Source: Escherichia coli 042
Lineage (GTDB): Bacteria; Pseudomonadota; Gammaproteobacteria; Enterobacterales; Enterobacteriaceae
Assembly (NCBI RefSeq): GCF_000027125.1
Contig: NC_017626.1
Reading direction: 5' to 3' (one strand)
DNA: 64,000 bases
In this document: positions 1-64,000 of the stretch, piece after piece
How positions within the stretch are numbered: position 1 is the first letter of the stretch
Layout of the letters: every line of letters starts with the position of its first letter
Made by a program: the position numbers and the translations under genes
Notes under the pieces: model-generated
The model's database searches: none
Told to the model about the DNA's origin: nothing
What the model saw: the letters and a program-made list of their open reading frames with translations, nothing else

Positions 1-635
1 TTGCCGCTGAACAGATGTAGCATTCTTTCCAGGTCGACGAGTCGGTCAGTCTGTTGCCCGGTGATAAGATGAAACCCCCACCGGTCCCACCTCACTAGGT
101 TGTTGACGATAATTTTACTGCCAAATTTGCAGGGGCAATTGGTTTTGTAATTCCAGTTCAGTCCCCTGAAGACGTTGATCACCCCTCGCTCAAACACCTC
201 ATCCTTATTCTGGTGTAGTTGTTCAAATGTGCTCAGAATGTTCGCTTCACTGATTTCCGGAAAATTATCGTGCTCCAGTGACCGGTACCATGTATCACGG
301 GCCTGTGCATCCATTAAGGAAAGCATCCCTGAACGTTGCATCAGGTCACGCCAGATTTCGCGATCGAGATTGCGTGTGATGGCTTTCATTGCGGTTTCCG
401 GTTTCTCCATCAGCCAGCAGCCGCAGCGAAAATCCTGTTTCATGGCCCAGTCCGGGGCGGCTTTACCGCCAATACTTTCTGTCATTGCTGATATTTCAGC
501 CAGTTGCCGGATAAGTGTGTCGATTTGCAGCAGTGTACTCTTTCGTACAGCCAGAATGTGGCGGATACTGGTTGAGCAGATAACGTCCGTATGCCCGGTG
601 ACCACTTCCGGACGGGAGATTGTGATGTCTGACAT
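1..635 (-). CDS. Partial CDS (start codon at 633-635, 3' end runs off window start); DUF4942-like putative methyltransferase-like protein
   Basis: Manual reverse-complement translation from ATG at 633-635 gives MSDITISRPEVVTGHTDVICS... with no stop for >200 codons down to position 1; absent from ORF track because the stop lies outside the window. Family name from recalled gene order downstream of yeeW. Confidence 0.45.
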   Translation of the reverse strand, partial: MSDITISRPEVVTGHTDVICSTSIRHILAVRKSTLLQIDTLIRQLAEISAMTESIGGKAAPDWAMKQDFRCGCWLMEKPETAMKAITRNLDREIWRDLMQRSGMLSLMDAQARDTWYRSLEHDNFPEISEANILSTFEQLHQNKDEVFERGVINVFRGLNWNYKTNCPCKFGSKIIVNNLVRWDRWGFHLITGQQTDRLVDLERMLHLFSG

Positions 636-719
636 TATCGGTTTCCCTTTTGGTTTATAAACGAAAACGCCAGCCCTGTTCAGGCTGACGTCAGTGGAAT
701 GAAGTATGGTGAGTGATAT

Positions 720-1142
720 TTACCGGTTCTGGTGCAGAAGCTGCAGATGACGAAGAGTACGGACATCCTCCCGGGCCTGTTCGATACAGGGCAACAGTGC
801 TACCGAATCCGTTTTATCCTCATCGTTGTCAAAGATAATTCCCGATTCGCAGTCGATATTGTCCTGCAGCCACGCAATGAGGATATCCAGCGCTGTTTCA
901 GTGGTTAATGGCATCACGCTCTGTATCACTGTATTGTCTTCCGGCAACTGATGAGGGCTGGCAGAAGTCGCCGGTGTTTCGGTAGCGTCACGTTCATTCA
1001 CCACGCGGAGTGAATAACCGTTTTCAGCGACTTTGTTAATCAGTTCAGCGAGCTCAATACCATCGACGTCAACGACAATGCGCCCCATGTTCAGCGCCTG
1101 CGCATTAATGCTGTCGGCTTCCAGCGTCAGGGCCAGTTTCAT
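720..1142 (-). CDS. yeeW: YeeW-like protein, downstream partner of CbtA toxin
   Basis: 140 aa ORF; ATGA overlap with cbtA stop; position matches yeeU-yeeV-yeeW order of E. coli cryptic prophages. Confidence 0.55.
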   Translation of the reverse strand: MKLALTLEADSINAQALNMGRIVVDVDGIELAELINKVAENGYSLRVVNERDATETPATSASPHQLPEDNTVIQSVMPLTTETALDILIAWLQDNIDCESGIIFDNDEDKTDSVALLPCIEQAREDVRTLRHLQLLHQNR

Positions 1143-1516
1143 TGTTTCGCCCCCGGATGTTTACCCAGGGTAATGTTATTTACCGTTCTGTAGTTGTCGC
1201 GTGTCATCAGGCCGGTTGCCCGGCGTGCCCGGAGAATATCAATGCTGTTGATTAACTGCGACGGGGCTCCTGCGCTGAATCCCGGCTGGTCGGTACGTAC
1301 CAGCGCGTATTTTTCAACGAGAAAGTTCACCGCGTCACACAGTGAAATCCCTGCCTCAATATGCTGCTCAATCACACGTTCATCAGCGAACGGTGTGTCA
1401 TTCAGCGTGAGGCCATAGTGCTGGTCCAGCAGTCGGGTGAGCAGTGTCTGCCAGATGGTGATGGGAGACGGGCAGCCCGATGCCTCCCGTACGTGAGTGT
1501 CGGGTAATGTATTCAT
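1139..1516 (-). CDS. cbtA: CbtA/YeeV-family type IV toxin (cytoskeleton-binding toxin)
   Basis: From internal Met (MNTLPDTHV...); tail ...LLDQHYGLTLNDTPFADERVIEQHIEAGISLCDAVNFLVEKYALVRTDQPGF... matches recalled CbtA/YeeV. Confidence 0.85.
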   Translation of the reverse strand: MNTLPDTHVREASGCPSPITIWQTLLTRLLDQHYGLTLNDTPFADERVIEQHIEAGISLCDAVNFLVEKYALVRTDQPGFSAGAPSQLINSIDILRARRATGLMTRDNYRTVNNITLGKHPGAKQ

Positions 1517-1562
1517 CTTAAGTTCTCTGTAACAGGTGGTTATAAAGGGGAGATATCCGGTG

Positions 1563-1940
1563 TTATACGGTGGTTGCGGGCGCTGCCGGTGTCGGATAAA
1601 CAGCCAGATAAACGTAACCACAGGAGCCGAGGGTGTCGGCTTCGCAGGTCAGCCCTTTCGCATACAGTGTCACGGTATGCTGATGGCGGGGATTCAGTTC
1701 ACCACTGGTGAGCATGAGCTCCAGTTGTTTCATCAGCAGCGGAAAGGCCTGGTCCAGGTGGTATGCATCTGCATCGCTGAACCGGCCTCTGATACCGGCG
1801 CGGTCGGCAAGGTAATGCAACCGGTTACCCTTCTGCACCAGACGTGCCCCGAAACAGGGCGTCACGGTGCAGGGCAGTCCCCACCAGAGGCGGTCGTGAT
1901 TGTCGTCGGGAGGCGTTGTCCCGGGGAGTGTGTCTGACAC
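1563..1940 (-). CDS. cbeA: CbeA/YeeU-family antitoxin
   Basis: MSDTLPGTTPPDDNHDRLWWGLPCTVTPCFGARLVQKGNRLHYLADRAGIRG... matches recalled YeeU/CbeA; immediately upstream of toxin; start codon appears to be GTG. Confidence 0.85.
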   Translation of the reverse strand: MSDTLPGTTPPDDNHDRLWWGLPCTVTPCFGARLVQKGNRLHYLADRAGIRGRFSDADAYHLDQAFPLLMKQLELMLTSGELNPRHQHTVTLYAKGLTCEADTLGSCGYVYLAVYPTPAAPATTV

Positions 1941-2019
1941 GATAAAGTCCTCACAGAAAATCGGTTAAGAATGGTCCGGTAGTGGCGATAATTCTGCTCA
2001 TCAGAATTCCCTTCCAGAC

Positions 2020-2241
2020 TCAGTTCAGGGTGACGCTCATCAGCCGGACATACGGACCAAAACTGTCCTTACGGCGTTCTGCAAACACAGCCAGTACACC
2101 GGGAATATCCTGCACTTCACGGCCGGTATATGTATCCGTGCTACCGTGCCAGCGGTATTTACCGGTACAGAACGGAAAAAGACGGGATGCAGGATGCTGA
2201 CGGTGAATACGCATGGCTTCACCACGGGTGATGATTTTCAT
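2020..2241 (-). CDS. yeeT: YeeT-like DUF987 protein
   Basis: 73 aa, MKIITRGEAMRIHRQHPASRLFPFCTGKYRWHG... matches recalled YeeT. Confidence 0.75.
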   Translation of the reverse strand: MKIITRGEAMRIHRQHPASRLFPFCTGKYRWHGSTDTYTGREVQDIPGVLAVFAERRKDSFGPYVRLMSVTLN

Positions 2242-2327
2242 GAGAATAGTCCTCCTGAATGTGAAAGTAAGAAACAGCTGAGAAAGAGAAACTGAAGTGA
2301 TATGAAGGTGATTGTGACGGTGACGGG

Positions 2328-2804
2328 TTAAAGCAGACCGTGTTCCGCAAAGGAGAAAACCTGGCTGCCACCGACTATCAGATGGTCCGGTACCCGGATA
2401 TCAACCAGGGCCAGTGCCTGTACCAGACGCTCAGTGATAAGGCGGTCTGCCTTGCTGGGGGGGACTTCACCGGACGGGTGATTGTGCGCCAGCACCACGG
2501 CAGCGGCATTGTGGTACAGGGCGCGTTTAATCACTTCCCGGGGATGGACTTCCGTACGGTTGATGGTGCCGGTGAAGAGGGTTTCACCGGCAATCAGCTG
2601 ATTCTGGTTGTTCAGATACAGCACCCGGAACTCTTCACGCTCCAGTCCCGCCATGTTCAGAATCAGCCATTCCCGTGCCGCATGCGTGGAGGTGAAGGCC
2701 ACGCCGGGTTCATGAAGATGGCGGTCCAGGGTTTTCAGGGCCCGCTGAATGAGGCTGCGCTCGCCGGGTGTCATCTCTCCGGGCAGAAAGGAAAGTTGTT
2801 GCAT
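2328..2804 (-). CDS. yeeS: RadC-like JAB-domain protein (YeeS/YfjY family); alternative start at 2819
   Basis: HNHPSG motif (JAMM-like), LIVGG; conserved position between antirestriction gene and yeeT. Confidence 0.8.
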   Translation of the reverse strand: MQQLSFLPGEMTPGERSLIQRALKTLDRHLHEPGVAFTSTHAAREWLILNMAGLEREEFRVLYLNNQNQLIAGETLFTGTINRTEVHPREVIKRALYHNAAAVVLAHNHPSGEVPPSKADRLITERLVQALALVDIRVPDHLIVGGSQVFSFAEHGLL

Positions 2805-2819
2805 TGTGCTTCTCTCCAT

Positions 2820-3293
2820 TCAATCGATGATGCGCATAATGGCGCTGCATTCCGGATGCTGCAGGGCGTAATCCCGCAGCCGGTAATAATGGACCGTCAT
2901 GGCATAACACTCCGTACGACAGGCATGATGACTGTACGTCATCAGACAGGCGGCAATGCCGGCGGCTTCCGGGCTCATTTCAGCGCGGTTACCGTTCATG
3001 GCATTGAACAGTACCCAGTTTTCGCCATCATCGTCATCCGGTTCGGGTGCCATAAATGCCCCGCCGTTGTTCAGGGTGTACAGATTCCAGATACCACCGC
3101 AGTAGTTTTCGCAAAGACGGTCCATCCAGCCGAAGACACGGGGCTCCAGGGTCACCCACTGTGGAATGAGGCCAAAGTGCTGCGGCCAGAAACTGATACG
3201 TTGTTCATCAGGGACGAGGCTGGCAACCAGTTGTTGCAGGTCAGTCTCCGGTGCTGAGACCGAAGAGGTGGTGTTCTGAGACAATGTTTTCAT
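2820..3293 (-). CDS. Antirestriction protein (ArdB/KlcA family, YfjX-like)
   Basis: 157 aa acidic protein (PEPDDDDGENW), recalled similarity to YfjX/KlcA; stop abuts radC-like start. Confidence 0.7.
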   Translation of the reverse strand: MKTLSQNTTSSVSAPETDLQQLVASLVPDEQRISFWPQHFGLIPQWVTLEPRVFGWMDRLCENYCGGIWNLYTLNNGGAFMAPEPDDDDGENWVLFNAMNGNRAEMSPEAAGIAACLMTYSHHACRTECYAMTVHYYRLRDYALQHPECSAIMRIID

Positions 3294-3594
3294 ATGTGAA
3301 ATCCTTGTAGTGTGAATAAATGCGAGGAAGTAAAGGTCGGGTGGCTGATAACATCACGTTCATCACTGACCGTGAGACCCGGTAATATCAGGGATGAATG
3401 ATATTCGGCTGAAATTCCGGACAGCCGTACGCGTAACCGTTCCGGTCACAGACGGATGGCCTGATGCCATTGCCTGTACTCAGTCTGCACAGACTGATTT
3501 CTCCGGGACGGTAAAGCAGACGGGTATACCAGGCGCACAGGTCATCATCAGAAATGGAACGACATCCCGGCAGCGCCTTCAGGGACAGGCTGCA

Positions 3595-4413
3595 TCAGCG
3601 CAGGCTCTCCAGCAGCGTTTCCGCCATCACCCACAATGCGCGGTTGAGCTTAATATCGGTGTCGATGCTGTGAATGGCACGGGTGTGGATACGTTTTCCT
3701 CTGGCACTGCGACCGGAAATCCCGCCTTTCAGCATATTCTCCTGGATGGTCTGATAAGTACTCCACAGGTCCTTACCGTAATCCTCCCTGCGTCGCGGTG
3801 TCAGAATGTCAGCGGTGGTGACGGGCTGATGTTCGTCACCATAACGGTAAGTCAGTGCCGCCTGTGCCAGCGCCTGGCGTGCCGGTGGCGGCAGAATCAG
3901 CGACTGCATGGCATCACGCTTTTCCTCAATCCGGTCAAAAACCCCCACCACCTCGTAAGCCCCTTCAATGACTCTGTCCACCACATTTCCCCGGTGCGGA
4001 ACACGCACTTCCCCCAGAGACTGACCACAGACGCATCCGTTCTGGCAGACGAACCTGAAGTAACCCGGCAGCATCTGGTAGCTGGAGGTACCGTCATGAG
4101 AGTTGAGCAGAATAATTTCAGGGAAATGTTCTCCGTTTATCTCTCCGGCCCGCCGCAGACGCAGCATGTGTTTTGTGTATCCCCGGCGGCCCGGGTCGCG
4201 CACACGGGTCTGGCAGGCGAAGAATGGCTGAAAGCCTTCCCGCTGCAGGCTTTCCAGTACGGTGATGGTGGGGATGTACGTATAGTTCTGGCTTCGGGAC
4301 GTGTGTTTATCTTCCCCGAAAATCCCCGGCACATAGTGCATCAGTTCTTCGTGTGTCAGCGGACGGTCACGGCGTATCTGGTTCGCATAACCAAAACGAC
4401 TGGCTAGTCGCAT
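3595..4413 (-). CDS. DUF932-family protein (YfjQ/YafZ-like)
   Basis: 272 aa; recalled similarity to YfjQ-type proteins of CP4-57-like elements. Confidence 0.65.
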   Translation of the reverse strand: MRLASRFGYANQIRRDRPLTHEELMHYVPGIFGEDKHTSRSQNYTYIPTITVLESLQREGFQPFFACQTRVRDPGRRGYTKHMLRLRRAGEINGEHFPEIILLNSHDGTSSYQMLPGYFRFVCQNGCVCGQSLGEVRVPHRGNVVDRVIEGAYEVVGVFDRIEEKRDAMQSLILPPPARQALAQAALTYRYGDEHQPVTTADILTPRRREDYGKDLWSTYQTIQENMLKGGISGRSARGKRIHTRAIHSIDTDIKLNRALWVMAETLLESLR

Positions 4414-4512
4414 AATTTGCTCCTTATCGGTGGTTAAGATTTACTGGTGTAATAAATGAAAAAGCCACGTCTCCCGGAGAAGACGCGGCCTGATGGGTGA
4501 AATGAATGACGT

Positions 4513-4746
4513 TTATTGTCTGAGAAGACCGTCACTGGCGAGCCGCGTATTAAGCACCTTTCCGGCATCGGGTTCAGAATTCCGGCAGCGCCAGCGTCGC
4601 TGACCTTCCGCGTTGCGGATAACCCGACGGAAATGCATTCCCGGGTCATCCTGGATAAACACATTGCGGTAAGCTGTTATGACAGCAACCGCCTGCCCGT
4701 ATGAGAAAGATCCTTCAGCCAGGACATACTCTGTGTAACCCGGCAT
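4513..4746 (-). CDS. DUF905-family small protein (YkfF-like)
   Basis: 77 aa; ...[29 protein letters not shown]... resembles recalled YkfF motif HFRLVVRD...WRAWNFEPDAG. Confidence 0.55.
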
Positions 4747-4762
4747 ATCTGTTTTCTCCTGA

Positions 4763-4800
4763 TAAATAAAAAGCCTCTGCCACGCGTTGTGACAGAGGCT
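4763..4800 (-). terminator. Putative Rho-independent terminator after the secreted-protein gene
   Basis: Inverted repeat agcctctg...cagaggct (8 bp stem, ~13 nt loop) flanked on the plus strand by an A-run (U-run on minus-strand RNA), ~25 nt past the stop at 4825; coordinates approximate. Confidence 0.4.
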
Positions 4801-4824
4801 GAAGCATGAAACTGACTTCAGGGA

Positions 4825-5280
4825 TCAGTTAACGTTTTTTCCGGAAACGGTAATTAGCAGTGGATGGTAGTCCTGGGGATCGAAAACCGATAACGGCAGA
4901 CTGACACGATGGCCGTTACTTTCTTCAGTTGCTTTAATGATTTCGGTTGTGGCGACATTTTCCACGCACTCCGTTTCCAGAAATGCGTCTGTGGTTCGCG
5001 TGGCATTACTGTCACCAAAAGCTTCCGTTTCCATTTTTCTGGTCACCAGCGTCTGACCATATTTGTCTTTGAGTTGCAGAGTGATGGTGAGGGGGCCAAA
5101 CCCTTCATCGTTTCCGCCATTATCCAGCCGGAACTGGTAAGCACAAATATTTCCCGGGAGCCATATCGTATCTGTATTGCGTATACTGATGTAACGTTGA
5201 TCCTGTGCCCGGAGTGGGGCAGACCACGTTAACCCCAGAATGAAGGCGGTAATCATGCAGGTTTTGAACAGGTGAATCAT
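4825..5280 (-). CDS. Predicted secreted protein with N-terminal signal peptide (YkfB/IrmA-like family suspected)
   Basis: Hydrophobic N-terminus MITAFILGLTWSAPLRAQ then hydrophilic body; family assignment from memory only. Confidence 0.4.
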   Translation of the reverse strand: MIHLFKTCMITAFILGLTWSAPLRAQDQRYISIRNTDTIWLPGNICAYQFRLDNGGNDEGFGPLTITLQLKDKYGQTLVTRKMETEAFGDSNATRTTDAFLETECVENVATTEIIKATEESNGHRVSLPLSVFDPQDYHPLLITVSGKNVN

Positions 5281-5355
5281 GGTATTTACCTCTCTGAATC
5301 ATGACGATGACACTGACAAGTCAGGTGATAAAACGTAAAAGGTGCAGAATACTCG

Positions 5356-7878
5356 TTATGCCGGTAACTCCGGGGGTAATGCTTCTTCCAGCCGGTTAAC
5401 CATATTGCCGAGATGGGATGCATCATATTCCATGACGGGGCGTTGCCTGATGATACTGACCACCAGTGGTTTGATTAACATATTGGTCGCGGCCCGTTGT
5501 TGTATACCGGCGGCGAAAATGATCTCCAGAGCATTCTGATCGATAACACGGGCCAGATTCGCGTTCAGATTTTCTGTTTCATGTCCGGTCAGCAGGAAAC
5601 TGCCGGCAAGCCATGTCACCTGTTCCTGAATCATTGCCAGAATTTTGACGCGATCTTCTTCAACCAGCGCTCCGGCAATTTTTCCTGATACAGCGGAGGC
5701 AATCATTCCCCCCAGAACACCGCCAACCACACGCCCTGTCAGTGCACCAAATGGTCCCAGTGGACTGAACAGTATCCCGCCCGCCACTGACCCGACAGCT
5801 CCACCTGCCACACCGGAAGATGCCACGGCAAGATTCCTGATGAACTGCGTACCGGAGATCCGTCCCCGCAACATTTTGATCATGTCAGGGCCGGTTGTGA
5901 CAGCTACCAGTGCCAGAGATGTCACCAGCGTACCCTTCATCACTTTGTTCAGGGCACTGATATTTCCTGTACCGGTCCCCTTCTGAAGAGCCAGTCGGAC
6001 AGTCGGACTGGCCGTCGAAAAATCAATGTGCTTCAGCATACCCTGAACAACACTGAGCCGGTGAAGTTGCTGGGTTGTGACGTAGACAGCCAGTGTGCGG
6101 GTGAAGGTTTTTCCTGCCTGGACAGCAGCTGTCTGCAGGGCAGCATCGCGATCGCCGGTGCTGAGCCAGAAGACCGATGCCGTCAGGGCAAAACTGATCC
6201 CTCCGGCCGCCAGACTGACAACCGAACCCTCGGCAATATCATAAGTGACCGATTCGATGGTCCCGAACCGGGTGATATTACGGGCCTGGGTATAAGTCAG
6301 ATGTCCCCGACGAATCAGCCGGGACGCTTCTGCGGGATCGGTTACACCAGGTACTTTACCTTCGCGGATCTTATTCCTCATGGTTTCAACAGCGCCGGCA
6401 TACTGATCACGGGGGACTTCCAGTTGCATGGGGCCATGATTTCCCATGTAACGATACTGTCCGTTTTGTCCGTCGAATGCCGCACCGACGCTACGGGCTG
6501 CAGTTGAACAATATTTCGTCTGGATCTCTGTTCCGCTGACCAGTCTGTCTGCTCCATTTCTGGCATTATTATCACCGAGGATCCGTGCGTTTTTCAGACG
6601 GACTCTGTCGACAATATGGTTTCCCCGTTCAGCGGCAAACCCATGTCCCTGCCCTCCGGAAGCAAACATTTTCTCATTTGTACTCCAGGTTTCCGGCAGT
6701 TTCATGAGAATCAGACCATTCGCCGTTGCATCGGAAATAAAACTGTTGTAGGGGCGTTCATAAATTTCCTGACACAGTGTTTCTGTTTCGCGACAAAGAG
6801 AGGAGCAGTACCATTCCGGATCCGGCTTATGATTTTCCGGGGCATGATGTACTTCTGTCAGCCCGCAGGAGGCACAGATACGAAGCTCATCCACGTGATG
6901 GAATGATACAAAACGGCGACCTTCTGAAAAGGGATACCAGTCACCGCCGTCCAGGCAACGATCGAGAAAATCGTCATTCGCTTCCGGTGATAAATTCAGG
7001 CGGTTCCGGAAGAGGGTTTTCAGTTCATCAGGGGTAAATGACAGGCTCTCTCTCAGCTTTTCGTTGAAACCCGCCATGTTTCTTTCATACCAGGCATTGT
7101 CCAGTAGCCAGTTTCCGTCTGCCAGTTCAAATTCCCTCAGTTCTCCCCGGGAAATCCGTTGTGAAATGAGTGTCAGCCAGATGCGCTCCGTCAGCGTTTC
7201 AGGAAGGCTGTAATCGTTTTGCAAACTGCTCAGCCATGATTTACTGTTGAGCACCGGTTGTTCTTCCAGTGTCTGGCTGATGGCACTGGTCAGTCTTTTC
7301 AGCGCCTGGATCTGGCTGGCCGCCCATAGCAGCGTCACTAATGCAGCCAGCCAGTACAACAACCCGCCCCACCACATCAGTGAGGGTGAAATATCGAACT
7401 GCAATGCGATCAATGGTGCGTATGCAGAACACGCCATAAGGAAAAAGGCAGTATAAAAACAGCAGTAATACCCGTTAATTTCCTTGCTGATATCTTCAGG
7501 TGTGAGCCCGTTCTGCTGAATGGTTCTTATCTGCACGGGAAGAGCCAGCAGACCAGCGGCGAGAGCGGTGGTCAGAATAAATTTTACAGAGTCAAAAGTA
7601 TGAGCCTCCAGTGCGATATGTTTACCATCAAGTCCCCACATGAAGCTGATGATCATTCCGGCAATCGTCAGAAATACGCCTGCCAGCCAGCGAATATGGA
7701 ATAACCGGGTTATGCGTTCAGTGATATAGCCAGCCAGTAAAGCCGGACCGAACAGACACAGCAATATGAACCCTGCCAGCGCAGACGCTGTGCTGGTTAA
7801 TGCTCTGAACAAAAGGCGAAGAATGGCAAATCCTGCGATCAGCAGAATCAGCGCGCCGACTATCTGTAACATAGTCAC
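5356..7878 (-). CDS. Large inner-membrane protein, YeeR/YfjW-like
   Basis: 840 aa; multiple hydrophobic helices at N-terminus and Gly-rich hydrophobic C-terminal region; sits where yeeR lies relative to flu in CP4-44. Confidence 0.55.
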   Translation of the reverse strand: MTMLQIVGALILLIAGFAILRLLFRALTSTASALAGFILLCLFGPALLAGYITERITRLFHIRWLAGVFLTIAGMIISFMWGLDGKHIALEAHTFDSVKFILTTALAAGLLALPVQIRTIQQNGLTPEDISKEINGYYCCFYTAFFLMACSAYAPLIALQFDISPSLMWWGGLLYWLAALVTLLWAASQIQALKRLTSAISQTLEEQPVLNSKSWLSSLQNDYSLPETLTERIWLTLISQRISRGELREFELADGNWLLDNAWYERNMAGFNEKLRESLSFTPDELKTLFRNRLNLSPEANDDFLDRCLDGGDWYPFSEGRRFVSFHHVDELRICASCGLTEVHHAPENHKPDPEWYCSSLCRETETLCQEIYERPYNSFISDATANGLILMKLPETWSTNEKMFASGGQGHGFAAERGNHIVDRVRLKNARILGDNNARNGADRLVSGTEIQTKYCSTAARSVGAAFDGQNGQYRYMGNHGPMQLEVPRDQYAGAVETMRNKIREGKVPGVTDPAEASRLIRRGHLTYTQARNITRFGTIESVTYDIAEGSVVSLAAGGISFALTASVFWLSTGDRDAALQTAAVQAGKTFTRTLAVYVTTQQLHRLSVVQGMLKHIDFSTASPTVRLALQKGTGTGNISALNKVMKGTLVTSLALVAVTTGPDMIKMLRGRISGTQFIRNLAVASSGVAGGAVGSVAGGILFSPLGPFGALTGRVVGGVLGGMIASAVSGKIAGALVEEDRVKILAMIQEQVTWLAGSFLLTGHETENLNANLARVIDQNALEIIFAAGIQQRAATNMLIKPLVVSIIRQRPVMEYDASHLGNMVNRLEEALPPELPA

Positions 7879-7992
7879 TCCGTGATGAATATCATGTTAT
7901 TGTGAATGCCAGTGAATGTGGCACTGAAATGTTTTCCCCCGTCCGGGTCCCGGTCATGATGACCGGAACCACAGAGAGGCAATGCAGAATTA

Positions 7993-10900
7993 TCAGAAGG
8001 TCACATTCAGCGTGGCCTGACTGTTATAACCTTCAGCGCTGCTGCCGCTGACGCTGTGGGCATAACCGGCCTGAACGCCCAGGGTGATATTTTCCCGGAC
8101 ACGGGCTTCCAGTCCGGCCTGCAGATCCAGTGAAGTGCCATTCTGTGAGGGAGAGAACGTCATCCCGCTGCCTGCGGTGGAGGTCCCCACACGCATATCA
8201 CCCCGGGAGCTGAAGGTGCGGATAACGGAAGGCTGTACCCACCAGTTCACCGGCAGTTCACGCACACTGTGTTTTGCACTGTCACGCAGGGGGGCACGGG
8301 ATGAGGTGCCTTCACCAAAGGTCATATCGTTGTGGCTGCCCAGACGGAAACCGGCACGCACATGTTGTGCACTGCCATGCCCGAACTTCACATAACCGGC
8401 GTTGTCCTTACCGTCATCCAGCGAAAGCCCCTGCCAGGTGTACTGCAGCCGTGGCTCCAGCATCAGGTTGTCAGTAATACTGAAGGGCAGACCGGTTTCC
8501 AGTGAGCCCAGCCAGCCCCAGCCCCGTGCGCGGAAGTCGTTATTGCCCGATGACGCTTTCATACTGTGGCGGGTTCCCTGTGCCACAATGTCAGCCCACA
8601 GGCCGGAGGAGGTGTGTGTCAGGTTCATATATCCGCCCAGGCTGCCGGCATCATCCCGGACCGTGCCGGCGCGGGAGCCGTCATCATCCTTAACATCAAC
8701 GGAAGAATGGCCTGCAGCACCATACACTCCTGTCGTCAGTGACATACCGGCGACCTCTGTTCTGAGCAGGTCACCCTCCAGACGGACGAAGCCATAGCTG
8801 CCGCTGCTTTCCGGCGTGGCCCCACGGGCAATACCGCCGTTGTTATCGTGACCGAGATGGCCGCCCTGAATGCTGAGACGGACGCTGTTATTTTCACCGT
8901 TTACACCGGTCTGATGGCTGCGTGAGCCTGCCAGAATCCGGTCATAGTCCATTGCCTGTGTCAGCATGGAGGCGTACAGGGGGACTTCAGCACGATAACG
9001 TTCTTCACTGCGCAGATACCAGCTCTCATCACTGTCCCGGTTGAGGGTGTAGTTAAAGGCCCCGGCCTGCAGCATATTCCCCTGGACAAAAGCCCCTTCC
9101 TCCGTGGTGGCACCGTTAATGGCCTCAACCACCTGAATACCCTTACCGGTGGTCGCCAGCCCCGTACCACTGTTGCCGGCGTTCACCAGATTCAGGATGG
9201 TTTTTCCGGTTGCCCTGCCACCGTCAATGACCAGTCTGTCAGCATTGTTCTGCGCCATATCCGGGCGTACACGCAGGCTGATGGTGCCATTCTGCCCGTT
9301 CAGGTTTTTCACCTGCAGGGTTGCCGGTACGAACTTCCCTGTGCGGGTGGAGGTGAAATGAATCTGTCCGGCATGGCTGAGGTCATCCACCACCGACTGC
9401 ACCGTGGCGTTATCAGGGATATTCCAGGTGGCACCGGATGTCAGGGTGACATTCGTGGGGTCAATGGCACCGTTCAGCACTGTGCTGCCGGTCAGCTTCA
9501 GGGCCGTGCCGCGCTGAGCGATGACATCCGTGGTGACGGTACTGTCGTTCAGCGTCAGCGTGCCTTCATTCAGGTTGACGGTTTTCTGGGTGAGTGTGGT
9601 GTTGCTGACAGTGAGTGTGCCACTTCCTGATTTTTCCACCCTGCCGTTACCGGTAAGAGCGCCTCCCTGCAGGAGTGCATCACCTTCACGGATGGTCAGG
9701 GTATCGTTATTCACCGTTTTCCCGGAAAGGGTAAGCGTGGCACCGTTATTCAGCGTGGTGGTGCCCGCCAGCGAGCCCCCTCTGGCAGTGAACAGTCCGC
9801 CATTTACCGTGGTATCCGTGGCCGTATCACCGGCGTTCAGCGTGAATGAACTGCCTTTTTCCAGCATCAGGGCATCCGCCTGACCGCCCCCGATACGGAA
9901 TGCCGTTCCGTCGCTCCGGGTACCACTGACAGCGGCCCCGGAATCGGCCAGCAGTACACCGCCATTCCCCATGGATACGGTGGTGGCGGCACCACCGTTG
10001 CGGACATCCAGCGTTCCGCCATCATCCACACGGGTATTAGTGGCTGTGTGTCCGCTCAGCACATCCAGACGTCCGCCATTTTCCAGTACGACATTATCAG
10101 CCTTACCCGCCAGAACGGAGAATGCTCCCAGGCGGTTTGTGCCGGTGACGGTTGCAGCTGTGCTGGTAACCAGTGCACCTCCCGTGTTCTGGGTGACATC
10201 AGACGCTTTACCGCCGGCATTCACCTGCAGCTTTCCTTTCTGGTTGATGGTGGTATGCGCGGTAGTTCCTCCTTCCTTAATCACCTGCCAGCCCCCCTCG
10301 TTAATTACCGTGTTCAGCGCAAGTCCGTATTTGTGCACATACTGGTTTCCTCCCTCCAGCCGGGTGTTATGTGCCTCGCCGTGTACCGTCTGGTCACCGC
10401 CGGCGTAAATGAGGGTGTCCCGTGCCATCCCCGAAGACCAGATAACCTGCCGGCCATTTTTGTTGATGGTGGTGGATTCAGCCGTCCCTCCGACCATCTG
10501 ACCGCTGGACACATTTTCAGACTCCGGACCACCTTCTGCACCGGTGTTGACGATGGTTCCGGTTGCCTGCCCGCCATGTTTAATGGTCTGGTAGCCAGAC
10601 TGGTTAATCACCGTTCCGGATGCACTGCCGCCTGCATGTATCCATTGTTCACCACCGTTAAGGACAGTACCGTAAGCCTGCCCGCGCAGATTCTGTCCTC
10701 CACCGGCACTGATAACCGTATCCGTGGCACTGCCACCTGCCATGACATCCTGCAGACCGTTTGCGGTGACCGTGGTGTTTCTGGCAGTGCCACCCCGGGC
10801 TATCTGCTGACCGCCGGTGTTGTCATCAGAGTCCGGCCCCAGCTCAAGCCCGGTACTGACAGTCACGCCATCAGCTGTTCCGGATACAAACTGGTTGTCA

Positions 10901-11112
10901 TGGTTTACCAGTGTTCCGCCATTCACTGTTTCACCCGGGTGCACAACGATGTCAGCAGCCAGCACCGGGAGTGACGTGACTGCGGCAAGAGACAGTGCAA
11001 CCGCCACACCGCCACGTTTACCCCGTGCGCGGGCCAGTTCGGAGGCAACCACGAAAGCGCCCGTAATGTGATTCCATACCAGCCTGTAGCAGGTATTCAG
11101 ATGTCGTTTCAT
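7993..11112 (-). CDS. flu: Antigen 43 self-associating autotransporter adhesin
   Basis: N-terminus MKRHLNTCYRLVWNHITGAFVVASELARARGKRGG (extended signal peptide), repetitive beta-helix passenger, C-terminal beta-barrel ending ...TLNVTF; start taken at second Met (1039 aa). Confidence 0.9.
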   Translation of the reverse strand: MKRHLNTCYRLVWNHITGAFVVASELARARGKRGGVAVALSLAAVTSLPVLAADIVVHPGETVNGGTLVNHDNQFVSGTADGVTVSTGLELGPDSDDNTGGQQIARGGTARNTTVTANGLQDVMAGGSATDTVISAGGGQNLRGQAYGTVLNGGEQWIHAGGSASGTVINQSGYQTIKHGGQATGTIVNTGAEGGPESENVSSGQMVGGTAESTTINKNGRQVIWSSGMARDTLIYAGGDQTVHGEAHNTRLEGGNQYVHKYGLALNTVINEGGWQVIKEGGTTAHTTINQKGKLQVNAGGKASDVTQNTGGALVTSTAATVTGTNRLGAFSVLAGKADNVVLENGGRLDVLSGHTATNTRVDDGGTLDVRNGGAATTVSMGNGGVLLADSGAAVSGTRSDGTAFRIGGGQADALMLEKGSSFTLNAGDTATDTTVNGGLFTARGGSLAGTTTLNNGATLTLSGKTVNNDTLTIREGDALLQGGALTGNGRVEKSGSGTLTVSNTTLTQKTVNLNEGTLTLNDSTVTTDVIAQRGTALKLTGSTVLNGAIDPTNVTLTSGATWNIPDNATVQSVVDDLSHAGQIHFTSTRTGKFVPATLQVKNLNGQNGTISLRVRPDMAQNNADRLVIDGGRATGKTILNLVNAGNSGTGLATTGKGIQVVEAINGATTEEGAFVQGNMLQAGAFNYTLNRDSDESWYLRSEERYRAEVPLYASMLTQAMDYDRILAGSRSHQTGVNGENNSVRLSIQGGHLGHDNNGGIARGATPESSGSYGFVRLEGDLLRTEVAGMSLTTGVYGAAGHSSVDVKDDDGSRAGTVRDDAGSLGGYMNLTHTSSGLWADIVAQGTRHSMKASSGNNDFRARGWGWLGSLETGLPFSITDNLMLEPRLQYTWQGLSLDDGKDNAGYVKFGHGSAQHVRAGFRLGSHNDMTFGEGTSSRAPLRDSAKHSVRELPVNWWVQPSVIRTFSSRGDMRVGTSTAGSGMTFSPSQNGTSLDLQAGLEARVRENITLGVQAGYAHSVSGSSAEGYNSQATLNVTF

Positions 11113-11294
11113 CAGCATTTCCTTAATCAGAGTGAGGGTGAATAAAAAAGCCGGTATCCACAGATGTGGATACCGGCAGGTAAAGGGTTACAGTGCCGGA
11201 GGTCCGGCTGACGGAAGTTTCTGACGTGTGGCTCTGTTGTTCCCTGAATCTCATGTCTGTGTGTATCTGCGCACGTTGCTAACAGGAGTTATTA

Positions 11295-11345
11295 TTAGCA
11301 TGACGATCGATATAAACGATCGATAAAATAGGTATCGATCGTTTT
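11295..11345 (-). promoter_or_regulatory. agn43 phase-variation switch: three closely spaced GATC sites (Dam/OxyR region)
   Basis: Sequence acGATCgatataaacGATCgataaaataggtatcGATCg ~190-230 bp upstream of the flu start codon; protein binding not testable from sequence. Confidence 0.65.
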
Positions 11346-11445
11346 ATTCTATTATCAGGCTATTGCACGGACAAGAGAGACAGTAACGAAAACAGCGCTT
11401 TTGTGAGCAGACTCAGAGGCAGGGAGGACATCATCCACAACAGGT

Positions 11446-12318
11446 TCAGAAGAAGATCCAGTTCCATACCGCGCGGGCAACAGAGACCACGGTGTCACGA
11501 ACAGCGCGCAGGGCCGTACGGACAACAGAGGCAACACAGACGCTCTCCGCTGTGTCAAATATCCGGTCCACCGCACCGGTAAACTGTTCACGGGCCTGAG
11601 AGCGGACAGACTCCGTGCGCAGCTCGTCCTGCAGTCGGGTCATCAGGGGGCTGGCGGCATGGTCGGGAAGCGCTGTCATGAGCGCACTGACCAGCGTATC
11701 CAGTTCCCAGCCGGTGCGGGCCGATACGGCAACAACCGGATGTACGGGCCGGAACAGACGGAATACCGCCTCCGTTTTCTCACGAATGTTCTGTTCCTGT
11801 GCGGGAGAAGGCTGAATACCTGCCATATCCCATTCATGGCAGGGTTCCGTTTTGTCAGCCTGCGTCACCACAAACAGCACCTGCTGATGTCCGCACTGCA
11901 GGATGTGTCGCCAGAAATACTCATCCACAGACAGGGCCCGGTCATCGGCTTTAATCAGCCACAGCACCAGGTCCAGTTCAGGCAGAATGTCACGGTACAG
12001 GGCTTCATACTCTGCATCCCTGTCCCGGCTCTCGCCCACCCCGGGCAGGTCAGTGATAACCATGCTGTGACCGTGACCACTCAGACGGAAGCGCTGCACT
12101 TCCCGGGTGCCGGCGTGAACATCACTGACCGGTGTGACCTCCCCCTGAAACAGTGCATTACAGAGTGAAGATTTACCGGCCCCGCTTTTACCCATAATGC
12201 CAATCACGGGTTCGTGACTGGTGAGTTTGCGCAGATGTTCCAGGATGTGACGGGAAAGTGAGTAAGGCAGGGAGGAGAGCGGTTTTTCAATTGCCTCAAT
12301 GGCATCAGACGGATTCAT
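11446..12318 (-). CDS. yeeP: YeeP/YkfA-family GTPase (50S ribosome-binding GTPase domain)
   Basis: P-loop GIMGKSGAGKSSL, DLPG switch; adjacent to flu as in CP4-44; start taken at internal Met MNPSDAIE. Confidence 0.8.
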   Translation of the reverse strand: MNPSDAIEAIEKPLSSLPYSLSRHILEHLRKLTSHEPVIGIMGKSGAGKSSLCNALFQGEVTPVSDVHAGTREVQRFRLSGHGHSMVITDLPGVGESRDRDAEYEALYRDILPELDLVLWLIKADDRALSVDEYFWRHILQCGHQQVLFVVTQADKTEPCHEWDMAGIQPSPAQEQNIREKTEAVFRLFRPVHPVVAVSARTGWELDTLVSALMTALPDHAASPLMTRLQDELRTESVRSQAREQFTGAVDRIFDTAESVCVASVVRTALRAVRDTVVSVARAVWNWIFF

Positions 12319-12427
12319 ACATGTATTCCCGGTGAAAAAAGACAAAACCCCGCGCACCGGAAAGGTGGCGGGGGATTCACGGAGATAATATCTGTCTGAG
12401 ATTATTTAGAATGTAACAGGTAATGAA

Positions 12428-13447
12428 TTACTTCCTTCGCTTGTGTTCAAGATATTTCTCTGTAATCAGCATTTCAAAAAACTCTCCTGTTCTCAGACCG
12501 TAAACAGTTCTGAGCTCATCAAGCATTTCTTTCACATTGCTTCTTATATGTATATTAATGGCCTTTTTACCATCACTCCGATATTTGTCCTTTTGTTTTT
12601 TCTGATGCCAGGCATGATTTATTCGTGTTCTGAACAGTTCAATGGTATCAGGCGCTTCTTTCCATAAAGCAAAGGCGACAAGAGAGGCAAGATAATATTC
12701 TTTCGTTGAAGATGGTATGAACCACCGGGTCACTGGGTTATGTACTGGATGTTTTTCATCCTGTTTTTGTTTCAGTCTTGTCCAGAACCACTGACACATT
12801 TCATCATCGTCAGGAAGGAACCACTTAAACTTTTGACAAGCGCTTTTCTTTTTAAGCCACGCCTGCCTGAGTTCCTCGAGGTATATGCTTTTTGCATTTT
12901 TATTAATTAAAGAATGGCAGGAGTCAAAATATGAAATGATTACTTTTATTCGTTCGTTATGGGATGATGGATTATCCGGAAGGTTACTTTTTTTGTAAGT
13001 ATTTAACGTTTCATCGGTAACTGTTCGTATTTTCCTGACTTCAATTCCGTTTTTTATTCCTGATGAATTATGGTTTATTTTCGGGAATTTTGTATGGTCT
13101 TCCTTCGACAGATAAATAGTAGTCCAGGTAAAGAAAGTCGCAAGTTCGTCAGTTTTCAACCAGAGAAAACTCTCTTCAGGCAGTATTGCCTGCCCTGCAA
13201 TAATTTCAAGTTCATTAATTTCTTTGCTGAGAGCTTCTTCTGCAGTCGAACCAAAAACACCAAAAGAATTGTTTGAAGCTTTATAATACTTTTCTTTTAA
13301 AAACGAATTAACATTTCTGATACAGTTTTGTGGGTTGTCAGGCGCAAACTGAGGGAATTCATTGGGGTATTTGTGATTCAGATATTCGGCATAAAACCGA
13401 CATTTACGGGGATCTTTGCATTTGATAAGCATCTGTTCGTTATTCAT
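12428..13447 (-). CDS. Hypothetical lysine-rich protein, low GC, no recognisable domain
   Basis: 339 aa uninterrupted ORF in AT-rich DNA; followed upstream by ~1.4 kb ORF-poor AT-rich sequence. Confidence 0.45.
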   Translation of the reverse strand: MNNEQMLIKCKDPRKCRFYAEYLNHKYPNEFPQFAPDNPQNCIRNVNSFLKEKYYKASNNSFGVFGSTAEEALSKEINELEIIAGQAILPEESFLWLKTDELATFFTWTTIYLSKEDHTKFPKINHNSSGIKNGIEVRKIRTVTDETLNTYKKSNLPDNPSSHNERIKVIISYFDSCHSLINKNAKSIYLEELRQAWLKKKSACQKFKWFLPDDDEMCQWFWTRLKQKQDEKHPVHNPVTRWFIPSSTKEYYLASLVAFALWKEAPDTIELFRTRINHAWHQKKQKDKYRSDGKKAINIHIRSNVKEMLDELRTVYGLRTGEFFEMLITEKYLEHKRRK

Positions 13448-14941
13448 TATCTCACTCCATGTCGCCTCTCTTATAACAAAATCGTCTCAATTTTATTTTG
13501 TCACTAAGTGATTATCAAATGTTTTTGTTGTGATTTGTTTATGTTTTTAAATGTCTATGTCATGTTATCAGTGTTTTTATATAAAGATACATTGATGTTT
13601 TTATGATGGTGAAAAATCATATTTTCTTTTATATTCATTTGGTTATGATTGTTTGTTCTGCATTTGGGGGATGACAGAAAAGAATGGGCTGTGTTGATCA
13701 CATGCGCCGTATGCGCTGTCCAGGTTACAGCGCACCTCAATATTCAGTGTTTTCCTGTTGACTGGCATTGTTAATCTTATGTTTTTGGTTTTGTTTTATT
13801 GTGTGGTTGTGAATGTTGTGTTTGGTTTGATGGTTGAGAAAGAAAAAAGAAGACTATGATGCACTAATCAGGAAATATTTTCGACGCCGGTTGAGTTAAA
13901 AGAACAGATAGAGTGGACAGGTGTTGTGTTAATAGTTTACGGCTGACAGCATTCTTATTTTAATAACAGGTGTTATTATTTATGGATTTATACAGACGAT
14001 ACTCCCGCTAAATAGTCAGGTGATGATGGTCGTTGAGTGGTTTTATAAGCTACGTATAGCTCTGTAAGACTTATTAATTCAACGATGACTACCGTTTATT
14101 GATATACATGTATTCGGGAAATGTCATAAAAAATGTCACGTTGTTTGCAGAATCTTTTGTTTTTTAGTTTTTGATACGCAATGACTAAGCAGGAGGACTC
14201 ACTTTGTTTGTATGCTGACCGTGATCGTCAGTGGAGATGAACAATTGACTCTTACACTGAAAAATATACTCTCTTGTTTTTTATCGTTTATCTGCATGAA
14301 ATAAATAATCTTCAGCATTTTTCATGTGAATTTCATCATCTTACCCTGAATGTTCATTTTATCAGTATGATATTCCTTTGTTTACTGATAAAATTAACCG
14401 ATAAATGTTCTTGTTAAGATTGCCAGAATGACAGTTTTTGCTGATTCCGTGCAATGGAAGAGATATTATATCATCTATTTAAGCAATAAGTTTAATACAA
14501 ATTTCAGAAGATGTGTTGGTGAGTTGATGACTAATTTTCAGAGGGGGATGGAAAAGTGTATGGAATCCCACAAAGAAAAAATCGTTATTGTTCAGTTGAC
14601 GTTTATTTCTGGGTGATGACTCCAGTCAGCAGAATATGTTTTTTTCGATGAATGACCCAATAACTTTTTCGTGAATTTCCACGGAGCATGAAAAGCAAAT
14701 CGTTTTCCGGTCCAGCCGTTTGATGTGGGAACGGGGGCAGATGGTGGTGCTCAATGCGCCGGGTAAATATCAATACGATTTGAGGAACCATTTGCTGGTT
14801 AATCTCTTTCCGATAGCATTGGATGCAGCAATCACTACATCCAACGTGAATAACCATGAATTGCACAGAAACAATATACCTGCGACCCTCTCCGGAAATT
14901 CCGGTATCACTGACTACGTACCGCCCGGGAGTGATTATGAA

Positions 14942-15514
14942 TCAACAGGCGTATAACAGGTACTCGTCAATCATCAGTTCAAGCTCGCGCTTTTCCCGTT
15001 TGCGCGCCACAGCCCAGCTTTCAAGTTCTGCGTGTGATTTATGCTTTAACTCTTCAGTCCAGGGCTGCATGGAGTGGGCGCACATCAGATCATACCAGCA
15101 CAGCCATATCAGGGTGTGGTAGAGATCGCGATCGTCAAAACGCCGGAGCAGACTGTTCAGCCTGTTTGCCAGTCGGCTTTCTCCCAGACGATGTAGTTCA
15201 CTGAGTAAAACACCACCCAGGTTAAAATGTGTAAGTAACATGATTTCATGAGTCTGAATGCTGGTCATTAACCCTTCCTGAATGGCAGGAATGAACGGTG
15301 GCGTTGCCGGGTTGACTACCTGATAGAGTCCCTGTGGTGCCACCGAGATGATGGTGCCTTTTTCCGGCAGAAAAAAGTGGGCCAGGGTCAGGCGATGATA
15401 ACCATGAAGATGCGGAGAGCCCATTCCGTGAGCGACAATAAACCGGGTTACACTTGCCATCCATTTCTGATGCTGGGTGAGCAGCAGATCACACCGGTTT
15501 TCAAGTTTTTGCAT
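14942..15514 (-). CDS. Hypothetical protein downstream of alpA
   Basis: ORF 14942..15541, start chosen at MQKLENR; same strand and 58 bp downstream of alpA. Confidence 0.4.
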   Translation of the reverse strand: MQKLENRCDLLLTQHQKWMASVTRFIVAHGMGSPHLHGYHRLTLAHFFLPEKGTIISVAPQGLYQVVNPATPPFIPAIQEGLMTSIQTHEIMLLTHFNLGGVLLSELHRLGESRLANRLNSLLRRFDDRDLYHTLIWLCWYDLMCAHSMQPWTEELKHKSHAELESWAVARKREKRELELMIDEYLLYAC

Positions 15515-15599
15515 AATATTCTCTCCTTTAGCACGCAGCAAAATGCCTCCGGAGGCCGGATAGTGTATTCGCTGCGGTTGAACGGGTAATGGTCAGGAA

Positions 15600-15806
15600 T
15601 TACGGACGGGATTGTGCAATACGCGCCTGCAACCAGGCTTCCACTTCACTTTTCAGCCATCGGGAGCTGCGGCCGAGTTTGATGGGGGCCGGAAAGGCAC
15701 CATCCTTGATGAGCTTGTAAAACCACTTATCGGTTAAGCCGGTCAGTTGAGTGATAAACGCCATGTCGACCATCTGGTCATCCATCAGCGAAACTGGGGT
15801 ATTCAT
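15600..15806 (-). CDS. alpA: AlpA-family phage transcriptional regulator (HTH)
   Basis: 68 aa from internal Met; ...ITQLTGLTDKWFYKLIKDGAFPAPIKLGRSSRWLKSEVEAWL... matches AlpA/prophage CP4-57 regulator fold. Confidence 0.8.
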   Translation of the reverse strand: MNTPVSLMDDQMVDMAFITQLTGLTDKWFYKLIKDGAFPAPIKLGRSSRWLKSEVEAWLQARIAQSRP

Positions 15807-16504
15807 GAAAATGTTCCTCCGGATGTTGTTAATCTCAACCGGCGTTGGTGATGAAAAACGCACCACCTTCACTGGCATAACAACCGGGGAGAAACGTAAA
15901 AAATGAGCAGGGGAATATTCCTGTCGGGAGATAAACAGGGAGCATGATGCTGGGATACCCGGTGGCTACCGCGAAACGATGTTTCTCGCGCGTACGCACG
16001 ACAGAGAAGGGATGATTTTCGGGAGGATGAGGGGAAGAACCGTCGTTCTTATAATTGCAGAGTTATTTACGGGGCGGTTACGGTGGGGCAGCTCGTGCCT
16101 TGTGGGCAGGGACAGGTATCACCGATGGGATAAGACTGTCTGATTGGTATTATAAATATATAAGAGAGATCAAACACATGAGTTCATATCTGTGAAATAA
16201 ACACTGTGAGTGTGATCAGTGGGTATGAGAACGCAGTAGCAACAGATTACGTTGTACTCACAGGGCTATCCCTGATAGCTGGCGTATAACCTGCGTATAT
16301 AAAACGTACCTGCAACACACGTGAACAGAGTGCATTAAGCATCCGTCTGAGCGGTAAACGTATCCGACCTGGTGAGTGACAGTCTGAGAGACCGGTTAAG
16401 TGGTGGTGCGGGAGTAATGAGTTTGGGGTGGGTACCAGAATGCCAGTCAGGTGCGGTATGCTGGCAGTATCACGTTAATTGCAGCATAAAGTGATGAGAG
16501 GCTA

Positions 16505-16717
16505 ATGGAAGTTAAAACCAAAGAAGACTGGCTGTATCAGTTCCGTCGTTGTTCATCCCGGGAGACGCTGGAAAAAGTGATTTCCCACACACGTTATAAA
16601 CTTACCCTTGCGGAGCTGGAAGCCTTCAACTCTGCGGTTGATCACCGACTGGCAGAACTAACCATGAACAAACTTTACGATCGCGTTCCGGCTTCTGTCT
16701 GGAAATATGTTACCTGA
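16505..16717 (+). CDS. Hha/YmoA-family nucleoid-associated regulator paralog (H-NS co-modulator)
   Basis: 70 aa; ...[27 protein letters not shown] closely matches recalled Hha C-terminus [27 protein letters not shown]. Confidence 0.85.
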   Translation: [70 protein letters not shown]

Positions 16718-17333
16718 ACGTTCGGTAATCACAGCGGTATTGTGCCGGGCGTTATATGCCTGTGATTCTTTTGCTCTTCTCTGGTTGCTGCAAAGCTGAA
16801 TATGTTCCTGTTGTTGGAGGCCGAGGTAATACCGGGAACGTTAAGCGGTATAGCGACAACAAAGAATTCGAAATCAAAAGGGAATGGTGTACGGAGGTGC
16901 GGGCGGTAATGGGCCGATTTTCGGGCATTACCGACCTCTGCTGAGGTTTTCTCGTATTAGCCGGGGATCCGGTGCGTTGAATATTGACGGCATAAACCGA
17001 CAGGCAGAGTCAGCACCAGCAGTGACGTCAGTAGACAGCGCCGACGATCGGTATTCCGGTAATGGGCAACATCCGTATTATGAGTAATTGCCTTACCACA
17101 ATCCCTGCACACCGTTTTGTGTATCACCATAGCTCCCTCCTCACAGTCTTATCTGTAACCGGTTTTTGGCATTAAAAAAACAACGCTGAAAATTCAGCCG
17201 TCAGTCCGGAGACGACAATCGGGTTATCACAGAGTGCCTGAGATATTGCCCGGTTGGAGGTCACTTCAGGGACTCTGCGCATTTTTTACGGCGTGGTTAT
17301 TCCGTATGAACGAAACCATACGGAGATTTAACC

Positions 17334-17903
17334 ATGACATACGAGTACAACCCCTTCTGGCAACAACGTATCCGTGAGACGGTGCTGCGCGCACTGGATG
17401 TTCATCCCCGTCTGACGGCATTGCGGATTGACCTGCGTCTCCCGGATGTACCGGCAGCAACTGACGCAGCAGTGATATCCCGCTTCATCAATGCCCTGAA
17501 AGCCCGAATCGATGCTTATCAGAAGCGTAAGCGCCGTGAAGGCAAACGCGTGCATCCCACAACCCTGCATTACGTCTGGGCCCGGGAGTTTGGGGAGTGC
17601 AAAGGTAAAAAACACTATCACCTGATGCTGCTGGTCAACCGGGATACCTGGTGTCGTGCCGGCGATTACCGCGCTCCGGGATCACTGGCCGGGATGATTA
17701 AACAGGCGTGGTGCAGTGCCCTGGGAGTGGATACCGGAGATCATACCACGCTGGCGCATTTTCCGGTCAGGCCGGCGGTGTGGCTGGAACGCGATGATGA
17801 CACCGGCTTTCAGCAGGTGCTGGAGCGTGCTGACTATCTGGCGAAGGAGAGTACCAAAGCTTACGGCACCGGTGAGCGCAACTTTGGCTGCAGTCGTGGC
17901 TGA
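17334..17903 (+). CDS. Inovirus Gp2-like protein (YfjJ/YagK family)
   Basis: 189 aa; motif KKHYHLMLLVNRD and context next to alpA as in CP4-57. Confidence 0.7.
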   Translation: MTYEYNPFWQQRIRETVLRALDVHPRLTALRIDLRLPDVPAATDAAVISRFINALKARIDAYQKRKRREGKRVHPTTLHYVWAREFGECKGKKHYHLMLLVNRDTWCRAGDYRAPGSLAGMIKQAWCSALGVDTGDHTTLAHFPVRPAVWLERDDDTGFQQVLERADYLAKESTKAYGTGERNFGCSRG

Positions 17904-18064
17904 GCCCGACAGACGACTTATCTGACCTTAGTGTGATGACGTGTTCACAGCGACCACACTGATTTTCCCTTCTGAGACTGAACTGAAAACCGCCATTCAC
18001 ACCCTGACCACGCTGCCCGTACCGGGACGGCTGTTGCCTGCGTGTCGTCTGGCGGCTGAGGAAT

Positions 18065-18454
18065 ATGACGATGTACGCAAAATCCTTTCTCGCACTTGAT
18101 GGCAACGGACGTCTGACCGGTGCCCGTACCGCACAGACAGCGCCATACGATCGTTACACCTGCCACCTCTGTGGCAGTGCTCTCAGATACCACCCGCAAT
18201 ACGACACTGAACGTCCCTGGTTTGAACACACTGACGACGGGCTGACTGAGCATGGTCATGAGTGCCCTTATGTCAGACCGGAGCGCAGAGAAATACTGTT
18301 GATTAAACGCTTACGGCAATTCGTACCGGACGCCTTACCCGTAGTGCGTAAAGCCAGCTGGCACTGCAGACAATGTCACCACGATTATTATGGGGAGCAG
18401 TACTGCACACACTGTCATACAGGGCGCTTCAGTGAGGAGGTGGTTGCAGAATGA
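18065..18454 (+). CDS. Cysteine/histidine-rich putative zinc-ribbon protein
   Basis: CHLCGSAL...WFEH...HECPY and WHCRQCHHDYYGEQYCTHCH motifs. Confidence 0.45.
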   Translation: MTMYAKSFLALDGNGRLTGARTAQTAPYDRYTCHLCGSALRYHPQYDTERPWFEHTDDGLTEHGHECPYVRPERREILLIKRLRQFVPDALPVVRKASWHCRQCHHDYYGEQYCTHCHTGRFSEEVVAE

Positions 18455-18863
18455 ACGGTATAAAAACGGGGCTGGGATCACGCCGGGTGAGCACATTATC
18501 AGTGCCGATTCTGCGCTCAGCAGAAATATCCGGCATTGTTTCTGTCTTTCCTGTCGTGGCCGGTTGATTTTGCAGACAGATGCTCAGGGGGCGTGGTTTG
18601 AGCACGATTTACATGCCCTGAGCGCGCAACAGAAGGCGGCCTGCGTGGTGCTGAATCCGGAAAAATCCCATCCTTACATTGATGATATGGCGATGTTTTT
18701 ATCGCCATTACCTGTCGTGCTGGAGTGGCATTGTGTGATGTGCGGGCAGCATTTTTCCGGGAAAAAGTTCTGTGAAGCCTGTGGCACGGGGATTTATTGC
18801 AGAGCGGCATGTACGAAGTATGTTTACAGATACCAGCCAGATTTGCTCCGGGACCAGGAGTGA
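18390..18863 (+). CDS. Second Cys-rich zinc-ribbon module in a different frame; possibly frameshifted continuation of the preceding gene
   Basis: Repeats the same motif pattern (CLSCRGRL...WFEH..., WHCVMCGQHFSGKKFCEACGTG); overlaps previous ORF by 65 nt; no good start near the module beginning. Confidence 0.35.
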   Translation: MGSSTAHTVIQGASVRRWLQNERYKNGAGITPGEHIISADSALSRNIRHCFCLSCRGRLILQTDAQGAWFEHDLHALSAQQKAACVVLNPEKSHPYIDDMAMFLSPLPVVLEWHCVMCGQHFSGKKFCEACGTGIYCRAACTKYVYRYQPDLLRDQE

Positions 18864-19135
18864 GGGAGATGCGACATAATTACTTGATCATGCCAGTCAT
18901 GCCCCTGCCGGATCCGGATGTGGTCCGGCGCTTTGTTCCGCGGACGGTGGCTCACTGGCTGTGTCTGCTGATGATCCTCTTTATGCGACATTCAGACAGG
19001 GGAGACATCGATAAACATCATCATCTGCGGGCAAATAGTTACACAGAATGATCATTGCTACCGGTTATGGCAAAACTTGGTGATGACCAGGTGAACCATC
19101 GGTGCTTCCGTTGATTCTTATGGACTGATAAAGTT

Positions 19136-19795
19136 TTGTCAGCTGAATCTTTATACGGAATGCTCTTCAGTATGCGTACACAAATTGACTATCTGGCGGA
19201 TAAATACTGTTTTACAGAACGGAACGAATCGCCCCGTCTTCGCCAGCAGTGGCAGGATGTTCTGGAGGAGTGCCGGCAGACAGAGGCCGGGCCAGAAGAA
19301 CGGCTGCGTATTGCACTGCTGAATGTGGATTACGTCACCAGTTTTGAACTGCCTTTTCGCTTGTTGCTTACCCGTACACCACAACTGATTGCTGCGCTGC
19401 GTGAAGAATGGGGAATCAGCCAGAAAAATGTGGTGTTTAACGATAAACGGTTTGGCTGCGTGTACAGCCTGAAGGCCAGCCTTTCTGGTGTGCCGGATAC
19501 ATTCCGGTATCATCTGTCTCATCGTATTCGTCGCGTGGTTGGGAATGAAAACACATCATTGCCATATCAGCAGGTTGCCCGGGAAGTGAAAGCGCCCCGT
19601 GAACGGCTGAAGTATGCACTGGAGGCGGGTTTACTGGTGACTGCACTGGACGGCCTGTTCTGGTTTGGCAGTCAGCGTATTGCGGCTGATGTTCTGAGGC
19701 TGAGAAAGGCCGGAATGCCGGTGGTGACCACGACCGTGGAGGTGCACGATAACCTGACAGGAACAACCCGCAAAGTACCGGCATACCATCTCTGA
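19136..19795 (+). CDS. Hypothetical protein
   Basis: 219 aa ORF, no recognised motif. Confidence 0.45.
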   Translation: MSAESLYGMLFSMRTQIDYLADKYCFTERNESPRLRQQWQDVLEECRQTEAGPEERLRIALLNVDYVTSFELPFRLLLTRTPQLIAALREEWGISQKNVVFNDKRFGCVYSLKASLSGVPDTFRYHLSHRIRRVVGNENTSLPYQQVAREVKAPRERLKYALEAGLLVTALDGLFWFGSQRIAADVLRLRKAGMPVVTTTVEVHDNLTGTTRKVPAYHL

Positions 19796-19890
19796 TACAA
19801 CCATCAGGGGGAATATTGCTCTGGCAGCAGCAGTACGACATTCTTTATACTTTATCCCCGTGCCTGAAAACATGTGCTAAGGAAACGGGA

Positions 19891-20124
19891 ATGGCAAGGT
19901 CCGATTACGATATTATCAATCTGTCTCTGGAACATGAACTGAATGAGTGGCTGGCAGAGAGAGGTTATGCCGGACTGGTGGATAACCGGAACCGCCTGGC
20001 AGAGGTGGTTACCCGGAAATTGCAGGACAGCTTTTATATCAACGTTTCCTGGGATGCGCTGAACACAGCATACAGTGAACACCCGGAGTGGTTTTCAGGG
20101 CTTGTCTCCGGGGATGAGAATTAA
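19891..20124 (+). CDS. Hypothetical small protein (start uncertain; ORF extends to 19816)
   Basis: ORF only. Confidence 0.3.
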   Translation: MARSDYDIINLSLEHELNEWLAERGYAGLVDNRNRLAEVVTRKLQDSFYINVSWDALNTAYSEHPEWFSGLVSGDEN

Positions 20125-20176
20125 TAAGTGGATTATGCTGCCATCAGGCAATGTGATTGCCGGCAGGGATTTCGTT

Positions 20177-20368
20177 TTATTCTGTTTCTTCCCGGGGTTC
20201 GGGTTTGAATTTTCCCAGGAAGTTGTACATCGGTCGCATGCAGGGATGCGGATAGCCGTCCCGCATAAACACCACCCGGGTTTCCTCAACACTGGTCACG
20301 GTGACAAGCGCACCATGATCGTCTCTGTATCGCTGATTGATTTTCGGTAATGGAATATCTTCTGACAT
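20177..20368 (-). CDS. Small hypothetical protein (DUF4222-like suspected)
   Basis: 63 aa ORF MSEDIPLPKINQRYRDDHGALVTVTSVE...; family from memory. Confidence 0.4.
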   Translation of the reverse strand: MSEDIPLPKINQRYRDDHGALVTVTSVEETRVVFMRDGYPHPCMRPMYNFLGKFKPEPREETE

Positions 20369-20764
20369 AGATTTCAGAACGGTAACAGTTAACTAAATTT
20401 TCATGTGGTAGCACTGAATCAGGAGTCTCTGCCTCCTGATGTGTTTTGTTAATCTTCTGTTTTTACTAGAAATCCCCTCACTCCTTCTTTCATTGCATTT
20501 TGTTGGGCCCTTCCTCCATATCTTTCCCGCTTTCCAGAAATCACGTCAATGCTGCTGAAACTTTACTCATTGTGATTTTCAATGACTGAAATCAAGAAAA
20601 TACAGTGTTTATGTTAACTGGCTGTATCAAAAGTGTTTTGTGGAATAATTTTCTGTATTTTTACATTAACAATGGTTATAAGCTTTGAATATTCATTATT
20701 TTGCGACATTCCATAGAATAAAGTCCTGATTATTTGCATTATATCGATCGATGTATCTGTTATA

Positions 20765-20800
20765 TTGAGATTTTTCAGATCTTCGTCCTATAATGATCAA
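20765..20800 (+). promoter_or_regulatory. Putative sigma70 promoter of the T6SS operon with GATC sites and Fur-box-like sequence over the -10
   Basis: ttgaga (-35-like), ~18 bp spacer, tataat (-10) followed by aatGATCaaaattaa; further GATC at ~20746 and ~20778; ~75 nt upstream of tssB; coordinates approximate. Confidence 0.5.
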
Positions 20801-20874
20801 AATTAAATCAGTGCACAAGGGGAGGCATCTGCGGTGATGGAACCCCTGAGATGCAGGTTTCACAGGAGAGAGCC

Positions 20875-21372
20875 ATGAGCAGTTCGTTTCAGAATGAAAT
20901 CCCGAAAGCAAGGGTAAATCTGAAATTAGACCTACATACGGGTGGTGGGCAGAAGAAAGTGGAGCTTCCGCTCAAACTTCTGGTTGCCGGTGATTTCAGT
21001 AACGGACAGGAAGAGCGTCCACTGTCAGAGCGTGTAAAAACGGATATTAATAAAAACAATTTTAATGATGTTCTGGCAGATATCTCCCCGTCTGTACATC
21101 TGAATGTGGAGAACACGCTTGCCGGTGATGGCTCTGAAGAGAGCATCAGCCTGACTTTCCGCAATATGAACGATTTCACGCCAGAGCAGGTCGCCCGACA
21201 GATTCCCCGTCTTAAAGCCATGCTGGCCATGCGTAGCCTTCTGCGGGACCTGAAAGCCAATCTGCTGGATAACGTGACTTTCCGTAAAGAGCTGGAAAAA
21301 ATTCTGCGTGACCCGGCACTGAGTCAGACGCTGCGTGATGAACTGCGTGCACTGGTGCCGGAAAAGGCGTGA
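20875..21372 (+). CDS. tssB: T6SS contractile sheath small subunit TssB (VipA)
   Basis: AGGAGA RBS before internal ATG; KARVNLKLDLHTGG...ELPLKLLVAGDFS sheath small-subunit pattern. Confidence 0.9.
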   Translation: MSSSFQNEIPKARVNLKLDLHTGGGQKKVELPLKLLVAGDFSNGQEERPLSERVKTDINKNNFNDVLADISPSVHLNVENTLAGDGSEESISLTFRNMNDFTPEQVARQIPRLKAMLAMRSLLRDLKANLLDNVTFRKELEKILRDPALSQTLRDELRALVPEKA

Positions 21373-21393
21373 TTTAACGGATTACGAGAGAAA

Positions 21394-22938
21394 ATGCTGA
21401 TGTCTGTACAGAAAGAAAAGAACGTTGCAGAGAGCGTGGTATCTGAAGCGCATGCCGGCGACAGCGTATATGCTTCCCTGTTTGAAAAAATTAACCTGAG
21501 TCCGGTATCTGCCCTGAGTGCACTGGATATCTGGCAGGATCCACAGGCCATGTCAGAAGCATCTGCAGATGAACGTCTGACGGCAGGGATGCAGGTGTTT
21601 ATGGAGTGTCTGGCAAAAGCCGGCACGCAGGTGGAAAAACTCGATAAAGCGCTGATTGACCATCATATTGCAGAGCTTGATTATCAGATCAGCCGTCAAC
21701 TGGATGCTGTGCTTCATCATCCGGAATTTCAGAAAGTGGAGTCGCTGTGGCGGGGCGTGAAGTCCCTGGTGGATAAAACGGACTTCCGCCGTAATGTGAA
21801 AATTGAGCTGCTGGATCTGTCCAAAGACGATCTGCGTCAGGATTTTGAGGATGCGCCGGAAATTATTCAGAGCGGCCTTTATCTGCAGACCTATGTGGCT
21901 GAGTATGACACGCCGGGTGGTGAGCCCATTGCCGCCCTGGTTTCAGCCTGGGAGTTTGATGCATCTGCACAGGACGTGGCGTTGCTGAAAAATATTTCCC
22001 GGGTGGCGGCATCTGCACATATGCCGTTTATTGGTTCAGTTGGCCCGGCGTTCTTCCAGAAAGAAACCATGGAAGAGGTGGCTGCCATCAAGGATATTGG
22101 CAACCACTTTGAGCGTGCCGAGTACATCAAGTGGAATGCTTTCCGTGAGACGGACGATGCCCGCTATATTGGCCTGGTGATGCCCCGTGTACTGGGACGC
22201 CTGCCGTATGGCCCGGATACCGTACCTGTCCGCAGCTTTAACTATGTTGAAGAGGTGAAAGGACCGGACCACCATAAATATCTCTGGACGAACGCGTCTT
22301 TTGCCTTTGCAGCCAACATGGTGCGCAGTTTTGTCACCAACGGCTGGTGTGTTCAGATCCGTGGGCCTCAGGCCGGTGGTGCGGTGCAGGATTTGCCAAT
22401 CCATTTGTATGATCTGGGAACCGGTAATCAGGTCAAAATTCCGTCAGAGGTGATGATCCCGGAAACGCGGGAGTTTGAATTCGCGAATCTGGGCTTTATT
22501 CCGCTCTCTTACTACAAGAACCGGGATTATGCCTGCTTCTTCTCTGCTAACTCCGCCCAGAAACCGGCGCTGTACGATACGCCGGATGCAACGGCGAACA
22601 GTCGTATTAATGCCCGTCTTCCCTATATCTTCCTGCTGTCCCGTATTGCGCATTACCTGAAGATCATTCAGCGGGAAAATATCGGTACCACCAAAGATCG
22701 CCGTCTGCTTGAGCTGGAGCTGAATAACTGGATCCGGGGACTGGTGACGGAGATGACCGATCCGGGTGATGAACTGCAGGCCTCGCATCCGCTGCGTGAC
22801 GGAAAAGTGGTGGTGGAAGATATCGAAGACAATCCGGGATTCTTCCGCGTGAAACTCTACGCCGTACCGCATTTCCAGGTAGAAGGTATGGACGTCAGCC
22901 TGTCACTGGTTTCGCAGATGCCGAAGGCAAAAGCGTAA
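21394..22938 (+). CDS. tssC: T6SS contractile sheath large subunit TssC (VipB)
   Basis: 514 aa, conserved sheath motifs (FQKVESLWRG, RVAASAHMPFIG, NLGFIPL). Confidence 0.92.
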   Translation: MLMSVQKEKNVAESVVSEAHAGDSVYASLFEKINLSPVSALSALDIWQDPQAMSEASADERLTAGMQVFMECLAKAGTQVEKLDKALIDHHIAELDYQISRQLDAVLHHPEFQKVESLWRGVKSLVDKTDFRRNVKIELLDLSKDDLRQDFEDAPEIIQSGLYLQTYVAEYDTPGGEPIAALVSAWEFDASAQDVALLKNISRVAASAHMPFIGSVGPAFFQKETMEEVAAIKDIGNHFERAEYIKWNAFRETDDARYIGLVMPRVLGRLPYGPDTVPVRSFNYVEEVKGPDHHKYLWTNASFAFAANMVRSFVTNGWCVQIRGPQAGGAVQDLPIHLYDLGTGNQVKIPSEVMIPETREFEFANLGFIPLSYYKNRDYACFFSANSAQKPALYDTPDATANSRINARLPYIFLLSRIAHYLKIIQRENIGTTKDRRLLELELNNWIRGLVTEMTDPGDELQASHPLRDGKVVVEDIEDNPGFFRVKLYAVPHFQVEGMDVSLSLVSQMPKAKA

Positions 22939-22953
22939 GGCAGGTGTCGGGAA

Positions 22954-24291
22954 ATGAAGATTTATCGCCCATTATGGGAAGACGGGGCTTTTCTGATGCC
23001 CCAGCAGTTTCAGCAGCAGGCTGCCTGGGATGTTCATCTGGCAGACAGCGTTGCCAGAATGGGGCTGGCGCATCCATGGGGCGTGGTGGCTGCAGAGTTT
23101 GATGACTCTCTGTTACCGCTTTCACGGTTGAATGCCACCCGTCTGATTGTTCGTTTCCCGGACGGAACGCTTATTGATACGGAACGCGCGGATAATCTGC
23201 CTCCGGTCTGTGATTTATCGACGGTTTCTGATCGTTCCCTGGTGGATATTGTGCTGGCACTACCGTTACTGAATGCTAACGGTGGCAACCTTGATAATGG
23301 CAGTGAGAGCGAGCGTCCGCGTCGCTGGAAATCAGAAAGGGTGAATGTGCAGGAGCTGGCCGGGCATGAGCAAAGCGAAGTGGCGGTATTGCGGCATAAC
23401 CTGACTCTGCGCATGGCTCATCAGGAAAATGCTGCCTGGCTGACCTGTCCCGTTACCCGTCTTGTTCGTGATGCACAGGGACAGTGGTGCAGGGACCCGC
23501 GTTTTATTCCCCCTCTGCTGACGCTGTCTGCCAGTCCTTCGCTGATGACTGAACTTGCGGAGTTGCTTCATCACCTGCAGGCGCGTCGCCAGCGACTGAT
23601 GTCCATGCGTCGGGAGAACAATGCCCGTCTTGCGGATTTTGCTGTGGCGGACGTGTCGTTGTTCTGGTTGCTGAATGCCCTGAACAGTGCGGAGCCTGTT
23701 CTGAAAGAGTTGCTTGACATGCCTTACCGCCACCCGGAACTGTTGTACAGGGAGCTTGCCCGGCTGGCAGGCTCCCTGCTCACATTCTCGCTTGAGCATA
23801 ATGTGGATGCGGTTCCGGCATACCATCATGAAACACCTGAAAATGTTTTCCCACCATTGCTTTCTTTGCTGAACCGGCTGCTGGAGGCAAGCCTGCCTTC
23901 CCGTGTGGTTTTCATTGAACTGAAACAAAAGGGTGTGATGTGGGAGGGGGCATTACATGATGCGCGTCTGCGCGAAGGGGCTGATTTCTGGCTTTCAGTG
24001 CGCTCTTCCATGCCCGGGCATGAACTGCAGACGAAGTTTCCGCAGCTATGCAAAGCCGGGAGCCCCGATGATGTGTCTGAGGTGGTGAATGTGGCGCTGA
24101 GCGGGGTCATTATCCGTCCGGTTACGCATGTACCGGCGGCCATTCCGCTCCGGCTGGAAAACCAGTATTTCGCGCTGGATTTAAGTACGGATGCGGCCCG
24201 GGCGATGCTGGACGCGGGGCGTTGTACTTTCTACACCCCGGCATCGCTGGGAGATGTGAAACTGGAACTTTTTGCGGTGCTGCGGACATGA
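22954..24291 (+). CDS. tssK: T6SS baseplate subunit TssK
   Basis: MKIYRPLWEDGAFLMPQQFQQQ N-terminus typical of TssK; 445 aa. Confidence 0.88.
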   Translation: MKIYRPLWEDGAFLMPQQFQQQAAWDVHLADSVARMGLAHPWGVVAAEFDDSLLPLSRLNATRLIVRFPDGTLIDTERADNLPPVCDLSTVSDRSLVDIVLALPLLNANGGNLDNGSESERPRRWKSERVNVQELAGHEQSEVAVLRHNLTLRMAHQENAAWLTCPVTRLVRDAQGQWCRDPRFIPPLLTLSASPSLMTELAELLHHLQARRQRLMSMRRENNARLADFAVADVSLFWLLNALNSAEPVLKELLDMPYRHPELLYRELARLAGSLLTFSLEHNVDAVPAYHHETPENVFPPLLSLLNRLLEASLPSRVVFIELKQKGVMWEGALHDARLREGADFWLSVRSSMPGHELQTKFPQLCKAGSPDDVSEVVNVALSGVIIRPVTHVPAAIPLRLENQYFALDLSTDAARAMLDAGRCTFYTPASLGDVKLELFAVLRT

Positions 24292-24941
24292 ATAAACCTG
24301 TTATCTCCCGGGCTGAACAGATTTTTTATCCCGGCTGGCTGATGGTCAGCCAGCTGCGCAGCGGGCAACCGGTTGAGGATGGTAAGGCCCTGTATCGCCG
24401 TGCCTGTCAGCTGGTGAAACAGGCGCGTGAAGAGCTGGCCGAAGCAGGATTCAGTCAGAAAAGCAGTGACATCATGTTGTATGCCTTCTGCGCCCTGCTG
24501 GACGAGAGTGTACTGAACCGCGAAAAAACAGACGATGGCTGGCGCACCTGGCAGCAGGACCCGCTGCAGGCTCATTTTTTTGGTACGCTCAATGCCGGTG
24601 AAGAGCTCTGGGAGCGTATTCGTGAACAACTGAAATTACCAGCGCCGGATGTGGCGGTACTGACATGCCTCTGCCGTACGCTTCAGCTCGGTTTTACCGG
24701 TCAGTACCGGTCGCAGGATGATGAGCGTCGCGAAGATGTAATACGCGCACTGACAGCGCGTGTTCCTGCATTTACTTTCGCACAGGATGCGCCGGTGGTG
24801 GTGCGTGCACCGGGTTACCGTGCTGGCAGAACGATGTACTGGTTGTCATGGGGGGCGGGTATTGTGACGCTGGCTGGTCTCTGGTGTGTGCTTTCTTCTG
24901 TGCTTGCAGACCAGGTGGCACGGCTTACCGGGCAGGGATAA
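24288..24941 (+). CDS. tssL: T6SS membrane subunit TssL (DotU-like)
   Basis: ATGA overlap with tssK; cytoplasmic DotU-like domain plus one C-terminal TM helix (WLSWGAGIVTLAGLWCVL). Confidence 0.85.
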   Translation: MNKPVISRAEQIFYPGWLMVSQLRSGQPVEDGKALYRRACQLVKQAREELAEAGFSQKSSDIMLYAFCALLDESVLNREKTDDGWRTWQQDPLQAHFFGTLNAGEELWERIREQLKLPAPDVAVLTCLCRTLQLGFTGQYRSQDDERREDVIRALTARVPAFTFAQDAPVVVRAPGYRAGRTMYWLSWGAGIVTLAGLWCVLSSVLADQVARLTGQG

Positions 24942-24943
24942 CC

Positions 24944-26674
24944 ATGCACGTACGTTCCCGTCTCTGGCTGACAATACTGAGTCTGTTCCTGACACTGTGG
25001 CTGATTTCGGGATTCCTGCCGCTGTCTGCAGTAAACCAGATAATACTGACCCTGGTTTCAGTTGTGGCGGCGGGGCTTGTGCTGTGGTACCAGTGGCGTT
25101 GTCTGTCTTCCCGTCGTGATATCCCGGAGAAGGCCGGCGATGACGGTCTGCCGCCTGAGTATTTTCAGGGACATGTGCTGCTTGTTGCCGGAAACTCAGA
25201 TGCGTGGTTCGAACCCGGTCAGGCATACCGGGAAACAGCATCGGGATGGTATCTTCGTGTGGATACGCCGGAGCAGATGAGAATACTGGCAGAACGGTTG
25301 TCGTACAGCCGTCCGGCCCTGTGTGGCCAGGTCGTGGTCATGCTGGGACTTTTACCGGAGCAGCATACCTCAGATGAAGCTTTCCTGTCGTGGTTGCGGA
25401 ACTGGCAGCGTGCAGTCATGCAGTGCCGGCAGTGGCTGAATACCACGCCACCGGTGCTGGTTACATTGATGGTTTCAGAGCCGTCACCACAAAACACATC
25501 CTTAAATAAGCACTCTACACACTGGTTTACACTGACACCGGACCTGCCGGGAATGCATATACGCCTGACGGAAGCCGGAGCAATTCCGGCAGAGGAATGG
25601 CTGCAGGCGTGTGATGCAGCGTCCAGGCTCCGGTGCGTCAGTGAACTGTTATGGCTGAATGCCATGTTGTCCTGGTACAACCGGGTTACTGATGCCCTGA
25701 CAGCTATTTGCCGGCAGGAGCACTTTTATTTCCGGCCGGTTGCCGTTGGATTCTGTCTGACGTCGGTTGCGGCCCGCCCCGGTAATCTCTGGCAACAACA
25801 ACTGACGTCCCTCACTGCATTGCCACCGCCTGCCGGCGTGTCATCACAGGTATTGCCGTTGCCGGATATTCTGCTGTCCGGTATTCCCCGTCATCGTGGA
25901 CTCAGTCACTGGCACAGACTTTGTCGCCAGACGGGGGCGATTGTCGGTGTTTTTCTTCTGCTGGCTATGCTGGCGTCTTTTATGAATAACCAGCGGCTGG
26001 TTCGCAGCGTGGGGGAACACCTGACGGCCTGGCACCGGATGCGCGGATATTCATCTGAATCGAAAACAACAGCACTGCAACGTCTTCAGGCTGACAGCCA
26101 GTTACTGAACGACTGGCAGCAACGTGGTGTGCCACAGCGTTACGGACTGGGATTGTATCAGGGAATGTGGCTGATACCGCCGGTTGAGCGTGCGACTGGT
26201 GAGTGGGTTGCACCACGGCCTCCCCGTCCGGTGATACAGAAAGTTACTCAGACGCCGAAAACGGTTCGCCTTAACAGCCTGGCACTGTTTGATGCCGGTA
26301 AATGGACGCTGAAGCCGGGCGCCACAAAATGGCTGGTGAATGCCCTGGTGGATATTAAGGCAAAAGCAGGCTGGCTGATTGTGGTCAGTGGTCACACGGA
26401 TAATACCGGTGACCCGCTGCGCAACCAGGCCTTGTCCCTGAAGCGTGCAGAGGCCGTTCGCGACTGGATGCGGGATACCGGCGATATTCCCCAAAGCTGT
26501 TTTGCCGTACAGGGATACGGTGAAAGCCGCCCTGTGGCCCCGAATGACACGGCGGAAGGCCGTGCGCGTAACCGCCGTGTTGAAATCAGTCTGGTACCGC
26601 AGGCCGATGCCTGTCGTCTGCCGGACGTTTCCCCTGCGCCGGAAGAGGGCGCATCAGAAAACATAACGGAGTAA
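24944..26674 (+). CDS. tagL: TagL-like T6SS accessory membrane protein with C-terminal OmpA-type peptidoglycan-binding domain
   Basis: N-terminal TM helices; C-terminus VSGHTDNTGDPLRNQALSLKRAEAV...NRRVEI is the OmpA/MotB motif; position after tssL as in EAEC Sci-1. Confidence 0.78.
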   Translation: MHVRSRLWLTILSLFLTLWLISGFLPLSAVNQIILTLVSVVAAGLVLWYQWRCLSSRRDIPEKAGDDGLPPEYFQGHVLLVAGNSDAWFEPGQAYRETASGWYLRVDTPEQMRILAERLSYSRPALCGQVVVMLGLLPEQHTSDEAFLSWLRNWQRAVMQCRQWLNTTPPVLVTLMVSEPSPQNTSLNKHSTHWFTLTPDLPGMHIRLTEAGAIPAEEWLQACDAASRLRCVSELLWLNAMLSWYNRVTDALTAICRQEHFYFRPVAVGFCLTSVAARPGNLWQQQLTSLTALPPPAGVSSQVLPLPDILLSGIPRHRGLSHWHRLCRQTGAIVGVFLLLAMLASFMNNQRLVRSVGEHLTAWHRMRGYSSESKTTALQRLQADSQLLNDWQQRGVPQRYGLGLYQGMWLIPPVERATGEWVAPRPPRPVIQKVTQTPKTVRLNSLALFDAGKWTLKPGATKWLVNALVDIKAKAGWLIVVSGHTDNTGDPLRNQALSLKRAEAVRDWMRDTGDIPQSCFAVQGYGESRPVAPNDTAEGRARNRRVEISLVPQADACRLPDVSPAPEEGASENITE

Positions 26675-26679
26675 TTTTT

Positions 26680-27171
26680 ATGGCAATTCCAGTTTATCTG
26701 TGGCTGAAAGATGATGGCGGTGCAGATATCAAAGGGTCCGTGGATGTTCAGGACCGTGAGGGCAGCATTGAGGTGGTGGCTCAGGAGCACTGCCTCTACA
26801 TCCCGACGGATAACAATACCGGTAAGCTGACCGGTACCCGTATTCACACGCCGTTTCTGTTTACCAAGGAAATTGATTCTTCCAGCCCGTACCTTTACAA
26901 GGCCGTGACCACCGGGCAGACCCTGAAGTCTGCTGAGTTTAAGTGGTACAAAATCAATGATGCCGGTCAGGAGGTGGAGTATTTCAATACGAAGCTTGAG
27001 AACGTGAAGGTGGTGAAGGTTAACCCGGTCATGCACGACATCAAGAATCCCGCTTACGAGAAGCATAACCACCTTGAGCAGGTGGAACTGCGCTACGAGA
27101 AAATCACCTGGACTTACAAGGACGGCAACATCATTCATTCCGACGCATGGAGTGAGCGTACCACCGCGTAA
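26680..27171 (+). CDS. hcp: T6SS tube protein Hcp (TssD)
   Basis: MAIPVYLWLKDDGGADIKGSVDV... canonical Hcp N-terminus, 163 aa. Confidence 0.92.
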   Translation: MAIPVYLWLKDDGGADIKGSVDVQDREGSIEVVAQEHCLYIPTDNNTGKLTGTRIHTPFLFTKEIDSSSPYLYKAVTTGQTLKSAEFKWYKINDAGQEVEYFNTKLENVKVVKVNPVMHDIKNPAYEKHNHLEQVELRYEKITWTYKDGNIIHSDAWSERTTA

Positions 27172-27179
27172 TTCTGCCG

Positions 27180-27216
27180 GACGGACAGGGCATCCTGTCC
27201 GTCATTTTTATTTTTT
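27180..27216 (+). terminator. Rho-independent terminator downstream of hcp
   Basis: Perfect 10-bp stem gacggacagg/cctgtccgtc with 4-nt loop followed by atttttatttttt. Confidence 0.65.
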
Positions 27217-27339
27217 CTTCAGCATCTGTTGGCGGGTGCTGAAGAAAGAATTCTCAATCCTGAACACAGACCTGATGCGCCTGGGTTACGGCGAAGGGCG
27301 GTAGCGTGCCTGACGGTCTCCTGACAGTGAGTGAATAAC

Positions 27340-29997
27340 ATGGAAAATTCGGCAGCCCTGTTACGTCGTCTTAATCATTACTGTGCCCGTGCACTGGAAG
27401 GCGCAGCCTCCCTTTGCCAGACCCGGGCCCATGCGGAAATCACCCCGGAGCACTGGTTACTGAAACTGCTGGAGCAGGGGGAAGGAGACCTTACCGTGCT
27501 GGGCAGGCGTTATGACTGGGATATGGACGCGATATGGCAGTCGCTGCTCGGCTGGCTGGATAACCAGCCCCGTAGCGTACGCAGTCGCCCGCAGCTTGCG
27601 CAGTCCCTGAATGCTCTGCTGAAACAGGCCTGGATGGTGGCCTCATTACAGGGAGAAGAACATATCCGCAGCGTGCATCTGCTGGGTGCCCTGACGGAAA
27701 ATCCGCACCTGGTTCGCTGTGACGGGCTGTGGCCTCTGCTGACACTGAGTCAGAGCCAGTTGCAGCGTCTGTCCCCGCTGCTGGATGCGCAGTCTGATGA
27801 GTGTCCGGAGACGTTACAGGATGCAGAGCCTGTGCTGCCTCAGGGAGACAGTGTGACCTTTATCGGGCGCCCTGTCGGTGCGGATACGGCAGGTATACCG
27901 TCAGGTGACCTGCCGCCGGTGTTACAGGGTGCGCTGGATAAATTCACCCGGGACATCACGGCCAGCGCGAGAGAGGGGAAAATTGACCCGGTATCGGGAC
28001 GCGATACGGAAATCCGTCAGATGGTGGATATTCTCTCCCGCCGTCGCAAGAATAACCCGATTCTGGTGGGGGACCCCGGTGTGGGGAAAACGGCTCTGGT
28101 GGAAGGGCTCGCCCTGCGTATTGTGGAAGGTAACGTACCAGAATCTCTCAGACCCGTCACCCTGCGCACCCTTGACCTCGGCCTGCTGCAGGCCGGTGCC
28201 GGCGTGAAAGGTGAATTTGAACAGCGTCTGAAAAACGTGATTGATGCCGTGCAGCTGTCACCGGCTCCTGTACTGCTGTTTATAGATGAAGCCCATACCC
28301 TTATCGGTGCCGGTAATCAGGCCGGTGGCGCGGATGCGGCCAACCTGCTGAAGCCTGCGCTGGCGCGAGGCGAACTGCGCACCATTGCTGCCACCACCTG
28401 GTCTGAGTACAAACAATACCTGGAACGTGACGCGGCTCTGGAGCGGCGTTTTCAGATGGTCAAAGTGGACGAGCCGGATGATGAGACGGCCTGTCTGATG
28501 CTGCGCTCCCTGAAATCCCGTTATGCGGAACATCATAACGTGCATATCACCGATGAGGCAGTACGTGCTGCCGTCACACTCTCGCGCCGTTATCTGACAG
28601 AACGTCAGTTACCGGACAAGGCCGTTGACCTGCTTGATACTGCTGCTGCCCGTGTGCGGATGAGCCTCGACACGGTGCCGGAACAGCTGACCCGAATCCG
28701 TTCACAGCTCGCTTCCCTCGGTATGGAAAAACAGGCACTGCTGGAAGATATTGCCGTTGGTCATCAGAATCACGGCGAACGCCTGTCTGCCATTGAGCAG
28801 GAAGAGAACGTGCTGATGACAGCACGTGATGACCTGGAGCAGCAGTACGCCCGTGAGTGCGAACTCACCGGTGAGTTACTTGAAAGCCGCAGCGATATTT
28901 CCCGCCAGAGTGAGACACATCACCTGCAGCAGGCACTGCACGACATTCAGCAGAATCAGCCCCTGCTCAGTGTGGATGTTGACGTACGCACCGTTGCCGG
29001 TGTGGTCGCGGACTGGACCGGAGTGCCGTTATCCTCACTGATGAAGGATGAACAGACGGAACTGCTGCATCTGGAAAAGGATATCGGCAGACGGGTGGTC
29101 GGACAGGACGTGGCACTGGAATCCATTGCACAGCGTCTGCGTGCGGCGAAAACGGGTCTGACATCCGGTAACGGCCCCCAGGAGGTGTTCCTGCTGGTCG
29201 GCCCCAGTGGTGTGGGAAAAACCGAAACGGCACTGGCGCTGGCAGATGTGATGTACGGCGGCGAAAAATCACTGATTACCATCAATCTGTCGGAATATCA
29301 GGAGCCCCATACGGTTTCCCAGCTTAAGGGTTCACCGCCCGGGTACGTGGGATACGGTCAGGGGGGTATTCTGACGGAAGCTGTACGTAAGCGCCCTTAC
29401 AGCGTGGTGCTGCTGGATGAAGTGGAAAAGGCCCACCGGGATGTGCTGAATCTGTTCTACCAGGTGTTTGACCGGGGCTTTATGCGCGACGGTGAGGGGC
29501 GTGAAATTGACTTCCGTAATACGGTCATTCTGATGACCTCCAATCTGGGCAGTGACCTTCTGATGCAGCAACTGAGCGAAAAGCCGGAGACAACGGAATC
29601 GGAGCTGCATGAGCTTATCCGTCCACTGCTGCGCGACCACTTCCAGCCAGCACTGCTTGCCCGTTTCCAGACCGTGATTTACCGTCCGCTGACACCGTCT
29701 GCTATGCGCACCATTGTGGAGATGAAGCTTGCACAGGTCTGCGAACGCCTGCACTGCCATTATGGGCTGAGCACATCGGTTGATGAACGTGTGTACGATG
29801 CCCTGACATCCGCCTGCCTGCTGCCGGATACGGGCGCCCGGAATGTGGAGAGTCTGCTGAACCAGCAACTGCTGCCGGTACTGAGCCGGCAGTTGCTGAG
29901 CCATATGGCCGCGAAGCAGAAACCGCAGGCGCTGGCTCTGGCATGGAGTGACGAAGACGGTATGGTGATTGAGCTGCGGCAGGAATGCGCGTTATGA
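27340..29997 (+). CDS. clpV: T6SS AAA+ ATPase ClpV (TssH); alternative GTG start at 27331
   Basis: Two AAA modules with Walker A GDPGVGKT and GPSGVGKT; Clp N-domain; 885 aa. Confidence 0.92.
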
Positions 29998-30560
29998 CCG
30001 GCTATGGCAGAAATCAGGACGCTGGCGCAGGTAAAAATCAAAGGGAAGAAGGCTCATTGCGGTTACTGACGCCGGGAGAGATTGCGCTGGCGAGGCTGGT
30101 ATTCAGGTTGACAATCCCTTATGAAAAGGTCTGGATCCACCATGACAGTTTTCTGCCTTTTGGTCTTCAGAATAAGCAAACTGCCATGCCCCCCGATGGT
30201 AAGATTTATTTCCGTGAGCACTATCGGGATGATTATTCACTCAGCGTTCCCTTTTATCAGCATATGTTTATTCATGAAATGGCGCATGTCTGGCAGCGTG
30301 AAAAGGGAATGAATGTCATCGGTCGGGGGATGTTCAGTTGGGCGGTGAATTACCGTTATGTTCTGGACGGGCGTCTGTTAAGCGAATATCCCATGGAGCA
30401 GCAGGCACAAATTATTGCTGATCATTTTACTTTGCAGGCTGAAGGATACGGGACATGGTGTGATATGAGAAGGGACGGTGATATCACACTGGACGGAAAT
30501 ATGTCTGAGTATGTTATTCGCAGCCTGTATACCAGCACGTTGCGGGGGTTCCCATGGTAA
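29994..30560 (+). CDS. HExxH zincin-like protein (DUF4157-like), candidate T6SS-associated effector or accessory protein
   Basis: Motif FIHEMAHVWQ preceded by VWIHHD and GKIYFREHY; start overlaps clpV stop (also possible at 29985). Confidence 0.5.
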   Translation: MTGYGRNQDAGAGKNQREEGSLRLLTPGEIALARLVFRLTIPYEKVWIHHDSFLPFGLQNKQTAMPPDGKIYFREHYRDDYSLSVPFYQHMFIHEMAHVWQREKGMNVIGRGMFSWAVNYRYVLDGRLLSEYPMEQQAQIIADHFTLQAEGYGTWCDMRRDGDITLDGNMSEYVIRSLYTSTLRGFPW

Positions 30561-31096
30561 AAATAAGAGCCTTTCGTTATCGTTCTGCTTTACTGCTCTG
30601 TCTGACGTTACTGACAGGATGCCCCGGACGCGGGGATTATTATCGGTTTGATGAAACAGTAACGGTCAGCACAAGAGGCGACAATGTGTGTTTCAGTGTC
30701 CCGGAGCCAGAGGACTACCAGCCAGTCAGCGTTTCCATCGCTCCACGGGGAACCCGATTCAGGGAGCGGCAAATTACATCTGAACCCTCGCTTCGTATCG
30801 TGAACGGCCAGCTGTGCATTCCGCCTTCATTCTGTCTTTTTCCTGATAAAGGCCAGTTCATTGTCAGGTCTGTTCTGCACTCTGAGCGCGATAAGGACAC
30901 ACCGCGCATCATGGTTGCCGGCATAGAGATTGCCGACGGGTGTATTTTCGATATCCCGCTTAATGACATGGAGGTCGTGAGGCCATACGGTGAGCTGAAA
31001 AGCAGTAATGTTCAGACTGACCAGAGCGAACGTCATGGTCCCTGCAAATACCCTTTCAGAGCTGTTCGTGGAGTGATAAATCATGAATCTCACTGA
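30554..31096 (+). CDS. Predicted lipoprotein (possible cognate immunity protein)
   Basis: Signal peptide with lipobox LLTGC; overlaps preceding gene end and vgrG start. Confidence 0.5.
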   Translation: MVKIRAFRYRSALLLCLTLLTGCPGRGDYYRFDETVTVSTRGDNVCFSVPEPEDYQPVSVSIAPRGTRFRERQITSEPSLRIVNGQLCIPPSFCLFPDKGQFIVRSVLHSERDKDTPRIMVAGIEIADGCIFDIPLNDMEVVRPYGELKSSNVQTDQSERHGPCKYPFRAVRGVINHESH

Positions 31097-33608
31097 CTCC
31101 CTGCAAAATGTTTTATCCGGGGTGGGAACCCTGAACCGCTACAGACTGGATATACCTTCCTGCCCGTCATCGCTGGATGTTGAAGATTTCAGCGGAACTG
31201 AAGGCATAAGTAAGATTTACCGGTATGACATCATTTTTACCAGTACGGACAGGTATCCTGATGCTGCCTGGTTCCTGCGTAAATCCGCAACCCTGATAAT
31301 GGGAACCGGATTACTGGAAAGCCTGACTGAACAGAAAAAAGTGCACGGTGTTATTACTGATTTCAGACGTATTTCTGGCTCTGAGGACCAGGCACAATAC
31401 CGGATCACACTTAAACCTTTCATTTCCCTGCTGGATAAACAGTTCCGTACACACCGTTTTTTCGTTAATAAATCAGTGCCTGAGGTGGTGGAGCAAATCC
31501 TGACGGAACACGGGCTGAAAGGCTGGGAGTATGAGTTCAGCCTCAAAAGGACATATCCGAAGCGCGAACAGATTAACCAGTATCAGGAAAGCGATCTGAG
31601 ATTTATCCAGCGCCTGCTGGCAGAAGTGGGCATTTTTTACTTCTTTACGTTGCACCCGGATGCGCAGACAGAGGTGATCCACTTCGGTGACGTCCAGGCG
31701 GCGTTGATATTTGATAAAACACTGCCCGTTAACAGCCCGTCCGGTATGAGTGACAGTGGCACAGACTCAGTATGGGCATTGAATGTGGAGCACCGGGTGG
31801 TGGAAAGCCGTGTTATCACGAACGACTATAACCACCGCGAGGCCCAGAACATACTGATGTCCGTACCGGCGGACATGACCCGTGGAGAAGGTTACGACAC
31901 CAGTTATGGCGAGGTTTATCATTACCGGCCACGCCATACAGAAAGGGGCGATAAAATTGACCCTGCGCCGGAGACGGCTAACTTCTGGGCCCGGCTCGAT
32001 CACGAGCGTTTTCTGGCTGAGCAAACACGTATCACAGGTAAAAGCACCGATGCCAGTCTGTTACCGGCACAGGTGCTGACTATTACTGACAGTACTCCAC
32101 CAGTGTTGCCTGCACCGTTACAGGAGCCGGTTCTGCTCACGCAGCTTCTGTTCACCGGTAGCCGGAAATCTGCGCTACAGGTGATGCTGAGTGCTGTTCC
32201 TTACAGCGAGATTGTCTGCTGGCGACCACCGTTACTTACTCGTCCGAAAATCACCGGGACCATGACGGCCCGTGTGACCAGTGCAAAAGAAGGGGATATC
32301 TACGCCTGGCAGGATGCTTCAGGCATGTACCGGGTGAAATTTGATGCTGACCGTGATGATAAAAATCCGGGACAGGAAAGTATGCCGGTACGTCTGGCCA
32401 AACCCTACAGTGGTGATGCTTATGGTTTTCATTTTCCGCTGATTCAGGGAACGGAAGTGGCCATTGCTTTTGAGGAAGGTGATCCGGATCGTCCCTATAT
32501 AGCGCATGCCCTGCATGATTCACGTCATGTTGATCACGTTACCGATAAGAACGGTACGCGCAATGTTATCCGTACGCCGGCAAATAACAAGTTGCGGATG
32601 GAGGACAAACGCGGTGAGGAGCATATCAAGCTCAGTACCGAGTATGGCGGTAAGACACAACTTAATCTTGGCCATAACGTTGATGCCTCCCGGGAACTCA
32701 GGGGAGAAGGCGCTGAGCTGAGGACTGATGACTGGATAAGTATCCGGGGAGGAAAAGGAATATTTATCAGTGCAGATATGCAGCCTCAGGCACAAGGAAA
32801 GATGCTGGATATGGATGAAGCTATCCGCCAATTGGAGCAGGCATTATCTCTGGCCCGAAGTATGGCGAAGGCCGCAACTGCTGCAAATGCTACTCAGGGA
32901 GATATAAGTTGTCAGCAACGGTTGAATGCATCACTAACAGATCTCACTGCGCCGGGAATGCTGTTGCATGCTCCTGATGGGATTGGCATGGTTAGTGCGC
33001 GGGCGTTACGAATTGCTTCAGGTAGTGAAAGCGTGGGCATAATGTCGGGAGATAACACTGATATTACTGCCGGGCAGTCATTTACAGTTGTAGCAGAAGG
33101 TGCTGTTAGCCTGTTGAGCAGAAACCAGGGGATGCAACTGTTAGCAGCAAAAGGGCGGGTAAATATTCAGGCTCAAAGTGACGATTTGTCAATGAGTTCC
33201 CAACAGAATCTTGATATTCAAAGTTCTGAGGGCAAAGTGACTGTTTCTGCTAATCAGGAACTGATACTGGCATGTGGTGGAGCTTATATCAAACTAAGCG
33301 GTGGAAATATTGAGCTGGGATGCCCGGGACAGATTCTGTTAAAAAGCACGAATATGCAGAAGATGGGACCAACAAGTCTTGATATTGCGTCTGTTGAAAT
33401 GCCGCGAGGGTTTGGGGGCGGTTTTATTCTTACCGATGAAGCGGGAGTGCCGCAACCTTCGACGCCTTATCGATTAACAACGGCTGAAGGTGATATTCTA
33501 CAGGGGATCACCGATGAAAATGGTAAAACAGCGCCAGTCAACACCTCCATTCCGTCAGTAGTAAAAGTTGAGTTTGGGAAGGTAAAAATTCATGGAGAAA
33601 CAGAATGA
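31083..33608 (+). CDS. vgrG: T6SS spike protein VgrG (TssI) with C-terminal extension
   Basis: 841 aa; gp27/gp5-like core and C-terminal extension; followed directly by lipase effector gene. Confidence 0.9.
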   Translation: MNLTDSLQNVLSGVGTLNRYRLDIPSCPSSLDVEDFSGTEGISKIYRYDIIFTSTDRYPDAAWFLRKSATLIMGTGLLESLTEQKKVHGVITDFRRISGSEDQAQYRITLKPFISLLDKQFRTHRFFVNKSVPEVVEQILTEHGLKGWEYEFSLKRTYPKREQINQYQESDLRFIQRLLAEVGIFYFFTLHPDAQTEVIHFGDVQAALIFDKTLPVNSPSGMSDSGTDSVWALNVEHRVVESRVITNDYNHREAQNILMSVPADMTRGEGYDTSYGEVYHYRPRHTERGDKIDPAPETANFWARLDHERFLAEQTRITGKSTDASLLPAQVLTITDSTPPVLPAPLQEPVLLTQLLFTGSRKSALQVMLSAVPYSEIVCWRPPLLTRPKITGTMTARVTSAKEGDIYAWQDASGMYRVKFDADRDDKNPGQESMPVRLAKPYSGDAYGFHFPLIQGTEVAIAFEEGDPDRPYIAHALHDSRHVDHVTDKNGTRNVIRTPANNKLRMEDKRGEEHIKLSTEYGGKTQLNLGHNVDASRELRGEGAELRTDDWISIRGGKGIFISADMQPQAQGKMLDMDEAIRQLEQALSLARSMAKAATAANATQGDISCQQRLNASLTDLTAPGMLLHAPDGIGMVSARALRIASGSESVGIMSGDNTDITAGQSFTVVAEGAVSLLSRNQGMQLLAAKGRVNIQAQSDDLSMSSQQNLDIQSSEGKVTVSANQELILACGGAYIKLSGGNIELGCPGQILLKSTNMQKMGPTSLDIASVEMPRGFGGGFILTDEAGVPQPSTPYRLTTAEGDILQGITDENGKTAPVNTSIPSVVKVEFGKVKIHGETE

Positions 33609-35287
33609 CAAAATATCAGGGATATGACGTAACAGATGCCACCCATAAAACCAGTATTCATAATGACTGGAAAGTTGTTGTTGCAAAGAAAAAACCGGCG
33701 CGGGGTGTGACTTTAACTATTGGCATATTTTTCGATGGTACCGGAAACAATCGGGAGAATACAGCATCTCGCCTGATGAAATTTAATGAGTGTAGTGCAG
33801 CCAGACAGGGGGTAAATCAAAAAGATGCACAAAGCTGTGAGGACTTTCTTAAAGAAATTAACAAGAACAGTATCTCGAATGGCAGTTATCGTGGATATTA
33901 TTCCAATATTCACTGGCTTAATATACTCTATCATCCAGATCAGGTACTTAAAAAAGACCAGACGTCAGCTCAAATTAAGACTTACATTTCCGGGATAGGG
34001 ACTGCGGCTGGTGAAGCAGATTCAGTCATAGGCATGGGATTAGGCACCAGTATTCTGGATATATTTGAAGGTGTGGTGACGAAAACCGACGAGGCAATGG
34101 AACGAATCACCCAGGCGTTATCAGAATTTATGGGGTTCAATTTAAGTCCTGATTTTTGTATCGCAAAAATCCAGTTTGATGTTTTTGGTTTTAGCCGGGG
34201 AGCAGCGGCGGCAAGGCACTTTGCCAATCGGGTTATGGAACAGGATCCTGCTATAGCCAGAGCTATTGCTAAAGGGCTCAGAGGCGATTTTTATGATGGT
34301 AAACCTTCTGGTGAAGTACGTTTTCTGGGGCTTTTTGATACTGTCGCAGCTATTGGTGGAATCAGTAATTTCTTCGATATTAATGGACGTAGCAACCCGG
34401 GAGTAAAGCTGGAGTTGCGTCCTTCAGTCGCGAAGAAAGTTTTCCAGATTACTGCAATGAATGAATACCGATATAATTTCAGCCTGAACAGTATTAAAGG
34501 TATGTGGCCCGAACTGGCTTTACCGGGGGCGCATTCAGATATTGGAGGTGGTTACAATCCGGTAGGTTCACCTCTGCAGGAAAATGAAAGTCTGTTTCTG
34601 AGTTGCCCGGAATTTGAAATTGTCAGTGACGATACCAGAGAAATGGATACGCGAGTATACCGTAAAGCAGAGCAAGTCAGAAAAATGTTGATGACTCTGC
34701 CAGCCTTAAAACATATTTTGCCTCATGGAAAACTAACCACCAAAATTCGTTCCATAGGTGTGAACAACAGCAATCAACGTCGGGCTGGTGTGATACAAAA
34801 GCAGGTGGGAGCCGCAGTATTTTTTGAGCGTATGGCAGTACCTAATGACTGGGCTAATGTTTGCCTGCGTGTGATGCTGGATGCTGCTCAGGAAGCAGGG
34901 GTATTGTTTGAACCAATTCGACAAACAAATACTGAGTTACAACTTCCATCTGAACTAATATTTCTTGCTGACAAAGCCATTGCTCAGGGAAAAGCGGTAC
35001 GTTTGGGGCAAGAGCCTCAGGCTTTTACTGAGGAAGAGTTGTATATTATCGGAAAATACACCCATTGTTCCGCTAACTGGAATATTGAGTCTGATGGTAA
35101 TTTATGGGTGGATCCTACAACGGGAGAGATTTTTATCCATCGCTTTGGTCCTAAAGGTAATAAGGCGTTCGTTTTTCCGAATAAACCAAATGATCGCTGG
35201 ATTCGTTCTGTATGGTACATGGATGATCAGCAGCGATTGAATGATAACGCAGTAAAAAATACTAAAGTTATGATGTCTGGTGTTTAA
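33605..35287 (+). CDS. tle1: Tle1-family T6SS phospholipase effector (DUF2235 alpha/beta hydrolase)
   Basis: IGIFFDGTGNN motif and GFSRG (GxSxG) nucleophile elbow; ATGA overlap with vgrG. Confidence 0.85.
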   Translation: MTKYQGYDVTDATHKTSIHNDWKVVVAKKKPARGVTLTIGIFFDGTGNNRENTASRLMKFNECSAARQGVNQKDAQSCEDFLKEINKNSISNGSYRGYYSNIHWLNILYHPDQVLKKDQTSAQIKTYISGIGTAAGEADSVIGMGLGTSILDIFEGVVTKTDEAMERITQALSEFMGFNLSPDFCIAKIQFDVFGFSRGAAAARHFANRVMEQDPAIARAIAKGLRGDFYDGKPSGEVRFLGLFDTVAAIGGISNFFDINGRSNPGVKLELRPSVAKKVFQITAMNEYRYNFSLNSIKGMWPELALPGAHSDIGGGYNPVGSPLQENESLFLSCPEFEIVSDDTREMDTRVYRKAEQVRKMLMTLPALKHILPHGKLTTKIRSIGVNNSNQRRAGVIQKQVGAAVFFERMAVPNDWANVCLRVMLDAAQEAGVLFEPIRQTNTELQLPSELIFLADKAIAQGKAVRLGQEPQAFTEEELYIIGKYTHCSANWNIESDGNLWVDPTTGEIFIHRFGPKGNKAFVFPNKPNDRWIRSVWYMDDQQRLNDNAVKNTKVMMSGV

Positions 35288-35906
35288 CGCTACAGGATGA
35301 CAATACATGACCAGAGATAAAATCATTTTTATCGCACCATTATTGGCATTGTTAACTGGGTGTAATTCGGTTAGCTCACGGTATGCTGATTTGGATAAGA
35401 CTGAATGGGGTTATAAAAAATTACCCTATGATGAATGGAAATTTCTCTTTATTTATCCAAAGGCTCTGCCTGCGCTGGCCACCCAGGCGTTGATGGTGGA
35501 CGGGGAAGGTTATAAGACGACTTATCAGTATCTTGATAATACCGAGCCGAGTCAGGTCAGTGTAGGGCGCTGGAATGACCATCTGGGCGCGACTGAGTCG
35601 TATTATAACAAGGGGAAAGCATTACCCCTGATGTTGCGTTTTTGCTGGGATTCAATAATTGATAAAAAGAGTTATGAAACTCTGATTTTTTTTAAAAAAG
35701 GGACCTGGGAGCAGATGGTTACGCCTTACGCAGACAACCGCTGGAACGAAACCTATTATCGTTCAACGATGATTATTGGTCTGGCTCCTGAAGGGAAGGT
35801 AAGAGTCTGGCTGGGAGATCGCGGTAATCCGGTGGTACCTCAGTTGGATGCTAAAATTACTACAGTATCGGGTGATAAAATGAAGATGTGTAAGGGGGTT
35901 ACTAAA
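35238..35906 (+). repeat. Direct repeat copy 1 (~669 bp): last ~50 bp of tle1 plus most of tli1-a
   Basis: Matches 36059..36727 at a constant 821-bp offset; encoded proteins identical over ~200 aa. Confidence 0.8.
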
Positions 35907-35984
35907 AGTGATTTCTCATATGGATATGATGAAGATATTAAGGAGTTTATCAGAGATAAAACTTATCCTTACGGTAACTGGTGA
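35307..35984 (+). CDS. tli1: Tli1-like lipoprotein immunity protein, copy a
   Basis: Lipobox LLTGC; immediately downstream of tle1; 225 aa. Confidence 0.7.
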   Translation: MTRDKIIFIAPLLALLTGCNSVSSRYADLDKTEWGYKKLPYDEWKFLFIYPKALPALATQALMVDGEGYKTTYQYLDNTEPSQVSVGRWNDHLGATESYYNKGKALPLMLRFCWDSIIDKKSYETLIFFKKGTWEQMVTPYADNRWNETYYRSTMIIGLAPEGKVRVWLGDRGNPVVPQLDAKITTVSGDKMKMCKGVTKSDFSYGYDEDIKEFIRDKTYPYGNW

Positions 35985-36058
35985 CTCAAACCAGAATAAT
36001 GATGAGCATATAAAAAGAAAATCTAATTTTCATCTGGCGTAAAAAAACGGGCAATAGC

Positions 36059-36727
36059 TGAATGATAACGCAGTAAAAAATACTAAAGTTATGATGTCTG
36101 GTGTTTAACGCTACAGGATGACAATACATGACCAGAGATAAAATCATTTTTATCGCACCATTATTGGCATTGTTAACTGGGTGTAATTCGGTTAGCTCAC
36201 GGTATGCTGATTTGGATAAGACTGAATGGGGTTATAAAAAATTACCCTATGATGAATGGAAATTTCTCTTTATTTATCCAAAGGCTCTGCCTGCGCTGGC
36301 CACCCAGGCGTTGATGGTGGACGGGGAAGGTTATAAGACGACTTATCAGTATCTTGATAATACCGAGCCGAGTCAGGTCAGTGTAGGGCGCTGGAATGAC
36401 CATCTGGGCGCGACTGAGTCGTATTATAACAAGGGGAAAGCATTACCCCTGATGTTGCGTTTTTGCTGGGATTCAATAATTGATAAAAAGAGTTATGAAA
36501 CTCTGATTTTTTTTAAAAAAGGGACCTGGGAGCAGATGGTTACGCCTTACGCAGACAACCGCTGGAACGAAACCTATTATCGTTCAACGATGATTATTGG
36601 TCTGGCTCCTGAAGGGAAGGTAAGAGTCTGGCTGGGAGATCGCGGTAATCCGGTGGTACCTCAGTTGGATGCTAAAATTACTACAGTATCGGGTGATAAA
36701 ATGAAGATGTGTAAGGGGGTTACTAAA
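36059..36727 (+). repeat. Direct repeat copy 2 (~669 bp), including a fossil of the tle1 3' end upstream of tli1-b
   Basis: Sequence tgaatgataacgcagtaaaaaatactaaagttatgatgtctggtgtttaa (tle1 stop region) recurs before second tli1. Confidence 0.8.
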
Positions 36728-36805
36728 CATCCAGATGGATATGTTTATTACGGTGATACACCAGATTTTATCAAAGGGAAAATTTATCCCTACGGCAACT
36801 GGTGA
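36128..36805 (+). CDS. tli1: Tli1-like lipoprotein immunity protein, copy b (divergent C-terminal ~25 aa)
   Basis: Identical to copy a through ...KMKMCKGVTK, then diverges (HPDGYVYYGDTPDFIKGKIYPYGNW). Confidence 0.7.
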   Translation: MTRDKIIFIAPLLALLTGCNSVSSRYADLDKTEWGYKKLPYDEWKFLFIYPKALPALATQALMVDGEGYKTTYQYLDNTEPSQVSVGRWNDHLGATESYYNKGKALPLMLRFCWDSIIDKKSYETLIFFKKGTWEQMVTPYADNRWNETYYRSTMIIGLAPEGKVRVWLGDRGNPVVPQLDAKITTVSGDKMKMCKGVTKHPDGYVYYGDTPDFIKGKIYPYGNW

Positions 36806-36836
36806 CTCAAAGTGAAAATTTATTTTTGAGAGTATT

Positions 36837-37103
36837 ATGTCTAAAGGTTTTGTATTGCTTGGTGATAATACCACACATGGTGGTAAAGTTATTTCTGCAT
36901 CTTCAACCATGATTGTCGATGGTAAAAAAGTAGCTCTTGTTGGAGATATGGTTAGTTGCCCTGTTTCCGGACATGGTACCAATCCTATTGTGGAGGGCTC
37001 TCCTGAATGGATATCTGATGGAAGAGCTGTTGTGATTGATGGATGTAAATGTCTGTGTGGGTGTAAGGTTATATCCAGTGCACCGGAATGTGCAATAGGA
37101 TAA
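36837..37103 (+). CDS. PAAR-domain spike-tip protein
   Basis: 88 aa, Gly/Cys-rich (GDMVSCPVSGHG, CKCLCGCKV) typical of PAAR cone proteins. Confidence 0.75.
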   Translation: MSKGFVLLGDNTTHGGKVISASSTMIVDGKKVALVGDMVSCPVSGHGTNPIVEGSPEWISDGRAVVIDGCKCLCGCKVISSAPECAIG

Positions 37104-37106
37104 AAC

Positions 37107-38255
37107 ATGGGATGGAGCAGAACAAAATCATTATCAACAGAATTACCTCATAAACCATCAATGATGTTGTGGTTTATGACAGGGGCATTTATGGCTGTTG
37201 TTGGTGCTCTGTTGTTTATTATCCGGGCATCAGAATATGTGAAAGCATTAAATAATTTCAGTATCTGGTGGCTTGCATTGACTCCTCCGGGGTGCTGGTT
37301 TTTCCTGTTTTGCCTGCGACACTGGCAGTGGAGCAACCAGATGGATGAACATTTGTTTCTTAAAAAAGAGGGGGAGTATGCTCAGAAACAGTGGGAATCC
37401 TGGGCCGAAAGGTATCTTGTTATTACTGCCAGTTGTGTTTATTTGCCTGATAAAATAACGGTAGCTACTCTTTGTGATGAATTGCCTCTGCAGTACGGCC
37501 TTGTAAAGAAAATAGATTATCTTTCTGACAGTGGGCATAAGGTTGAAGCCTCTTTACGTGTCTTGCTTAGGGAGATAACGGATAAATTTTGTCAGTTACC
37601 TGCCGCTCTCCCTGTAAATGTGACGCTGATAACCGATCAGCCTGATTCTGAAATCAGATCTGCTTTTGTTTCTGCATGGGAAGCGTTATTTCCCCAACGC
37701 GTCGTTCCTGACAATATCGAGGTTACTCCTGACTTTTCCATGGGGTGGGTTGATGAGCGTCTGAAACAACCAGTGCTGACTGTGGATTTGATACTGGTAA
37801 TACAGCTTAATGGGGGAAATACATACTCTGACGGACTGGCTGCACTTTTGTTGACCAGCGATGATGTTGCGCAAAAATATAATCTGTCGCATTCAGCCCG
37901 TCTGCTACGCCCGATGTCGCTGGATATCAACAAGTTTAATGATGAATTCACACTTTTCCTTGAAACCCAGACAGCAGCCTGTCGTACCGCTCGTGTACTG
38001 GGAGACTGTTATCACTGGGAAAAGATTGCTGCACCGCTGATGACTATTGGAAACCAGTATGGTGCCGGATGGGAACCGTCCGGACGTATGTTACTGGAAA
38101 AATGGTGCGGTATCCCGGGACCTGCTGCTCCGTGGCTGCTTACTGCTCTGGCAGCCGATCTGGTCTGTCTTGGTAATGATTCTCTCCTGACTTTATTCTC
38201 ATCCGGAGAAGAACATTTTATCAGTACTGTTACATCAGGAAACCAGAATGAATAA
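37107..38255 (+). CDS. Hypothetical membrane protein between PAAR and tssM
   Basis: 382 aa; two N-terminal TM helices; tightly packed with flanking genes. Confidence 0.5.
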   Translation: MGWSRTKSLSTELPHKPSMMLWFMTGAFMAVVGALLFIIRASEYVKALNNFSIWWLALTPPGCWFFLFCLRHWQWSNQMDEHLFLKKEGEYAQKQWESWAERYLVITASCVYLPDKITVATLCDELPLQYGLVKKIDYLSDSGHKVEASLRVLLREITDKFCQLPAALPVNVTLITDQPDSEIRSAFVSAWEALFPQRVVPDNIEVTPDFSMGWVDERLKQPVLTVDLILVIQLNGGNTYSDGLAALLLTSDDVAQKYNLSHSARLLRPMSLDINKFNDEFTLFLETQTAACRTARVLGDCYHWEKIAAPLMTIGNQYGAGWEPSGRMLLEKWCGIPGPAAPWLLTALAADLVCLGNDSLLTLFSSGEEHFISTVTSGNQNE

Positions 38256-41200
38256 ACTGGCCTGTCTGTCTGGTCGCTTTGGGCGACCGGGGATTGTATT
38301 TATTGGTGTGGCTGCGCTCTGGTGGCTGATAACCCGATATGGAGCATATCTGGGGGCAGAAACACGCCGGGATCAAATACTACTGCTGATATTGCTGAGT
38401 CTGGGGGTGCTCTTTGTCTGTTACCTGCCTGTGATGAAAAAATATGTTCAGGAACTGACATATCGACGCAGGGCCCGTAAGGAGCAAAGGTTACCTGACG
38501 ATGAAGAGCGATTGGCTCAGACGCCACCGCGCTATGTTACTGTTCAGGATATTCGTCATACTCTGCGGCGCCAGTATGGCAGATTCTGGGGACGTAAGAT
38601 ACGCATTCTGTTGATAACAGGTACCGCCTCTGAGGTTGAGTTGTTGACCCCGGGCCTGACAGAACAGTTCTGGCAGGAAGAGCAGGGGACATTGCTTCTC
38701 TGGGGAGGAGACCCCTCGCAGCCGGAAAACGCAGACTGGCTGGCTGCGTTACGCCGTCTGCGTTACCGGCCTGCTGATGGCATTGTCTGGGTAACTTCCG
38801 GACTGAGTGAAACATTATCCGCACCACTGACAGAAGATGCCCTGGACAGGGTTTCCCGTGCGGTCAGTTCATGTTGTGAGCGCCTTGGCTGGCGTCTGCC
38901 GCTGTATGTCTGGTCACTGCAGGAGAGTCCGGATGAGCGAGGGCGTATTACTCAGCCCGTGGGATGCCTTCTGCCAGCAGAATGTAGTTCTGACAAACTG
39001 AAAGCACAACTACAGGCCATGCTCCCCGGGCTTGTTGCTCAGGGGATACAGCAGATATGCTGTGCCCCTCGGTATTATTTTTTGTTGTCGCTGGCAGAGC
39101 GATTCAGACGAAATATTGATGCTGTGGTGGAGCCATTATCCGTATTACTCCGTCCATACCGTCAGTTGTTGCTGGCGGGTATTGTTTTCAGTCCGGCAAC
39201 TGTCGGCGGTGAACGAAGTGTCAGACATCGCTGGCGAATGGATAACCGCTGGGAGGCGTTGCCGGAGACAGTGCAGCAATTACCTGTCCGGCTACAGCCT
39301 TCCCGCACAGGTCATAACTGGCGCAGAAGTCTGGCCGTTATGGCGGCCATACTGATGATGGCTCAGGGAACAGGAATGGTGGTTTCCTTTCTGGCAAACC
39401 GGAGTCTGGTTGCTGAAGTACAGGAACAGATTCGTCCGGCTCAGAACCAGCAACTGTCTCCTGCAGAACGTCTGCAGGCGTTGCTGAATCTGCAGAAATC
39501 CCTGGCCCGCCTTCAGTACCGGGAGGAGCACGGGGCGCCATGGTACCTGCGGGCCGGTATGAATCAGAATGCAGACCTGCTCGCGGTCGTAATGCCCCTT
39601 TATGCACAAAATGCACATCTTTTACTGCGTGATGCCGCTGCTGCTCATCTTGAGCAGCAGCTCAGGACATTTATTCGTCTTCCTCCGGACAGCCCGCAGC
39701 GGGGGAAAATGGCAAAAGCCGCATATGACCAGCTCAGACTGTATCTGATGCTGGCGCAACCGCAACATATGGAGCCCGCCTGGTTCAGTCGTACGCTCAT
39801 GCGGGAATGGCCACAGCGTGACGGTGTGAGTGCCGTTTTCTGGCAGGCTAATGGCCCGACGTTGCTGGCGTATTATGCCTCCGGGATTATTACTCATCCT
39901 CAGTGGAAGCTGACGGCTGATGAAGAGCTGGTCAGCCAGAGCAGAACTCTGCTGCTTCGCCATCTGGGAACACAGAACAGCGATGCCATGCTGTATCAGA
40001 AAATGCTGGCACGGGTGGCACATCAGTTTGCGGATATGCGTCTGACGGATATGACCGGTGATACTGATGTCTCCCGCCTCTTTTTTACGGATGAAGTGGT
40101 TCCCGGTATGTTTACCCGCCAGGCCTGGGAAGAGGCCGTATTGCCGTCGATAGACACCGTGATTAATGAGCGTCGTGAAGAAATGGACTGGGTACTGACG
40201 GATGGCAGGCAGAAGGCACCGTCACCGGTATCGCCGGAAGCACTCAGACAGCGCCTGACAACGCGCTATTTTGCTGATTTTGGTAATGCCTGGCTGAATT
40301 TTCTGAACAGTCTGCACTTGCGTAAAGCTCAGACGCTGTCTGATGTGACAGAGCAACTGACGCTTATGGCTGATGTGCGCCAGTCCCCCCTGGTTGCTCT
40401 GATGAATACGCTGGCGGTTCAGGGGTGTACTGGCCAGCCCCGGGAAGCGGTTACTGATTCACTGGTTAAATCTGCCAGAAACCTGCTTTCACAGGAAAAA
40501 CAGCCAGTGGCAGTACCGGAAAGCCGGCTTCACGGTCCTCTGGCGACGACTTTCGGGCCGGTGCTTGCACTGATGGATAATCAGAACAACAGTGCGGATA
40601 TGCTGAATCTGCAGACATATCTGACCCGGGTGACACAGGTTCGTCTGCGTCTGCAACAGATTGCCGGCTCTTCTGACCCGCAGGCCATGATGCAGTTGCT
40701 GGCACAGACAGTATTGCAGGGGAAATCGGTTGATTTAACCGATACCCGGGATTACGGCAGCCTGACCGCTGCCGGACTCGGACAGGAGTGGTATGGCTTC
40801 GGACAGACGGTCTTTGTTCGCCCGATGGAGCAGGCGTGGCAGCAGGTTCTTACGCCCGCGGCAGAAAGTCTGAATGCCCGGTGGCGTACTGCGGTGGTGG
40901 ATGGCTGGAATAATGCATTTTCCGGGCGTTATCCGTTTAAAAATGTCAGCAGCGATGCTTCGCTTCCCCTGCTGGCAAAATACCTGAATACGGACACGGG
41001 ACGTATTGCCCGTTTCCTGCAGAATAACCTGAGTGGTGTGTTGCACAGGGAAGGCAGTCGCTGGGTACCTGATACCATTAATACCCGGGGACTGACATTC
41101 AACCCTGCGTTTCTGAAAGCCATCAATACCCTGAGTGAAATAGCGGATGTGGCGTTCACCACAGGTAACGCGGGGCTGCATTTTGAGCTGCGCCCGGGAA

Positions 41201-41637
41201 CTGCTGCCGGTGTGATGCAGACGACGCTGATAACCGATAATCAGAAACTGATTTATGTTAATCAGATGCCGGTATGGAAGCGATTTACCTGGCCGGCTGA
41301 TACGGAAGCACCTGGCGCCAGTTTAAGCTGGGTAAGCACTCAGGCCGGTACCCGTCAGTATGCAGACCTGCCGGGAAGCTGGGGGCTGATACGTCTGCTT
41401 GAGATGGCCCGACGGAAAGCCGCACCGGGCGTTGCCAGTGGCTGGAGCCTGAGCTGGCAGGCGCAGGACGGTCGTATGCTGAATTACACACTGCGAACTG
41501 AAGCGGGGGAAGGGCCGCTTGTATTGCTGAAACTCCGCAATTTTGTTCTGCCGGAAACGGTTTTCGAACTCTCCGGCACGTCAGCGTTTACAGGCAATGA
41601 CGAAGATGCCGGGGATACCGTGGAGGAGACTGACTGA
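38248..41637 (+). CDS. tssM: T6SS membrane complex subunit TssM (IcmF-like)
   Basis: 1129 aa; N-terminal TM helices, large periplasmic domain. Confidence 0.9.
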   Translation: MNKLACLSGRFGRPGIVFIGVAALWWLITRYGAYLGAETRRDQILLLILLSLGVLFVCYLPVMKKYVQELTYRRRARKEQRLPDDEERLAQTPPRYVTVQDIRHTLRRQYGRFWGRKIRILLITGTASEVELLTPGLTEQFWQEEQGTLLLWGGDPSQPENADWLAALRRLRYRPADGIVWVTSGLSETLSAPLTEDALDRVSRAVSSCCERLGWRLPLYVWSLQESPDERGRITQPVGCLLPAECSSDKLKAQLQAMLPGLVAQGIQQICCAPRYYFLLSLAERFRRNIDAVVEPLSVLLRPYRQLLLAGIVFSPATVGGERSVRHRWRMDNRWEALPETVQQLPVRLQPSRTGHNWRRSLAVMAAILMMAQGTGMVVSFLANRSLVAEVQEQIRPAQNQQLSPAERLQALLNLQKSLARLQYREEHGAPWYLRAGMNQNADLLAVVMPLYAQNAHLLLRDAAAAHLEQQLRTFIRLPPDSPQRGKMAKAAYDQLRLYLMLAQPQHMEPAWFSRTLMREWPQRDGVSAVFWQANGPTLLAYYASGIITHPQWKLTADEELVSQSRTLLLRHLGTQNSDAMLYQKMLARVAHQFADMRLTDMTGDTDVSRLFFTDEVVPGMFTRQAWEEAVLPSIDTVINERREEMDWVLTDGRQKAPSPVSPEALRQRLTTRYFADFGNAWLNFLNSLHLRKAQTLSDVTEQLTLMADVRQSPLVALMNTLAVQGCTGQPREAVTDSLVKSARNLLSQEKQPVAVPESRLHGPLATTFGPVLALMDNQNNSADMLNLQTYLTRVTQVRLRLQQIAGSSDPQAMMQLLAQTVLQGKSVDLTDTRDYGSLTAAGLGQEWYGFGQTVFVRPMEQAWQQVLTPAAESLNARWRTAVVDGWNNAFSGRYPFKNVSSDASLPLLAKYLNTDTGRIARFLQNNLSGVLHREGSRWVPDTINTRGLTFNPAFLKAINTLSEIADVAFTTGNAGLHFELRPGTAAGVMQTTLITDNQKLIYVNQMPVWKRFTWPADTEAPGASLSWVSTQAGTRQYADLPGSWGLIRLLEMARRKAAPGVASGWSLSWQAQDGRMLNYTLRTEAGEGPLVLLKLRNFVLPETVFELSGTSAFTGNDEDAGDTVEETD

Positions 41638-43235
41638 TGGCTTCCATTCATTCGCTCCTCAGTGCATGCCAGACGACACCCCGGGATGTGGCTGAACCGG
41701 CTCAGGTGCGTATTGCGCTGTGGGATAAATGGCTTGCTCCCGTGACGCCAGATAATCCCGCAGGTGATGATGCGGGGTACGATGATGATTTTCAGCAGAT
41801 GCGTGAAGAGGTCAATAAACTCTCCGGAGCCGATGCCGGAATTGTCAGCCAGCTTGCAGAAAAATTACTGACCACCAGAACCAAAGATATCCGGGTGGCG
41901 ACCTGGTATATCTGGGCCCGTCTGCGGCAGGATGGTGAAAAAGGTCTGGCCGACGGTCTGGAGCTGCTGACCGGTTTGTTGCAGCGTTTTGGAGAGCACC
42001 TGCATCCACAACGGTCACGGGCCAGGAAGGCGGCGCTGGAGTGGTTATGCAGCGCCCGCATACTGGACAGTCTGTCTCTGTATCCGGAGGTGGTGAAGGC
42101 GGATACCCTGCGCATTGCCGGGGCGCTGTGGCTGGCAGAACAGACCTTTACGGATGAGGCTTCCGCCCCGGTGCTGAACGGGTTATATCAGGCACTTGAA
42201 AATCGCCTGATGAAGGCCGGTGGTGTTGATGCAGTGGTGCCTCAGGAGGCTGCCGCGCCGGCACCGACGGTAACATCCGGCAGCGTCATGGCATTATCTG
42301 CCATCACCTCCGGACAGGAACTGCTGTCACAGGCCCGTGTTCTGGCAAAATATCTGCGTGACCAGCCTGAGGGCTGGCTGGCGGCTCATCGACTGATGAA
42401 AAGCGTCCGGCATGACACGCTGCATCAGTTACCGCCGTTATCTGCTGATGGACGGACCCGTATTGCCCCACCGGGGCCGGACCGGCGTGCGTCACTGAAA
42501 CGGTTGTATCTGCAGCAGAACTGGTTGTCACTGCTTGAACAGTGTGACGATATGTTTGCCCGGGGAGCCAGTCATCTGTGGCTGGACCTGCAGTGGTATA
42601 TTCATCAGGCGCTGTTGCAGACCGGAAAAGAAAATTATGCTGCCATTATTCAGTATGACCTGAAAGGATTGCTTCTGCGCCTGCCGGGGCTTGAGACACT
42701 GGCTTTTAACGACGGCATGCCGTTTGCCGATGACGTGACGCTGAGCTGGATACAGCAGCAGGTGATGGAGTGTGGTGAACGCTGGGCGGAAGAACCTTCT
42801 GTAACGATAACGGCAGCTCCCGGAGATAACGACATTTTATCTCTTGAGCCGGAAGCCCTGCAGATTGCGGATAATGAAGGAACAGAAGCCGCTTTAAGCT
42901 GGTTACAGGCACGTCCCGGTATTCAGTCTGACCGCAGCAACTGGCTACTGCGCCTGTTGATGGCCCGTGTTGCCGAACAGACAGGAAAAAATGACCTTGC
43001 CCTGCACCTGCTTGCGGAGCTGGATGAACGTGCAACCCGGCTGACCCTGTCACAATGGGAACCTGAACTGGTATTTGAGGTAAAAGCCCGCCGCCTGAAA
43101 CTGTTGCGTATGAAGTCCGCAAAAACTGAAAGTGACAGGGTGCGTCTGCAGCCTGATATGGAACATCTTCTTGCCGGGCTCATCGCCATTGATGCTGCCA
43201 GAGCTGCTGTGTTGTGCAATTCGGGAAGTTCATGA
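41637..43235 (+). CDS. tssA: T6SS protein TssA (ImpA N-terminal domain)
   Basis: ImpA_N pattern VTPDNPAGDDAGYDDDFQQMREEV...WYIWARL; ATGA overlap with tssM. Confidence 0.88.
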   Translation: MASIHSLLSACQTTPRDVAEPAQVRIALWDKWLAPVTPDNPAGDDAGYDDDFQQMREEVNKLSGADAGIVSQLAEKLLTTRTKDIRVATWYIWARLRQDGEKGLADGLELLTGLLQRFGEHLHPQRSRARKAALEWLCSARILDSLSLYPEVVKADTLRIAGALWLAEQTFTDEASAPVLNGLYQALENRLMKAGGVDAVVPQEAAAPAPTVTSGSVMALSAITSGQELLSQARVLAKYLRDQPEGWLAAHRLMKSVRHDTLHQLPPLSADGRTRIAPPGPDRRASLKRLYLQQNWLSLLEQCDDMFARGASHLWLDLQWYIHQALLQTGKENYAAIIQYDLKGLLLRLPGLETLAFNDGMPFADDVTLSWIQQQVMECGERWAEEPSVTITAAPGDNDILSLEPEALQIADNEGTEAALSWLQARPGIQSDRSNWLLRLLMARVAEQTGKNDLALHLLAELDERATRLTLSQWEPELVFEVKARRLKLLRMKSAKTESDRVRLQPDMEHLLAGLIAIDAARAAVLCNSGSS

Positions 43236-43236
43236 G

Positions 43237-43929
43237 ATGTCTGTCATGCATTATCTTCAGGACAAAACATTTCAGGATATAGTCAAAAATCTGGTGTTAC
43301 CGCTTCTGTCGGGCATTATTATTCCTCTTGTCAAATGGTTTGTGCAGCATTATGGCTATGCGCCGAATATCAGGAAATACAGATTTGAAAAAATTCCTGT
43401 ATCTGAAAAGGAGTCCATTCTTGCCCGTATTGACAAACTGACAAAAGAACCAGCAACGAAAAATACACTGGTAAGAATAAAATACTGTTATGAACAGATG
43501 GGGATATATCTCCCGACGTGGTGTTGTAATAAGCTGATTTGTTTTATATCCGACAGAAATATCAGCTCAGTGGATAACAGACTGCATTGTTTTCTTAAAT
43601 ATTCTTTTGTCGGTATATTTTTAGATGGCAAATTTACTGTTAATACTCGTCGTGTGCATAAAAGTTACTGGATGATAGCAGTGTTTTCGGTGTTTTCTTT
43701 ATGTGTTCAGTTTACGGGAGGGATACTTACAACCATGCCATTTCTGTCGGGGAGTAATACAGTTTTATTTATGTTATTTTCTCTCGTTTATTTTATCATG
43801 ATATTTCTGACAGTTATATTCACATGTAATCTGATTAATGAAATCCGGCTTGCCGTTCAGTTCGGGCGATTGTTTGAGGCATGGCTGAAGTCAGAGCGCG
43901 AGTCTCCGGAACAGTTAGCTTTATTCTGA
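43237..43929 (+). CDS. Low-GC hypothetical multi-pass membrane protein inserted between tssA and tssF
   Basis: 230 aa from MSVMHYL; C-terminal half strongly hydrophobic; local GC clearly below flanking T6SS genes. Confidence 0.5.
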   Translation: MSVMHYLQDKTFQDIVKNLVLPLLSGIIIPLVKWFVQHYGYAPNIRKYRFEKIPVSEKESILARIDKLTKEPATKNTLVRIKYCYEQMGIYLPTWCCNKLICFISDRNISSVDNRLHCFLKYSFVGIFLDGKFTVNTRRVHKSYWMIAVFSVFSLCVQFTGGILTTMPFLSGSNTVLFMLFSLVYFIMIFLTVIFTCNLINEIRLAVQFGRLFEAWLKSERESPEQLALF

Positions 43930-43936
43930 GAAGATA

Positions 43937-45700
43937 ATGGACGATTTAACCCTGCGTTATTTTGACGCTGAAATGCGTTATCTGCGTGAAGCCGGAAAGG
44001 CGTTTGCACAGGCTCATCCCGATCGGGCGGCGATGCTGGATCTCGATAAAGCGGGTACGCCTGATCCCTGCGTGGAACGCCTGTTTGAAGGTTTCGCCTT
44101 TTCCATGGGACGACTGCGCCAGAAAATCGACGATGATTTGCCGGAGCTTACTGAAAGTCTGGTCAGTATGCTCTGGCCTCATTACCTGCGTACTATCCCG
44201 TCCCTGTCGGTGGTGGCACTGACTCCCCGGTTATCCGTCATGAAAATGGCTGAAACCGTACCAGCCGGACTGGAAGTGACTTCCCGCCCTGTTGGCCCCG
44301 GAAATACAGTCTGTCGTTACCGTACCACCCGGGCCATACCACTGAATCCACTGGCAGTGGAGAAGGTTGTTATGACGACGGAGCCGGACGGGCGTTCAGT
44401 GTTGAAAATAGGTTTTGCCTGCAGTGAACTGGCTGACTGGTCTCAGGTCGATTTGCATCGTCTGAGCCTGTATCTGGCAGCAGAAGCCCCGGTCAGCAGC
44501 ACCCTTCATCTGATGATGACAAAGCGTCTGGCTGCGCTGTATCTGAGGCTGCCGGGAAATGATGAGCGGATCCGCATTGACGGATGGTTTTCACCCGGTG
44601 GTTTTGCAGAAGAAGATCGGCTGTGGCCGAAAGGTGACAGTGCTTTCAGTGGGTATCAGTTATTGCTGGAATATTTCACCTTTCGGGAAAAGTTTATGTT
44701 TGTTCATCTGAACGGACTGGAGAATGTTTCTCTGCCGGCAGGTATTTCCGGATTCGATCTTGAGGTGGTGCTGAGTCAGCCCTGGCCAGCAGATTTACCT
44801 GTGACAGACGATGCCCTGTGTCTGCATTGTGTGCCGGTGATTAACCTTTTTACGCTTGAAGCCGATCCACTCATCATCAATGGGCTGGAGAGCGAATACC
44901 TGCTGCGCCCGAAGCGTCTGCAGGATGGGTATACGGAGATATATTCAGTGGATGCGGTGACGGGCTCCGGGCGGACCGGCAGTGCAGAGTACGTGCCTTT
45001 TACCAGCTTCCGTCACCGTGGGGGAATGCTGCGCCATGATGCACCCGAACGTTATTATCATACCCGGGTGAAGCGGGGTGTCACGGGGATGTATGACACA
45101 TGGCTTATCCTTGGCGGTCAGCGGTGGGAGGCGGATCGGATGCCGGAGCGGGAAACGCTTTCATTACGTATTACAGGTACCAATGGTCAGCTTCCCCGTC
45201 GTGCGTTGCAGAGTACGCTGCTTGATCGGTGTGAACAGGTACTGCAGGCCCCGGTCAGTGTACGTAATCTTTGTAAACCCACGCTACCGGTTTATCCGCC
45301 GACAGAAGATCGTTTTCACTGGCGGGTGATGAGTCATCTGGGGACAGGATTTCTTAACATGCTGAGCAGTGCGGAAGTGCTGCGTGGCACGCTGGCGCTT
45401 TATAACTGGCGGGACGATGAACTTAATCACCGTCGGCTTGATGCCATTCTGGCTGTACAGCATCATCGTATTCAGCGTTTTGAAAAGGGTTTTCTGCTCC
45501 GGGGGCTTGATGTGGAGGTAACTCTTGATGGCAACGGGTTTGCCGGAGAGGGAGATATTCACCTGTTTGGCGAAATGCTCAACCGTTTCCTGGCCCTGTA
45601 CGCCGATATGAATCAGTTCAATCAGCTCACACTGATTGTTCAGCCTGAAGGAAAATGCATCCGGTGGAAAGAAAATCACAATCCGCGCCTGCCCGGTTAA
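43937..45700 (+). CDS. tssF: T6SS baseplate subunit TssF
   Basis: 587 aa; N-terminus MDDLTLRYFDAEMRYLREAGKAFAQAHPD typical of TssF. Confidence 0.9.
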   Translation: MDDLTLRYFDAEMRYLREAGKAFAQAHPDRAAMLDLDKAGTPDPCVERLFEGFAFSMGRLRQKIDDDLPELTESLVSMLWPHYLRTIPSLSVVALTPRLSVMKMAETVPAGLEVTSRPVGPGNTVCRYRTTRAIPLNPLAVEKVVMTTEPDGRSVLKIGFACSELADWSQVDLHRLSLYLAAEAPVSSTLHLMMTKRLAALYLRLPGNDERIRIDGWFSPGGFAEEDRLWPKGDSAFSGYQLLLEYFTFREKFMFVHLNGLENVSLPAGISGFDLEVVLSQPWPADLPVTDDALCLHCVPVINLFTLEADPLIINGLESEYLLRPKRLQDGYTEIYSVDAVTGSGRTGSAEYVPFTSFRHRGGMLRHDAPERYYHTRVKRGVTGMYDTWLILGGQRWEADRMPERETLSLRITGTNGQLPRRALQSTLLDRCEQVLQAPVSVRNLCKPTLPVYPPTEDRFHWRVMSHLGTGFLNMLSSAEVLRGTLALYNWRDDELNHRRLDAILAVQHHRIQRFEKGFLLRGLDVEVTLDGNGFAGEGDIHLFGEMLNRFLALYADMNQFNQLTLIVQPEGKCIRWKENHNPRLPG

Positions 45701-46755
45701 TTACCCGTTACCGGAAACAGCTTCCGTATATTAATTTTTACCGCTTCTGTCAGTTGCTGGAACAAAGCCAGCCAGACCAGCCTCCCATTGGCAGTGGCTG
45801 GCAGGCCCGTCAGGAAGCGGTTCGCTTTTGTCCATACCCGGGAATGGGGTTTCCTGCGAGTGAAATAAAAGACGCTGTAATTCCTGAAGAATCCCATCTG
45901 CCACCCATTGTACATGTGACGTTTATGGGACTTTACGGGGTCACGTCTCCGTTGCCGGCACACTATATCAGTGATATTGCACAGCAGCGGGAAGGCCATG
46001 AGGCCGCAGCGGATTTTCTCGATATATTCAGTCATCGTCTGATCACCCAGTATTACCGTATCTGGCGTAAATATTCGTACCCGGCCACCTTTGAGGCGGG
46101 AGGACAGGATAAAACATCCCAGTATCTGCTCGGTCTGGCCAGACTGGGGATCCCCGGATGTGCACAGAATATTGCCACGCCGGTATCGCGTTTTCTGGCG
46201 TTATTGCCCCTGATGTTGTTACCCGGAAGAACAGCTGAAGGGCTGACATCACTGGTAACGCTGCTGGCTCCCGGAACACAGGCCCGTGTCTGGCATCATG
46301 ACCGACGACGGATCCCGCTGAAAACACCGCTGACCATGCGTGTTCATCACCCGGTCAGTCTGAAGAGTCGCCCGGTGATGGGCGATCATGCCACGGATGT
46401 GAACGGACAGGTGTTATTACAGCTTTCAACACAGACGGGCAGCGAGGTACAGGGCTGGTTACCAGGCGGGCATCTGTATTCTGATTTGTTGGCGTTGTTG
46501 CATGTTTATCTGGGAAGCCGTCTGGATGTACGTCTGCAACTTTGTGTTGAGCGTTCACTGTTACCGGATGCCCGGCTCAGTTGCCGACCGGCAGCCGGTA
46601 GTCCGCAACTGGGGCGCACGGCAGTAATGAGAACACAGGCAAAGATAGCGACTTCAGCGGCACGCGTCATGACCATCAGTCTGGGGCGTTATCAGCGGGT
46701 TCAGGAACATTATCAACGTAAGGAGACTCAGGAAAATGGCGATTATCGCTGGTAA
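45655..46755 (+). CDS. tssG: T6SS baseplate subunit TssG
   Basis: 366 aa, overlaps tssF end; conserved position. Confidence 0.85.
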   Translation: MHPVERKSQSAPARLITRYRKQLPYINFYRFCQLLEQSQPDQPPIGSGWQARQEAVRFCPYPGMGFPASEIKDAVIPEESHLPPIVHVTFMGLYGVTSPLPAHYISDIAQQREGHEAAADFLDIFSHRLITQYYRIWRKYSYPATFEAGGQDKTSQYLLGLARLGIPGCAQNIATPVSRFLALLPLMLLPGRTAEGLTSLVTLLAPGTQARVWHHDRRRIPLKTPLTMRVHHPVSLKSRPVMGDHATDVNGQVLLQLSTQTGSEVQGWLPGGHLYSDLLALLHVYLGSRLDVRLQLCVERSLLPDARLSCRPAAGSPQLGRTAVMRTQAKIATSAARVMTISLGRYQRVQEHYQRKETQENGDYRW

Positions 46756-47272
46756 GGCTGGTTACGGTCTGATTATTGCGTTGTTTTCCCTGTCGTTATC
46801 AGGATGCGGTCTGACGCAAAGAGTGGCAGACGGTACGGTATCTGCCACGAAATCCCTGTTTTACCGACAGATAAAAACACTTCACCTGGATATTCGTGCC
46901 AGGGAGGCCATTAACACCAGTGCTGCCGGTATTCCCCTGTCGGTTGTGGTGCGGATTTATCAGCTTAAAGACAACCGGAGTTTTGACAGTGCGGATTATC
47001 AGGCGCTTTTTACAGGGGACAATGAAATTCTGGCAGGCGATATCATTGCACAGAAAGATGTATGGCTGCAGCCAGGTGGTTCAGTAGCCGTGGATATGCC
47101 TCTGGATGATGCGGCGAAATTTACCGGTGTGGCAGCAATGTTTCTGGAGCCTGACCAGAAGAAAAATACCTGGCGGGTGGTGCTGGGCCGGGATGAGCTT
47201 GAGCCGGACACGCCCCGTCTTATTGAAGTATCCGGTAACACCCTGACCCTGTTACCGGTGAAGGATAAATAG
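46736..47272 (+). CDS. tssJ: T6SS outer-membrane lipoprotein TssJ
   Basis: Lipobox LSLSGCG; 178 aa; AGGAG RBS. Confidence 0.85.
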   Translation: MAIIAGKAGYGLIIALFSLSLSGCGLTQRVADGTVSATKSLFYRQIKTLHLDIRAREAINTSAAGIPLSVVVRIYQLKDNRSFDSADYQALFTGDNEILAGDIIAQKDVWLQPGGSVAVDMPLDDAAKFTGVAAMFLEPDQKKNTWRVVLGRDELEPDTPRLIEVSGNTLTLLPVKDK

Positions 47273-47274
47273 TG

Positions 47275-47706
47275 ATGCCGCGTCCTTCCCTTTATGAAAT
47301 TCTCTATGGCAATTTCACTGGCGGGCTGGAGTTAAACCAGGTCGGTGAGGAAGAGCAGGTTATTCTTTCGGTGCTCGATAACATGCAGCGTATTCTGAAT
47401 ACCCGTGCCGGAAGCCTTAAGCATCTTCCGGATTATGGTCTGCCGGATATAACAACCATTCTGCAGGGAATGCCGGGGACGGCGCATCAACTGATGCGCG
47501 TGCTTTCAGACGTTCTGCTGAAGTATGAGCCACGTATTAAGCGCGTCGACGTGACGATGCAGGAACAGACTCAGCCTGGTGAGTTGCATTATGTCATTGA
47601 TGCAGAACTTAAAGATGCCGGGCTGGTTCGTTACGGAACAACATTTATACCGGAGGGCAGGGTGTTGTTGCGCCATCTGAAACAGCAGCGCTACGTGCAG
47701 ACGTGA
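47275..47706 (+). CDS. tssE: T6SS baseplate protein TssE (gp25-like)
   Basis: MPRPSLYEILYGNF...; gp25-like size (143 aa); follows tssJ. Confidence 0.88.
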   Translation: MPRPSLYEILYGNFTGGLELNQVGEEEQVILSVLDNMQRILNTRAGSLKHLPDYGLPDITTILQGMPGTAHQLMRVLSDVLLKYEPRIKRVDVTMQEQTQPGELHYVIDAELKDAGLVRYGTTFIPEGRVLLRHLKQQRYVQT

Positions 47707-47862
47707 GCCGGAGCAGGGAGGGCAGAACAGAAATAAATAAACAGCGATGGATATATGTCAGGTGTGAATGTGACATTATTCTGGCTTATGACAACGCTGG
47801 CTGAATGTTTCATCATCCTGATAACTCGGGCATATCAGCAATAACAATGTATGAGTTTTAAA

Positions 47863-48264
47863 ATGAAGAAAATTATCTTTTTTCTGTTCGTGGGGCTTTT
47901 ATTTTCGGTTCAGGCAGATGCTGCGCGGGGAAGAAAACCCTGCTCGGGTGCTAAAGGTGGTATTTCACACTGTACGTCAGACGGACGTTTTGTCTGCAAT
48001 GACGGAAGTCTGAGTCAGTCGAAGCGCCTTTGTTCTGGTTATGGCGTGGCACCCGGCAAACGTCAGGTGAAATCACCGGTCACCACGAAGCCGGTTCAGA
48101 AGGAAAAATCAGCGGCTGTCCGGAAGGTGTCACAACCGTCGGTGGCTGAGAAAAATGAGGCTGTGCCGGTCACTGAACCCCGCAACCCTACCTGTGCGCC
48201 GCTTTATATGGCCAGCAAACCCGGATTTACGCATCTGCCCATTTGTTCCGGTAATCAGTATTAA
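47863..48264 (+). CDS. Predicted secreted Cys-containing protein
   Basis: Signal peptide MKKIIFFLFVGLLFSVQADA; Cys pairs; low-GC. Confidence 0.45.
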   Translation: MKKIIFFLFVGLLFSVQADAARGRKPCSGAKGGISHCTSDGRFVCNDGSLSQSKRLCSGYGVAPGKRQVKSPVTTKPVQKEKSAAVRKVSQPSVAEKNEAVPVTEPRNPTCAPLYMASKPGFTHLPICSGNQY

Positions 48265-48419
48265 TCTGACACTGAAATAGCAGAGGAATCTGTGCTCAGC
48301 CTGCAGTTAATCCTGTAGTGGCTGGCATCATAAAGCCGGACAACCTTCCGGGTATAAATATTTCCGGAGGGCGTTAATCAAAGATATTCAGTTACTGAGA
48401 AGGAAAATAAAGGAAAGTC

Positions 48420-49664
48420 ATGGCAGGAGGAAAAAAAGATGATAATGCAGCGGGATTTGTCCTGATTTTAGTTTGCGTTATTCTCTGGGGGATTTATGTG
48501 GCGGTCAGGGCGCTGATAAATCTTAATGAGCGCTTTATTGATGCAGTATCGAATCCGGCAGGTATTATTGGTTTGTTTTTTGGTTTGCTTACTGTATTTG
48601 CAATTTTACTTCGTTTTTTTATTTACCGGAGACTCAGAAAGAAAACAGCAGCCTTTGAGCAGGCCGTTTCAGAGCTGGTTCAGAGAGAGCGGGGTTTTAA
48701 TGAAACTGTCAATGCCGCGATAGCCCGGGGAATACGACAGGAAAAGGAGCAACTGGCCAGACGTCGTGAGGAATTTCATACCGCCAGACAGAAGGCCAGC
48801 CGTGCAATGCAACGGATTGTTGATTCCGCCTGGAAATTTAAGGCGAAGACTCTGCTGGCTGGTGTAACGATTAATAACTGGCAAAGCAAATATGACCAGC
48901 TTCGTAAGGAAAGAGAGGCTTACGCTGCTGTCAGTGAGAAAATAGCCTTTCTTAACCTGGAAGATAATTCTGACCGGGAGAGTATCAGGCAACAGTTTCT
49001 GGACAAAGTGGCATTGCTGGAAAAAGCGCAGGAAGAGAAGGAATATCAGGCAGAGCTTAAGCGTCAGATGCGTGAAGAAAAAGAGCGTCAGGATGAACCT
49101 GAACGGCGCCAGCGGGAAGCGGAAGAGGAAGAACGGCGTCTTGCTGAGCAGCAGAAACTGATTGAGGAGGCGCTGCGCGCAGCAGAAGGGGCTCACAGGG
49201 AGGAGTTAGAGAAACAACGCCTGGAGCTGGAACAGAAAATTCAGGAAGCGCATGCGCAGTATGAACGTGCTAAATCCATGGCTCAGCTTACGAAACAGGG
49301 GCATGTTTATATCATTTCGAATATTGGTTCGTTTGGTGAGGATGTCTTTAAAATTGGCATGACCCGACGGCTGGAACCCATGGACAGGGTCAAAGAGTTA
49401 AGTGGTGCTTCTGTTCCGTTTGATTTTGATGTTCACGCCATGATTTCCTGTGATGATGCGCCTGCGCTGGAAAAAACACTTCATGACAGTCTGGAAAAAT
49501 ACCGCATTAACAGGATTAACCTGCGTAAAGAATTTTTCCGCGTGAAGCTTGAGAAAATCATTAATGAAGTGGAGCGTCACCACGGGCAGGTGGAATATGT
49601 GGCTGACCCGGCGGCGCTGCAGTACCTGCAGAGTCTGGAATACGCGGAAAATGAAGCTGCCTGA
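48420..49664 (+). CDS. Membrane-anchored coiled-coil protein with C-terminal T5orf172/GIY-YIG-like nuclease domain (DUF4041-type architecture)
   Basis: Two N-terminal TM helices; long charged (E/R/K/Q) coiled-coil; C-terminus GHVYIISN...FKIGMT... resembles GIY-x10-YIG. Confidence 0.65.
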   Translation: MAGGKKDDNAAGFVLILVCVILWGIYVAVRALINLNERFIDAVSNPAGIIGLFFGLLTVFAILLRFFIYRRLRKKTAAFEQAVSELVQRERGFNETVNAAIARGIRQEKEQLARRREEFHTARQKASRAMQRIVDSAWKFKAKTLLAGVTINNWQSKYDQLRKEREAYAAVSEKIAFLNLEDNSDRESIRQQFLDKVALLEKAQEEKEYQAELKRQMREEKERQDEPERRQREAEEEERRLAEQQKLIEEALRAAEGAHREELEKQRLELEQKIQEAHAQYERAKSMAQLTKQGHVYIISNIGSFGEDVFKIGMTRRLEPMDRVKELSGASVPFDFDVHAMISCDDAPALEKTLHDSLEKYRINRINLRKEFFRVKLEKIINEVERHHGQVEYVADPAALQYLQSLEYAENEAA

Positions 49665-49857
49665 CAGTCAGTGTTCTGATTTTACCCCGGCCGGATATAA
49701 CAGAAGGGATATCTGCAGATACCCTGCAGCATGGTTCACAGTATTCTGGTCATGTTAATGATTCTGTTTTTTATTTCTGAATAAAGCGATACCCACGATA
49801 TAACATCCGTGGATGTCGGTGGTGATTATTTTTTTGTTCACAGATTAAGGTGCGTTT

Positions 49858-51645
<1,788 letters not shown>

Positions 51646-51706
51646 TACCGGACCATTTCTTTATTCTGGTTTTCCACTATATTTTATTATCAGGTGTATT
51701 TTATTT

Positions 51707-52015
51707 ATGATGAATCCATTATTCAGTGACATTCAGATGCGTCTTTTTCATCTTAATCATTCCCCGTATTCCTGGTACTGGAATGTCAGATTCAGACCCC
51801 AGGAAGCCGTATATATTGGCAACGATACCTGTCATATCACCATTACCTGTAATCAGTCAGGTTTTCATTTAACCAGGGACGGACAACGGCTGTTCACTGA
51901 GCGTTATATCAGAAACCTTAATGAGCTGTTGCCGGTTCTGAAACGGCGGTGGGATGTGACACCGGCAATTATCCGCGCGGTGGAATACCTTTCCCGGGTA
52001 CCGGTATCACACTGA
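51707..52015 (+). CDS. Hypothetical small protein upstream of tagA-like gene (start uncertain)
   Basis: ORF 51605..52015; internal Met chosen because upstream part overlaps helicase 3' end. Confidence 0.3.
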   Translation: MMNPLFSDIQMRLFHLNHSPYSWYWNVRFRPQEAVYIGNDTCHITITCNQSGFHLTRDGQRLFTERYIRNLNELLPVLKRRWDVTPAIIRAVEYLSRVPVSH

Positions 52016-52069
52016 TGTTCTTTTCGTCACTGTTAATCATGATTTAATACAGCAACACCGAATCTGCCG

Positions 52070-53437
52070 ATGACTTCTGAAGTGAAACTGAAAACCGGTG
52101 GTGACCCCCGGTCATTACCGGATTATGCTGCCCTGCGCGATGAAATCAGCAAACTGACTCACCCGGCACGCCCGGATGTGGACTGGCGTTACGTGGAAAC
52201 ACTCTGCCTGCGTCTGTATGAACACAATGGCGTGGAATTACAGACGGCATCCTGGTACACCATCGCCCGGATGCATACAACAGGGTTAAGTGGTCTGAAT
52301 GAAGGGCTGGCTCTGATTGTGGCGCTGACCCGGCATCACTGGTCAGTGATGTGGCCGCTGAATACCCACGCCCGGCTGGAAATTATTACCGGTCTGTTCA
52401 ACCATCTGCAAAAAACGCTTCGGGCCATGCCTCCGGACGACCGTGACAACCTGCCCCTGCTGTATCAGACCGAAACATTCCTGAAGGCACTGAGTGACAC
52501 ACTGGCCCGGCACGAACTTAAACAGAGCAGTAAAGTGGCTTTACCGGAAGCCATGGTGAAGGGATATATCACCCGCCTGGAGAACCAGCCTGTGCAGGGT
52601 GAAGTATCGTCTCCGGTAACCCTTCCGGCGCAGGCACTCCGGTCTGATGCTCCGGACGTACAGGAACATCAGACCCTGCCGCACTCCCGTCTGGTGTATG
52701 TTGTTTCTGAAACAAAAGCAGAGAGCGGAAAAGAAAACACACATTCCCTTCAGAAATCCCCGCCCACGTTTCTGAAACCGTTTGTAACTGGTGTCTGTGC
52801 GGCATTGCTGGCGGTCAGCGTGGCCATTCCGGGATGGCAGTTTCTGACACAGCCATCACCGGCGGAGCAGCAACTCAGGGCGTTGCTGACACCACCACCG
52901 GATGTGCTTTCAGCAGGCCAGATGACACAGCTCAGCAGAACACCTTCACTGCTAAATCATGCGTCAGAGTGGATAACCCTTTCCGGTCAGCAGATAACAC
53001 GACTGGCAGAACTACCCCCGGCATACAACCTGCAACGCAGTGCGCAGCTGCTGCAGCAACTGAGGGTACTTTTTCCCGACAATCCCCGTGTTCAGGAAAT
53101 GGTGGATAACTGGCAGAAGAGTGTAAGGAGTCGTGCGCTCCCGGAAGAGGCGATGGCGGGCTGGAACGAAGGCATGACCCGCTTACAGCAGCTGGCTGAG
53201 CGCCTGAACCGTCTGGATGAGCAGCGGGGAAAATACATGACGGTCAGTGAACTGAAAACGGAGGTGTTTGGCATCATGCAGGCTTTTAACCGGCATATCC
53301 CGGCAGAAGAGCAGTTACGTCGCTATGATGAAGTTCGTAACCAGAATAGCAGTGAACAGCAGCAAAAAAAGGTGGAAAATGGTCTTGTCGAGCTGGTGAG
53401 TCGTTACTGGGTTTTGACGCAAGGGGACATGAAGTGA
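52070..53437 (+). CDS. ImpA_N-domain T6SS accessory protein (TagA/VasL-like)
   Basis: N-terminal DPRSLPDYAALRDEISKL...DWRYVETLCLRLYEHNGVELQTASWY parallels TssA ImpA_N; central TM helix. Confidence 0.6.
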   Translation: MTSEVKLKTGGDPRSLPDYAALRDEISKLTHPARPDVDWRYVETLCLRLYEHNGVELQTASWYTIARMHTTGLSGLNEGLALIVALTRHHWSVMWPLNTHARLEIITGLFNHLQKTLRAMPPDDRDNLPLLYQTETFLKALSDTLARHELKQSSKVALPEAMVKGYITRLENQPVQGEVSSPVTLPAQALRSDAPDVQEHQTLPHSRLVYVVSETKAESGKENTHSLQKSPPTFLKPFVTGVCAALLAVSVAIPGWQFLTQPSPAEQQLRALLTPPPDVLSAGQMTQLSRTPSLLNHASEWITLSGQQITRLAELPPAYNLQRSAQLLQQLRVLFPDNPRVQEMVDNWQKSVRSRALPEEAMAGWNEGMTRLQQLAERLNRLDEQRGKYMTVSELKTEVFGIMQAFNRHIPAEEQLRRYDEVRNQNSSEQQQKKVENGLVELVSRYWVLTQGDMK

Positions 53438-53651
53438 TATTCCATCTTTTGGAGAATAATTTTCTAAAGGCACTGCAGAGTATAGTGCTTCTCTTCTTCA
53501 GCGGAGCATTAATGTGGTCTTACGCATTGATAGTATAGTTATTTAAATACTGGGCTTGGGTAGCAATAACTGAGTTATATTGTTATGGTTATTCATAATG
53601 CAAATTGTGTGATATGACGCATGATTTTTAGATGTCCAGGAACCAGATATC

Positions 53652-64000: not shown

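Follow-up and report, generated by a model that had tools for sequence, protein, structure and literature searches.

A likely complete copy of the agn43 (flu) Dam/OxyR phase-variation switch upstream of agn43, a yeeR-like gene and irmA in Escherichia coli

Genes of the agn43 locus

The agn43 (flu) gene of the window, which is the whole 64-kb stretch of Escherichia coli DNA analyzed here, is preceded by a yeeP-like GTPase gene and followed by a yeeR-like gene and irmA (Table 1). The spacer between the GTPase gene and agn43 is 333 bp long and holds a triplet of GATC sites. The flu gene is encoded on the minus strand, which corrects the description given in the initial annotation of this DNA. Its product comprises the Pfam domains ESPR, AIDA (five copies), AC_1 and Autotransporter beta-domain, and aligns with K-12 Flu with no gaps at 88% identity. 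The homologous gene is annotated as agn43 in O104:H4 and in strain BR1220.

The product of the yeeR-like gene matches no Pfam domain. The 838-codon frame of this gene is intact in the window and in O104:H4, and is annotated as frameshifted in the otherwise collinear BR1220. In UPEC, agn43, yeeR and irmA form one operon, and both the co-transcription of irmA with agn43 and its repression by OxyR have been demonstrated (PMC4807369). Agn43, the yeeR-like gene and irmA probably constitute one operon in this strain as well, and since the yeeR-like gene and irmA are intact, a switch upstream of agn43 would probably govern all three genes.

On the other side of the spacer, the GTPase gene is homologous to K-12 yeeP, which is a pseudogene. 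Only 72 bp separate the stop codon of the GTPase gene from the -35 hexamer of agn43, and as no terminator was detected in this interval, read-through from the GTPase gene into the switch is conceivable.

Table 1. Positions of the genes and regulatory elements around agn43 in the window
Feature	Coordinates	Strand	Description
irmA (interleukin-receptor mimic protein A)	4825..5280	minus	intact, 151 aa; Pfam IrmA PF18673, E = 9.8e-38
yeeR-like membrane protein gene	5356..7872	minus	intact, 838 aa; membrane protein by O104:H4 annotation
agn43/flu	7993..11112	minus	intact, 1039 aa, single open frame; ORF 7993..11118, ATG annotated at 11112
agn43 5' leader	11137..11342	minus	match to Rfam RF00124 IS102 (IsrC) RNA
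Intrinsic-terminator-like hairpin	11140..11177	minus	12-bp stem, 8 G-C pairs, loop of 4, then TTTTTTATT
GATC-III	11308..11305		third in transcription order; Dam target site
GATC-II	11321..11318		second in transcription order; Dam target site
GATC-I	11340..11337		first in transcription order; Dam target site
OxyR-type operator (predicted)	11306..11342	minus	ACGATCGATACCTAT-TTTATCG-ATCGTTTATATCGAT; two 15-bp half-sites, 7 bp between
Putative transcription start	11340	minus	G of GATC-I; from K-12 isrC annotation and UPEC RACE distance
Sigma-70 promoter of agn43	11346..11374	minus	-35 TTGTCC (11374..11369), 17-bp spacer, -10 TAGAAT (11351..11346); consensus scan
yeeP-like GTPase gene	11446..12318	minus	intact, 290 aa, Pfam MMR_HSR1; upstream edge of the 333-bp regulatory region

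The GATC triplet

Three GATC sites within about 36 bp had been reported between 11295 and 11345, and they are indeed found inside that range, at 11305, 11318 and 11337. The triplet spans 36 bp, and no other three GATC sites of the window are as close together, the runner-up spanning 46 bp. On the minus strand, it precedes the ATG of agn43 (11112) by 190-228 bp. The description of the sites as being upstream of flu holds for the coding sequence, to which they are 5', but not for the promoter: the sites fall within the first ~36 nt of the leader and are downstream of the promoter.

When the 129 GATC sites of the window are placed uniformly at random in 64 kb, an equally tight triple arises somewhere in about 21% of the placements. 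Because of this frequency the clustering carries little weight by itself, and it was rejected as stand-alone evidence. The sparse local context makes the triplet more notable, since between 8124 and 13411 the only other GATC is that at 11455. The decisive support for a putative switch is homology rather than statistics.

Promoter, operator and transcription start

Both hexamers of the predicted sigma-70 promoter are the same as in K-12 in the alignment. Among 13 aligned alleles the -35 hexamer is unchanged in all, and the -10 hexamer is altered once, in Nissle 1917. A promoter-like match on the plus strand (11300-11329, 9/12) is regarded as a chance occurrence.

The consensus for an OxyR tetramer, ATAGnTnnnAnCTAT-N7-ATAGnTnnnAnCTAT, is said to originate from Toledano et al. 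1994. Its half-site form is quoted in PMC2909390. The segment 11342..11306 agrees with this consensus at 14/20 positions and is the best match of the region; the K-12 operator has the same register and the same score. The motif alone proves nothing, because an unrelated site of the window, at 16143-16179, likewise scores 14/20, and the consensus score was consequently rejected as stand-alone evidence. The window and K-12 operators are the same at 35/37 positions. The two differences, G for A at 11336 and C for T at 11332, are both at N positions of the consensus. Three more substitutions are found just 3' of GATC-III, where the window has GTCATGC vs. GATAAGC in K-12. The G at 11336 completes a perfect 12-bp inverted repeat, AAACGATCGATA / TATCGATCGTTT, with a 7-nt spacer (11314-11344), which joins GATC-I and GATC-II and which has one mismatch in K-12.

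Two lines of evidence point to the same base as the transcription start. In K-12, isrC is annotated from the homologous G of GATC-I onward, and in UPEC strain EC958 the agn43 start was mapped by 5' RACE to a position 228 bp ahead of the start codon (PMC4807369). As 11112 + 228 = 11340, which is the same G, transcription in the window probably starts at 11340. With this start, the GATC sites would extend from about +1 to +36 and the operator from about -2 to +35. Such a position of the predicted operator, over the start, fits OxyR acting as a steric repressor.

Leader RNA and terminator

The leader matches RF00124 over the full model (1-206 of 206) with 255.5 bits vs. a gathering score of 46. 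The hairpin proper of the leader terminator is at 11177..11150 and is followed by the T-run. The terminator is kept in 13/13 alleles, with 5/38 columns variable. Expression of flu is described as being under the control of IsrC antitermination (PMC5389530). Since IsrC starts at the same promoter, it is the terminated agn43 leader and not an alternative to it.

Homology to K-12 and conservation among alleles

The minus strand of 11080-11520 aligns with the yeeP-isrC-flu region of K-12 MG1655 over ~440 bp with a mean column identity of 93%. The start-to-start spacing of the GATC sites is 19 and 13 bp in both, the K-12 sites being at positions 1818, 1837 and 1850 of the K-12 locus (L001). The region thus aligns with the characterized agn43 OxyR site, and every element that could be checked is common to the two. 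The proposal that the known agn43 architecture is matched and intact is borne out by this comparison, in which the spacing, the hexamers, the operator and the downstream gene are all retained relative to K-12.

A 361-bp query (11100-11460) is present in 1917 of 5426 complete E. coli genomes. In the best 30 of those genomes, which include O104:H4 outbreak strains and O55:H7 DEC5E, the 361 bp are 100% identical, and the gene downstream is annotated as agn43 in nearly all of these 30. The region is likewise identical in the O104:H4 strain C227-11 (NZ_CP011331.1). Many genomes with the window allele carry 2-4 copies of the region each, and up to four copies of the regulatory region were seen per genome. 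Some genomes, among them that of strain SK1144 (NZ_AP018784.2, hits H1 and H83), have window-type and Nissle-type alleles at two loci. Two alleles, or several copies, in one genome make independent switching of agn43 paralogues possible.

Conservation was examined in an alignment of 13 alleles, consisting of the window, K-12 and 11 alleles spread over the identity ranking from 98.6% down to 85.6%. Among these 13 alleles, which are few and related by descent, none of the 12 GATC columns varies. In the operator, 1/20 consensus-specified columns varies vs. 6/17 N positions, and 38% of the columns of the intergenic region overall are variable. This pattern is as expected for a protein-binding site with constrained GATCs. 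The two operator bases in which the window departs from K-12 recur: G at 11336 is present in 8/13 alleles and C at 11332 in 4/13.

The Nissle-type allele is 97.5% identical to the window over the 361 bp, and it is 100% identical in ABU 83972 and ST131 strains. The Nissle 1917 copy (L004) has four differences from the window in the operator, three of them at unspecified consensus positions. The sole change at a consensus-specified OxyR position is at 11330, CCCAT for CCTAT. In this copy the -10 hexamer also begins with A in place of T (position 11351; AAGAAT vs. TAGAAT). The promoter or the operator of the Nissle-type allele may be weaker. The G at 11336 is absent from both allele types that have experimental support, namely K-12 and the Nissle-type of ST73 and ST131 strains. 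These experimentally supported types, with two operator differences from the window in K-12 and four in the Nissle 1917 copy, bracket the window allele.

The switch was also sought in other species. A strict 39-mer pattern of the switch gave no matches in a scan of species representatives, one genome per species. A loose 19-mer in the same kind of scan gave 12 matches in unrelated taxa, with dissimilar flanks, which by our own estimate is close to the chance expectation. In these exact-pattern scans, a weak test with one genome per species, the switch was not seen outside E. coli.

GATC depletion around the switch

GATC is depleted two-fold in the window, with 129 sites observed vs. 259 expected from a first-order Markov model. 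This calculation rejects double counting of the palindrome as the cause of the deficit. The window contains five GATC-free blocks (366-4708, 8128-11304, 23234-30133, 38375-44020 and 46388-54277), which are 3.2-7.9 kb long, sum to ~28 kb, have 10-27 sites expected in each, and alternate with stretches of roughly normal density. The block at 8128-11304 covers flu and most of the flu leader. The cluster at the switch stands alone in a GATC desert.

When synonymous codons were shuffled, flu, which has one GATC, was expected from its protein and codon usage to have 9.6 +/- 2.3, and 0/2000 shuffles reached one or fewer. A similar deficit is seen in tssH, tssA and tssM. The same shuffle gave no such deficit for the yeeR-like gene, tssC, tssF, vgrG and tle1. 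K-12 flu has no GATC at all, and over 4.6 kb of K-12 there are no GATCs other than the three of the switch. An artifact or an altered window as the source of the GATC-free blocks was considered and rejected: O104:H4 has the same 61 sites, 0/16 differences touch a GATC, and K-12 flu has none either, so that the pattern is natural. GATC-free regions of at least 1 kb have been reported before in E. coli islands and prophages (PMC4659465; PMC6602927; Forde 2015), and the depletion described here is therefore not new in kind.

That the depletion is functionally tied to the switch, rather than being generic to mobile DNA, is improbable; the idea is a speculation on a real compositional signal. If it were true, the depletion could keep processive Dam and SeqA off the operator, so that the race between Dam and OxyR stays stochastic. 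Poor, phase-dependent strand discrimination by MutH could also, in that case, raise the variability of the adhesin gene.

Other tetranucleotides depart from the expectation in the window as well. By the first-order Markov model CCGG is 2.8-fold over-represented (641 vs. 231). CTAG is nearly absent (6 vs. 138 expected) and TCGA is at 0.39 of its expectation.

The sci1 T6SS promoter and the island

A putatively Dam-sensitive T6SS promoter had been placed in the same window by the initial annotation. The sci1 T6SS promoter is located at 20746-20798 on the plus strand, with tssB at 20875 downstream, and contains GATC sites at 20746, 20778 and 20795 in a 53-bp span. The contexts of these sites are ATCGAT (BspDI), TCAGATC (Hpy188I) and TGATCA (BclI), respectively. 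The arrangement is exactly that published for the Fur/Dam switch of the EAEC sci1 T6SS (Brunet et al. 2011, PMC3145626), in agreement with the initial annotation. One base of the sci1 promoter is unlike that of O104:H4 (T for C at 20761).

Over its first 22.6 kb, the window matches O104:H4 2011C-3493 at 99.93% identity. The sci1 T6SS cluster, compared over 22621-48303, is complete in the window (tssB to tssE, with Tle1, two Tli1 genes, VgrG and PAAR). O104:H4 2011C-3493 (L002) has lost ~22 kb of the cluster and is left with a truncated tssC. The T6SS segment 21000-29000 is ~100% identical in BR1220, EAEC 55989 and others, and collinearity with BR1220 extends over the first 50 kb of the window. 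The DNA therefore stems from a relative that has kept the cluster, such as BR1220 or 55989, rather than from the outbreak clone.

A distance of 9.4 kb separates the sci1 promoter from the agn43 switch, and the two are transcribed divergently. One island thus carries both of these published Dam-dependent systems, the OxyR/Dam switch of agn43 and the Fur/Dam switch of sci1, which would make the strain a natural test bed for correlated epigenetic states of neighboring loci.

Proposed mechanism and alternative explanations

The region is very probably a complete copy of the Dam/OxyR epigenetic phase-variation switch of agn43 (flu). Homology to the K-12 switch supports the interpretation given by the initial annotation, and the window copy of agn43 is probably phase-variable, which is a reasonable reading of its sequence. 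The feature is already known and understood, and in this sense ordinary; its significance beyond annotation is little. Neither dam nor oxyR is inside the 64-kb window, which is chromosomal E. coli DNA. Both are core genes of E. coli, and on that ground they are assumed to be present in the host.

The OxyR-bound and the Dam-methylated states of the agn43 switch are mutually exclusive and heritable, with ~1e-2 to 1e-3 switches per generation (PMC3764049, PMC4872104, PMC2909390, PMC13337833). Deletion of oxyR de-repressed IrmA in ABU 83972, and agn43 and irmA in the ST131 strain EC958 (PMC4807369). A literature search for experiments or methylation data on the exact allele of the window, including O104:H4 and C227-11, found nothing usable. 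For OxyR binding, methylation sensitivity, the start, co-transcription and heritable switching, the mechanism outlined below is drawn from the K-12 and UPEC literature; its link to this locus is the elements, the homology and the conservation described above.

Transcription from the sigma-70 promoter would begin at about 11340, and the first ~36 transcribed base pairs would form one OxyR operator containing the three GATC sites. In the OFF state, OxyR, whether reduced or oxidized, would occupy the unmethylated operator, block RNA polymerase and shield the GATC sites from Dam. In the ON state, the GATC sites would be methylated by Dam, which would prevent OxyR binding and allow transcription. 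Each state would be copied at replication, and switching would take place in the hemimethylated window after passage of the fork, when Dam and OxyR compete. Some transcripts would end at the terminator of the leader and yield the IsrC/IS102 RNA, and others would continue into agn43. Read-through probably extends into the yeeR-like gene and irmA, in which case the adhesin and the secreted IrmA would be turned ON and OFF together in subpopulations of cells. In this strain, clumping and biofilm formation due to Ag43, and probably the secretion of IrmA too, would then be expressed in a heritable subpopulation only, which matters for phenotyping and for the picking of colonies (PMC3764049).

The allele might be homologous to the K-12 switch and nevertheless locked or biased, if the G at 11336, the C at 11332 and the GTCATGC sequence shifted the affinity of OxyR so that agn43 is, in essence, permanently ON or permanently OFF. 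There is a precedent in opvAB of Salmonella, which is locked by single-nucleotide changes in half-sites (PMC4856963), and with the base at 11336 the inverted repeat around GATC-I and GATC-II becomes perfect, which it is not in K-12. However, both operator changes are at unspecified positions, the consensus score equals that of K-12, and the variants recur in other alleles, which makes them look like neutral or tolerated variation; a locked allele is unlikely. It is very unlikely that the switch is intact yet silent, owing to the leader terminator, to H-NS-type silencing of the island or to a second agn43 copy that dominates the phenotype. The terminator is strong, Hha is also encoded on the island, and many genomes with the window allele have several copies of the region, all of which would be compatible with silence. 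The terminator is, however, present in all alleles including that of K-12, where Ag43 is abundant (PMC3764049), and the coding sequence is intact and conserved.

A further explanation dispenses with the switch altogether: the GATC sites could be a chance by-product of ATCGATCG-type palindromes in an AT-rich spacer, or the region could be only the gene of the IsrC small RNA. The frequency of equally tight triples among random placements is in favor of chance, and the Rfam class of the stretch is indeed that of an sRNA gene. Nevertheless, the region has as its ortholog a switch that has been dissected by experiment, none of the 12 GATC bases varies whereas 38% of the intergenic columns do, and the IsrC RNA, which comes from the same promoter, is the terminated leader of agn43. 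This explanation has hardly any probability, and a complete Dam/OxyR switch remains the preferred reading of the region.

Comparison with known switches

The switches of the pap type resemble that of agn43 in the Dam-dependent, heritable ON/OFF control of a surface adhesin. They require Lrp, a PapI-like protein and a pair of GATC boxes, which are about 102 bp from each other and within Lrp sites. The pap-type architecture is absent from the agn43 regulatory region, where the GATC spacings are 13 and 19 bp and where the GATC that follows, at 11455, falls in the GTPase coding sequence, 115 bp away from GATC-I.

The gtr and opvAB switches of Salmonella are alike in the use of OxyR and Dam, in the location of GATC sites inside OxyR half-sites, and in the mutual exclusion of methylation and binding. 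They are distinguished by four GATC sites, by three or four half-sites that are located upstream of the promoter and are alternatively occupied by OxyR, and by OxyR acting also as an activator. In contrast, the agn43 region of the window has a single predicted operator, placed over the start, which would be a repressor site only, and it has no sequence homology to the Salmonella systems.

The EAEC sci1 switch differs from that of agn43 in its repressor, which is Fur, in its dependence on GATC-I alone, and in responding to iron instead of being purely stochastic (PMC3145626). The two are alike in that methylation competes with the repressor, and the sci1 switch is found in the same window with three GATC sites in 53 bp.

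The Dam/OxyR switch of K-12 agn43 (flu) was reportedly described by Henderson & Owen 1999, Haagmans & van der Woude 2000, Wallecha 2002 and Waldron 2002. It shares with the window orthologous DNA, the GATC spacing, the hexamers, the register and score of the operator, an IsrC-type leader with its terminator, and the type of the gene downstream. The differences are in the leader, which is 228 nt in the window vs. 222 nt in K-12 and hence 6 nt longer, in the passenger domain of Flu, which is 88% identical, and in the neighboring genes: yeeP is a pseudogene, yeeR is disrupted and irmA is absent in K-12, whereas all three are intact in the window.

The agn43-yeeR-irmA operon of UPEC (Moriel et al. 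2016, PMC4807369) differs from the locus described here in that co-transcription and repression by OxyR were demonstrated in another strain background, that of UPEC. The two loci are alike in the gene order, in the intactness of all the genes, and in the leader, the 228 nt of the window being equal to the distance found by RACE.

Follow-up and report, generated by a model that had tools for sequence, protein, structure and literature searches.

Two extra paralogs of hha, hha2 (EC042_4516) and hha3 (EC042_4796), have been described in EAEC 042 (Prieto et al. 2016, Sci Rep 6:25973; PMC4864382), and hha2 was taken up again by Bernabeu et al. 2019, BMC Genomics 20:313. In 042 the level of hha2 mRNA is only slightly below that of hha, and that of hha3 is much lower. 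Of the three ag43 copies, EC042_2242 was found by qRT-PCR to respond to all three genes, whereas EC042_4511, which lies beside hha2, and EC042_4803 were not significantly affected (PMC4864382). In 042 the flu-yeeR-irmA "region 2" is duplicated, and every one of its genes was up 2.2-6.2-fold in an hha hha2 double mutant and 2.2-5.9-fold in an hns mutant (PMC6480617). The genes with the strongest derepression in the double mutant overlap the set under the control of H-NS2, an extra H-NS paralog (PMC5861252). Hha has been shown in vitro to favor bridged H-NS filaments, with stronger silencing and RNAP pausing (PMC6009659), and its E25 and, above all, its D48 are critical for H-NS binding (PMC4519777). 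The chromosomal hha gene belongs to a core tomB-hha operon, in which tomB lies directly upstream of hha in K-12. TomB has been reported to inactivate Hha through a cysteine.

Judged by the published oligonucleotides, the gene at 16505..16717 (+) in the 64-kb window, by which we mean the whole stretch of DNA analysed here, is the hha2 paralog (EC042_4516). The hha2-specific PCR primers (4516 forward and reverse) match at 16601-16620 and 16686-16707 with 0 mismatches, as does the check primer "4516 P1 UP" at 16345-16364, and of the two homology arms used to delete hha2 one fits 16469-16510 without a mismatch and the other 16712-16753 with 1 mismatch, so that the five published EC042_4516 segments, which cover gene and flanks and amount to 146 nt, differ from the window by a single mismatch. 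In contrast, the forward primer for hha3 (4796) has no match in the window within 3 mismatches and both hha3 deletion arms are absent from it, which makes the gene an hha2 allele; the hha3 reverse primer has 2 mismatches to the window. The gene order is compatible with this assignment, as agn43 lies five annotated genes away from hha2 in the window, matching the locus-tag spacing from EC042_4511 to EC042_4516; the EC042_4516 region of 042 would then have the same spacing and probably, like hha2 here, be followed by a T6SS-bearing island. The 601 bases around hha2 are 100% identical to those of E. coli 55989, the O104:H4 outbreak strains and a few relatives, and we infer that the results obtained for hha2 in 042 would carry over to the 55989 / O104:H4 lineage. 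The gene is already annotated in RefSeq as "hha, hemolysin expression modulator Hha" (WP_000453331.1 in NC_018658.1, from which the annotation was mapped as window position = record position - 856923), and it was named, surveyed and mutated in EAEC between 2016 and 2019. The original prediction of an island-encoded Hha/YmoA-family gene was thus correct and, in light of this earlier work, an ordinary finding.

Membership in the family is clear. The ORF, whose boundaries had been predicted exactly, runs from an ATG through 70 codons to a stop, and its translated product matches the PF05321 HHA profile over positions 3-57 of 57 with 95.6 bits (E=2e-27; the curated Pfam cutoff is 25 bits). In phmmer searches it matches the PDB entries of E. 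coli and Salmonella Hha, Yersinia YmoA and E. coli Cnu with E-values from 4e-22 to 2.5e-10, and alignment with the chromosomal hha and ydgT products, which had been proposed as a check, gave a gap-free alignment of 65 aa with K-12 Hha (58% identity) and an identity of 48% with Cnu/YdgT (BLASTP). No second Hha-like sequence was found by tblastn in the 64-kb window. An AlphaFold2 model, made from a small family alignment and having a mean pLDDT of 76, places helices at residues 6-13, 19-30, 35-59 and 63-68. The top Foldseek matches of the model in the PDB are the Hha chains 4ICG_D/C of the Hha/H-NS complex and the Hha NMR structure 1JW2, with TM-scores of 0.66-0.72 (0.70 for 4ICG) and a probability of 1.00, and all other matches have E>1. 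Hha2 has a mass of ~8 kDa, consists of a single domain in the four-helix Hha fold and has no DNA-binding domain. Residues E25 and D48 of Hha correspond to E23 and D46 of Hha2 and do not vary among Hha2, plasmid Hha, Hha, Cnu and YmoA; H47, R48 and Cys16 are also kept in Hha2 relative to Hha, the single cysteine C18 of Hha corresponding to C16 of Hha2.

The comparison with the described Hha proteins suggests how Hha2 would work. Hha2, a family member that was acquired horizontally and is borne in a CP4-type island backbone (alpA / hha / yfjJ-like), most likely docks through E23 and D46 on the dimerisation domain at the N-terminus of H-NS or of an H-NS paralog. The docked protein would add a basic surface that leads to bridged H-NS filaments and thereby to stronger silencing of AT-rich acquired genes, and it would do so in trans and in part redundantly with chromosomal Hha and YdgT. 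We consider it highly probable that intact hha2 of the expressed type encodes a co-repressor that works with H-NS on acquired DNA, in trans and with partial redundancy. An island that carries its own H-NS co-repressor provides a context for the silencing of Ag43 and other cargo in EAEC and O104:H4. It had been proposed that such a paralog could retune the H-NS silencing of neighboring islands. A part of this proposal stands, since Ag43, which had been named as a gene to examine, has been tested in 042, where EC042_2242 and region 2 are derepressed upon removal of hha, hha2 and hha3, but the part that concerns neighbors does not fit the adjacent EC042_4511. The RNA-seq data that bear on hha2 in 042 were obtained with the hha hha2 double mutant, and the share of the single gene in the observed effects is small and confounded by redundancy.

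Hha2 belongs to the same family as chromosomal Hha, but hha2 is not a duplicate of the core gene. Chromosomal Hha (b0460, K-12/Salmonella; 1JW2, 2MW2, 4ICG) has in common with Hha2 its length class, the four-helix fold, the E25/D48 pair, the cysteine and a nearly identical core of 15 residues, whereas at the DNA level the similarity between core hha and hha2 is confined to 52 bp at 79%. YdgT/Cnu (b1625; 2JQT), which has the same H-NS-binding role, conserves the DHR motif and the helix-2 E with Hha2, but its alignment to Hha2 contains two indels, it lacks the cysteine and it is acidic (pI 6.3 compared with 8.8 for Hha2). The closest relatives we found are encoded on plasmids: Hha2 is 84% identical to the Hha of an IncFIA/FII E. 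coli plasmid (CP098976.1) and 79% identical to that of a S. Infantis IncFIB megaplasmid (CP052797.1), and at least 5000 plasmid records carry a relative, most of them at 60-80% identity. The plasmid Hha loci that we compared with 16505-16717 (L015 5001-5207 and L016 4998-5207) encode the signature WLYQ/KLRRCSS...LEKVISH...FNSA, which is common to plasmid Hha and Hha2 and differs from chromosomal Hha. The plasmid genes lie in unrelated gene contexts, whereas hha2 is chromosomal and lies in a conserved alpA / hha / Gp2 island module. On these sequence relationships Hha2 is a member of a mobile-element (plasmid-type) Hha clade, a placement that is an incremental addition of the present analysis. 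The term "paralog" therefore holds for Hha2 in the sense of common family and not in the sense of a duplicate of core hha; an origin by recent duplication of core hha was rejected on the same identity values. A phage origin was also considered and set aside, as there was one weak phage match only, at 60% identity. In contrast to chromosomal hha, hha2 is located in an island and has no tomB-like gene beside it. K-12 TomB has no match in the window (best E=0.48, tblastn), and hha2 is therefore not part of a tomB-hha operon; the ORFs upstream of hha2 are at most 54 aa long and have no Pfam match.

An alternative explanation is that hha2 is a redundant passenger, a leftover of a plasmid-type "stealth" Hha that was once useful when the island was acquired and is now neutral and decaying. 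The much greater identity of Hha2 to plasmid Hha than to chromosomal Hha is consistent with such an origin, as are the modest effects of the single mutants in 042 and the state of the gene in other genomes. Complete E. coli genomes hold roughly 5,000 hha2-like loci; we classed 60 evenly spaced records out of 2853 positive ones by their best copy and inspected representative loci. A full-length, gap-free match of 213 nt was present in only 11 of the 60 records, and all seven alleles of this class that were inspected (the window and six loci) are intact. In 29 of the 60 records the match begins only at base 34 and reflects a 14-nt deletion after codon 8; PGAP annotates such alleles as pseudogenes with a "missing N-terminus" or as 49-aa proteins. 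A further 3/60 records have a 1-nt deletion that causes a frameshift, 11/60 are of the hha3 type and 6/60 contain more degraded forms with shorter partial matches. Truncation or frameshift has thus damaged the majority of hha2-like loci in complete E. coli genomes, which means that the function of hha2 is dispensable in many backgrounds. This census is, like the clade placement, an incremental addition of the present analysis. The damaged loci that were inspected are L005 (1951-2247), L006, L007, L011 (1501-1680), L012 and L009 (1987-2198).

The intact alleles, however, do not behave as expected for a neutral gene. The seven that were compared (the window, L014 and L017-L021) have a DNA identity of 93-97%, and 22 of their 27 variable sites are third codon positions. 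Of the 21 pairwise comparisons, 19 gave a dN/dS of 0.02-0.08, dS reached values of up to 0.47, and amino-acid variation is limited to five positions, including residue 35, which is a leucine in the window allele and a proline in most of the other intact alleles. The low dN/dS together with the third-position bias shows that hha2 is a real, constrained coding gene and no chance ORF, and the intact alleles are under strong purifying selection. Since hha2 is also transcribed near the level of hha in 042, where its deletion alters ag43 EC042_2242 (PMC4864382), we regard the passenger explanation as unlikely for the intact gene.

A related reading would combine decay with recruitment. A plasmid-type "stealth" Hha may have buffered H-NS when the island arrived, may later have been inactivated repeatedly, by the 14-nt deletion, by frameshifts or through the 5'-replaced hha3 form, and may have stayed under strong purifying selection only in those lineages that recruited it, as for Ag43 or the aai T6SS; the 55989 / O104:H4 lineage may then be one in which hha2 was recruited to silence island cargo. 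We offer this scenario as a speculation with a small chance of being correct. If it is true, surveys that use hha2 and hha3 as PCR markers mix functional and dead alleles. The published hha2 PCR product covers only the 3' 107 bp of the gene, and it would therefore not separate intact from 5'-damaged alleles where the primers anneal. For users of hha2 and hha3 as virulence markers, a positive PCR does not imply an intact gene.

The hha3 type deserves separate mention. Loci of this type (L008 1987-2163 and L013 1480-1656), which the 4796 primers match, occupy the same site upstream of the Gp2-family gene as hha2 and are ~90% identical to it over the 3' two-thirds, whereas their 5' third is unrelated to hha2. 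The 58-aa product called from a GTG start lacks helix 1, the cysteine and the equivalent of E25, and it carries H47N. Judging from these sequences, the 5' replacement may explain the very low expression of hha3 reported in 042, and it raises doubt about the status of Hha3 as a functional Hha.

A rival to the reading that we favor, in which Hha2 is a co-repressor acting in trans, is that Hha2 is a cis-acting or island-specific tuner of H-NS silencing whose preferred target is its own island, including the adjacent Ag43 gene, the tssB/tssC remnant and the aai cluster. The island is large and composite and adjoins the gsp/yghD locus. To the left of hha2, all on the - strand, lies a CP4-44-like module with cbtA/yeeU, radC, an antirestriction gene, irmA, a yeeR-like gene, agn43, a GTPase gene and alpA; to its right are the Gp2 gene, two zinc-ribbon genes, a tssB/tssC remnant, a complete T6SS of the aai type, IS debris and pic. 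The cluster of irmA, the gene for a yeeR-like membrane protein and agn43 (4825..11112, -, mapped from RefSeq; agn43 at 7993..11112) is, by analogy with EAEC 042, the type of target that is repressed by Hha, Hha2 and H-NS.

Distance is compatible with a local role, as ~5 kb separate hha2 from agn43 and ~14 kb separate it from the aai T6SS. The T6SS cluster includes tracts of 36-37% GC, between 35.1 and 37.0 kb and at 43.3-43.9 kb, and these AT-rich parts are therefore plausible H-NS substrates. It has also been reported that genomes with hha2 or hha3 tend to have flu, yeeR and irmA (PMC6480617). On the other hand, Hha is small, diffusible and devoid of a DNA-binding domain, so cis-specificity lacks a known basis, and in 042 the nearest ag43 copy, EC042_4511, was not significantly changed whereas the distant EC042_2242 was, which argues against a neighbor-specific role. 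The original prediction had extended the possible targets to the T6SS loci, which is speculative; our literature search on Hha, EAEC and type VI secretion found no report linking Hha paralogs to the EAEC T6SS. Taken together, an action in cis or specific to the island, the T6SS included, appears quite unlikely. It is highly improbable that Hha2 is instead an orphan toxin-like Hha, comparable to Hha of the Hha/TomB pair, that acts on growth, biofilm or persistence rather than on silencing, because the sole support for this is the conserved cysteine, read with the absence of a tomB-like gene beside hha2, whereas a chromosomal tomB is generally present in E. coli (K-12) and could act in trans, no toxicity of hha2 has been reported, and the phenotypes of the 042 mutants are a transcriptional derepression common to hns mutants (PMC6480617).

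As had been predicted, hha2 is placed between an alpA gene and a Gp2-like gene. On one side is the divergent gene for an AlpA-type HTH regulator (15600..15878, -; 15600..15806, 207 nt, according to PGAP), which is annotated in RefSeq and matches Pfam Phage_AlpA with E=8.7e-9, and on the other, downstream of hha2, is a YagK/YfjJ gene of the "inovirus Gp2 family" (17334..17903, +), also annotated in RefSeq and matching Pfam YagK_YfjJ_C with E=5.9e-48. A 2.5-kb query covering alpA / hha / Gp2 was found over at least 80% of its length in 1995 of 5426 complete E. coli genomes, and this divergent arrangement is a conserved backbone module of CP4-type genomic islands. The arrangement does not mark an inversion junction. 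No tRNA was found at the island edge, either in the window or beside yghD.

The description of the surroundings as AT-rich acquired DNA was right about the island location but not about the composition, given that the GC content is 47% for hha2 and 48% for the surrounding kilobase, compared with 50% over the window as a whole. Near hha2 the AT content is highest in a 2-kb tract at 12751-14700, where GC is 35% (minimum 29%). An IS1 remnant lies in this tract, and the left end of the tract covers part of a gene annotated as hypothetical. We consider this tract a candidate H-NS nucleation site.

The expression signals of hha2 can be described in part. A putative Shine-Dalgarno sequence, GAGAGG (16496..16501, +), is suggested by the sequence 3 nt upstream of the ATG, which is a short spacing, and it is conserved in the alignment of homologous loci with the hha2-type 5' end. 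The 626 bp that separate hha2 from the divergent alpA-like gene (15879..16504), which presumably contain both promoters, are 82-89% conserved in hha2-type loci, and a consensus scan gave no sigma-70 site upstream of hha2. A similar scan identified a terminator-like hairpin with a T-rich tail at 16746..16772 (+), ~30 nt past the hha2 stop codon, for which the evidence is weak, as the region contains 3 sites of this kind where chance alone would give 1.7. Two small ORFs at 16372..16494 (+) and 16756..16944 (+) were treated as non-genes, as they match no Pfam family and none of the homologous loci that were examined carries an annotated counterpart. A permissive Rfam scan of 15800-17400 revealed no structured RNA in the 620-bp stretches of intergenic DNA flanking hha2, and at the gathering threshold the only Rfam match in the whole window was the IS102 RNA (RF00124) near agn43. 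This match (11137-11342, -; 255 bits) lies between the GTPase (yeeP-like) gene and agn43, and its site is the upstream regulatory region of Ag43.

Several further features of the island were recorded. Between hha2 and the Gp2-family gene, at 16957-17130 (-), is an ORF of 57 aa that is annotated as hypothetical. At this position homologous loci have a conserved ORF of ~65 aa with a CxxC...CCPxC motif, a hydrophobic tail and a sub-threshold Pfam match to a zinc ribbon, and the copy in the window is probably degraded, because 10 codons including the second Cys pair are gone and its C-terminus is different. Downstream of the Gp2-family gene, at 18065-18863, are two tandem DUF7828 + Zn_ribbon_11 genes. 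The second of these is frameshifted according to RefSeq, yet there is an uninterrupted ORF of 157 aa at 18390..18863 that contains both domains and overlaps the first gene by 65 nt. At 20875-26082 a T6SS remnant, consisting of tssB and a C-terminally truncated tssC, is followed directly by genes for a GIY-YIG nuclease and a 3'-5' exonuclease, an arrangement suggesting that an insertion destroyed an older T6SS locus that was situated upstream of the intact aai cluster (30863-49230). Downstream of tssH, at 49427-62644, is a field of IS fragments (IS3, IS110, IS66, IS21/IS100) within which lies a frameshifted group II intron reverse transcriptase gene (50837-52344), and the pic autotransporter gene extends from 62795 to the end of the window.

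Follow-up and report, generated by a model that had tools for sequence, protein, structure and literature searches.

The window, the whole 64,000-nt stretch of E. coli 042 DNA analyzed here, carries the Sci1 T6SS-1 cluster on its plus strand (20875–47706, delimited from annotations of identical or near-identical loci). Its genes run in the order tssB, tssC, tssK, tssL, tagL, hcp, clpV, two small ORFs (at the positions of EC042_4531 and EC042_4532), vgrG, tle1, two copies of tli1, a PAAR gene, a hypothetical gene, tssM, tssA, a second hypothetical gene, tssF, tssG, tssJ, and tssE. Annotation of the 99.8%-identical locus of strain 55989 identifies the effector-region genes as Tle1-EAEC and two Tli1-EAEC genes. 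The window also holds the start of the AggR-dependent sci2/aai cluster. The first gene of Sci1, tssB (sciH; 20875–21372, plus strand, from the ORF list and the RefSeq annotation of the 55989 locus), is preceded by a Shine–Dalgarno sequence, AGGAGA (20864–20869, plus strand), and a 506-bp intergenic region separates its ATG at 20875 from a minus-strand DUF4222 gene (20177–20368). The GC content of this region is 0.36, compared with 0.50 for the window, and it contains the promoter that drives the cluster.

Promoter elements upstream of tssB

A promoter scan located a −35 hexamer, TTGAGA (20765–20770, plus strand; termed putative in PMC3145626), and a −10 hexamer, TATAAT (20789–20794, plus strand), separated by an 18-nt spacer. 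The near-consensus pair that an earlier sequence-only reading had placed upstream of tssB thus scores 11/12 against the sigma70 consensus (20765–20794). No other site in the window, whichever strand is read, reaches 11/12; first-order Markov simulations yielded 0.77 ± 0.84 such matches per window. The element aatGATCaaaattaa (20792–20806) contains a GATC (20795–20798) that directly abuts the −10 hexamer. This site, GATC-I or G1, borders the −10 on its 3′ side and is part of the BclI palindrome TGATCA (20794–20799). The two further GATC sites reported nearby are also present: GATC-II or G2 (20778–20781) in the −35/−10 spacer, within TCAGATCT (Hpy188I/BglII), and GATC-III or G3 (20746–20749) upstream of the −35, within ATCGATCGAT (BspDI/PvuI). 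Together, the three span 53 nt. A more distant site ("GATC-dis") occurs at 20317–20320. Four GATC triplets spanning at most 53 nt were found in the window, against 0.55 expected when its 129 sites were placed at random (P(≥4) = 0.007), and known Dam switches account for two of the four.

Two Fur boxes flank the −35 element. F1 (fur1), TATAATGATCAAAATTAAA at 20789–20807, covers both the −10 hexamer and GATC-I and matches the consensus GATAATGATAATCATTATC at 13/19 positions; it corresponds to the Fur-box-like sequence that had been noticed over the −10, and it is identical to the published fur1 oligonucleotide. F2 (fur2), CCTGATTATTTGCATTATA at 20725–20743, lies upstream of the −35, matches at 11/19 positions, and was absent from the earlier reading. 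Boxes were scored by consensus match, as in the source paper. On this scale the 13/19 match of F1 is weak on its own: the window contains 25 matches of at least 13/19, and 28% of shuffled versions of the AT-rich 506-bp intergenic region yield one or more matches of 13/19 or better. Sequence statistics therefore do not establish a Fur box, and the F1 call is made because of its position over the −10 and the published binding of Fur to this exact sequence. Taken by itself, the sequence suggests the architecture without proving it.

Transcription probably starts near 20801, judging from the position of the −10, which gives a putative 5′ UTR at 20801–20874 (plus strand). In the published descriptions, too, the −35, the −10, and the start are putative. 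Its predicted fold (minimum free energy −23.6 kcal/mol) was not significant (z = −0.53) and an Rfam search returned no family, so a riboswitch or structured RNA in this leader was rejected. A search of the 64-kb window for a second copy of the promoter found none.

Identity and behavior of the published sci1 promoter

In the work of Brunet et al. (2011, PLoS Genet; PMC3145626), the sci1 promoter is contained in a 596-bp fragment with a 13/19 Fur box (fur1) over the −10, an 11/19 box (fur2) upstream of the −35, and three GATC sites over 53 nt, each embedded in a 6-nt palindrome. In the window this fragment occupies 20297–20892 on the plus strand, −578 to +18 relative to the sciH/tssB ATG. Both cloning primers, Prom sci1-5 (20309–20333) and Prom sci1-3 (20866–20892), are perfect matches, and the Fur-box oligonucleotide inserts align without mismatch at 20722–20746 (F2) and 20786–20811 (F1). 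With the fragment starting at 20297, the methylated adenines at positions 22, 451, 483, and 500 (Fig S1, PMC3145626) map to 20318, 20747, 20779, and 20796, the first of them belonging to the distal GATC. The fragment outside the primers was compared through the published restriction map, whose BspDI/PvuI, BglII/Hpy188I, and BclI palindromes are all found in the window.

The mutagenesis primers of strain 17-2 (Taillefer et al. 2026, PLoS Biol; PMC13262931) tile 20719–20826 and match the window apart from the designed changes, namely A>G at the three GATC adenines (A20747 in the G3 primer) and TTA>GGG in F1 and F2 (20739–20741 in the 5-F2 primer). The reverse primer 3-G1, as listed, has one extra mismatch at 20805, which we read as a listing typo, since the forward 5-G1 primer does not share the change. 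Identity to EAEC strain 55989 at this locus is 99.8%, and the window matches E. coli chromosomes at 99.8–100% identity. The promoter core of 55989 differs at a single position (C for T at 20762), where the 17-2 primers carry the T of the window. Downstream, a sci2 promoter primer matches at 60656, and aaiA starts at 61076, 40,201 bp from the start of sciH, a distance that agrees exactly with the coordinates stated for 042 in the Methods of PMC3145626.

Because the primers, oligonucleotides, GATC map, and sciH–aaiA distance all match, the window holds the characterized locus, and the flagged stretch is, on sequence grounds, the published Psci1 itself rather than a look-alike. It shares with Psci1 of EAEC 17-2/042 the position upstream of tssB/sciH, the −35 and −10, F1, F2, the three GATC sites with their palindromes, the distal GATC, and a cluster carrying tle1/tli1, with no difference across the core (20719–20826). 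The resemblance to the EAEC sci-1 Fur/Dam switch that had been proposed was therefore an understatement. This switch is already known: its first description dates from 2011, an extension from 2020, and the demonstration of bistability from 2026. Its recovery serves as a positive control, in that a reading of raw sequence without tools found an experimentally validated epigenetic switch.

In a published transposon screen of ~20,000 clones on Psci1 only fur insertions were recovered, and fur::Tn10 insertions derepressed the promoter fusion ~25-fold; dipyridyl also induces it, and expression in LB is low (PMC3145626). FURTA and EMSA, the latter metal-dependent, show binding of Fur to the entire promoter and to either box separately, and in a competition assay Fur lowers the binding of RNA polymerase (PMC3145626). 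Fur shields GATC-I from Dam in vitro and in vivo (BclI protection) while GATC-II and GATC-III are unprotected; mutation of fur or addition of a chelator leads to methylation of GATC-I, and methylated fur1 binds Fur less well in EMSA (PMC3145626). These methylation data were obtained with a plasmid-borne promoter. In the resulting model iron turns the promoter OFF, methylation of GATC-I stabilizes ON, and the return to OFF combines iron with replication (PMC3145626). In strain 17-2 under iron limitation, ON and OFF subpopulations coexist and are heritable and reversible, and chromosomal point mutations in G1, G2, G3, F1, and F2 alter their ratios (PMC13262931). The GATC A>G mutants G1, G3, and G123 have lowered or abolished expression; G3 and G123 are homogeneously OFF, whereas mutation of the Fur boxes shifts the balance to ON, and in the F2 point mutant prey killing occurs even in LB (PMC13262931).

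We consider it very probable that 20725–20807 is the Psci1 core and that this sigma70 promoter of Sci1 acts as a Fur/Dam epigenetic switch. When iron is present, Fur-Fe would occupy both F1, which overlaps the −10, and F2, on the upstream side of the −35, exclude RNA polymerase, and shield the GATC-I adenine (A20796) from Dam, leaving the promoter OFF. When iron becomes scarce, Fur would depart, the cluster would be transcribed, and Dam would methylate GATC-I, whose methyl group would lower the affinity of Fur for F1 so that the ON state persists. ON would end once iron-replete cells replicate their DNA and it becomes hemimethylated. With iron limiting, competition between Fur and Dam would then generate coexisting, heritable, and reversible ON and OFF subpopulations, in a ratio that GATC-III and F2 would strongly shape. 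The mutual-exclusion architecture of Dam phase-variation switches is present here, as GATC-I lies within F1, and the exclusion itself has been published (PMC3145626). The iron- and methylation-dependent bistable expression anticipated in the earlier reading has been published for 17-2 on identical sequence; by that identity with the 17-2 promoter, the strain of the window would be expected to switch in the same way. Neither fur nor dam lies within the window. To our knowledge, both genes are universal in E. coli.

Variation within E. coli and related promoters in other genera

A 241-bp promoter query matched 1,551 of 5,426 complete E. coli genomes, with coverage of both the promoter and the tssB start in only 195. 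In the two partial-coverage matches examined (ETEC4090 and O157:H7 strain 7636), homology stops ~10 nt past F1; both retain the promoter and lack the 32-kb cluster at this position. In ETEC4090, the promoter is followed by ~275 bp of unrelated DNA and then by a VasL pseudogene corresponding to 53193–53378 of the window. Extrapolating from these two matches, an orphan promoter appears to be present in about a quarter of complete E. coli genomes.

Where the cluster is intact, the promoter region diverges faster than the genes it precedes. In one variant it was 87.8% identical to the window, compared with ~97% for coding DNA. Conservation within the region was uneven. The −10/F1/GATC-I block was invariant at 19/19 positions in four of five E. 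coli variants; the −35 and the G2 and G3 tetramers were invariant in all intact variants sampled, as were 65/67 positions of the 5′ UTR among four variants. F2 was poorly conserved (11/19 positions invariant, 58%), and distal positions of the promoter region were 62–65% invariant. An extra GATC at the 5′ edge of F2 (AAAGATCTG) occurs in the other four intact variants sampled and not in the EAEC type. The one variant whose −10/F1/GATC-I block differs, from a deer isolate (strain 48), carries GGGTG in place of GATCA (TATAATGGGTGAAATTAAA), which removes GATC-I; the cluster therefore does not strictly require the switch. The invariant F1/GATC-I core in a fast-diverging intergenic region, the variant lacking GATC-I, and the orphan copies all bear on how the switch evolved.

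Beyond E. coli, we scanned one genome per species and obtained 80 loci with TssB 72–83% identical. In 35 of the 80, a common scaffold, TTGAT[C/T/A], an 18-nt spacer, and TAnnAT, lies ~65 nt upstream of tssB. Among 34 dereplicated loci, GATC sites recur at −42 (9 loci), −35 (22), −22 (20), and −11 (12; 13/35 before dereplication) relative to the −10, and scaffold loci average 1.85 GATC per locus against 0.40 expected. Promoters of Enterobacter, Citrobacter, S. enterica subsp. arizonae, Cedecea, Kosakonia, and other Enterobacterales resemble Psci1 in their TTGAnn −35, 18-nt spacer, and CTAnnAT −10, and both groups carry GATC sites at the G3 and G2 positions. They differ from it in their distance to tssB (~65 nt, compared with 86 nt in the window), in lacking F1 and GATC-I, and in carrying extra GATC sites at −35 and −22. 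Where E. coli has F2, they have a conserved element, AAAATTCTTAAGAA, with the RcsB-box-like TAAGAAnnTTCTTA. None of the other-genus scaffold promoters has a Fur box of at least 13/19 over the −10 or a GATC at +6; their best Fur matches there were 7–11/19, and such a box was rejected for these promoters. The comparison suggests that F1 and GATC-I may be an addition of the E. coli lineage to an older, GATC-bearing scaffold.

A stronger version of this idea competes with the Fur/Dam account. The older scaffold, with its GATC sites fixed at about −42, −35, −22, and −11 beside the AAAATTCTTAAGAA element, could itself be Dam-sensitive and common to many Enterobacterales T6SS clusters, the E. coli Fur/GATC-I switch being a lineage-specific add-on; we regard this as rather improbable. 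If true, T6SS heterogeneity that depends on methylation would be common, with non-Fur regulators reading it, and the cross-genus scaffold bears in any case on whether Dam-dependent T6SS heterogeneity reaches beyond EAEC. For Psci1 it would mean that bistability arises mainly from a family-wide module of GATC sites in the −35 and spacer or upstream of them, read by a non-Fur factor, with F1 and GATC-I as a later iron gate, a reading to which we likewise give a low probability. In its favor, G3 (−43) and G2 (−11) of the window coincide with family GATC positions in the 35/80 loci that share the scaffold, Fur matches over the −10 in those 35 do not exceed 11/19 and all 35 lack a +6 GATC, and the homogeneous OFF and ON phenotypes come from G3 and F2 rather than from G1 (PMC13262931). 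The context of G3 also shares a 14-nt identity (TTATATCGATCGAT) with the K-12 agn43 OxyR operator, a length reached in 1 of 300 shuffles, although a match to the OxyR consensus is not evident by eye. Against it, the −22 site is simply part of the TTGATC −35 hexamer, and the loci are phylogenetically related, so their counts are not independent. The published data also account for G3 via F2 and Fur.

The AT-rich composition of the intergenic region raises a different possibility, that Psci1 is chiefly an island promoter silenced by H-NS/Hha, with Fur and Dam as secondary modulators. An hha gene lies 4 kb upstream in the same island and the promoter is weakly expressed in LB (PMC3145626), both of which fit such silencing. 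The ~20,000-clone transposon screen, however, yielded fur insertions only, with ~25-fold derepression (PMC3145626), and a point mutation in F2 suffices for prey killing even in LB (PMC13262931); we therefore judge silencing to be a very unlikely primary mechanism. Plain Fur repression, in which the GATC sites are incidental and expression merely tracks iron, is also very unlikely. A box over the −10 would be enough to repress, and the 2011 paper took iron as the controlling input and reported no subpopulations (PMC3145626). The published GATC point mutants contradict this reading: expression is reduced or lost in G1, G3, and G123, the last of which is homogeneously OFF (PMC13262931). In addition, methylation reduces Fur binding to F1 in vitro (PMC3145626), and E. 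coli variants keep the GATC positions unchanged amid diverging flanking bases.

Other Dam-associated elements and GATC-poor stretches in the window

Systems comparable to the Fur/Dam switch at Psci1 occur both inside and outside the window. An internal Fur/Dam promoter of the sci1 cluster, P4532, was described by Brunet et al. (2020, J Bacteriol), here known as cited in PMC13262931. We found a candidate for it at 30411–30429, where a Fur-like sequence (ATTATTGCTGATCATTTTA, 12/19) is accompanied by a GATC in TGATCA and followed 125 nt downstream by the ORF at 30554, which occupies the EC042_4532 position. P4532 reportedly differs from Psci1 in lying within a coding region and in driving the downstream part of the cluster, including the immunity gene tli1. 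A GATC triplet at the 5′ end of tssF (44021–44066) was also considered as a Fur/Dam promoter; it lies in GC-rich coding sequence, its best Fur match is 10/19, and it found no support.

The window further contains the OxyR/Dam switch of agn43, with GATC sites at 11305, 11318, and 11337 (11305–11340) spaced as in K-12 and overlapped by the IsrC/IS102 RNA. The agn43 GATC sites lie downstream of the transcription start. Like Psci1, the agn43 (flu) switch is a repressor operator with three GATC sites at which the repressor blocks Dam, methylation blocks the repressor, and ON and OFF states are heritable. The repressor is OxyR rather than Fur, however, the sites lie ~200 nt upstream of the start codon, and switching is stochastic rather than iron-gated. 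The Lrp/Dam system of pap pili likewise sets a regulator against Dam at promoter GATC sites and uses the methylation pattern as a memory through replication, but it has two GATC sites ~100 bp apart, cooperative Lrp/PapI binding, and no metal-sensing input. Compared with agn43/OxyR and pap/Lrp, Psci1 is a distinct variant in which switching is gated by iron through Fur (PMC3145626, PMC13262931).

At the scale of the whole window, GATC sites are half as frequent as a first-order model predicts (129 compared with 259 ± 15) and very patchy. Five stretches are free of GATC (366–4708, 8128–11304, 23234–30133, 38375–44020, and 46388–54277), each with 10–27 sites expected; the longest simulated gap was 3.0 kb. 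Shuffling of synonymous codons indicated that avoidance is gene-specific. It was marked in agn43 (1 observed, 9.7 expected), clpV (0 and 8.3), tssM (1 and 6.1), and tssA (0 and 5.3), and frequencies were normal in tssC (11 and 9.8), tssF (10 and 11.6), and vgrG (9 and 11.1). If the older promoter scaffold were indeed Dam-sensitive, the 6.9- and 7.9-kb GATC-free stretches in the E. coli cluster could share its methylation biology, as opposed to being a by-product of horizontal transfer.

A separate origin of the GATC-containing genes (tssC, tssF, tssG, and vgrG) was unsupported, as their GC content, GC3, and depletion of CTAG, CCTA, and CCAA are broadly similar to those of the other genes. GC3 was 0.58 in tssC and 0.52–0.54 in tssF and tssG, compared with 0.52–0.67 in GATC-free core genes, and somewhat lower (0.48) in vgrG. 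Genes with and without GATC sites are uniformly ~96–99% identical to the variants; in the GATC-free genes the E. coli variants are 1–6% diverged, too close to inform on ongoing selection against GATC. Forde et al. (2015, PMC4659465) reported GATC-free regions of at least 1 kb enriched in genomic islands; the longest case cited until now measured 4,082 bp. Since GATC-free island regions were already described there, the stretches in the window are an extreme instance of a known, unexplained phenomenon. The same GATC pattern is common to two other E. coli T6SS-1 variants and, in K-12, to flu and yeeS–yeeW.

Known and probable Dam-dependent control sites

A region with three GATC sites at 11305-11340 (minus strand), upstream of the agn43 coding sequence (7993-11112, minus strand), is the agn43 OxyR/Dam phase-variation operator. 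Its GATC spacing (19 and 13 nt) equals that of the K-12 flu (agn43) locus, and a minus-strand match to the IsrC/IS102 sRNA (11137-11342, 255 bits) overlaps it. The window thus contains two Dam-dependent switches, and probably three. A further site lies at 30411-30429, where a Fur-like box, ATTATTGCTGATCATTTTA, matches 12 of the 19 consensus positions and carries a GATC inside a BclI site. The box is located 125 nt upstream of the open reading frame at the position of EC042_4532, and its GATC is among the first two after a 6.9-kb stretch devoid of such sites. It is a likely candidate for the location of P4532, the published internal Fur/Dam promoter of the sci1 type VI secretion (T6SS) cluster.

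The sci1 promoter upstream of tssB (Psci1) shares sequence with the agn43 operator. Around its GATC-III site (20739-20752, TTATATCGATCGAT), 14 nt coincide exactly with the context of the promoter-proximal GATC in the K-12 operator (about 21340-21355 of that locus, L011); for the agn43 copy in the window itself, the identity extends over 12 nt. An identity of 14 nt with the K-12 operator was attained in just one of 300 shuffles. Inspection by eye revealed no evident match to the OxyR consensus at the GATC-III context; the identity may stem from a Dam-refractory flank common to both sites, or from a factor that acts at both.

GATC-free stretches and gene-level avoidance

The whole window contains 129 GATC sites, compared with 259 ± 15 expected. 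Five stretches lack the motif entirely (366-4708, 8128-11304, 23234-30133, 38375-44020, and 46388-54277), with 10-27 sites expected in each. GATC-free regions in genomic islands have been described previously, with a cited example of 4,082 bp (Forde et al. 2015, PMC4659465); stretches in the window, such as those of 6.9 kb and 5.6 kb, exceed that length. Avoidance differs gene by gene at the synonymous level. It affects agn43, tssB, tssK to clpV, tssM, tssA, tssJ, tssE, and the GIY-YIG nuclease and exonuclease genes; in tssC, tssF, tssG, vgrG, and a yeeR-like gene, the number of sites is normal. The same pattern is seen in K-12 flu and in other E. coli T6SS-1 variants. Directly after the 5.6-kb stretch, the 5′ end of tssF carries three GATC sites within 46 nt (44021-44066), in GC-rich coding DNA where the top Fur match reaches 10/19.

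Variants of the sci1 promoter

Among 5,426 complete E. coli genomes, about 1,350 align with the query over its promoter portion alone. Both partial-match genomes examined, ETEC4090 and O157:H7 strain 7636, lack the 32-kb sci1 cluster and keep the promoter, including the F2 Fur box region (20725-20743), GATC-III, GATC-II (20778), the -10 element, and the F1 Fur box with GATC-I (20789-20807). These orphan copies, compared with window positions 20037-20812 and 53193-53378, have an ancestral-looking GATCATTATTCTATAAT spacer. The ETEC4090 junction falls ~10 nt beyond F1 and is followed by a VasL pseudogene remnant. The deer isolate E. coli strain 48 has GGGTG in place of GATCA at the positions aligned to 20795-20799, and the remaining core is conserved. 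GATC-I is therefore lost and F1 weakened, which makes this variant of the intact promoter a natural GATC-I mutant. Its tssB contains four GATC sites, versus none in the window.

Across 35 T6SS loci from other Enterobacterales (among L013-L092), an element AAAATTCTTAAGAA(T/A)TTTC is conserved upstream of the promoter, between positions -70 and -57 as counted from the -10 element. It occurs in Enterobacter, Citrobacter, S. enterica subsp. arizonae, Cedecea, Kosakonia, and others, and encloses an RcsB-box-like TAAGAAnnTTCTTA, whereas E. coli has F2 at this position. About 350 nt upstream of the Psci1 -35 element, a plus-strand terminator-like hairpin (ATCAGGAGTCTCTGCCTCCTGAT then GTGTTTTGTT, 20418-20450) could insulate the promoter against plus-strand transcription from upstream.

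Neighbouring T6SS regions

Just downstream of sci1, remnants of another, degraded T6SS occupy 52070-53437 and comprise an ImpA_N pseudogene, a ShlB/FhaC fragment, and a VasL C-terminal fragment. The GIY-YIG nuclease and 3′-5′ exonuclease genes between these remnants and sci1 are also GATC-free. The sci2/aai T6SS follows at 60655-61121 and 61076-64000, with a match to the published sci2 promoter primer at 60656 and aaiA (tssB2), aaiB, and aaiC/Hcp2 downstream of it. This region is AT-rich (about 40% GC) and has an ordinary GATC density.

Follow-up and report, generated by a model that had tools for sequence, protein, structure and literature searches.

Two short genes lying between clpV and vgrG in the 64-kb window (the whole stretch of DNA analysed here), which we call ORF A and ORF B, very probably encode a type VI secretion system (T6SS) effector and its immunity protein, belonging by sequence to the Tpe/Tpi family, whose effectors resemble the C-terminal domain of VgrG2b (VgrG2b-C-ter). 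This pairing has its direct basis in the homology of both proteins, the conserved active site, the predicted fold, the gene order with its overlaps, and the replacement of the pair by another module in the same slot. The E. coli pair is, as its sequence indicates, a member of a family that has already been described, and its role is a predicted one; no study of this particular pair was found in the searchable literature. A sequence-only reading of the window had proposed a periplasm-acting metallopeptidase with a lipoprotein immunity partner. That prediction gained support from the homology and fold shared with VgrG2b, the conserved active site, the assignment of the lipoprotein to NF045617 and DUF7480, and the kinship with SARI_02727/SARI_02726 of S. 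arizonae.

Genomic setting and transcription of the pair

The window is a Sci-1-type T6SS island, identical in sequence to E. coli 55989, and the cluster that holds ORF A and ORF B has all core tss genes according to the RefSeq annotation. The DNA is a pathogenicity-island-like region of an enteroaggregative (EAEC) strain. On the plus strand, tssH/clpV (27340–29997; ORF list, and RefSeq annotation of E. coli 55989, whose sequence is identical), which encodes the sheath-recycling ATPase of the T6SS, is followed by ORF A (29994–30560), ORF B (30554–31096) and the spike gene vgrG (31083–33608; ORF list and RefSeq annotation), a candidate effector carrier. The sequence and the ORF list show that both genes of the pair overlap their neighbours in this run. 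An ATGA contains both the stop of clpV and the start of ORF A, ORF A runs into ORF B by 7 nt (CCATGGTAA) and ORF B into vgrG by 14 nt, which bears out the coupling of the pair into the clpV–vgrG stretch that the sequence-only reading had described.

Behind vgrG lies tle1 (33605–35287, plus strand), a phospholipase effector gene and the second, already characterised cargo of the same spike, followed by two tli1 immunity genes (35307–35984 and 36128–36805) and a PAAR gene (36837–37103), all from the RefSeq annotation; the window coordinates of tle1, tli1 and PAAR are those of locus L001 plus 9899. The GC content is 58% in clpV versus 48–50% in the pair.

An exact match to the ops 12-mer (27297–27308, plus strand), sitting just 3' of a terminator-like hairpin (27180–27203), is likely the anti-termination site of a transcript that includes ORF A and ORF B. 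A single such 12-mer is not significant by itself, as two or more matches with at most one mismatch were obtained in 86 of 100 shuffles. The ops1 element of EAEC sci1 occupies the same position as the 12-mer in the window, and a reporter placed directly after clpV fell in ops1 and rfaH mutants (bioRxiv 10.1101/2025.02.08.637259). A promoter and terminator scan around ORF A and ORF B returned nothing inside the pair beyond the shuffled expectation, and it is simpler to suppose that both genes are expressed from the operon upstream.

Effector and immunity candidates

The product of ORF A has 188 residues (22 kDa), both by the ORF and by RefSeq entry WP_000148361.1, and not the 189 first given for it. 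The zinc-binding-like motif FIHEMAHVWQ singled out from the letters is present, with HEMAH at residues 94–98 (30273–30287, plus strand), and its residues are invariant in 31 homologues. The same holds for Glu135 (30396–30398, plus strand), which lies inside an invariant MEQQAQII and is the predicted third zinc ligand, the glutamate of a gluzincin. Across these 31 homologues, drawn from many genera, His94, Glu95, His98 and Glu135 never vary, and they align with His935, Glu936, His939 and Glu983 of VgrG2b; the 41 residues between the first histidine and the glutamate in ORF A, together with seven alignment gaps, give the 48 of VgrG2b. It is of relevance that mutations in the HExxH of VgrG2b (H935/E936/H939), the protein of PDB entry 6H56, abolish its periplasmic toxicity.

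The likeness to this domain is found at the level of both sequence and predicted structure. PDB 6H56, the VgrG2b effector domain, matches ORF A with an E-value of 7.9e-20 by phmmer and 6.8e-29 by family profile, and 6h56_A is the only significant PDB sequence match by either route. Using the AF2 model of ORF A (pLDDT 79.3, pTM 0.78), Foldseek against the PDB retrieved 6h56_A/B with E 1e-7, probability 1.00 and TM 0.59–0.62; 6H56 was again the sole significant match, the next having E > 2. Over the structural alignment the two share 37% identity, and ORF A is predicted from its model to have the same fold as 6H56. Homology, HExxH with a downstream glutamate, fold, and a place upstream of an envelope-targeted immunity gene, which together mark the Tpe/VgrG2b-C-ter family, are all found for ORF A, a predicted stand-alone gluzincin metallopeptidase and antibacterial cargo effector of that family. 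In agreement with the sequence-only reading, no N-terminal hydrophobic segment or signal peptide was seen when the sequence was read, residues 1–21 being polar; residues 1–19 have pLDDT below 50 in the AF2 model.

Profile libraries were less informative. The HMMER check against DUF4157 and M-family peptidases proposed with the sequence-only reading left ORF A unmatched in Pfam even at E ≤ 10, and nothing was found in NCBIfam, PADLOC or PHROGs either; its family placement thus depends on a single solved relative together with published work. Among the matches listed, which cover 120 of the 246 ORF A homologues found, there is no precomputed Pfam domain. A resemblance to the DUF4157 fold had also been suggested, and membership of PF13699, which we take to be eCIS_core, formerly DUF4157, was considered and found no support: ORF A itself has no Pfam match and its relatives are sub-threshold only, 15 of the 31 falling at 0.001 < E ≤ 0.1 (best 2.1e-3) and none at E ≤ 0.001. 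The wider VgrG2b-type family is often annotated as DUF4157 (Wood et al. 2019, PMC6899460). As to names in the databases, ORF A is labelled "hypothetical protein" in the RefSeq annotation of E. coli 55989 and, misleadingly, "type IV secretion protein Rhs" in many other genomes.

ORF B encodes a protein of 180 residues that begins MVKIRAFRYRSALLLCLTLLTGC and contains the lipobox LLTGC, as the sequence-only reading had noted for this next gene. The L-T-G-C of this motif is read at 30611–30622 (plus strand), with Cys23 as the predicted acylated first mature residue; the lipobox was judged by eye from the motif. NCBIfam model NF045617, "putative T6SS immunity periplasmic lipoprotein", matches residues 12–126 at 84.7 bits (cut-off 43), and Pfam DUF7480 (PF24295) matches at 2.9e-11. 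Leu20, Gly22, Cys23, Pro24, Cys46 and Cys88 are invariant among 21 family members. The AF2 model is beta-rich and its strong fold matches are DUF7480 proteins only; the best 50 AFDB50 fold matches comprise DUF7480 proteins and weak CopC-like beta-sandwiches, with none from Pseudomonas. A tail of about 50 extra C-terminal residues, common to an Enterobacter-type subgroup, is poorly modelled. Taken together, ORF B is predicted from its sequence to be the periplasm-facing cognate immunity protein.

Wood et al. 2019 call PA0261, encoded next to VgrG2b, and the lipoprotein immunity proteins homologues, at low identity (PMC6899460). The candidacy of ORF B as a PA0261-family homologue found no support from either profile comparison or fold search. 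When PA0261 (165 aa; L016:5566-6063 of a P. aeruginosa contig) was compared by hhalign with the profile built from the 21 lipoproteins, the probability was 0.5% and E 0.13, with no detectable similarity, and PA0261 was not identifiable among the best 50 AFDB50 fold matches of ORF B. The immunity role of ORF B consequently rests on its Salmonella relative and on gene position.

Distribution of the pair and alternative readings

The exact ORF A protein is present on at least 1000 public contigs, dozens of complete genomes have the same or almost the same sequence, and the homologues of ORF A include those of the environmental or plant-associated genera Erwinia, Pantoea and Serratia. Public E. 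coli entries of the protein also include fragments of 82–139 aa. Eight targeted contig look-ups gave a consistent picture of the related loci: the order clpV–effector–lipoprotein–vgrG is kept in Escherichia, Enterobacter, Salmonella, Yersinia, Serratia and Erwinia, vgrG stands 3' of the pair in every related locus read, and CCATGGTRA is common to the effector stop and the lipoprotein start in seven of the eight. The effector (59–79% across genera) is more conserved than the lipoprotein, as in Yersinia wautersii (79% versus 59%). One Yersinia locus (L010) retains a displaced copy, in which the 3' end of a clpV is left over together with a truncated effector gene and a second lipoprotein, which is divergent.

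Within E. coli, the clpV–vgrG slot holds the ORF A/ORF B pair in 34–38 genomes and an Ssp6-family module in 36, the pair being found in only 34–38 of the 89–120 genomes with the same clpV type. The exchange is seen in collinear Sci-1 clusters with the same tle1/tli1 cargo, where the Ssp6-family module replaces the pair. Like the pair, that module has two genes between clpV and vgrG, the first for a toxin and the second for a small envelope protein. It differs in being a pore-forming module unrelated in sequence, made up of a 213-aa protein with glycine-rich hydrophobic stretches and a 75-aa two-helix membrane protein, with neither HExxH nor lipoprotein. Uneven conservation, a displaced Yersinia copy, the slot swap and the drop in GC content are behaviour typical of a toxin-immunity cassette.

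This exchange bears directly on whether the pair is instead a conserved component of the machine, accessory or structural, for example a peptidase with which the producer reshapes its own envelope for assembly of the apparatus and which the lipoprotein restrains; the sequence-only reading had left room for such an uncharacterised accessory. A fixed clpV–vgrG position in six genera, overlapping frames and high conservation of the effector would all suit a machine part. However, a cluster otherwise collinear and with the same tle1/tli1 genes does without the pair and has the Ssp6-family module in its place, which contradicts that alternative, as does the limited share of genomes of this clpV type that have the pair. 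Moreover, no Tss/Tag model of NCBIfam is hit by ORF A or by ORF B, the latter having the immunity model as its one match there, ORF A without a signal peptide would be unable to reach its own periplasm unaided, and the Salmonella relative acts as a toxin-immunity pair (PMC12992299). We therefore regard a structural role as very improbable. Somewhat less improbable, though still doubtful, is that ORF A acts mainly or additionally on the host of this enteroaggregative pathogen, in view of the description of VgrG2b as a trans-kingdom effector (PMC12992299) and of the pathogenicity-island-like origin of the window. Against it, the coupled and dedicated periplasm-facing lipoprotein speaks for a target in the bacterial periplasm, the pair is also found in Erwinia, Pantoea and Serratia, and evidence of eukaryotic targeting is absent for stand-alone family members (PMC12992299).

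The least credible option is a decayed or silent remnant, in which an inactive toxin accompanies an orphan immunity gene that guards only against the toxins of neighbours. Its precedents are the truncated, displaced effectors with kept lipoproteins in related loci, such as Yersinia L010, and the short fragments among the E. coli entries; yet ORF A in the window is full length with its four catalytic residues intact, is translationally coupled inside an apparently complete T6SS operon, and recurs unchanged or nearly so in the many genomes and contigs mentioned above.

Characterised relatives and a proposed mechanism

An effector-immunity reading places the pair beside systems for which experiments exist. 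The closest is SARI_02727/SARI_02726 of S. arizonae (SPI-20), for which experiments published in 2026 established a toxin-immunity relation in the periplasm: SARI_02727 is toxic when targeted to the periplasm, SARI_02726 neutralises it partly, and SARI_02727 is required to outcompete a mutant without the pair (PMC12992299). Among the DUF7480/NF045617 lipoproteins, neutralisation of the cognate metallopeptidase has been demonstrated for SARI_02726 only (PMC12992299). Lipoprotein immunity partners had been predicted for the enterobacterial cargo versions by Wood et al. 2019, who also found SARI_02726 in the outer-membrane fraction (PMC6899460). The S. arizonae pair occupies the same clpV–vgrG slot in a collinear cluster. 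Its effector, like ORF A, is a stand-alone protein of about 189 aa with HExxH and a downstream glutamate (63% identity of ORF A to the SARI_02727-type protein), and its lipoprotein, like ORF B, is of the DUF7480/NF045617 type with a start that overlaps the effector stop (43% identity of ORF B to the SARI_02726-type protein). The two loci differ in the length of the lipoprotein (180 aa in E. coli, 154 aa in S. arizonae) and in the downstream spike cargo, which is Tle1/Tli1 in the window and other genes in S. arizonae.

VgrG2b of P. aeruginosa carries a gluzincin domain with the same H-E-H-E residues and the same predicted fold as ORF A, and a small envelope-targeted protein, PA0261, is likewise encoded directly downstream. 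The arrangements are not the same, however: in VgrG2b the domain is covalently attached to VgrG through a TTR linker, whereas ORF A would be separate cargo encoded upstream of vgrG, and PA0261 has an ordinary signal peptide whereas ORF B is a DUF7480 lipoprotein. As described by Ringel et al. 2017 (cited in PMC6899460), Tpe1/Tpi1 of A. baylyi (ACIAD0053/ACIAD0054) resembles the pair in the window: Tpe1 is a metallopeptidase of this family that travels as stand-alone cargo, its immunity gene lies downstream, and the enzyme acts in the periplasm; by the same description Tpi1 is anchored by an inner-membrane transmembrane helix, in contrast to the lipid anchor of ORF B. The account in PMC6899460 has Tpe1 toxic to E. 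coli in low salt only, so the potency of the family may depend on conditions. Only VgrG2b, Tpe1 and SARI_02727 have been shown to be delivered by the T6SS and to be toxic in the periplasm by way of their catalytic residues (PMC6899460, PMC12992299), and no VgrG2b-C-ter/Tpe family member has yielded a peptidase substrate (PMC6899460).

From these relatives we infer the toxicity, compartment of action, secretion and neutralisation of the E. coli pair, as well as a VgrG or Hcp carrier. ORF A would share a transcript with clpV, the immunity gene and vgrG, to which its translation is coupled, and the ops site 5' of clpV probably makes that transcript dependent on RfaH anti-termination. The product, which lacks a signal peptide, would be a thermolysin-like gluzincin of 22 kDa synthesised in the cytoplasm. 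It would then be loaded non-covalently on the T6SS projectile and fired into a neighbouring Gram-negative cell. If VgrG2b-C-ter is a guide, zinc-dependent activity of ORF A in the target periplasm may disturb cell-wall or division processes, leading to blebbing and lysis. ORF B would leave the cytoplasm, receive its lipid anchor at Cys23 and face the periplasm, probably with a Cys46–Cys88 disulfide, and would bind and block ORF A arriving from sister cells.

How a free-standing effector might be loaded deserves comment. No adaptor or recognisable loading domain is present for ORF A, and the fixed adjacency to vgrG is compatible with a dedicated effector-spike pairing without a known adaptor. 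Two regions of the enterobacterial stand-alone effectors align poorly or not at all with VgrG2b, namely the well-folded C-terminal part (about residues 150–188), which ends in an invariant LRGFPW and is exactly what the displaced Yersinia copy is missing, and the variable, charged N-terminal tail. It is conceivable, if on balance unlikely, that one of them is an undescribed determinant for docking onto the neighbouring VgrG or into Hcp and replaces the covalent fusion of Pseudomonas.

The analysis gives a likely function to a gene labelled as hypothetical in E. coli 55989 and suggests that in 55989-like strains the well-studied EAEC-type Sci-1 system delivers another antibacterial toxin in addition to Tle1. 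It also shows the clpV–vgrG junction to be a site at which toxin-immunity cassettes are swapped in E. coli. The current understanding of T6SS biology is unchanged by this result. A genetically tractable E. coli member could, nevertheless, help to find the substrate of the family and the loading route of its free-standing form.

Gene layout and expression of the clpV–vgrG interval

Across this region the window matches the chromosome of enteroaggregative E. coli 55989 with 100% identity, and in the RefSeq annotation a complete Sci-1-type T6SS cluster surrounds the two genes of interest, in the order tssB, tssC, tssK, tssL, an OmpA-family gene, hcp, tssH/clpV, ORF A, ORF B, vgrG, tle1, two tli1, PAAR, tssM, tssA, tssF, tssG, tssJ and tssE. 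ORF A, the HExxH-motif gene, lies at 29994–30560 (+ strand) and encodes 188 aa, rather than the 189 aa claimed by the sequence-only reading; ORF B, the lipoprotein gene (30554–31096, + strand, 180 aa), begins MVKIRAFRYRSALLLCLTLLTGC. Their placement between clpV and vgrG agrees with that reading, as do the lack of a signal peptide in the HExxH protein (FIHEMAHVWQ, residues 92–101), whose N-terminus is polar without a hydrophobic segment, and the translational coupling of both genes. ATGA is common to the clpV stop and the ORF A start, ORF A runs 7 nt into ORF B (CCATGGTAA), and ORF B runs 14 nt into vgrG.

All related loci read place the effector after clpV, the lipoprotein after the effector and vgrG after the pair, while the toxin that follows vgrG varies (Tle1-like, Lipase_3 or Tae4). 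The effector stop and lipoprotein start have CCATGGTRA in common in seven of eight loci (30552–30560 in the window; equivalents in L002, L004, L008, L011, L012 and L013), so that the same bases encode the effector’s C-terminal Pro-Trp and the lipoprotein’s Met-Val start. The lipoproteins’ near-universal MV start follows from this shared junction, as does, in part, the P-W with which the effectors invariably end. In an effector–immunity pair, toxin and antidote would be expected to be co-expressed this tightly.

An exact match to the RfaH ops consensus, GGCGGTAGCGTG, is located between hcp and clpV (27297–27308, + strand), directly preceded by a terminator-like hairpin 3' of hcp (27180–27203). 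Its position agrees with that of ops1 in EAEC sci1, which was needed for transcription as followed with a reporter immediately after clpV (bioRxiv 10.1101/2025.02.08.637259). By inference from this correspondence, the pair would be expressed within an RfaH-dependent transcript.

Elsewhere in the window, two tandem tli1 immunity genes (35307–35984 and 36128–36805, + strand) lie 3' of tle1, where strain FHI_NMBU_11 has one. Beyond the Sci-1 cluster lie fragments of T6SS genes (a VasL-domain gene, an ImpA N-terminal pseudogene) together with IS elements (~52069–53436), and a second T6SS cluster (tssB, tssC) starts at the right-hand end (62413–64000). The left end (~1–11100) carries island-type genes, namely a CbtA/CbeA toxin–antitoxin pair, an antirestriction gene, radC and the Ag43 autotransporter, so the T6SS sits in a mobile-island context.

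ORF A and the VgrG2b effector domain

ORF A has no match in Pfam even at E ≤ 10, and none to an NCBIfam, PADLOC or PHROG family. Among solved structures it has one clear relative, the effector domain of Pseudomonas aeruginosa VgrG2b (PDB 6H56), found with the single sequence (E 7.9e-20) and with a profile from 31 homologues (E 6.8e-29) spanning Escherichia, Enterobacter, Salmonella, Yersinia, Serratia, Erwinia, Pantoea, Cronobacter and others. The AlphaFold2 model built on this alignment has a mean pLDDT of 79.3, with low confidence only at residues 1–19 and 112–118, and its sole significant Foldseek match in the PDB is again 6H56 (E 1e-7, TM about 0.6, 37% identity). His94, Glu95, His98 and Glu135 are invariant in the 31 homologues and align with VgrG2b His935, Glu936, His939 and Glu983; the His-to-Glu spacing of 41 residues, together with seven alignment gaps, gives the 48 of VgrG2b. 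By this alignment, the four residues are predicted to be the zinc ligands and catalytic glutamate of a thermolysin-like gluzincin. In VgrG2b, mutating them abolishes periplasmic toxicity (Wood et al. 2019, PMC6899460).

The resemblance to DUF4157 proposed earlier is borne out weakly, in the relatives but not in ORF A itself: 15 of the 31 match PF13699 (eCIS_core, formerly DUF4157), all with E-values between 0.001 and 0.1, and no relative scores below that range. The wider peptidase family is often annotated DUF4157 (Wood et al. 2019, PMC6899460). Public databases widely label the ORF A family (29994–30560; homologues P0002–P0118) “type IV secretion protein Rhs”, although its members have no Rhs repeats and are found in type VI, not type IV, clusters; the RefSeq name of the 55989 copy is “hypothetical protein”.

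The lipoprotein partner and the characterized relatives

As the sequence-only reading described, the next gene encodes a lipobox lipoprotein. ORF B scores 84.7 bits against NCBIfam NF045617, “putative T6SS immunity periplasmic lipoprotein” (curated cut-off 43), a name it already carries in RefSeq, and matches Pfam DUF7480; lipobox residues Leu20, Gly22, Cys23 and Pro24 are invariant in 21 family members, as are Cys46 and Cys88. The latter two fit the conserved cysteines and DsbA dependence reported for PA0261, the immunity protein of VgrG2b (Wood et al. 2019, PMC6899460). AF2 predicts, with moderate confidence (pLDDT 70.8), a beta-rich domain whose strong fold matches are all Enterobacterales DUF7480 proteins, alongside a weak CopC-like similarity. 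E. coli and Enterobacter lipoproteins also have a C-terminal tail of ~50 residues (~127–180; 30932–31096) that contains a conserved Cys164, is missing from 142–162-aa relatives, is poorly modelled (pLDDT <50 at 148–161 and 172–180) and overlaps the vgrG start at its end.

VgrG2b-C-ter/PA0261 was defined as a periplasm-acting toxin with its immunity protein and grouped with A. baylyi Tpe1/Tpi1 as the Tpe–Tpi family; in many Enterobacteriaceae the peptidase is free-standing cargo, with a predicted lipoprotein encoded after it, and S. arizonae SARI_02726 was recovered in the outer-membrane fraction (Wood et al. 2019, PMC6899460). SARI_02727/SARI_02726 was tested directly in a 2026 paper: SARI_02727 was toxic once targeted to the periplasm, SARI_02726 partially rescued growth, and the wild type beat a mutant lacking both genes whereas the effector mutant did not (PMC12992299). 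The S. arizonae locus has the same order (tssK, tssL, OmpA-family, hcp, clpV, 189-aa effector, 154-aa DUF7480 protein, vgrG), with 63% identity to the window’s effector and 43% to its lipoprotein, and ORF B is assigned by sequence to the SARI_02726 family. PA0261, which a P. aeruginosa contig encodes between the VgrG2b C-terminus and tle3, has no detectable relationship to ORF B; the “Tpi family” name therefore groups by role and position, not by demonstrable common descent. In the searchable literature, we found no paper testing the E. coli pair.

Probable exchange of the pair and its place in the family

The sequence-only reading had allowed that the pair might instead be a structural accessory of the T6SS. 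A structural part would be hard to reconcile with how the slot, the clpV–vgrG interval, varies within E. coli: this clpV type occurs in 89–120 complete genomes and the pair in only 34–38, and in collinear clusters, where hcp, clpV, vgrG, tle1 and tli1 are the same, its place is taken by a different two-gene module, present in 36 genomes (FHI_NMBU_11, L007:8215–9080; also L006). This module encodes a 213-aa protein with glycine-rich hydrophobic stretches, annotated in one genome as “Ssp6 family T6SS pore-forming effector”, and a 75-aa two-helix membrane protein. In strain STEC313 the two module types coexist, each at its own locus.

Related loci also carry marks of replacement. In a Yersinia locus (L010:5001–7611, CABHWP010000039.1), the full pair is followed by a 193-aa fragment from the 3' end of clpV, an effector truncated to 143 aa that has 67% identity to ORF A, another DUF7480 lipoprotein sharing only 51% identity with the first, and then vgrG and a Tae4 gene; the tandem looks like a displaced older cassette. 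In Salmonella enterica (L002:5508–9606), a block that starts with a 166-aa C-terminal fragment of clpV and continues with the pair, vgrG and a Lipase_3 gene lies downstream of tssM and PAAR, which suggests movement by recombination at the clpV 3' end. Furthermore, conservation is consistently higher in the effector than in its partner, and GC content, 58% in clpV, drops to 48–50% in the pair and 43% in tle1. The clpV fragments, truncated or divergent copies, the conservation gap and the GC drop are scars typical of toxin–immunity cassette turnover, and together with the slot variation they point to exchangeable cargo rather than a structural accessory.

For carriage, effectors riding inside Hcp have a size range that includes 22 kDa, the size of ORF A, which is thus compatible with this route; the constant vgrG adjacency would equally fit spike loading, and the annotated cluster shows no evident adaptor gene or loading domain for ORF A. 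VgrG2b-C-ter showed no activity as a peptidoglycan hydrolase, and the partners reported, e.g., MltC, PBP5 and PBP6a, were candidates only (Wood et al. 2019, PMC6899460).

For the pair itself, computation shows homology, a conserved active site, the predicted fold, the features of a lipoprotein, synteny and a polymorphic slot. A periplasmic site of action, the need for the HExxH residues, neutralisation by the product of the downstream gene and reliance on the T6SS are established in its relatives, and by analogy we infer all functional steps for the window’s pair. The 6H56 homology, the conserved active site, the NF045617/DUF7480 lipoprotein, the similarity to the S. arizonae pair and the exchangeable slot support the effector–immunity interpretation raised earlier, with ORF A/ORF B as a probable E. 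coli member of the described family. The lipoprotein half already has the name of a putative immunity protein in RefSeq, and the finding is unsurprising to a T6SS specialist; it is useful for annotation, and the pair offers a tractable model for the family’s open questions.

Follow-up and report, generated by a model that had tools for sequence, protein, structure and literature searches.

Two Tli1 tail classes in a tandem immunity array of Escherichia coli 042 and their covariation with a short patch of the Tle1 effector

Why should a genome carry, 3′ of one toxin gene, two immunity lipoproteins that are the same over their first 200 residues and differ only near the C-terminus? The question is raised by a locus in the window (the whole 64-kb stretch of E. 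coli 042 DNA that was analysed), where the gene order from 31083 to 37103 is vgrG-tle1-tli1A-tli1B-PAAR and tli1 lies immediately 3′ of the DUF2235 gene tle1. It is an effector-immunity module of the EAEC Sci-1-type T6SS, and locus and proteins are those of the Tle1/Tli1 system of that organism (Flaugnatti et al. 2016, 2020; PDB 6SJL). The arrangement is like that of the EAEC 042 ‘duplicated region’, EC042_4535/EC042_4536, in which tli1 and a second copy are followed by the PAAR gene (EC042_4537; PMC10715212). The product of EC042_4535 binds Tle1 1:1, abolishes its phospholipase activity and protects prey, as has been reported for EC042_4535 only (PMC6730261, PMC7245790), and this tle1-adjacent gene alone suffices for protection from the model strain's class-E Tle1 (PMC7245790). 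The duplication itself is already known, as stated in PMC7245790 and PMC13133936, which cite Flaugnatti 2016. In that literature the second copy counts as a duplicate and is truncated for the model strain, whereas copy B here is intact and differs from copy A in its tail alone. Neither tail classes nor a matching Tle1 patch are described in the portion of the EAEC Tle1/Tli1 literature covered by our survey.

The proteins and the repeat

The identities of Tle1 and Tli1 were drawn from Pfam, PDB and PGAP names, as the NCBIfam HMMs gave no match for either protein. Tle1 has the catalytic GxSxG motif (GFSRG at 195-199) and aligns over all 560 residues with PDB 6SJL chain D (1290 bits), with residues 414-503 identical. 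Tli1 is a DUF2931 protein (PF11153, E=1.4e-27, residues 37-223), a domain carried by all of 461 homologues. The lipobox LLTGC is present in both copies behind an identical signal peptide, MTRDKIIFIAPLLALLTGC, with a weak LPAM_1 match; a PDB search returned no Tli1 structure. The protein may be thought of as having two parts, a DUF2931 beta-sandwich body (about residues 20-200) and a C-terminal tail cassette of ~18 residues that lies between two conserved anchors, MCKGVT and FIxGKTYPYGNW.

Features of the tle1-tli1 locus, with positions in the window
Feature	Position	Strand	Basis or remark
vgrG, 841 aa, Tle1-carrying spike	31083..33608	+	TIGR01646/TIGR03361; "Vgr family protein" in identical genomes
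tle1, T6SS phospholipase effector, 560 aa, DUF2235	33605..35287	+	PDB 6SJL chain D match; PGAP Tle1-EAEC
Tle1 patch 1, aa 107-125, window allele ILYHPDQVLKKDQTSAQIK	33923..33979	+	dimorphic in E. coli
Tle1 patch 2, aa 436-456, class E (EPIRQTNTELQLPSELIFLA)	34911..34972	+	candidate immunity-specificity determinant
Repeat copy 1, 669 nt	35238..35906	+	exact match to 36059-36727
tli1 copy A, DUF2931 outer-membrane lipoprotein, 225 aa, S-class tail	35307..35984	+	Pfam, lipobox, PGAP Tli1-EAEC
Tail block A, aa 201-223, class S: SDFSYGYDEDIKEFIRDKTYPYG	35907..35975	+	
Shared 3′ anchor across stop codon, 15 nt	35976..35990	+	same as 36797-36811
AT-rich spacer, 68 nt, 32% GC, at the inter-copy junction only	35991..36058	+	present after copy A alone
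tle1 3′ fossil, last 50 nt (LNDNAVKNTKVMMSGV, then stop)	36059..36108	+	non-coding here
Duplicated 19-nt intergenic region with tli1 RBS (AGGA)	36109..36127	+	identical to 35288-35306
tli1 copy B, intact, 225 aa, H-class tail, body identical to A	36128..36805	+	sequence comparison
Tail block B, aa 201-223, class H: HPDGYVYYGDTPDFIKGKIYPYG	36728..36796	+	
PAAR spike-tip gene, 88 aa, right array boundary	36837..37103	+	NF033420 match

The initial annotation of this DNA had described a direct repeat of ~669 bp, at a period of 821 bp, that takes in the last ~50 bp of tle1 together with tli1. Exact self-comparison bears this out: 35238-35906 and 36059-36727 match at an offset of 821 with 0 mismatches over 669 nt. 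The mapping was by direct offset comparison, and Tandem Repeats Finder returned nothing, a period of 821 being above its limit. The repeat starts 50 nt before the tle1 stop and holds the last 50 nt of tle1, the intergenic region and tli1 codons 1-200. The tandem tli1 duplication with a fossil of the tle1 3′ end, likewise claimed, is there as a 50-nt copy at 36059-36108, and an in-frame TAG immediately upstream closes the fossil. In strain F2_407 the fossil co-varies with the real tle1 3′ end and intergenic region. Because the whole window has no further repeated 20-mer on its + strand, a chance origin of the 669-nt repeat is excluded.

The claim that the two lipoproteins are identical for ~200 residues and then diverge also holds, as residues 1-200 are identical and the 13 differing positions all fall within 201-219. 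The corresponding tail blocks differ at 28 of 69 nt, in register and without an indel, and the resumption of DNA similarity at the stop, already noticed earlier, amounts to 15 identical nucleotides from 35976 to 35990, homology 3′ of the tails being confined to this short stretch. The final 152 nt of the 821-nt unit, tail and spacer, are accordingly not repeated, and comparison of the spacer (35991-36058) with 36812-36879 gives mismatch at the random level.

A simple tandem duplication, in which unit 1 and unit 2 would end alike, was considered and set aside, since the 68-nt spacer has no counterpart ending unit 2. Irrespective of tail order, every E. coli array keeps this spacer, with 1-6 SNPs. 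Neither the rest of the E. coli genomes nor the loci of other genera have a match to it, and its best alignments, to tli1 5′ or intergenic sequence of other genera, are weak (z=3.6-4.7). S-H and H-S arrays have one common junction. A promoter and terminator scan of the inter-copy junction gave nothing beyond shuffled expectation.

Tail classes and arrays in E. coli and other genera

The class S tail is SDFSYGYDEDIKEF and the class H tail HPDGYVYYGDTPDF; a third class, F, occurs with them across Enterobacterales and there are more classes in distant relatives. The locus is present in 42 of 5426 complete E. coli genomes, with 1-3 copies of tli1, duplicated in 33 of the 42, and the architectures seen are S-H, H-S, H-H-S, H-H, H and S. 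In 7 complete genomes, among them BR1220, HH35 and NCTC9082, the same 3.3 kb recurs with 100% identity, and EAEC 55989 has a near-identical version. All other genera with the locus have 1-6 tandem tli1 copies, with S, H and F mixed, and several of their arrays end in truncated tli1 remnants. Same-class repeats (F-F-F-F, H-H) indicate that dosage or finer subclasses also matter.

Within a genome the bodies differ at 0-12 of 669 nt, and between genomes at up to 23. Body haplotypes are common to the S and H copies of one genome, and clustering is by genome and not by class. Bodies within an array are homogenised by gene conversion, and on comparison of these sequences the 100% identity over 669 nt reflects that homogenisation, not youth of the whole unit. 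Tails behave otherwise. S and H differ at 27-31 of 81 nt, with 1-4 nt of difference within a class across E. coli lineages; each is found as a single-copy allele and in either array order, and other genera have these tails on bodies of only 47-85% identity. The H tail is identical at 16 of 16 amino acids in Buttiauxella, Klebsiella sp. and Serratia, where the bodies are 79-85% identical, and H tails are also present on homologues 47% identical overall, while the S and H bodies of Buttiauxella are 98% identical. Body identity, then, is decoupled from tail class. The tails are conserved at 17-18 of 18 amino acids, better than the body, at a level of synonymous change that is the body's own, which points to purifying selection and not to recent transfer. 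S and H are ancient pre-existing classes, not products of local divergence. Of the initial suggestion of duplication and then patchy divergence or gene conversion, gene conversion of the bodies stands and divergence falls.

Covariation of the tail with a patch of Tle1

The tail class of the tle1-adjacent tli1 covaries with a 20-residue patch of Tle1, beyond what shared ancestry gives, and this is a new result. The first-copy tail has the class of Tle1 patch 2 in 18 of 19 modules, and a tail of the cognate class is somewhere in the array in 19 of 19; 1 of 200,000 shuffles gave a match as good. An S tail is next to class-E Tle1 in 6/6 S-first modules. An H tail is next to class-A tle1 in E. coli 504239, 1105, O22:H8 and others, and of the 6 H-first modules in other taxa, 5 likewise pair the tle1-adjacent H copy with a class-A patch. 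On one Enterobacter contig the cognate copy is in second place. A scan unbiased as to position put the 12 top-ranked of 310 variable Tle1 columns, as predictors of tail class, entirely within 436-455, and the 9 top-ranked of 116 variable Tli1 columns entirely within 200-213. (Columns were ranked by class prediction; normalised mutual information over all pairs was discarded, as singleton columns dominated it.) The link to immunity specificity that had been proposed for the array is backed, on the side of sequence, by this covariation.

On a Tle1 tree from which the patch was masked, patch, tail and joint state each require 11 changes, and therefore the switches coincide, at least 11 times. The E and A alleles of patch 2 differ at 27 of 62 nt on near-identical backbones. 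Between TUM1881 and 1105 there are 27/62 differences in the patch and 28/69 in the tail, with only 2 in the 934 nt between. One contig (L041) has two tle1 paralogues unlike in patch 2, with the matching tail after each. For 44 distinct metagenomic modules the Mantel r is 0.37, and the partial r 0.32 given the backbone (0/5000 permutations); this clustering-free measure was made the main statistic, single-linkage clustering of patches and tails having chained the classes. Of 79 close-backbone pairs among the metagenomic modules, 15 are discordant, and L124, L129 and L056/L114 are clear exceptions to the match. Three E. coli genomes have the non-cognate tail only, with tle1 intact: MLI121 and MLI114 (class-E Tle1 with an H tail) and strain 48 (class-A Tle1 with an S tail). 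From these it follows that specificity is not absolute, or else that these strains pay a cost. Judged from its confidence scores, AF2 gives a good predicted fold for a Tle1-(G4S)6-Tli1 fusion (pTM 0.75) and for Tli1 by itself, with tail pLDDT about equal with Tle1 (66/72) and without it (66/64).

Tle1 has another variable segment, patch 1, whose alleles show about 28 differences per 100 nt against about 1% elsewhere. As a partner for the tail it was ruled out by H-H arrays carrying patch-1 S and by its variation in other genera, which is continuous and does not fall into classes. It is not linked to tail class, all four combinations of patch 1 and patch 2 occur, and there is no association with the last ~300 nt of vgrG, where the DNA is near-identical whatever the patch 1.

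What the array may do

Copy A, with its S tail, is probably cognate to class-E Tle1 and copy B, with its H tail, directed against class-A Tle1, specificity being set by the match of tail and patch; the balance of the sequence comparisons leans this way. Each tail class would be matched to the class of a loop/helix patch of ~20 residues in Tle1 (aa 436-455). The strain from which the window comes would fire class-E Tle1 with neighbouring copy A as its cognate immunity, copy B would be extra immunity neutralising class-A Tle1 from other E. coli, and the S + H array would cover both Tle1 classes circulating in E. coli. Gene conversion or unequal crossing-over would keep the bodies identical and yield 1-, 2- and 3-copy variants. 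Such homogenisation would end at the tail, where 41% divergence would block it, and selection would preserve each class. We infer that tail and patch are in physical contact and jointly set specificity.

Four other explanations deserve weighing. That the two copies are an assembly artefact, a collapsed or expanded repeat, had been named at the outset as what would undo the duplication. Beyond the general risk attached to 0.8-kb perfect repeats nothing specific speaks for it, and its probability is negligible: the same structure with consistent junctions recurs in dozens of independently closed genomes (some 29 independent complete E. coli genomes have the two-copy form), and variants with 1, 2 and 3 copies each recur. 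Another rival supposes that tli1 was duplicated in tandem, recently and in place, in this lineage and that the C-terminus then diverged rapidly on the spot; in its favour, the perfect 669-nt identity and the tle1 3′ fossil show that a duplication-type event made the E. coli junction. However, both tails pre-exist as single copies, and also outside E. coli with near-identical protein sequence; drift after a duplication is incompatible with 28 changes in 69 nt beside 0 in 669 nt; and no second copy of the spacer at the end of unit 1 follows unit 2. Since the tail classes cross species the divergence model is already refuted, and the explanation as a whole is extremely improbable.

Copy B might alternatively be a decaying, functionless relic, an orphan left after effector replacement. 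The reported truncation of the second copy in the EAEC model strain (PMC13133936), and the truncated remnants at the end of several arrays in other genera, would fit. Against this, copy B is intact (225 aa) here, as it is in most E. coli genomes, it has its own copy of the RBS and a body kept identical to that of copy A, and its H tail shows purifying selection from genus to genus, so that decay is distinctly unlikely. Less easily dismissed, though still rather unlikely, is simple redundancy: both copies would neutralise the same Tle1, the array would only raise immunity expression, the tails would serve, for example, stability or envelope interactions, and the patch-tail association would be co-inheritance of neighbouring DNA. 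Copy number does vary from 1 to 3, same-class repeats exist (H-H, H-H-S, F-F-F-F), three genomes survive with the ‘wrong’ tail alone, both DUF2931 proteins are required together in A. hydrophila (PMC7245790), and the AF2 tail pLDDT is unaltered by Tle1. But linkage alone does not readily account for blocks of 41-44% divergence switching together at least 11 times across an intervening 934 nt that is 99.8% identical, nor for prediction of the tail only by Tle1 columns 436-455, and 31 of the 42 E. coli genomes have one tail of each class, not two alike.

Protection against more than one Tle1 class, the reading preferred here, has a parallel in V. cholerae T6SS clusters, where arrays of orphan immunity genes arise via effector displacement (Kirchberger et al. 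2017, PMC5361080). Common to those arrays and the window are extra immunity genes 3′ of a cognate pair, an effector 3′ end before the orphan (here the 50-nt tle1 fossil preceding copy B), and resemblance of the orphan to immunity proteins that are cognate in other strains, with the H tail belonging, in class-A E. coli as in other genera, to the copy beside tle1. The proposed benefit, protection against kin with the other effector, is also the same. The arrayed Vibrio genes are unrelated families gained whole, whereas the window copies have one homogenised body and differ in a cassette of ~18 residues; the foreign ancestry of the orphan in the Vibrio model is not seen in the A and B bodies, which are 100% identical, and separate ancestry is confined to the tail. 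Unlike in Vibrio, the effector here differs only in a 20-residue patch. Several DUF2931 genes 3′ of DUF2235 effectors are also known from A. hydrophila (Tli1/Tli2; PMC7245790) and V. cholerae, where the paralogues Tli1tox- and Tli1tox+ are about 80% identical and unequal in protection (PMC10395195). The paralogues of both species differ along their full length, with the specificity determinant unmapped, in contrast to the tail-only difference in the window.

In the colicin E DNase/Im, CdiA-CT/CdiI and Rhs-CT/RhsI systems a conserved scaffold carries a short hypervariable specificity segment, toxin and immunity co-evolve, discrete specificity types persist in populations and orphan modules occur. 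Tli1 and Tle1 have another fold and another toxin activity, and the Tli1 classes are very few, extremely conserved and at the extreme C-terminus of a lipoprotein.

A broader proposal, on which we are evenly divided, is that Tle1 436-455 and Tli1 201-218 form a portable two-part specificity code of few ancient allelic classes, under frequency-dependent selection and with arrays as repertoires. The pairs would be E/S, A/H and Q/F in the close family, besides others in distant relatives and on plasmids. That selection would keep the classes in being throughout Enterobacterales, and tli1 arrays would be immune repertoires in which bodies are homogenised by gene conversion and tails protected. If the code is refuted, the locus is merely the known duplicated immunity gene. 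EAEC Tle1/Tli1 is a reference system for T6SS cargo effectors, and one short segment of each partner is now nominated as a candidate specificity determinant. Nature has supplied a minimal pair, two Tli1 proteins in one genome that are alike save 13 tail residues, and toxin alleles alike save a 20-residue patch. If the code is real, a 13-residue swap would be enough to retarget immunity, the frequent occurrence of tli1 in arrays would be explained, and gene conversion and selection would jointly keep a common scaffold with distinct ‘keys’. It would then also be possible to predict strain-on-strain T6SS compatibility from sequence in E. coli and its relatives.

Anatomy of the repeat and its neighbourhood

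The tandem tli1 genes (copies A and B) stand in the order vgrG, tle1, tli1-A, tli1-B, PAAR, a 382-aa ORF, tssM and tssA. Tle1 matches the EAEC Sci-1 effector (PDB 6SJL chain D) across all 560 residues (1290 bits), with residues 414-503 identical, and Tli1 has a lipobox and Pfam DUF2931 (E=1.4e-27); no close relative of Tli1 with a solved structure was found. The RefSeq names in identical genomes are 'Tle1-EAEC' and 'Tli1-EAEC', and seven complete genomes have the tle1-tli1 stretch at 100% identity, EAEC 55989 having a near-identical version. In EAEC 042, tle1 is EC042_4534 and the PAAR gene EC042_4537 (PMC10715212), and the second tli1 gene is described as truncated in the EAEC model strain (PMC13133936). 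As the duplication has been published for EAEC 042, it is as such already known and not new.

When the window is compared with itself at an offset of 821, the 669-nt units show no mismatch, so that the ~669-bp direct repeat of 821-bp period described in the initial annotation is exact. It starts 50 nt ahead of the tle1 stop codon, the last ~50 bp of tle1 being copied with tli1 as had been claimed. There follow 28 differences in a 69-nt block, in register and without an indel; 15 nt across the stop codon are then identical (the return of DNA similarity noted earlier) and mismatch is at random level thereafter. The two lipoproteins, said to share ~200 residues before diverging, do share residues 1-200 exactly, and their 13 differences all lie within 201-219. 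The self-alignment suggested as a check thus recovers the repeat as described. Ahead of copy B, the final 16 codons of tle1 survive as a non-coding fossil, closed off just 5′ by a TAG in the same frame; the duplicated 19-nt intergenic region, including its ribosome-binding site, comes next. No further repeated 20-mer was found on the shown strand of the whole 64-kb window. The spacer between the copies has no counterpart after copy B, and a simple tandem duplication is therefore rejected.

Coordinates of features in the window and in loci from other sequences
Feature	Sequence	Coordinates
191-aa ORF	window	29985-30560
180-aa lipoprotein ORF	window	30554-31096
vgrG	window	31083-33608
tle1	window	33605-35287
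Tle1 patch 1 (aa 107-125)	window	33923-33979
Repeat, first unit	window	35238-35906
tli1-A ORF, 225 aa	window	35307-35984
Divergent block, copy A	window	35907-35975
Repeat, second unit	window	36059-36727
tli1-B ORF, 225 aa	window	36128-36805
Divergent block, copy B	window	36728-36796
PAAR gene	window	36837-37103
382-aa ORF (PAAR-tssM interval)	window	37107-38255
Extra ORF before PAAR	L029	5801-6355
Extra ORF before PAAR	L033	7137-7628
Extra ORF before PAAR	L038	5723-6214
Extra ORF before PAAR	L039	5728-6219
Frameshifted tle1	L020 (E. coli STEC2018-553)	301-1982
DUF2235 + DUF2931 pair	L042 (pS19_141-f, 6683 bp)	1734-4140
DUF2235 + DUF2931 pair	L043 (pSTEC2018_166-a)	2260-4666
Lipase_3 effector locus	L032 (Leclercia adecarboxylata)	888-7000
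Lipase_3 effector locus	L036 (Yersinia massiliensis)	1-5551
DUF2931 genes adjoining PAAR	L040 (Kosakonia sp. H02)	4006-5678

The 382-aa ORF is without a Pfam or NCBIfam match, and most of the other-genus loci examined have at its position a gene of 381-391 aa, also without a Pfam match. Other genera have an extra ORF of 163-187 aa (no Pfam match) between the last tli1 and PAAR, which is missing from the E. coli cluster. Just 5′ of vgrG, the 191-aa ORF has an HExxH-like motif (FIHEMAHVWQ), no Pfam or NCBIfam match, and a 7-nt overlap with a 180-aa lipoprotein gene matching DUF7480 and NF045617 ('putative T6SS immunity periplasmic lipoprotein'). The two may form another effector-immunity pair of the cluster, so far uncharacterised; genes matching DUF7480 are present at the equivalent position in other genera (L034, L038).

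Tail classes in E. coli and beyond

The locus is present in 42 of 5426 complete E. coli genomes and has one to three tli1 copies; 22 loci were fetched and the other genomes typed by a match score identical to that of a fetched locus. The fetched loci show two haplogroups of the last 25 tli1 codons, S (SDFSYGYDEDIKEFI[RK]DKTYPYGNW) and H (HPDGYVYYGDTPDFIKGKIYPYGNW), which differ from each other at 27-31 of 81 nt and internally at 1-4 nt. The architectures are S-H (15 genomes), H-S (12), H-H-S (4), H-H (2), single H (7) and single S (2), both tails being present in 31 of the 42. Within a genome, copies of the 669-nt body are 0-12 nt apart, and bodies of different genomes up to 23 nt apart; the S and H tails of one genome sit on a shared body haplotype, which changes among lineages. 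There is concerted evolution of the body in E. coli together with an old, stable tail dimorphism. The initial annotation's divergence after duplication is abandoned on this ground, while its gene conversion and, through the patch-tail covariation below, its link to specificity are retained.

The 143-nt inter-copy junction (6 nt, a 68-nt spacer, the 50-nt fossil and the 19-nt intergenic region) is alike in S-H and H-S arrays, with 1-6 SNPs, and since they share it the E. coli junction has one origin. In strain F2_407 the fossil and intergenic region co-vary with the true tle1 3′ end. No convincing source of the spacer was found in the E. coli genomes and other-genus loci compared. One E. coli locus, L020, has lost its toxin and retained immunity: its tle1 is annotated as a frameshifted pseudogene, and the sole tli1, with an H tail, is intact.

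Among 461 DUF2931 homologues, the close family (65-82% identity) has three discrete classes in the aligned tail: S (KSDFSYGYD.DIK.FI), H (KHP[DN]GYVYYGDTP.FI) and F ([ND]FP.GY.YTK.TKAFI). In 18 other-genus and metagenome loci, 1-6 tandem tli1 genes of mixed class come after tle1 (Buttiauxella S-H, Serratia marcescens H-S-F, S. plymuthica H-F-F-F-F-S, Yersinia proxima F-H-F-S). Tail class is decoupled from body similarity. Body identity is 98% between S and H copies in Buttiauxella and 97% between F and S copies in Cedecea; the H tail is identical at 16/16 residues across E. coli, Buttiauxella, Klebsiella sp. and Serratia, where bodies are 79-85% identical, and H tails occur even on homologues of only about 47% overall identity. 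Between genera 17-18 of 18 tail residues are kept while synonymous change, at 0.33-0.44 of identical-residue codons, is the same as in the body, which argues that the classes are old, under strong purifying selection and not recently transferred.

Complete DUF2235-DUF2931 pairs without vgrG (55% identity to Tle1, 48% to Tli1) are carried by a 6.7-kb mobilizable ColE1-like plasmid and by IncF plasmids of STEC strains which also have the chromosomal tle1-tli1 locus; their patch is 'ILSSNKELALP' and their tail has a 4-residue insertion (IDFSYIKANGYDPFIRDF). In Leclercia adecarboxylata and Yersinia massiliensis a Lipase_3-domain effector and a neighbour lie between vgrG and tle1, and the Leclercia tle1 is cut down to its C-terminal 327 aa, yet three tli1 genes come after; the effector looks to have been displaced and the immunity array kept. 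The Kosakonia sp. H02 locus, where tle1 is absent altogether, is a pure orphan immunity array within a T6SS cluster.

Covariation of Tle1 and the Tli1 tail

Outside two dimorphic patches with sharp edges, aa 107-125 (patch 1) and 436-455 (patch 2), E. coli Tle1 alleles are ~99% identical. The class of patch 2 goes with that of the tail in the tle1-adjacent tli1 copy: E (EPIRQTNTELQLP) with S, A (APIDPKNPDMNLS) with H and, in other genera, Q (IQE..E.Y.LP.ELK..C) with F. This first-copy rule holds for 18 of 19 modules, and all 19 have the matching class somewhere in the array; with each of six possible mappings permitted, only 1 of 200,000 shuffles reached the observed match. An unbiased scan of 21 pairs ranked the 310 variable Tle1 columns as predictors of tail class and the 116 variable Tli1 columns as predictors of patch class; the top 12 Tle1 columns are all within 436-455 and the top nine Tli1 columns all within 200-213. 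When the patch is left out of the Tle1 tree, patch class, tail class and joint state each require 11 changes, so that patch and tail switches coincide and have recurred many times. Patch 1 (ILYHPDQVLKKDQTSAQIK vs SLYVADQTLLESQVEAQIQ, with ~28 differences per 100 nt) varies independently of both patch 2 and tail class, and showed no linkage to the 3′-terminal 300 nt of vgrG.

Transfer of patch and tail in a single recombination tract is rejected as an explanation. TUM1881 (E; S-H) and 1105 (A; H-S) differ at 27/62 positions in the patch-2 block and 28/69 in the tail block, at just 2 in the 934 nt separating these blocks, and at 8 in the remainder of 2.4 kb. A single metagenomic contig carries a pair of tle1 paralogues with identical patch 1, of which one is class E with S after it and the other class A with H after it.

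Scanning metagenomes for a DNA pattern based on the invariant FCWDSxIDKK motif added 64 tle1 modules, 44 with distinct patch/tail combinations and Tle1 identities to the E. coli protein of 36-96%. New pairings were patch 'ILS..KEL' with IDF[SN]Y tails bearing a 4-residue insertion, 'I[LQ]PKD.N.SL' with RFS.GYEY tails and 'EIE.T.E' with SDFSYGYSN tails. Patch and tail similarity are correlated (Mantel r=0.37, or partial r=0.32 after controlling for backbone identity; 0/5000 permutations). The coupling has its limits: of 79 pairs with close backbones 15 are discordant, and L124, L129 and L056/L114 are clear exceptions.

Proposed specificity and its exceptions

The window Tle1 is of class E, like the structurally characterised EAEC protein, and copy A (S) would be its cognate immunity, consistent with protection by EC042_4535 alone (PMC7245790). 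Copy B (H), which is intact with its own copy of the ribosome-binding site, would guard against the class-A Tle1 of other E. coli, found in 24 of the 42 genomes with the locus. Unequal crossing-over and gene conversion would hold the bodies identical and produce the one- and three-copy forms. In AF2 models of a Tle1-linker-Tli1 fusion (pTM 0.75) and of Tli1 alone (pLDDT 81.8), the Tli1 tail is a loop and short helix of medium confidence, a confidence no different when Tle1 is present; patch 2 is a confident loop running into a helix. The array can be likened in function to the specificity segments of colicin/Im or CDI systems.

The main counter-evidence to strict specificity is from single-copy strains with intact tle1, MLI121 (L002) and MLI114 (both E with H) and strain 48 (L006; A with S), whose sole tli1 tail mismatches their own Tle1 patch. 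An unequal crossover would retain the last tail, and these strains may be collapsed arrays of this kind.

The tli1 array resembles the orphan immunity of Kirchberger 2017 (PMC5361080) in its additional immunity genes, in the displaced effector 3′ end and in the correspondence of the extra tli1 to the cognate immunity of other strains. It differs in that separate ancestry does not extend to the whole gene, because the tail alone is 'foreign'. Modular tail classes with a matching Tle1 patch were not found in the literature searched. The specificity hypothesis from the tli1 array is new, statistically well supported and directly testable, MLI121, MLI114 and strain 48 being natural test cases for tail class setting specificity.

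What the first reader, a model, noticed from the sequence alone, without database searches (positions are those of the whole stretch)
37107..38255. Uncharacterised membrane protein between PAAR and tssM
A 382-aa protein with two N-terminal TM helices starts 4 bp after the PAAR stop and overlaps the tssM start. This position is where PAAR-associated cargo or T6SS membrane-complex accessory proteins are typically encoded.
Basis: inference. Interest (0 to 1): 0.4.

Follow-up and report, generated by a model that had tools for sequence, protein, structure and literature searches.

The report
Membrane-anchored thiolase-fold partner of PAAR
The unnamed gene between PAAR and tssM in the E. coli Sci-1 type VI secretion cluster encodes a protein tethered to the inner membrane whose cytoplasmic part has the fold of a thiolase enzyme but lacks conserved catalytic-type residues, most resembling known helper proteins that load the secretion spike, so it is probably a spike-tip helper rather than a toxin.

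Summary
Window 37107..38255 (+) is a real 382-aa gene. It starts 3 nt after the PAAR stop and overlaps the tssM start by 8 nt. The window is E. coli 55989 (EAEC) Sci-1/T6SS-1; the gene is not discussed in the searched literature.

No Pfam or NCBIfam model matches it. It belongs to a family of over 200 representative proteins, all found in T6SS contexts.

PAAR lies 2-3 nt upstream in 78 of 87 copies. tssM follows within 1 nt or overlaps in 80 of 87. PAAR and this gene share an evolutionary history distinct from the flanking core genes. The effector cargo upstream varies independently of it.

Best reading: a membrane-tethered spike-tip (PAAR) helper or docking factor, analogous to TvpD/PA0098 and Tla3. 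Binding to PAAR is inferred, not shown. It is a new variant of a known kind and is moderately interesting.

The parts
36837..37103 (+). PAAR gene (88 aa, class-1 PAAR; EC042_4537 orthologue), the upstream partner
   Evidence: Pfam PF05488, E 8e-24. Directly upstream of family members in 81/87 copies, 78 of them with a 2-3 nt gap. EAEC PAAR biology from PMC10715212.
37097..37100 (+). AGGA Shine-Dalgarno for the 382-aa gene, lying inside the end of PAAR
   Evidence: Read directly from the sequence; 6-nt spacing to the ATG at 37107.
37107..38255 (+). The 382-aa gene ('X'; WP_001403985.1; 'KPHS_23130 family T6SS system protein' or 'hypothetical protein' in RefSeq)
   Evidence: median dN/dS 0.20.
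37161..37229 (+). Predicted transmembrane helix 1 (aa 19-41)
   Evidence: Kyte-Doolittle 19-residue mean up to 2.3. AlphaFold helix 19-42, block pLDDT 91.
37263..37316 (+). Predicted transmembrane helix 2 (aa 53-70), continuing as a cytoplasmic helix to aa ~100
   Evidence: AlphaFold helix 53-100. Hand-computed mean hydropathy about 1.55. K+R counts (N-terminus 2.3, loop 0.8, post-TM2 4.1 on average) favour N-in/C-in topology.
37413..38237 (+). Cytoplasmic thiolase/ketosynthase-fold domain (aa ~103-377), without conserved catalytic residues
37803..37916 (+). Most conserved motif, aa 233-270 (Q..GG..YSDGLAALLLTSDDVA.KY.L.H.ARLLRPM)
   Evidence: Invariant and nearly invariant columns. Aligns to the thiolase motif 'SDGAAA.LVMSE..A..LGL.P.ARI' at sub-threshold E 0.3-1.4. 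Strand-helix-strand in the confident model.
38248..38255 (+). 8-nt overlap of the gene's end with the tssM start (ATGAATAA)
   Evidence: tssM follows within 1 nt or overlaps in 80/87 copies; 77 of these overlap by 1-23 nt.
38248..41637 (+). tssM (1129 aa), the downstream neighbour
   Evidence: PF06761, PF21070 and PF06744.

Best explanation
The gene encodes an accessory protein of the T6SS spike. A hairpin of two transmembrane helices (aa 19-41 and 53-70) tethers it to the inner membrane. A domain of about 280 aa faces the cytoplasm. That domain is a divergent thiolase/ketosynthase-superfamily fold with no conserved Cys or His, so it most likely acts by binding proteins, not by thiolase-type catalysis.

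Its nearest structural relative is Tla3, the DUF2875 adaptor that loads Tle3 onto VgrG2b. Its nearest functional analogue is TvpD/PA0098, a thiolase-like predicted co-chaperone of PAAR-like domains.

Proposed mechanism (inferred): it is made in step with PAAR by translational coupling. At the inner membrane it binds the small PAAR cone, or the PAAR-capped VgrG tip. It holds or presents that tip next to the TssM/TssL base of the membrane complex, helping the spike and baseplate dock. It stays behind when the machine fires.

Shown here: the gene, its conservation, the predicted topology, the fold, the absence of conserved Cys/His, the genetic coupling to PAAR and tssM, and independence from effector type. 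Inferred: physical binding to PAAR/VgrG, any contact with TssM, and any requirement for T6SS activity.

For: Sequence echo of thiolases: the best PDB sequence hits of the soluble-domain profile are three true thiolases, all on the family's most conserved motif (E 0.3-1.4).

Not a thiolase-type enzyme: no Cys or His appears among the invariant or nearly invariant columns of the wide family alignment.

Linkage: 81/87 copies have PAAR directly upstream, 78 of them with a 2-3 nt gap. PAAR-X pairs also occur in islands with no tssM: VgrG-123aa-338aa-PAAR-X and Tli3-PAAR-X.

Shared history: PAAR and X pairwise distances correlate at r 0.87 (partial 0.82 given TssF, Mantel p 5e-4). TssM, TssF, TssA and the VgrG N-terminus correlate with one another at 0.95-0.99 but with X only at 0.62-0.69. 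Synonymous divergence of PAAR and X is twice that of tssM and tssF in the same locus pairs.

Not effector-specific: six distinct cargo families lie between vgrG and PAAR and mix freely with X types.

Topology: K+R counts favour a cytoplasmic C-terminal domain.

[quoted passage not shown] Thiolase-like TvpD/PA0098 is modelled as shielding a PAAR-like domain (10.64898/2026.02.23.707444). PRK06147 proteins have a PAAR gene next to them in 52% of cases (PMC7714669).

A fused PAAR-linker-X AlphaFold run with 31 paired sequences gave pTM 0.77 and pLDDT 84.
Against: No physical interaction was tested. The AlphaFold output gives no inter-domain error or contacts. The gain in confidence over the X-only run (pLDDT 69) may come simply from the more diverse alignment.

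The PAAR-X covariation is at least partly linkage, because the synonymous sites also co-vary.

EAEC PAAR binds VgrG-Tle1 when the proteins are co-produced for pull-down and cryo-EM, with no mention of this gene, so it is probably not an obligate chaperone for capping (PMC10715212).

In VasX-type clusters X sits next to tssM while PAAR is about 6 kb upstream. Three loci lack an adjacent PAAR.

No sequence model of DUF2875 or any other family matches.

TM2 is only borderline hydrophobic. If it does not span the membrane, the domain would be periplasmic and could not meet PAAR.
Confidence: 0.5

Rival explanations
1. It is an accessory subunit of the membrane complex. It would bind the TssM and/or TssL transmembrane or cytoplasmic regions to stabilise or regulate the complex, with no specific role for PAAR.
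For: tssM follows within 1 nt or overlaps in 80/87 copies. In VasX-type clusters the gene stays next to tssM while PAAR lies about 6 kb upstream. X distances correlate with the N-terminal third of TssM beyond the TssF background (partial r 0.62). The protein is predicted to sit in the inner membrane, like TssL and TssM.
Against: PAAR-X pairs occur in islands with no tssM nearby. The X tree follows PAAR, not TssM (r 0.87 against 0.65). Synonymous divergence switches sharply at the X/tssM junction. The fold is that of spike adaptors/chaperones. The X-TssM_N correlation could reflect recombination tracts reaching into the tssM 5' end; tssM 5' remnants follow X in L034 and L075.
Confidence: 0.2
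2. It is an effector-specific adaptor in the manner of Tla3. It would bind one cargo toxin (here Tle1) and load it onto VgrG.
For: Tla3 is the closest structure. The gene lies at the end of the vgrG-effector-immunity block. Distant relatives sit in Tli3-containing islands that resemble the P. aeruginosa vgrG2b-tli3-tle3-tla3 island (PMC6560169).
Against: The same X type is found with different cargo (Tle1, Lipase_3, a 750-aa unknown). The same cargo is found with many X types. EAEC Tle1 binds VgrG directly without an adaptor (stated in PMC6560169, and PMC10715212). Known adaptors are soluble, whereas this protein is membrane-anchored.
Confidence: 0.08
3. It is itself a PAAR-carried cargo effector that inserts into target membranes, or an immunity protein.
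For: It sits next to PAAR. It has hydrophobic helices, and relatives of about 465 aa have four. In Tli3-PAAR-X islands no other obvious toxin gene was seen.
Against: No immunity gene lies between it and tssM, because the two genes overlap. No toxin domain was found. It keeps a fixed position across genera under purifying selection, whereas the true cargo region is swapped. Its fold matches adaptor/chaperone proteins. The evolved 1190-aa VgrG in L002 could itself be the toxin matched by the Tli3-like gene (PMC6560169).
Confidence: 0.07
4. It is an active thiolase-superfamily enzyme, for example an acyltransferase that modifies a lipid or a spike protein at the membrane.
For: A complete thiolase/ketosynthase fold. 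A retained thiolase-like sequence motif. S241 is invariant down to about 20% identity.
Against: No Cys or His is conserved across the family, and the enzymes of this fold use a Cys nucleophile with His or Asn (established knowledge). The retained motif is structural, at the start of the C-terminal half, not catalytic. Tla3, with the same fold, is described as an adaptor (PMC6560169).
Confidence: 0.05

Closest known systems
Tla3 (PA0259), DUF2875 T6SS adaptor of P. aeruginosa H2-T6SS; crystal structure 8YZ3
   Different: There is no match to the Pfam DUF2875 model. A weak sequence hit (E 0.82) was not reproducible. Tla3 is soluble and cytoplasmic, is described as having two DUF2875 domains, and binds Tle3 and the VgrG2b TTR domain (PMC6560169). 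This protein is membrane-anchored, is coupled to PAAR, and is independent of effector type.
TvpD / PA0098 (PRK06147, 'thiolase-like' IPR040771), predicted PAAR co-chaperone of Class II Tvp systems
   Same: It is a thiolase-like T6SS accessory protein of about 380 aa encoded beside a PAAR-type gene. It is modelled as helping to shield the spike-tip domain before and during loading on VgrG (10.64898/2026.02.23.707444; PMC7714669; PMC11883445). This is the closest functional analogy to the mechanism proposed here.
   Different: TvpD accompanies DUF4150 ('PIPY') PAAR-like domains together with DUF2169 (TvpA) and DUF6484 (TvpC). It lies upstream of the PAAR gene and is soluble. Here the partner is a canonical 88-aa PF05488 PAAR. 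No DUF2169 gene or stand-alone DUF6484 gene was found among the scanned cluster ORFs. The gene is downstream of PAAR and has an N-terminal membrane hairpin.
DUF2169 (TvpA/Tap2) chaperones of PAAR-like tips
   Same: Same proposed logic: a dedicated partner protein for the spike-tip cone, required for a functional VgrG-tip complex (PMC11883445).
   Different: The fold is unrelated; DUF2169 is a novel beta fold. It is specific for DUF4150/PIPY domains. Canonical PAARs were reported to bind VgrG on their own.
Thiolase/ketosynthase superfamily enzymes (FadA, FabH, FabF, PKS KS domains)
   Different: No conserved Cys or His. An N-terminal membrane anchor. T6SS-only genomic context.

Membership tests
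DUF2875 / Tla3 adaptor family (Pfam PF11394) | Significant match to the DUF2875 profile | tested here: not met
   No Pfam hit for the protein at E<=0.01, for any of 42 members at E<=10, or for 10 distant relatives at E<=0.1.
DUF2875 / Tla3 adaptor family (Pfam PF11394) | Three-dimensional similarity to the solved Tla3 structure | tested here: met
DUF2875 / Tla3 adaptor family (Pfam PF11394) | Soluble cytoplasmic protein with two DUF2875 domains (PMC6560169) | tested here: not met
   An N-terminal hairpin of two predicted TM helices followed by a single thiolase-fold domain.
DUF2875 / Tla3 adaptor family (Pfam PF11394) | Binds a cognate effector and the VgrG C-terminal (TTR) domain | not testable with these tools
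   Needs two-hybrid or co-purification assays. Genomically, X type is independent of effector family.
TvpD / PRK06147 thiolase-like T6SS accessory proteins | Sequence match to PRK06147 / IPR040771 | tested here: inconclusive
   No ketoacyl-synthase-type Pfam family at E<=10. No T6SS thiolase-like NCBIfam family at E<=1 in 60 members.
TvpD / PRK06147 thiolase-like T6SS accessory proteins | Co-occurrence with DUF2169 (TvpA), DUF6484 (TvpC) and a DUF4150 PAAR-like gene | tested here: not met
   Among the cluster ORFs scanned (20851..46755), none is a DUF2169 or DUF4150 protein. The only DUF6484 signal is a weak sub-threshold match inside VgrG. PAAR is a canonical PF05488 protein.
TvpD / PRK06147 thiolase-like T6SS accessory proteins | Thiolase-like fold and adjacency to a PAAR-type gene | tested here: met
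   Fold. PAAR directly adjacent in 81/87 copies, though upstream rather than downstream.
Thiolase/ketosynthase enzymes | Conserved catalytic Cys nucleophile plus His/His, His/Asn or His/Cys | tested here: not met
   Nearly invariant columns of the wide alignment are W3, W96, W99, R268, G335 and W343 only. There is no invariant Cys or His in the closer sets either.
Thiolase/ketosynthase enzymes | Five-layer alpha-beta-alpha-beta-alpha thiolase fold | tested here: met
T6SS cargo effector | Toxin domain and an adjacent cognate immunity gene; polymorphic presence | tested here: not met
   No toxin family matched. The next gene is tssM, which overlaps by 8 nt. Position is fixed across 79 genomes while the true cargo varies.
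T6SS core membrane complex (TssJ/L/M) or TssM N-terminal duplication | Sequence similarity to TssM (N-terminal hairpin plus cytoplasmic domain), TssL or TagL | tested here: not met
   BLASTP against TssM aa 1-401 gave a best E of 0.16. No DotU, IcmF or OmpA family hits.

The most novel reading that the evidence does not exclude
The protein is the missing inner-membrane receptor for the spike tip. Its cytoplasmic thiolase-fold domain would recognise the zinc-bound PAAR cone on VgrG, and its membrane hairpin would sit in or beside the TssM/TssL base. PAAR binding would then license docking of the baseplate onto the membrane complex. This would explain why PAAR is essential for TssK recruitment and sheath assembly in EAEC even though it carries no toxin. 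It would also add an overlooked component to the best-studied structural model of the T6SS.
Probability: 0.25. Interest if true: 0.8.

Novelty: new variant of a known kind. Interest (0 to 1): 0.55.

Why it matters
[quoted passage not shown] This conserved gene sits between PAAR and tssM, yet the searched literature does not discuss it. Cluster diagrams draw unassigned genes simply as 'unknown function', and RefSeq mostly calls it hypothetical.

Recognising it as a membrane-tethered member of the thiolase-fold class of spike accessory proteins (Tla3, TvpD) does three things. It extends that class from PAAR-like DUF4150 tips to canonical PAAR. It gives a concrete candidate for the unexplained step by which PAAR promotes baseplate docking. 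It makes that step testable with one deletion mutant and a handful of interaction assays.

It also gives annotators a rationale for naming a family of over 200 representative proteins across Enterobacterales, Pseudomonas and other Proteobacteria.

Tried and rejected
1. TssM N-terminal duplication. The layout (TM hairpin plus a cytoplasmic domain of about 300 aa) suggested a copy of the TssM N-terminus. BLASTP gave E 0.16 and the fold is thiolase-like, so this was rejected.

2. Sequence-family assignment. Pfam, NCBIfam and PDB sequence searches with single sequences and with profiles gave nothing significant. Weak hits to NF041560 'T6SS_Burk_ExIF' were insignificant; in the one member inspected the match lay in the TM region (E 0.72).

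3. Sequence link to Tla3. The wide profile A2 gave 8yz3 at E 0.82 as its only non-membrane hit. This was not reproduced with the ~465-aa subgroup, the soluble-domain profile or the C-terminal profile. The planned profile-profile test against a DUF2875 alignment was therefore dropped, because no Tla3 sequence could be obtained.

4. Motif mapping. I first guessed that 'YSDGLAALLL' is the degenerate Cys 'nucleophilic elbow'. That was wrong: it aligns to the thiolase 'SDGAAA...' strand-helix at the start of the C-terminal half (secondary structure).

5. Locus retrieval. The search for related loci with the wide alignments A2 and A3 failed for lack of a conserved 7-10 residue stretch, so A1 was used.

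6. Fold libraries. The afdb50 fold library was not available.

7. Rosetta-stone fusion. P0062 (615 aa with a Phage_GPD domain) is a vgrG 5' part joined to X from mid-TM1. It is a deletion product, not a meaningful fusion.

8. X type tracking effector type. Rejected by the cargo table.

9. PAAR-X covariation as proof of physical co-evolution. Downgraded, because synonymous divergence co-varies too, which points to a shared recombination block.

An explicit (GGGGS)x6 linker was used instead.
Full report
**1. The observation**

The window is identical to E. coli 55989 (EAEC), NC_011748.1 3411611-3413174. The region is the Sci-1/T6SS-1 cluster. Gene order is:
- tssB (20851), tssC, tssK, tssL, an OmpA-domain protein, hcp, clpV;
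- a 191-aa protein, a DUF7480 lipoprotein, vgrG (31083), tle1, two tli1 copies;
- PAAR (36837..37103), the 382-aa ORF (37107..38255), tssM (38248..41637);
- tssA, a 230-aa membrane protein, tssF, tssG, tssJ, tssE.

The ORF has an ATG start and an AGGA Shine-Dalgarno at 37097-37100. It begins 3 nt after the PAAR stop and overlaps the tssM ATG by 8 nt.

RefSeq usually calls the protein 'hypothetical protein'. One recent record calls it 'KPHS_23130 family T6SS system protein' (WP_001403985.1). The only paper that uses that locus tag lists it among virulence genes without comment. EC042_4538, the presumed orthologue locus tag in strain 042 (the gene after PAAR, which is EC042_4537), appears in no paper of the library. 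Klebsiella and Enterobacter T6SS papers mark the unassigned genes of their cluster diagrams simply as 'unknown function'.

**2. It is a real, conserved gene family**

A word-indexed search found 246 proteins. The best 120 listed hits were mostly full length, at 43-99% identity, and nearly all lacked Pfam domains. An exhaustive profile search of 1.84 billion representatives found 221 proteins at E<=0.001. Nearly all full-length hits are 370-470 aa and match end to end.

A scan of one genome per species returned 79 loci in Enterobacterales and Pseudomonas. Median dN/dS is 0.20, against 0.09 for PAAR, 0.13 for TssM and 0.05 for TssF. So the protein is under purifying selection but evolves faster than the core parts.

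**3. Anatomy**

Residues 19-41 are strongly hydrophobic. Residues 53-70 are aromatic-rich and borderline by hydropathy. AlphaFold models them as a helical hairpin, with the second helix running on to residue 100. Mean K+R counts across 42 homologues are 2.3 in the N-terminal tail, 0.8 in the loop and 4.1 after helix 2. This favours an N-in/C-in topology, which puts the large domain in the cytoplasm. The topology is a prediction.

The cytoplasmic domain (aa ~103-377) is therefore a complete thiolase/ketosynthase fold.

At sequence level nothing is significant. However, the best PDB hits of the soluble-domain profile are three genuine thiolases (FadA 3goa, FadA5 4ubt, 1ulq; E 0.3-1.4). All three align to the family's most conserved motif: YSDGLAALLLTSDDVAxKYxLxxxARLLR against thiolase SDGAAAxLVMSExxAxxLGLxPxARI. 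In the confident model this motif forms a strand, a helix and a strand, as in thiolases. I read this as remote homology rather than convergence, but it is suggestive only.

The family has no conserved Cys or His. The nearly invariant columns of the wide alignment are W3, W96, W99, R268, G335 and W343. Thiolase-fold enzymes need a Cys nucleophile with His or Asn (established knowledge). The protein is therefore most likely not a thiolase-type enzyme and acts by binding.

**4. Genomic context**

Window proteins were mapped by tblastn on all fetched loci.
- 81 of 87 gene copies have PAAR directly upstream: a 3-nt gap in 67 and a 2-nt gap in 11.
- In 80 of 87 copies tssM follows within 1 nt or overlaps; 77 of these overlap by 1-23 nt.

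Each linkage breaks somewhere.

Without tssM nearby:
- VgrG(1190 aa)-123aa-338aa-PAAR-X(472 aa) in an orphan island;
- Tli3-PAAR-X(465 aa).

Without an adjacent PAAR:
- VgrG-PAAR-VasX_N effector-...-X-TssM clusters, one with a DUF4123 adaptor just upstream of X;
- three loci with no PAAR ORF upstream.

Two apparent 'PAAR-X without tssM' cases in Enterobacterales (L034, L075) carry a tssM 5' remnant after X. They are recombination products and do not count cleanly.

**5. Evolutionary pattern**

Pairwise-distance matrices over 31-41 loci show that TssM, TssF, TssA and the VgrG N-terminal part share one tree (r 0.95-0.99). PAAR and X depart from that tree (r 0.5-0.7) and agree with each other. 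Their correlation is r 0.87, and the partial correlation is 0.82 given TssF (Mantel p 5e-4).

Synonymous divergence of PAAR (1.52) and X (1.49) is twice that of tssM (0.73) and tssF (0.76) in the same locus pairs. PAAR and X therefore form a block with its own, deeper history, and that block ends at the X/tssM junction. This places the gene in the exchangeable spike/cargo region, not in the conserved core. It also means the covariation is at least partly linkage and cannot be taken as proof of physical co-evolution.

**6. Not effector-specific**

The interval between vgrG and PAAR holds six distinct cargo sets:
- Tle1 with DUF2931 lipoproteins;
- a ~680-aa class-3 lipase with a ~257-aa lipoprotein;
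- a ~750-aa unknown protein with an FGE-sulfatase-like protein;
- a Pyocin_S-like protein with DUF6392;
- a 634-aa LysM protein with a 226-aa protein;
- the 123-aa and 338-aa proteins of L002.

One X type occurs with several cargo sets, and one cargo set occurs with up to seven X types. That argues against a Tla3-style effector-specific adaptor. In addition, EAEC Tle1 binds VgrG directly (stated in PMC6560169, and PMC10715212).

**7. What is known that bears on mechanism**

- Tla3 is a cytoplasmic adaptor that bridges Tle3 and the TTR domain of VgrG2b (PMC6560169).
- A second thiolase-like T6SS protein, PA0098 (PRK06147; IPR040771), was proposed as an adaptor from gene neighbourhoods. In 52% of cases the next downstream gene encodes a spike component, almost always PAAR (PMC7714669).
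- PA0098 has now been named TvpD. It is modelled with the DUF2169 protein TvpA as a groove that shields the PAAR-like domain of Tse7 (10.64898/2026.02.23.707444, also held as PMC13373197).
- DUF2169 proteins chaperone DUF4150/PIPY tips, whereas canonical PAARs were reported to bind VgrG on their own (PMC11883445).
- In EAEC, PAAR (EC042_4537) caps VgrG-Tle1 in pull-down and cryo-EM experiments. It is required for TssK recruitment, sheath assembly and killing, but not for TssM foci. [quoted passage not shown] The downstream gene is not mentioned (PMC10715212).

**8. Interpretation**

The best-supported reading is a membrane-tethered thiolase-fold accessory protein of the spike tip, without thiolase-type catalytic residues. 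It would be co-produced with PAAR, bind PAAR or the PAAR-capped VgrG tip at the cytoplasmic face of the inner membrane, and help present or dock it at the TssM/TssL base. I put about 0.8 on the identity statement (T6SS accessory protein, thiolase fold, non-enzymatic, Tla3/TvpD-like class). I put about 0.45 on PAAR binding or docking as the mechanism, for 0.5 overall.

The fused-chain AlphaFold result is compatible with a defined PAAR-X arrangement. Regions of X that were disordered became confident (X107-141 and X236-264), and pTM was 0.77. I cannot see the inter-domain error, and the alignment also changed between runs, so I count this as inconclusive.

Rival readings, with evidence and refutation tests given in their own section:
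- a TssM/TssL accessory subunit that does not involve PAAR (0.2);
- an effector-specific adaptor (0.08);
- an effector or immunity protein (0.07);
- an active enzyme (0.05).

**9. Novelty**

The family exists in databases under a placeholder name but is uncharacterised. I found no record of its fold or of its similarity to Tla3 and TvpD in the searchable literature. It differs from both known thiolase-fold T6SS proteins in three ways: it has a membrane anchor, it pairs with a canonical PAAR, and it lies downstream of PAAR at the tssM junction. I class it as a new variant of a known kind.

It is of moderate interest in general. It is of higher interest to T6SS specialists, because it sits in the model system and offers a testable handle on why PAAR is needed for assembly.

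Noticed in passing
window 29985..31096 (+): A 191-aa protein with no family match carries an HExxH motif (HEMAH, aa 97-101). It is followed by a DUF7480 lipoprotein that RefSeq calls 'putative T6SS immunity periplasmic lipoprotein'. The pair lies between clpV and vgrG in many Enterobacterales loci and is tandemly repeated in some (L025, L042). It looks like a candidate metallopeptidase effector/immunity pair of Sci-1.
   Followed up: partly
window 43237..43929 (+): A 230-aa predicted membrane protein with C-terminal hydrophobic segments lies between tssA and tssF. It has no Pfam or NCBIfam match and was found in only one other fetched locus (L076, 34% identity).
   Followed up: no
window 35307..35984 and 36128..36805 (+): Two tandem tli1 immunity genes (DUF2931 lipoproteins, 225 aa each) follow tle1. 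Other loci carry one to five copies or fragments.
   Followed up: no
X/tssM junction, window ~38248; L034 10001-11311; L075 10001-11321: Synonymous divergence drops from about 1.5 (PAAR, X) to about 0.73 (tssM) across an overlapping gene boundary. Short tssM 5' remnants follow duplicated PAAR-X copies. This suggests a recombination hotspot at this junction that mediates swapping of the spike/cargo region.
   Followed up: partly
L002 8001-9419; L088 1176-2573; L096 8001-9395: Distant family members of about 465 aa carry extra C-terminal hydrophobic helices, read directly in the L002 sequence. They sit in PAAR-X islands without tssM. In L088 and L096 a Tli3-family gene (PF24316) precedes PAAR, and L002 has an evolved 1190-aa VgrG. 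This recalls the P. aeruginosa vgrG2b-tli3-tle3-tla3 island.
   Followed up: partly
loci L004-L082, interval between vgrG and PAAR: The cargo region of this T6SS type is highly polymorphic. It holds Tle1, class-3 lipase, Pyocin_S-like, LysM and unknown 750-aa proteins, each with its own putative immunity genes (DUF2931, FGE-sulfatase-like, DUF6392, ~257-aa lipoproteins).
   Followed up: partly
L081 (CACSKA010000001.1, labelled Chryseobacterium sp. 18061): This contig carries an Enterobacterales-type T6SS-1 cluster (PAAR 79% and ClpV 79% identical to E. coli). The assembly is probably contaminated or mislabelled.
   Followed up: no
window 48420..51645 (+): Just downstream of the T6SS cluster (after tssE and a YdcA-family gene), RefSeq annotates a GIY-YIG nuclease family protein and a 3'-5' exonuclease. 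They were seen only in the annotation of the identical locus L001.
   Followed up: no
P0062 (615 aa): A database protein joins the first ~270 aa of VgrG to this family from the middle of TM1. It is apparently a deletion that removed the vgrG 3' part, the cargo, PAAR and the start of the gene.
   Followed up: yes
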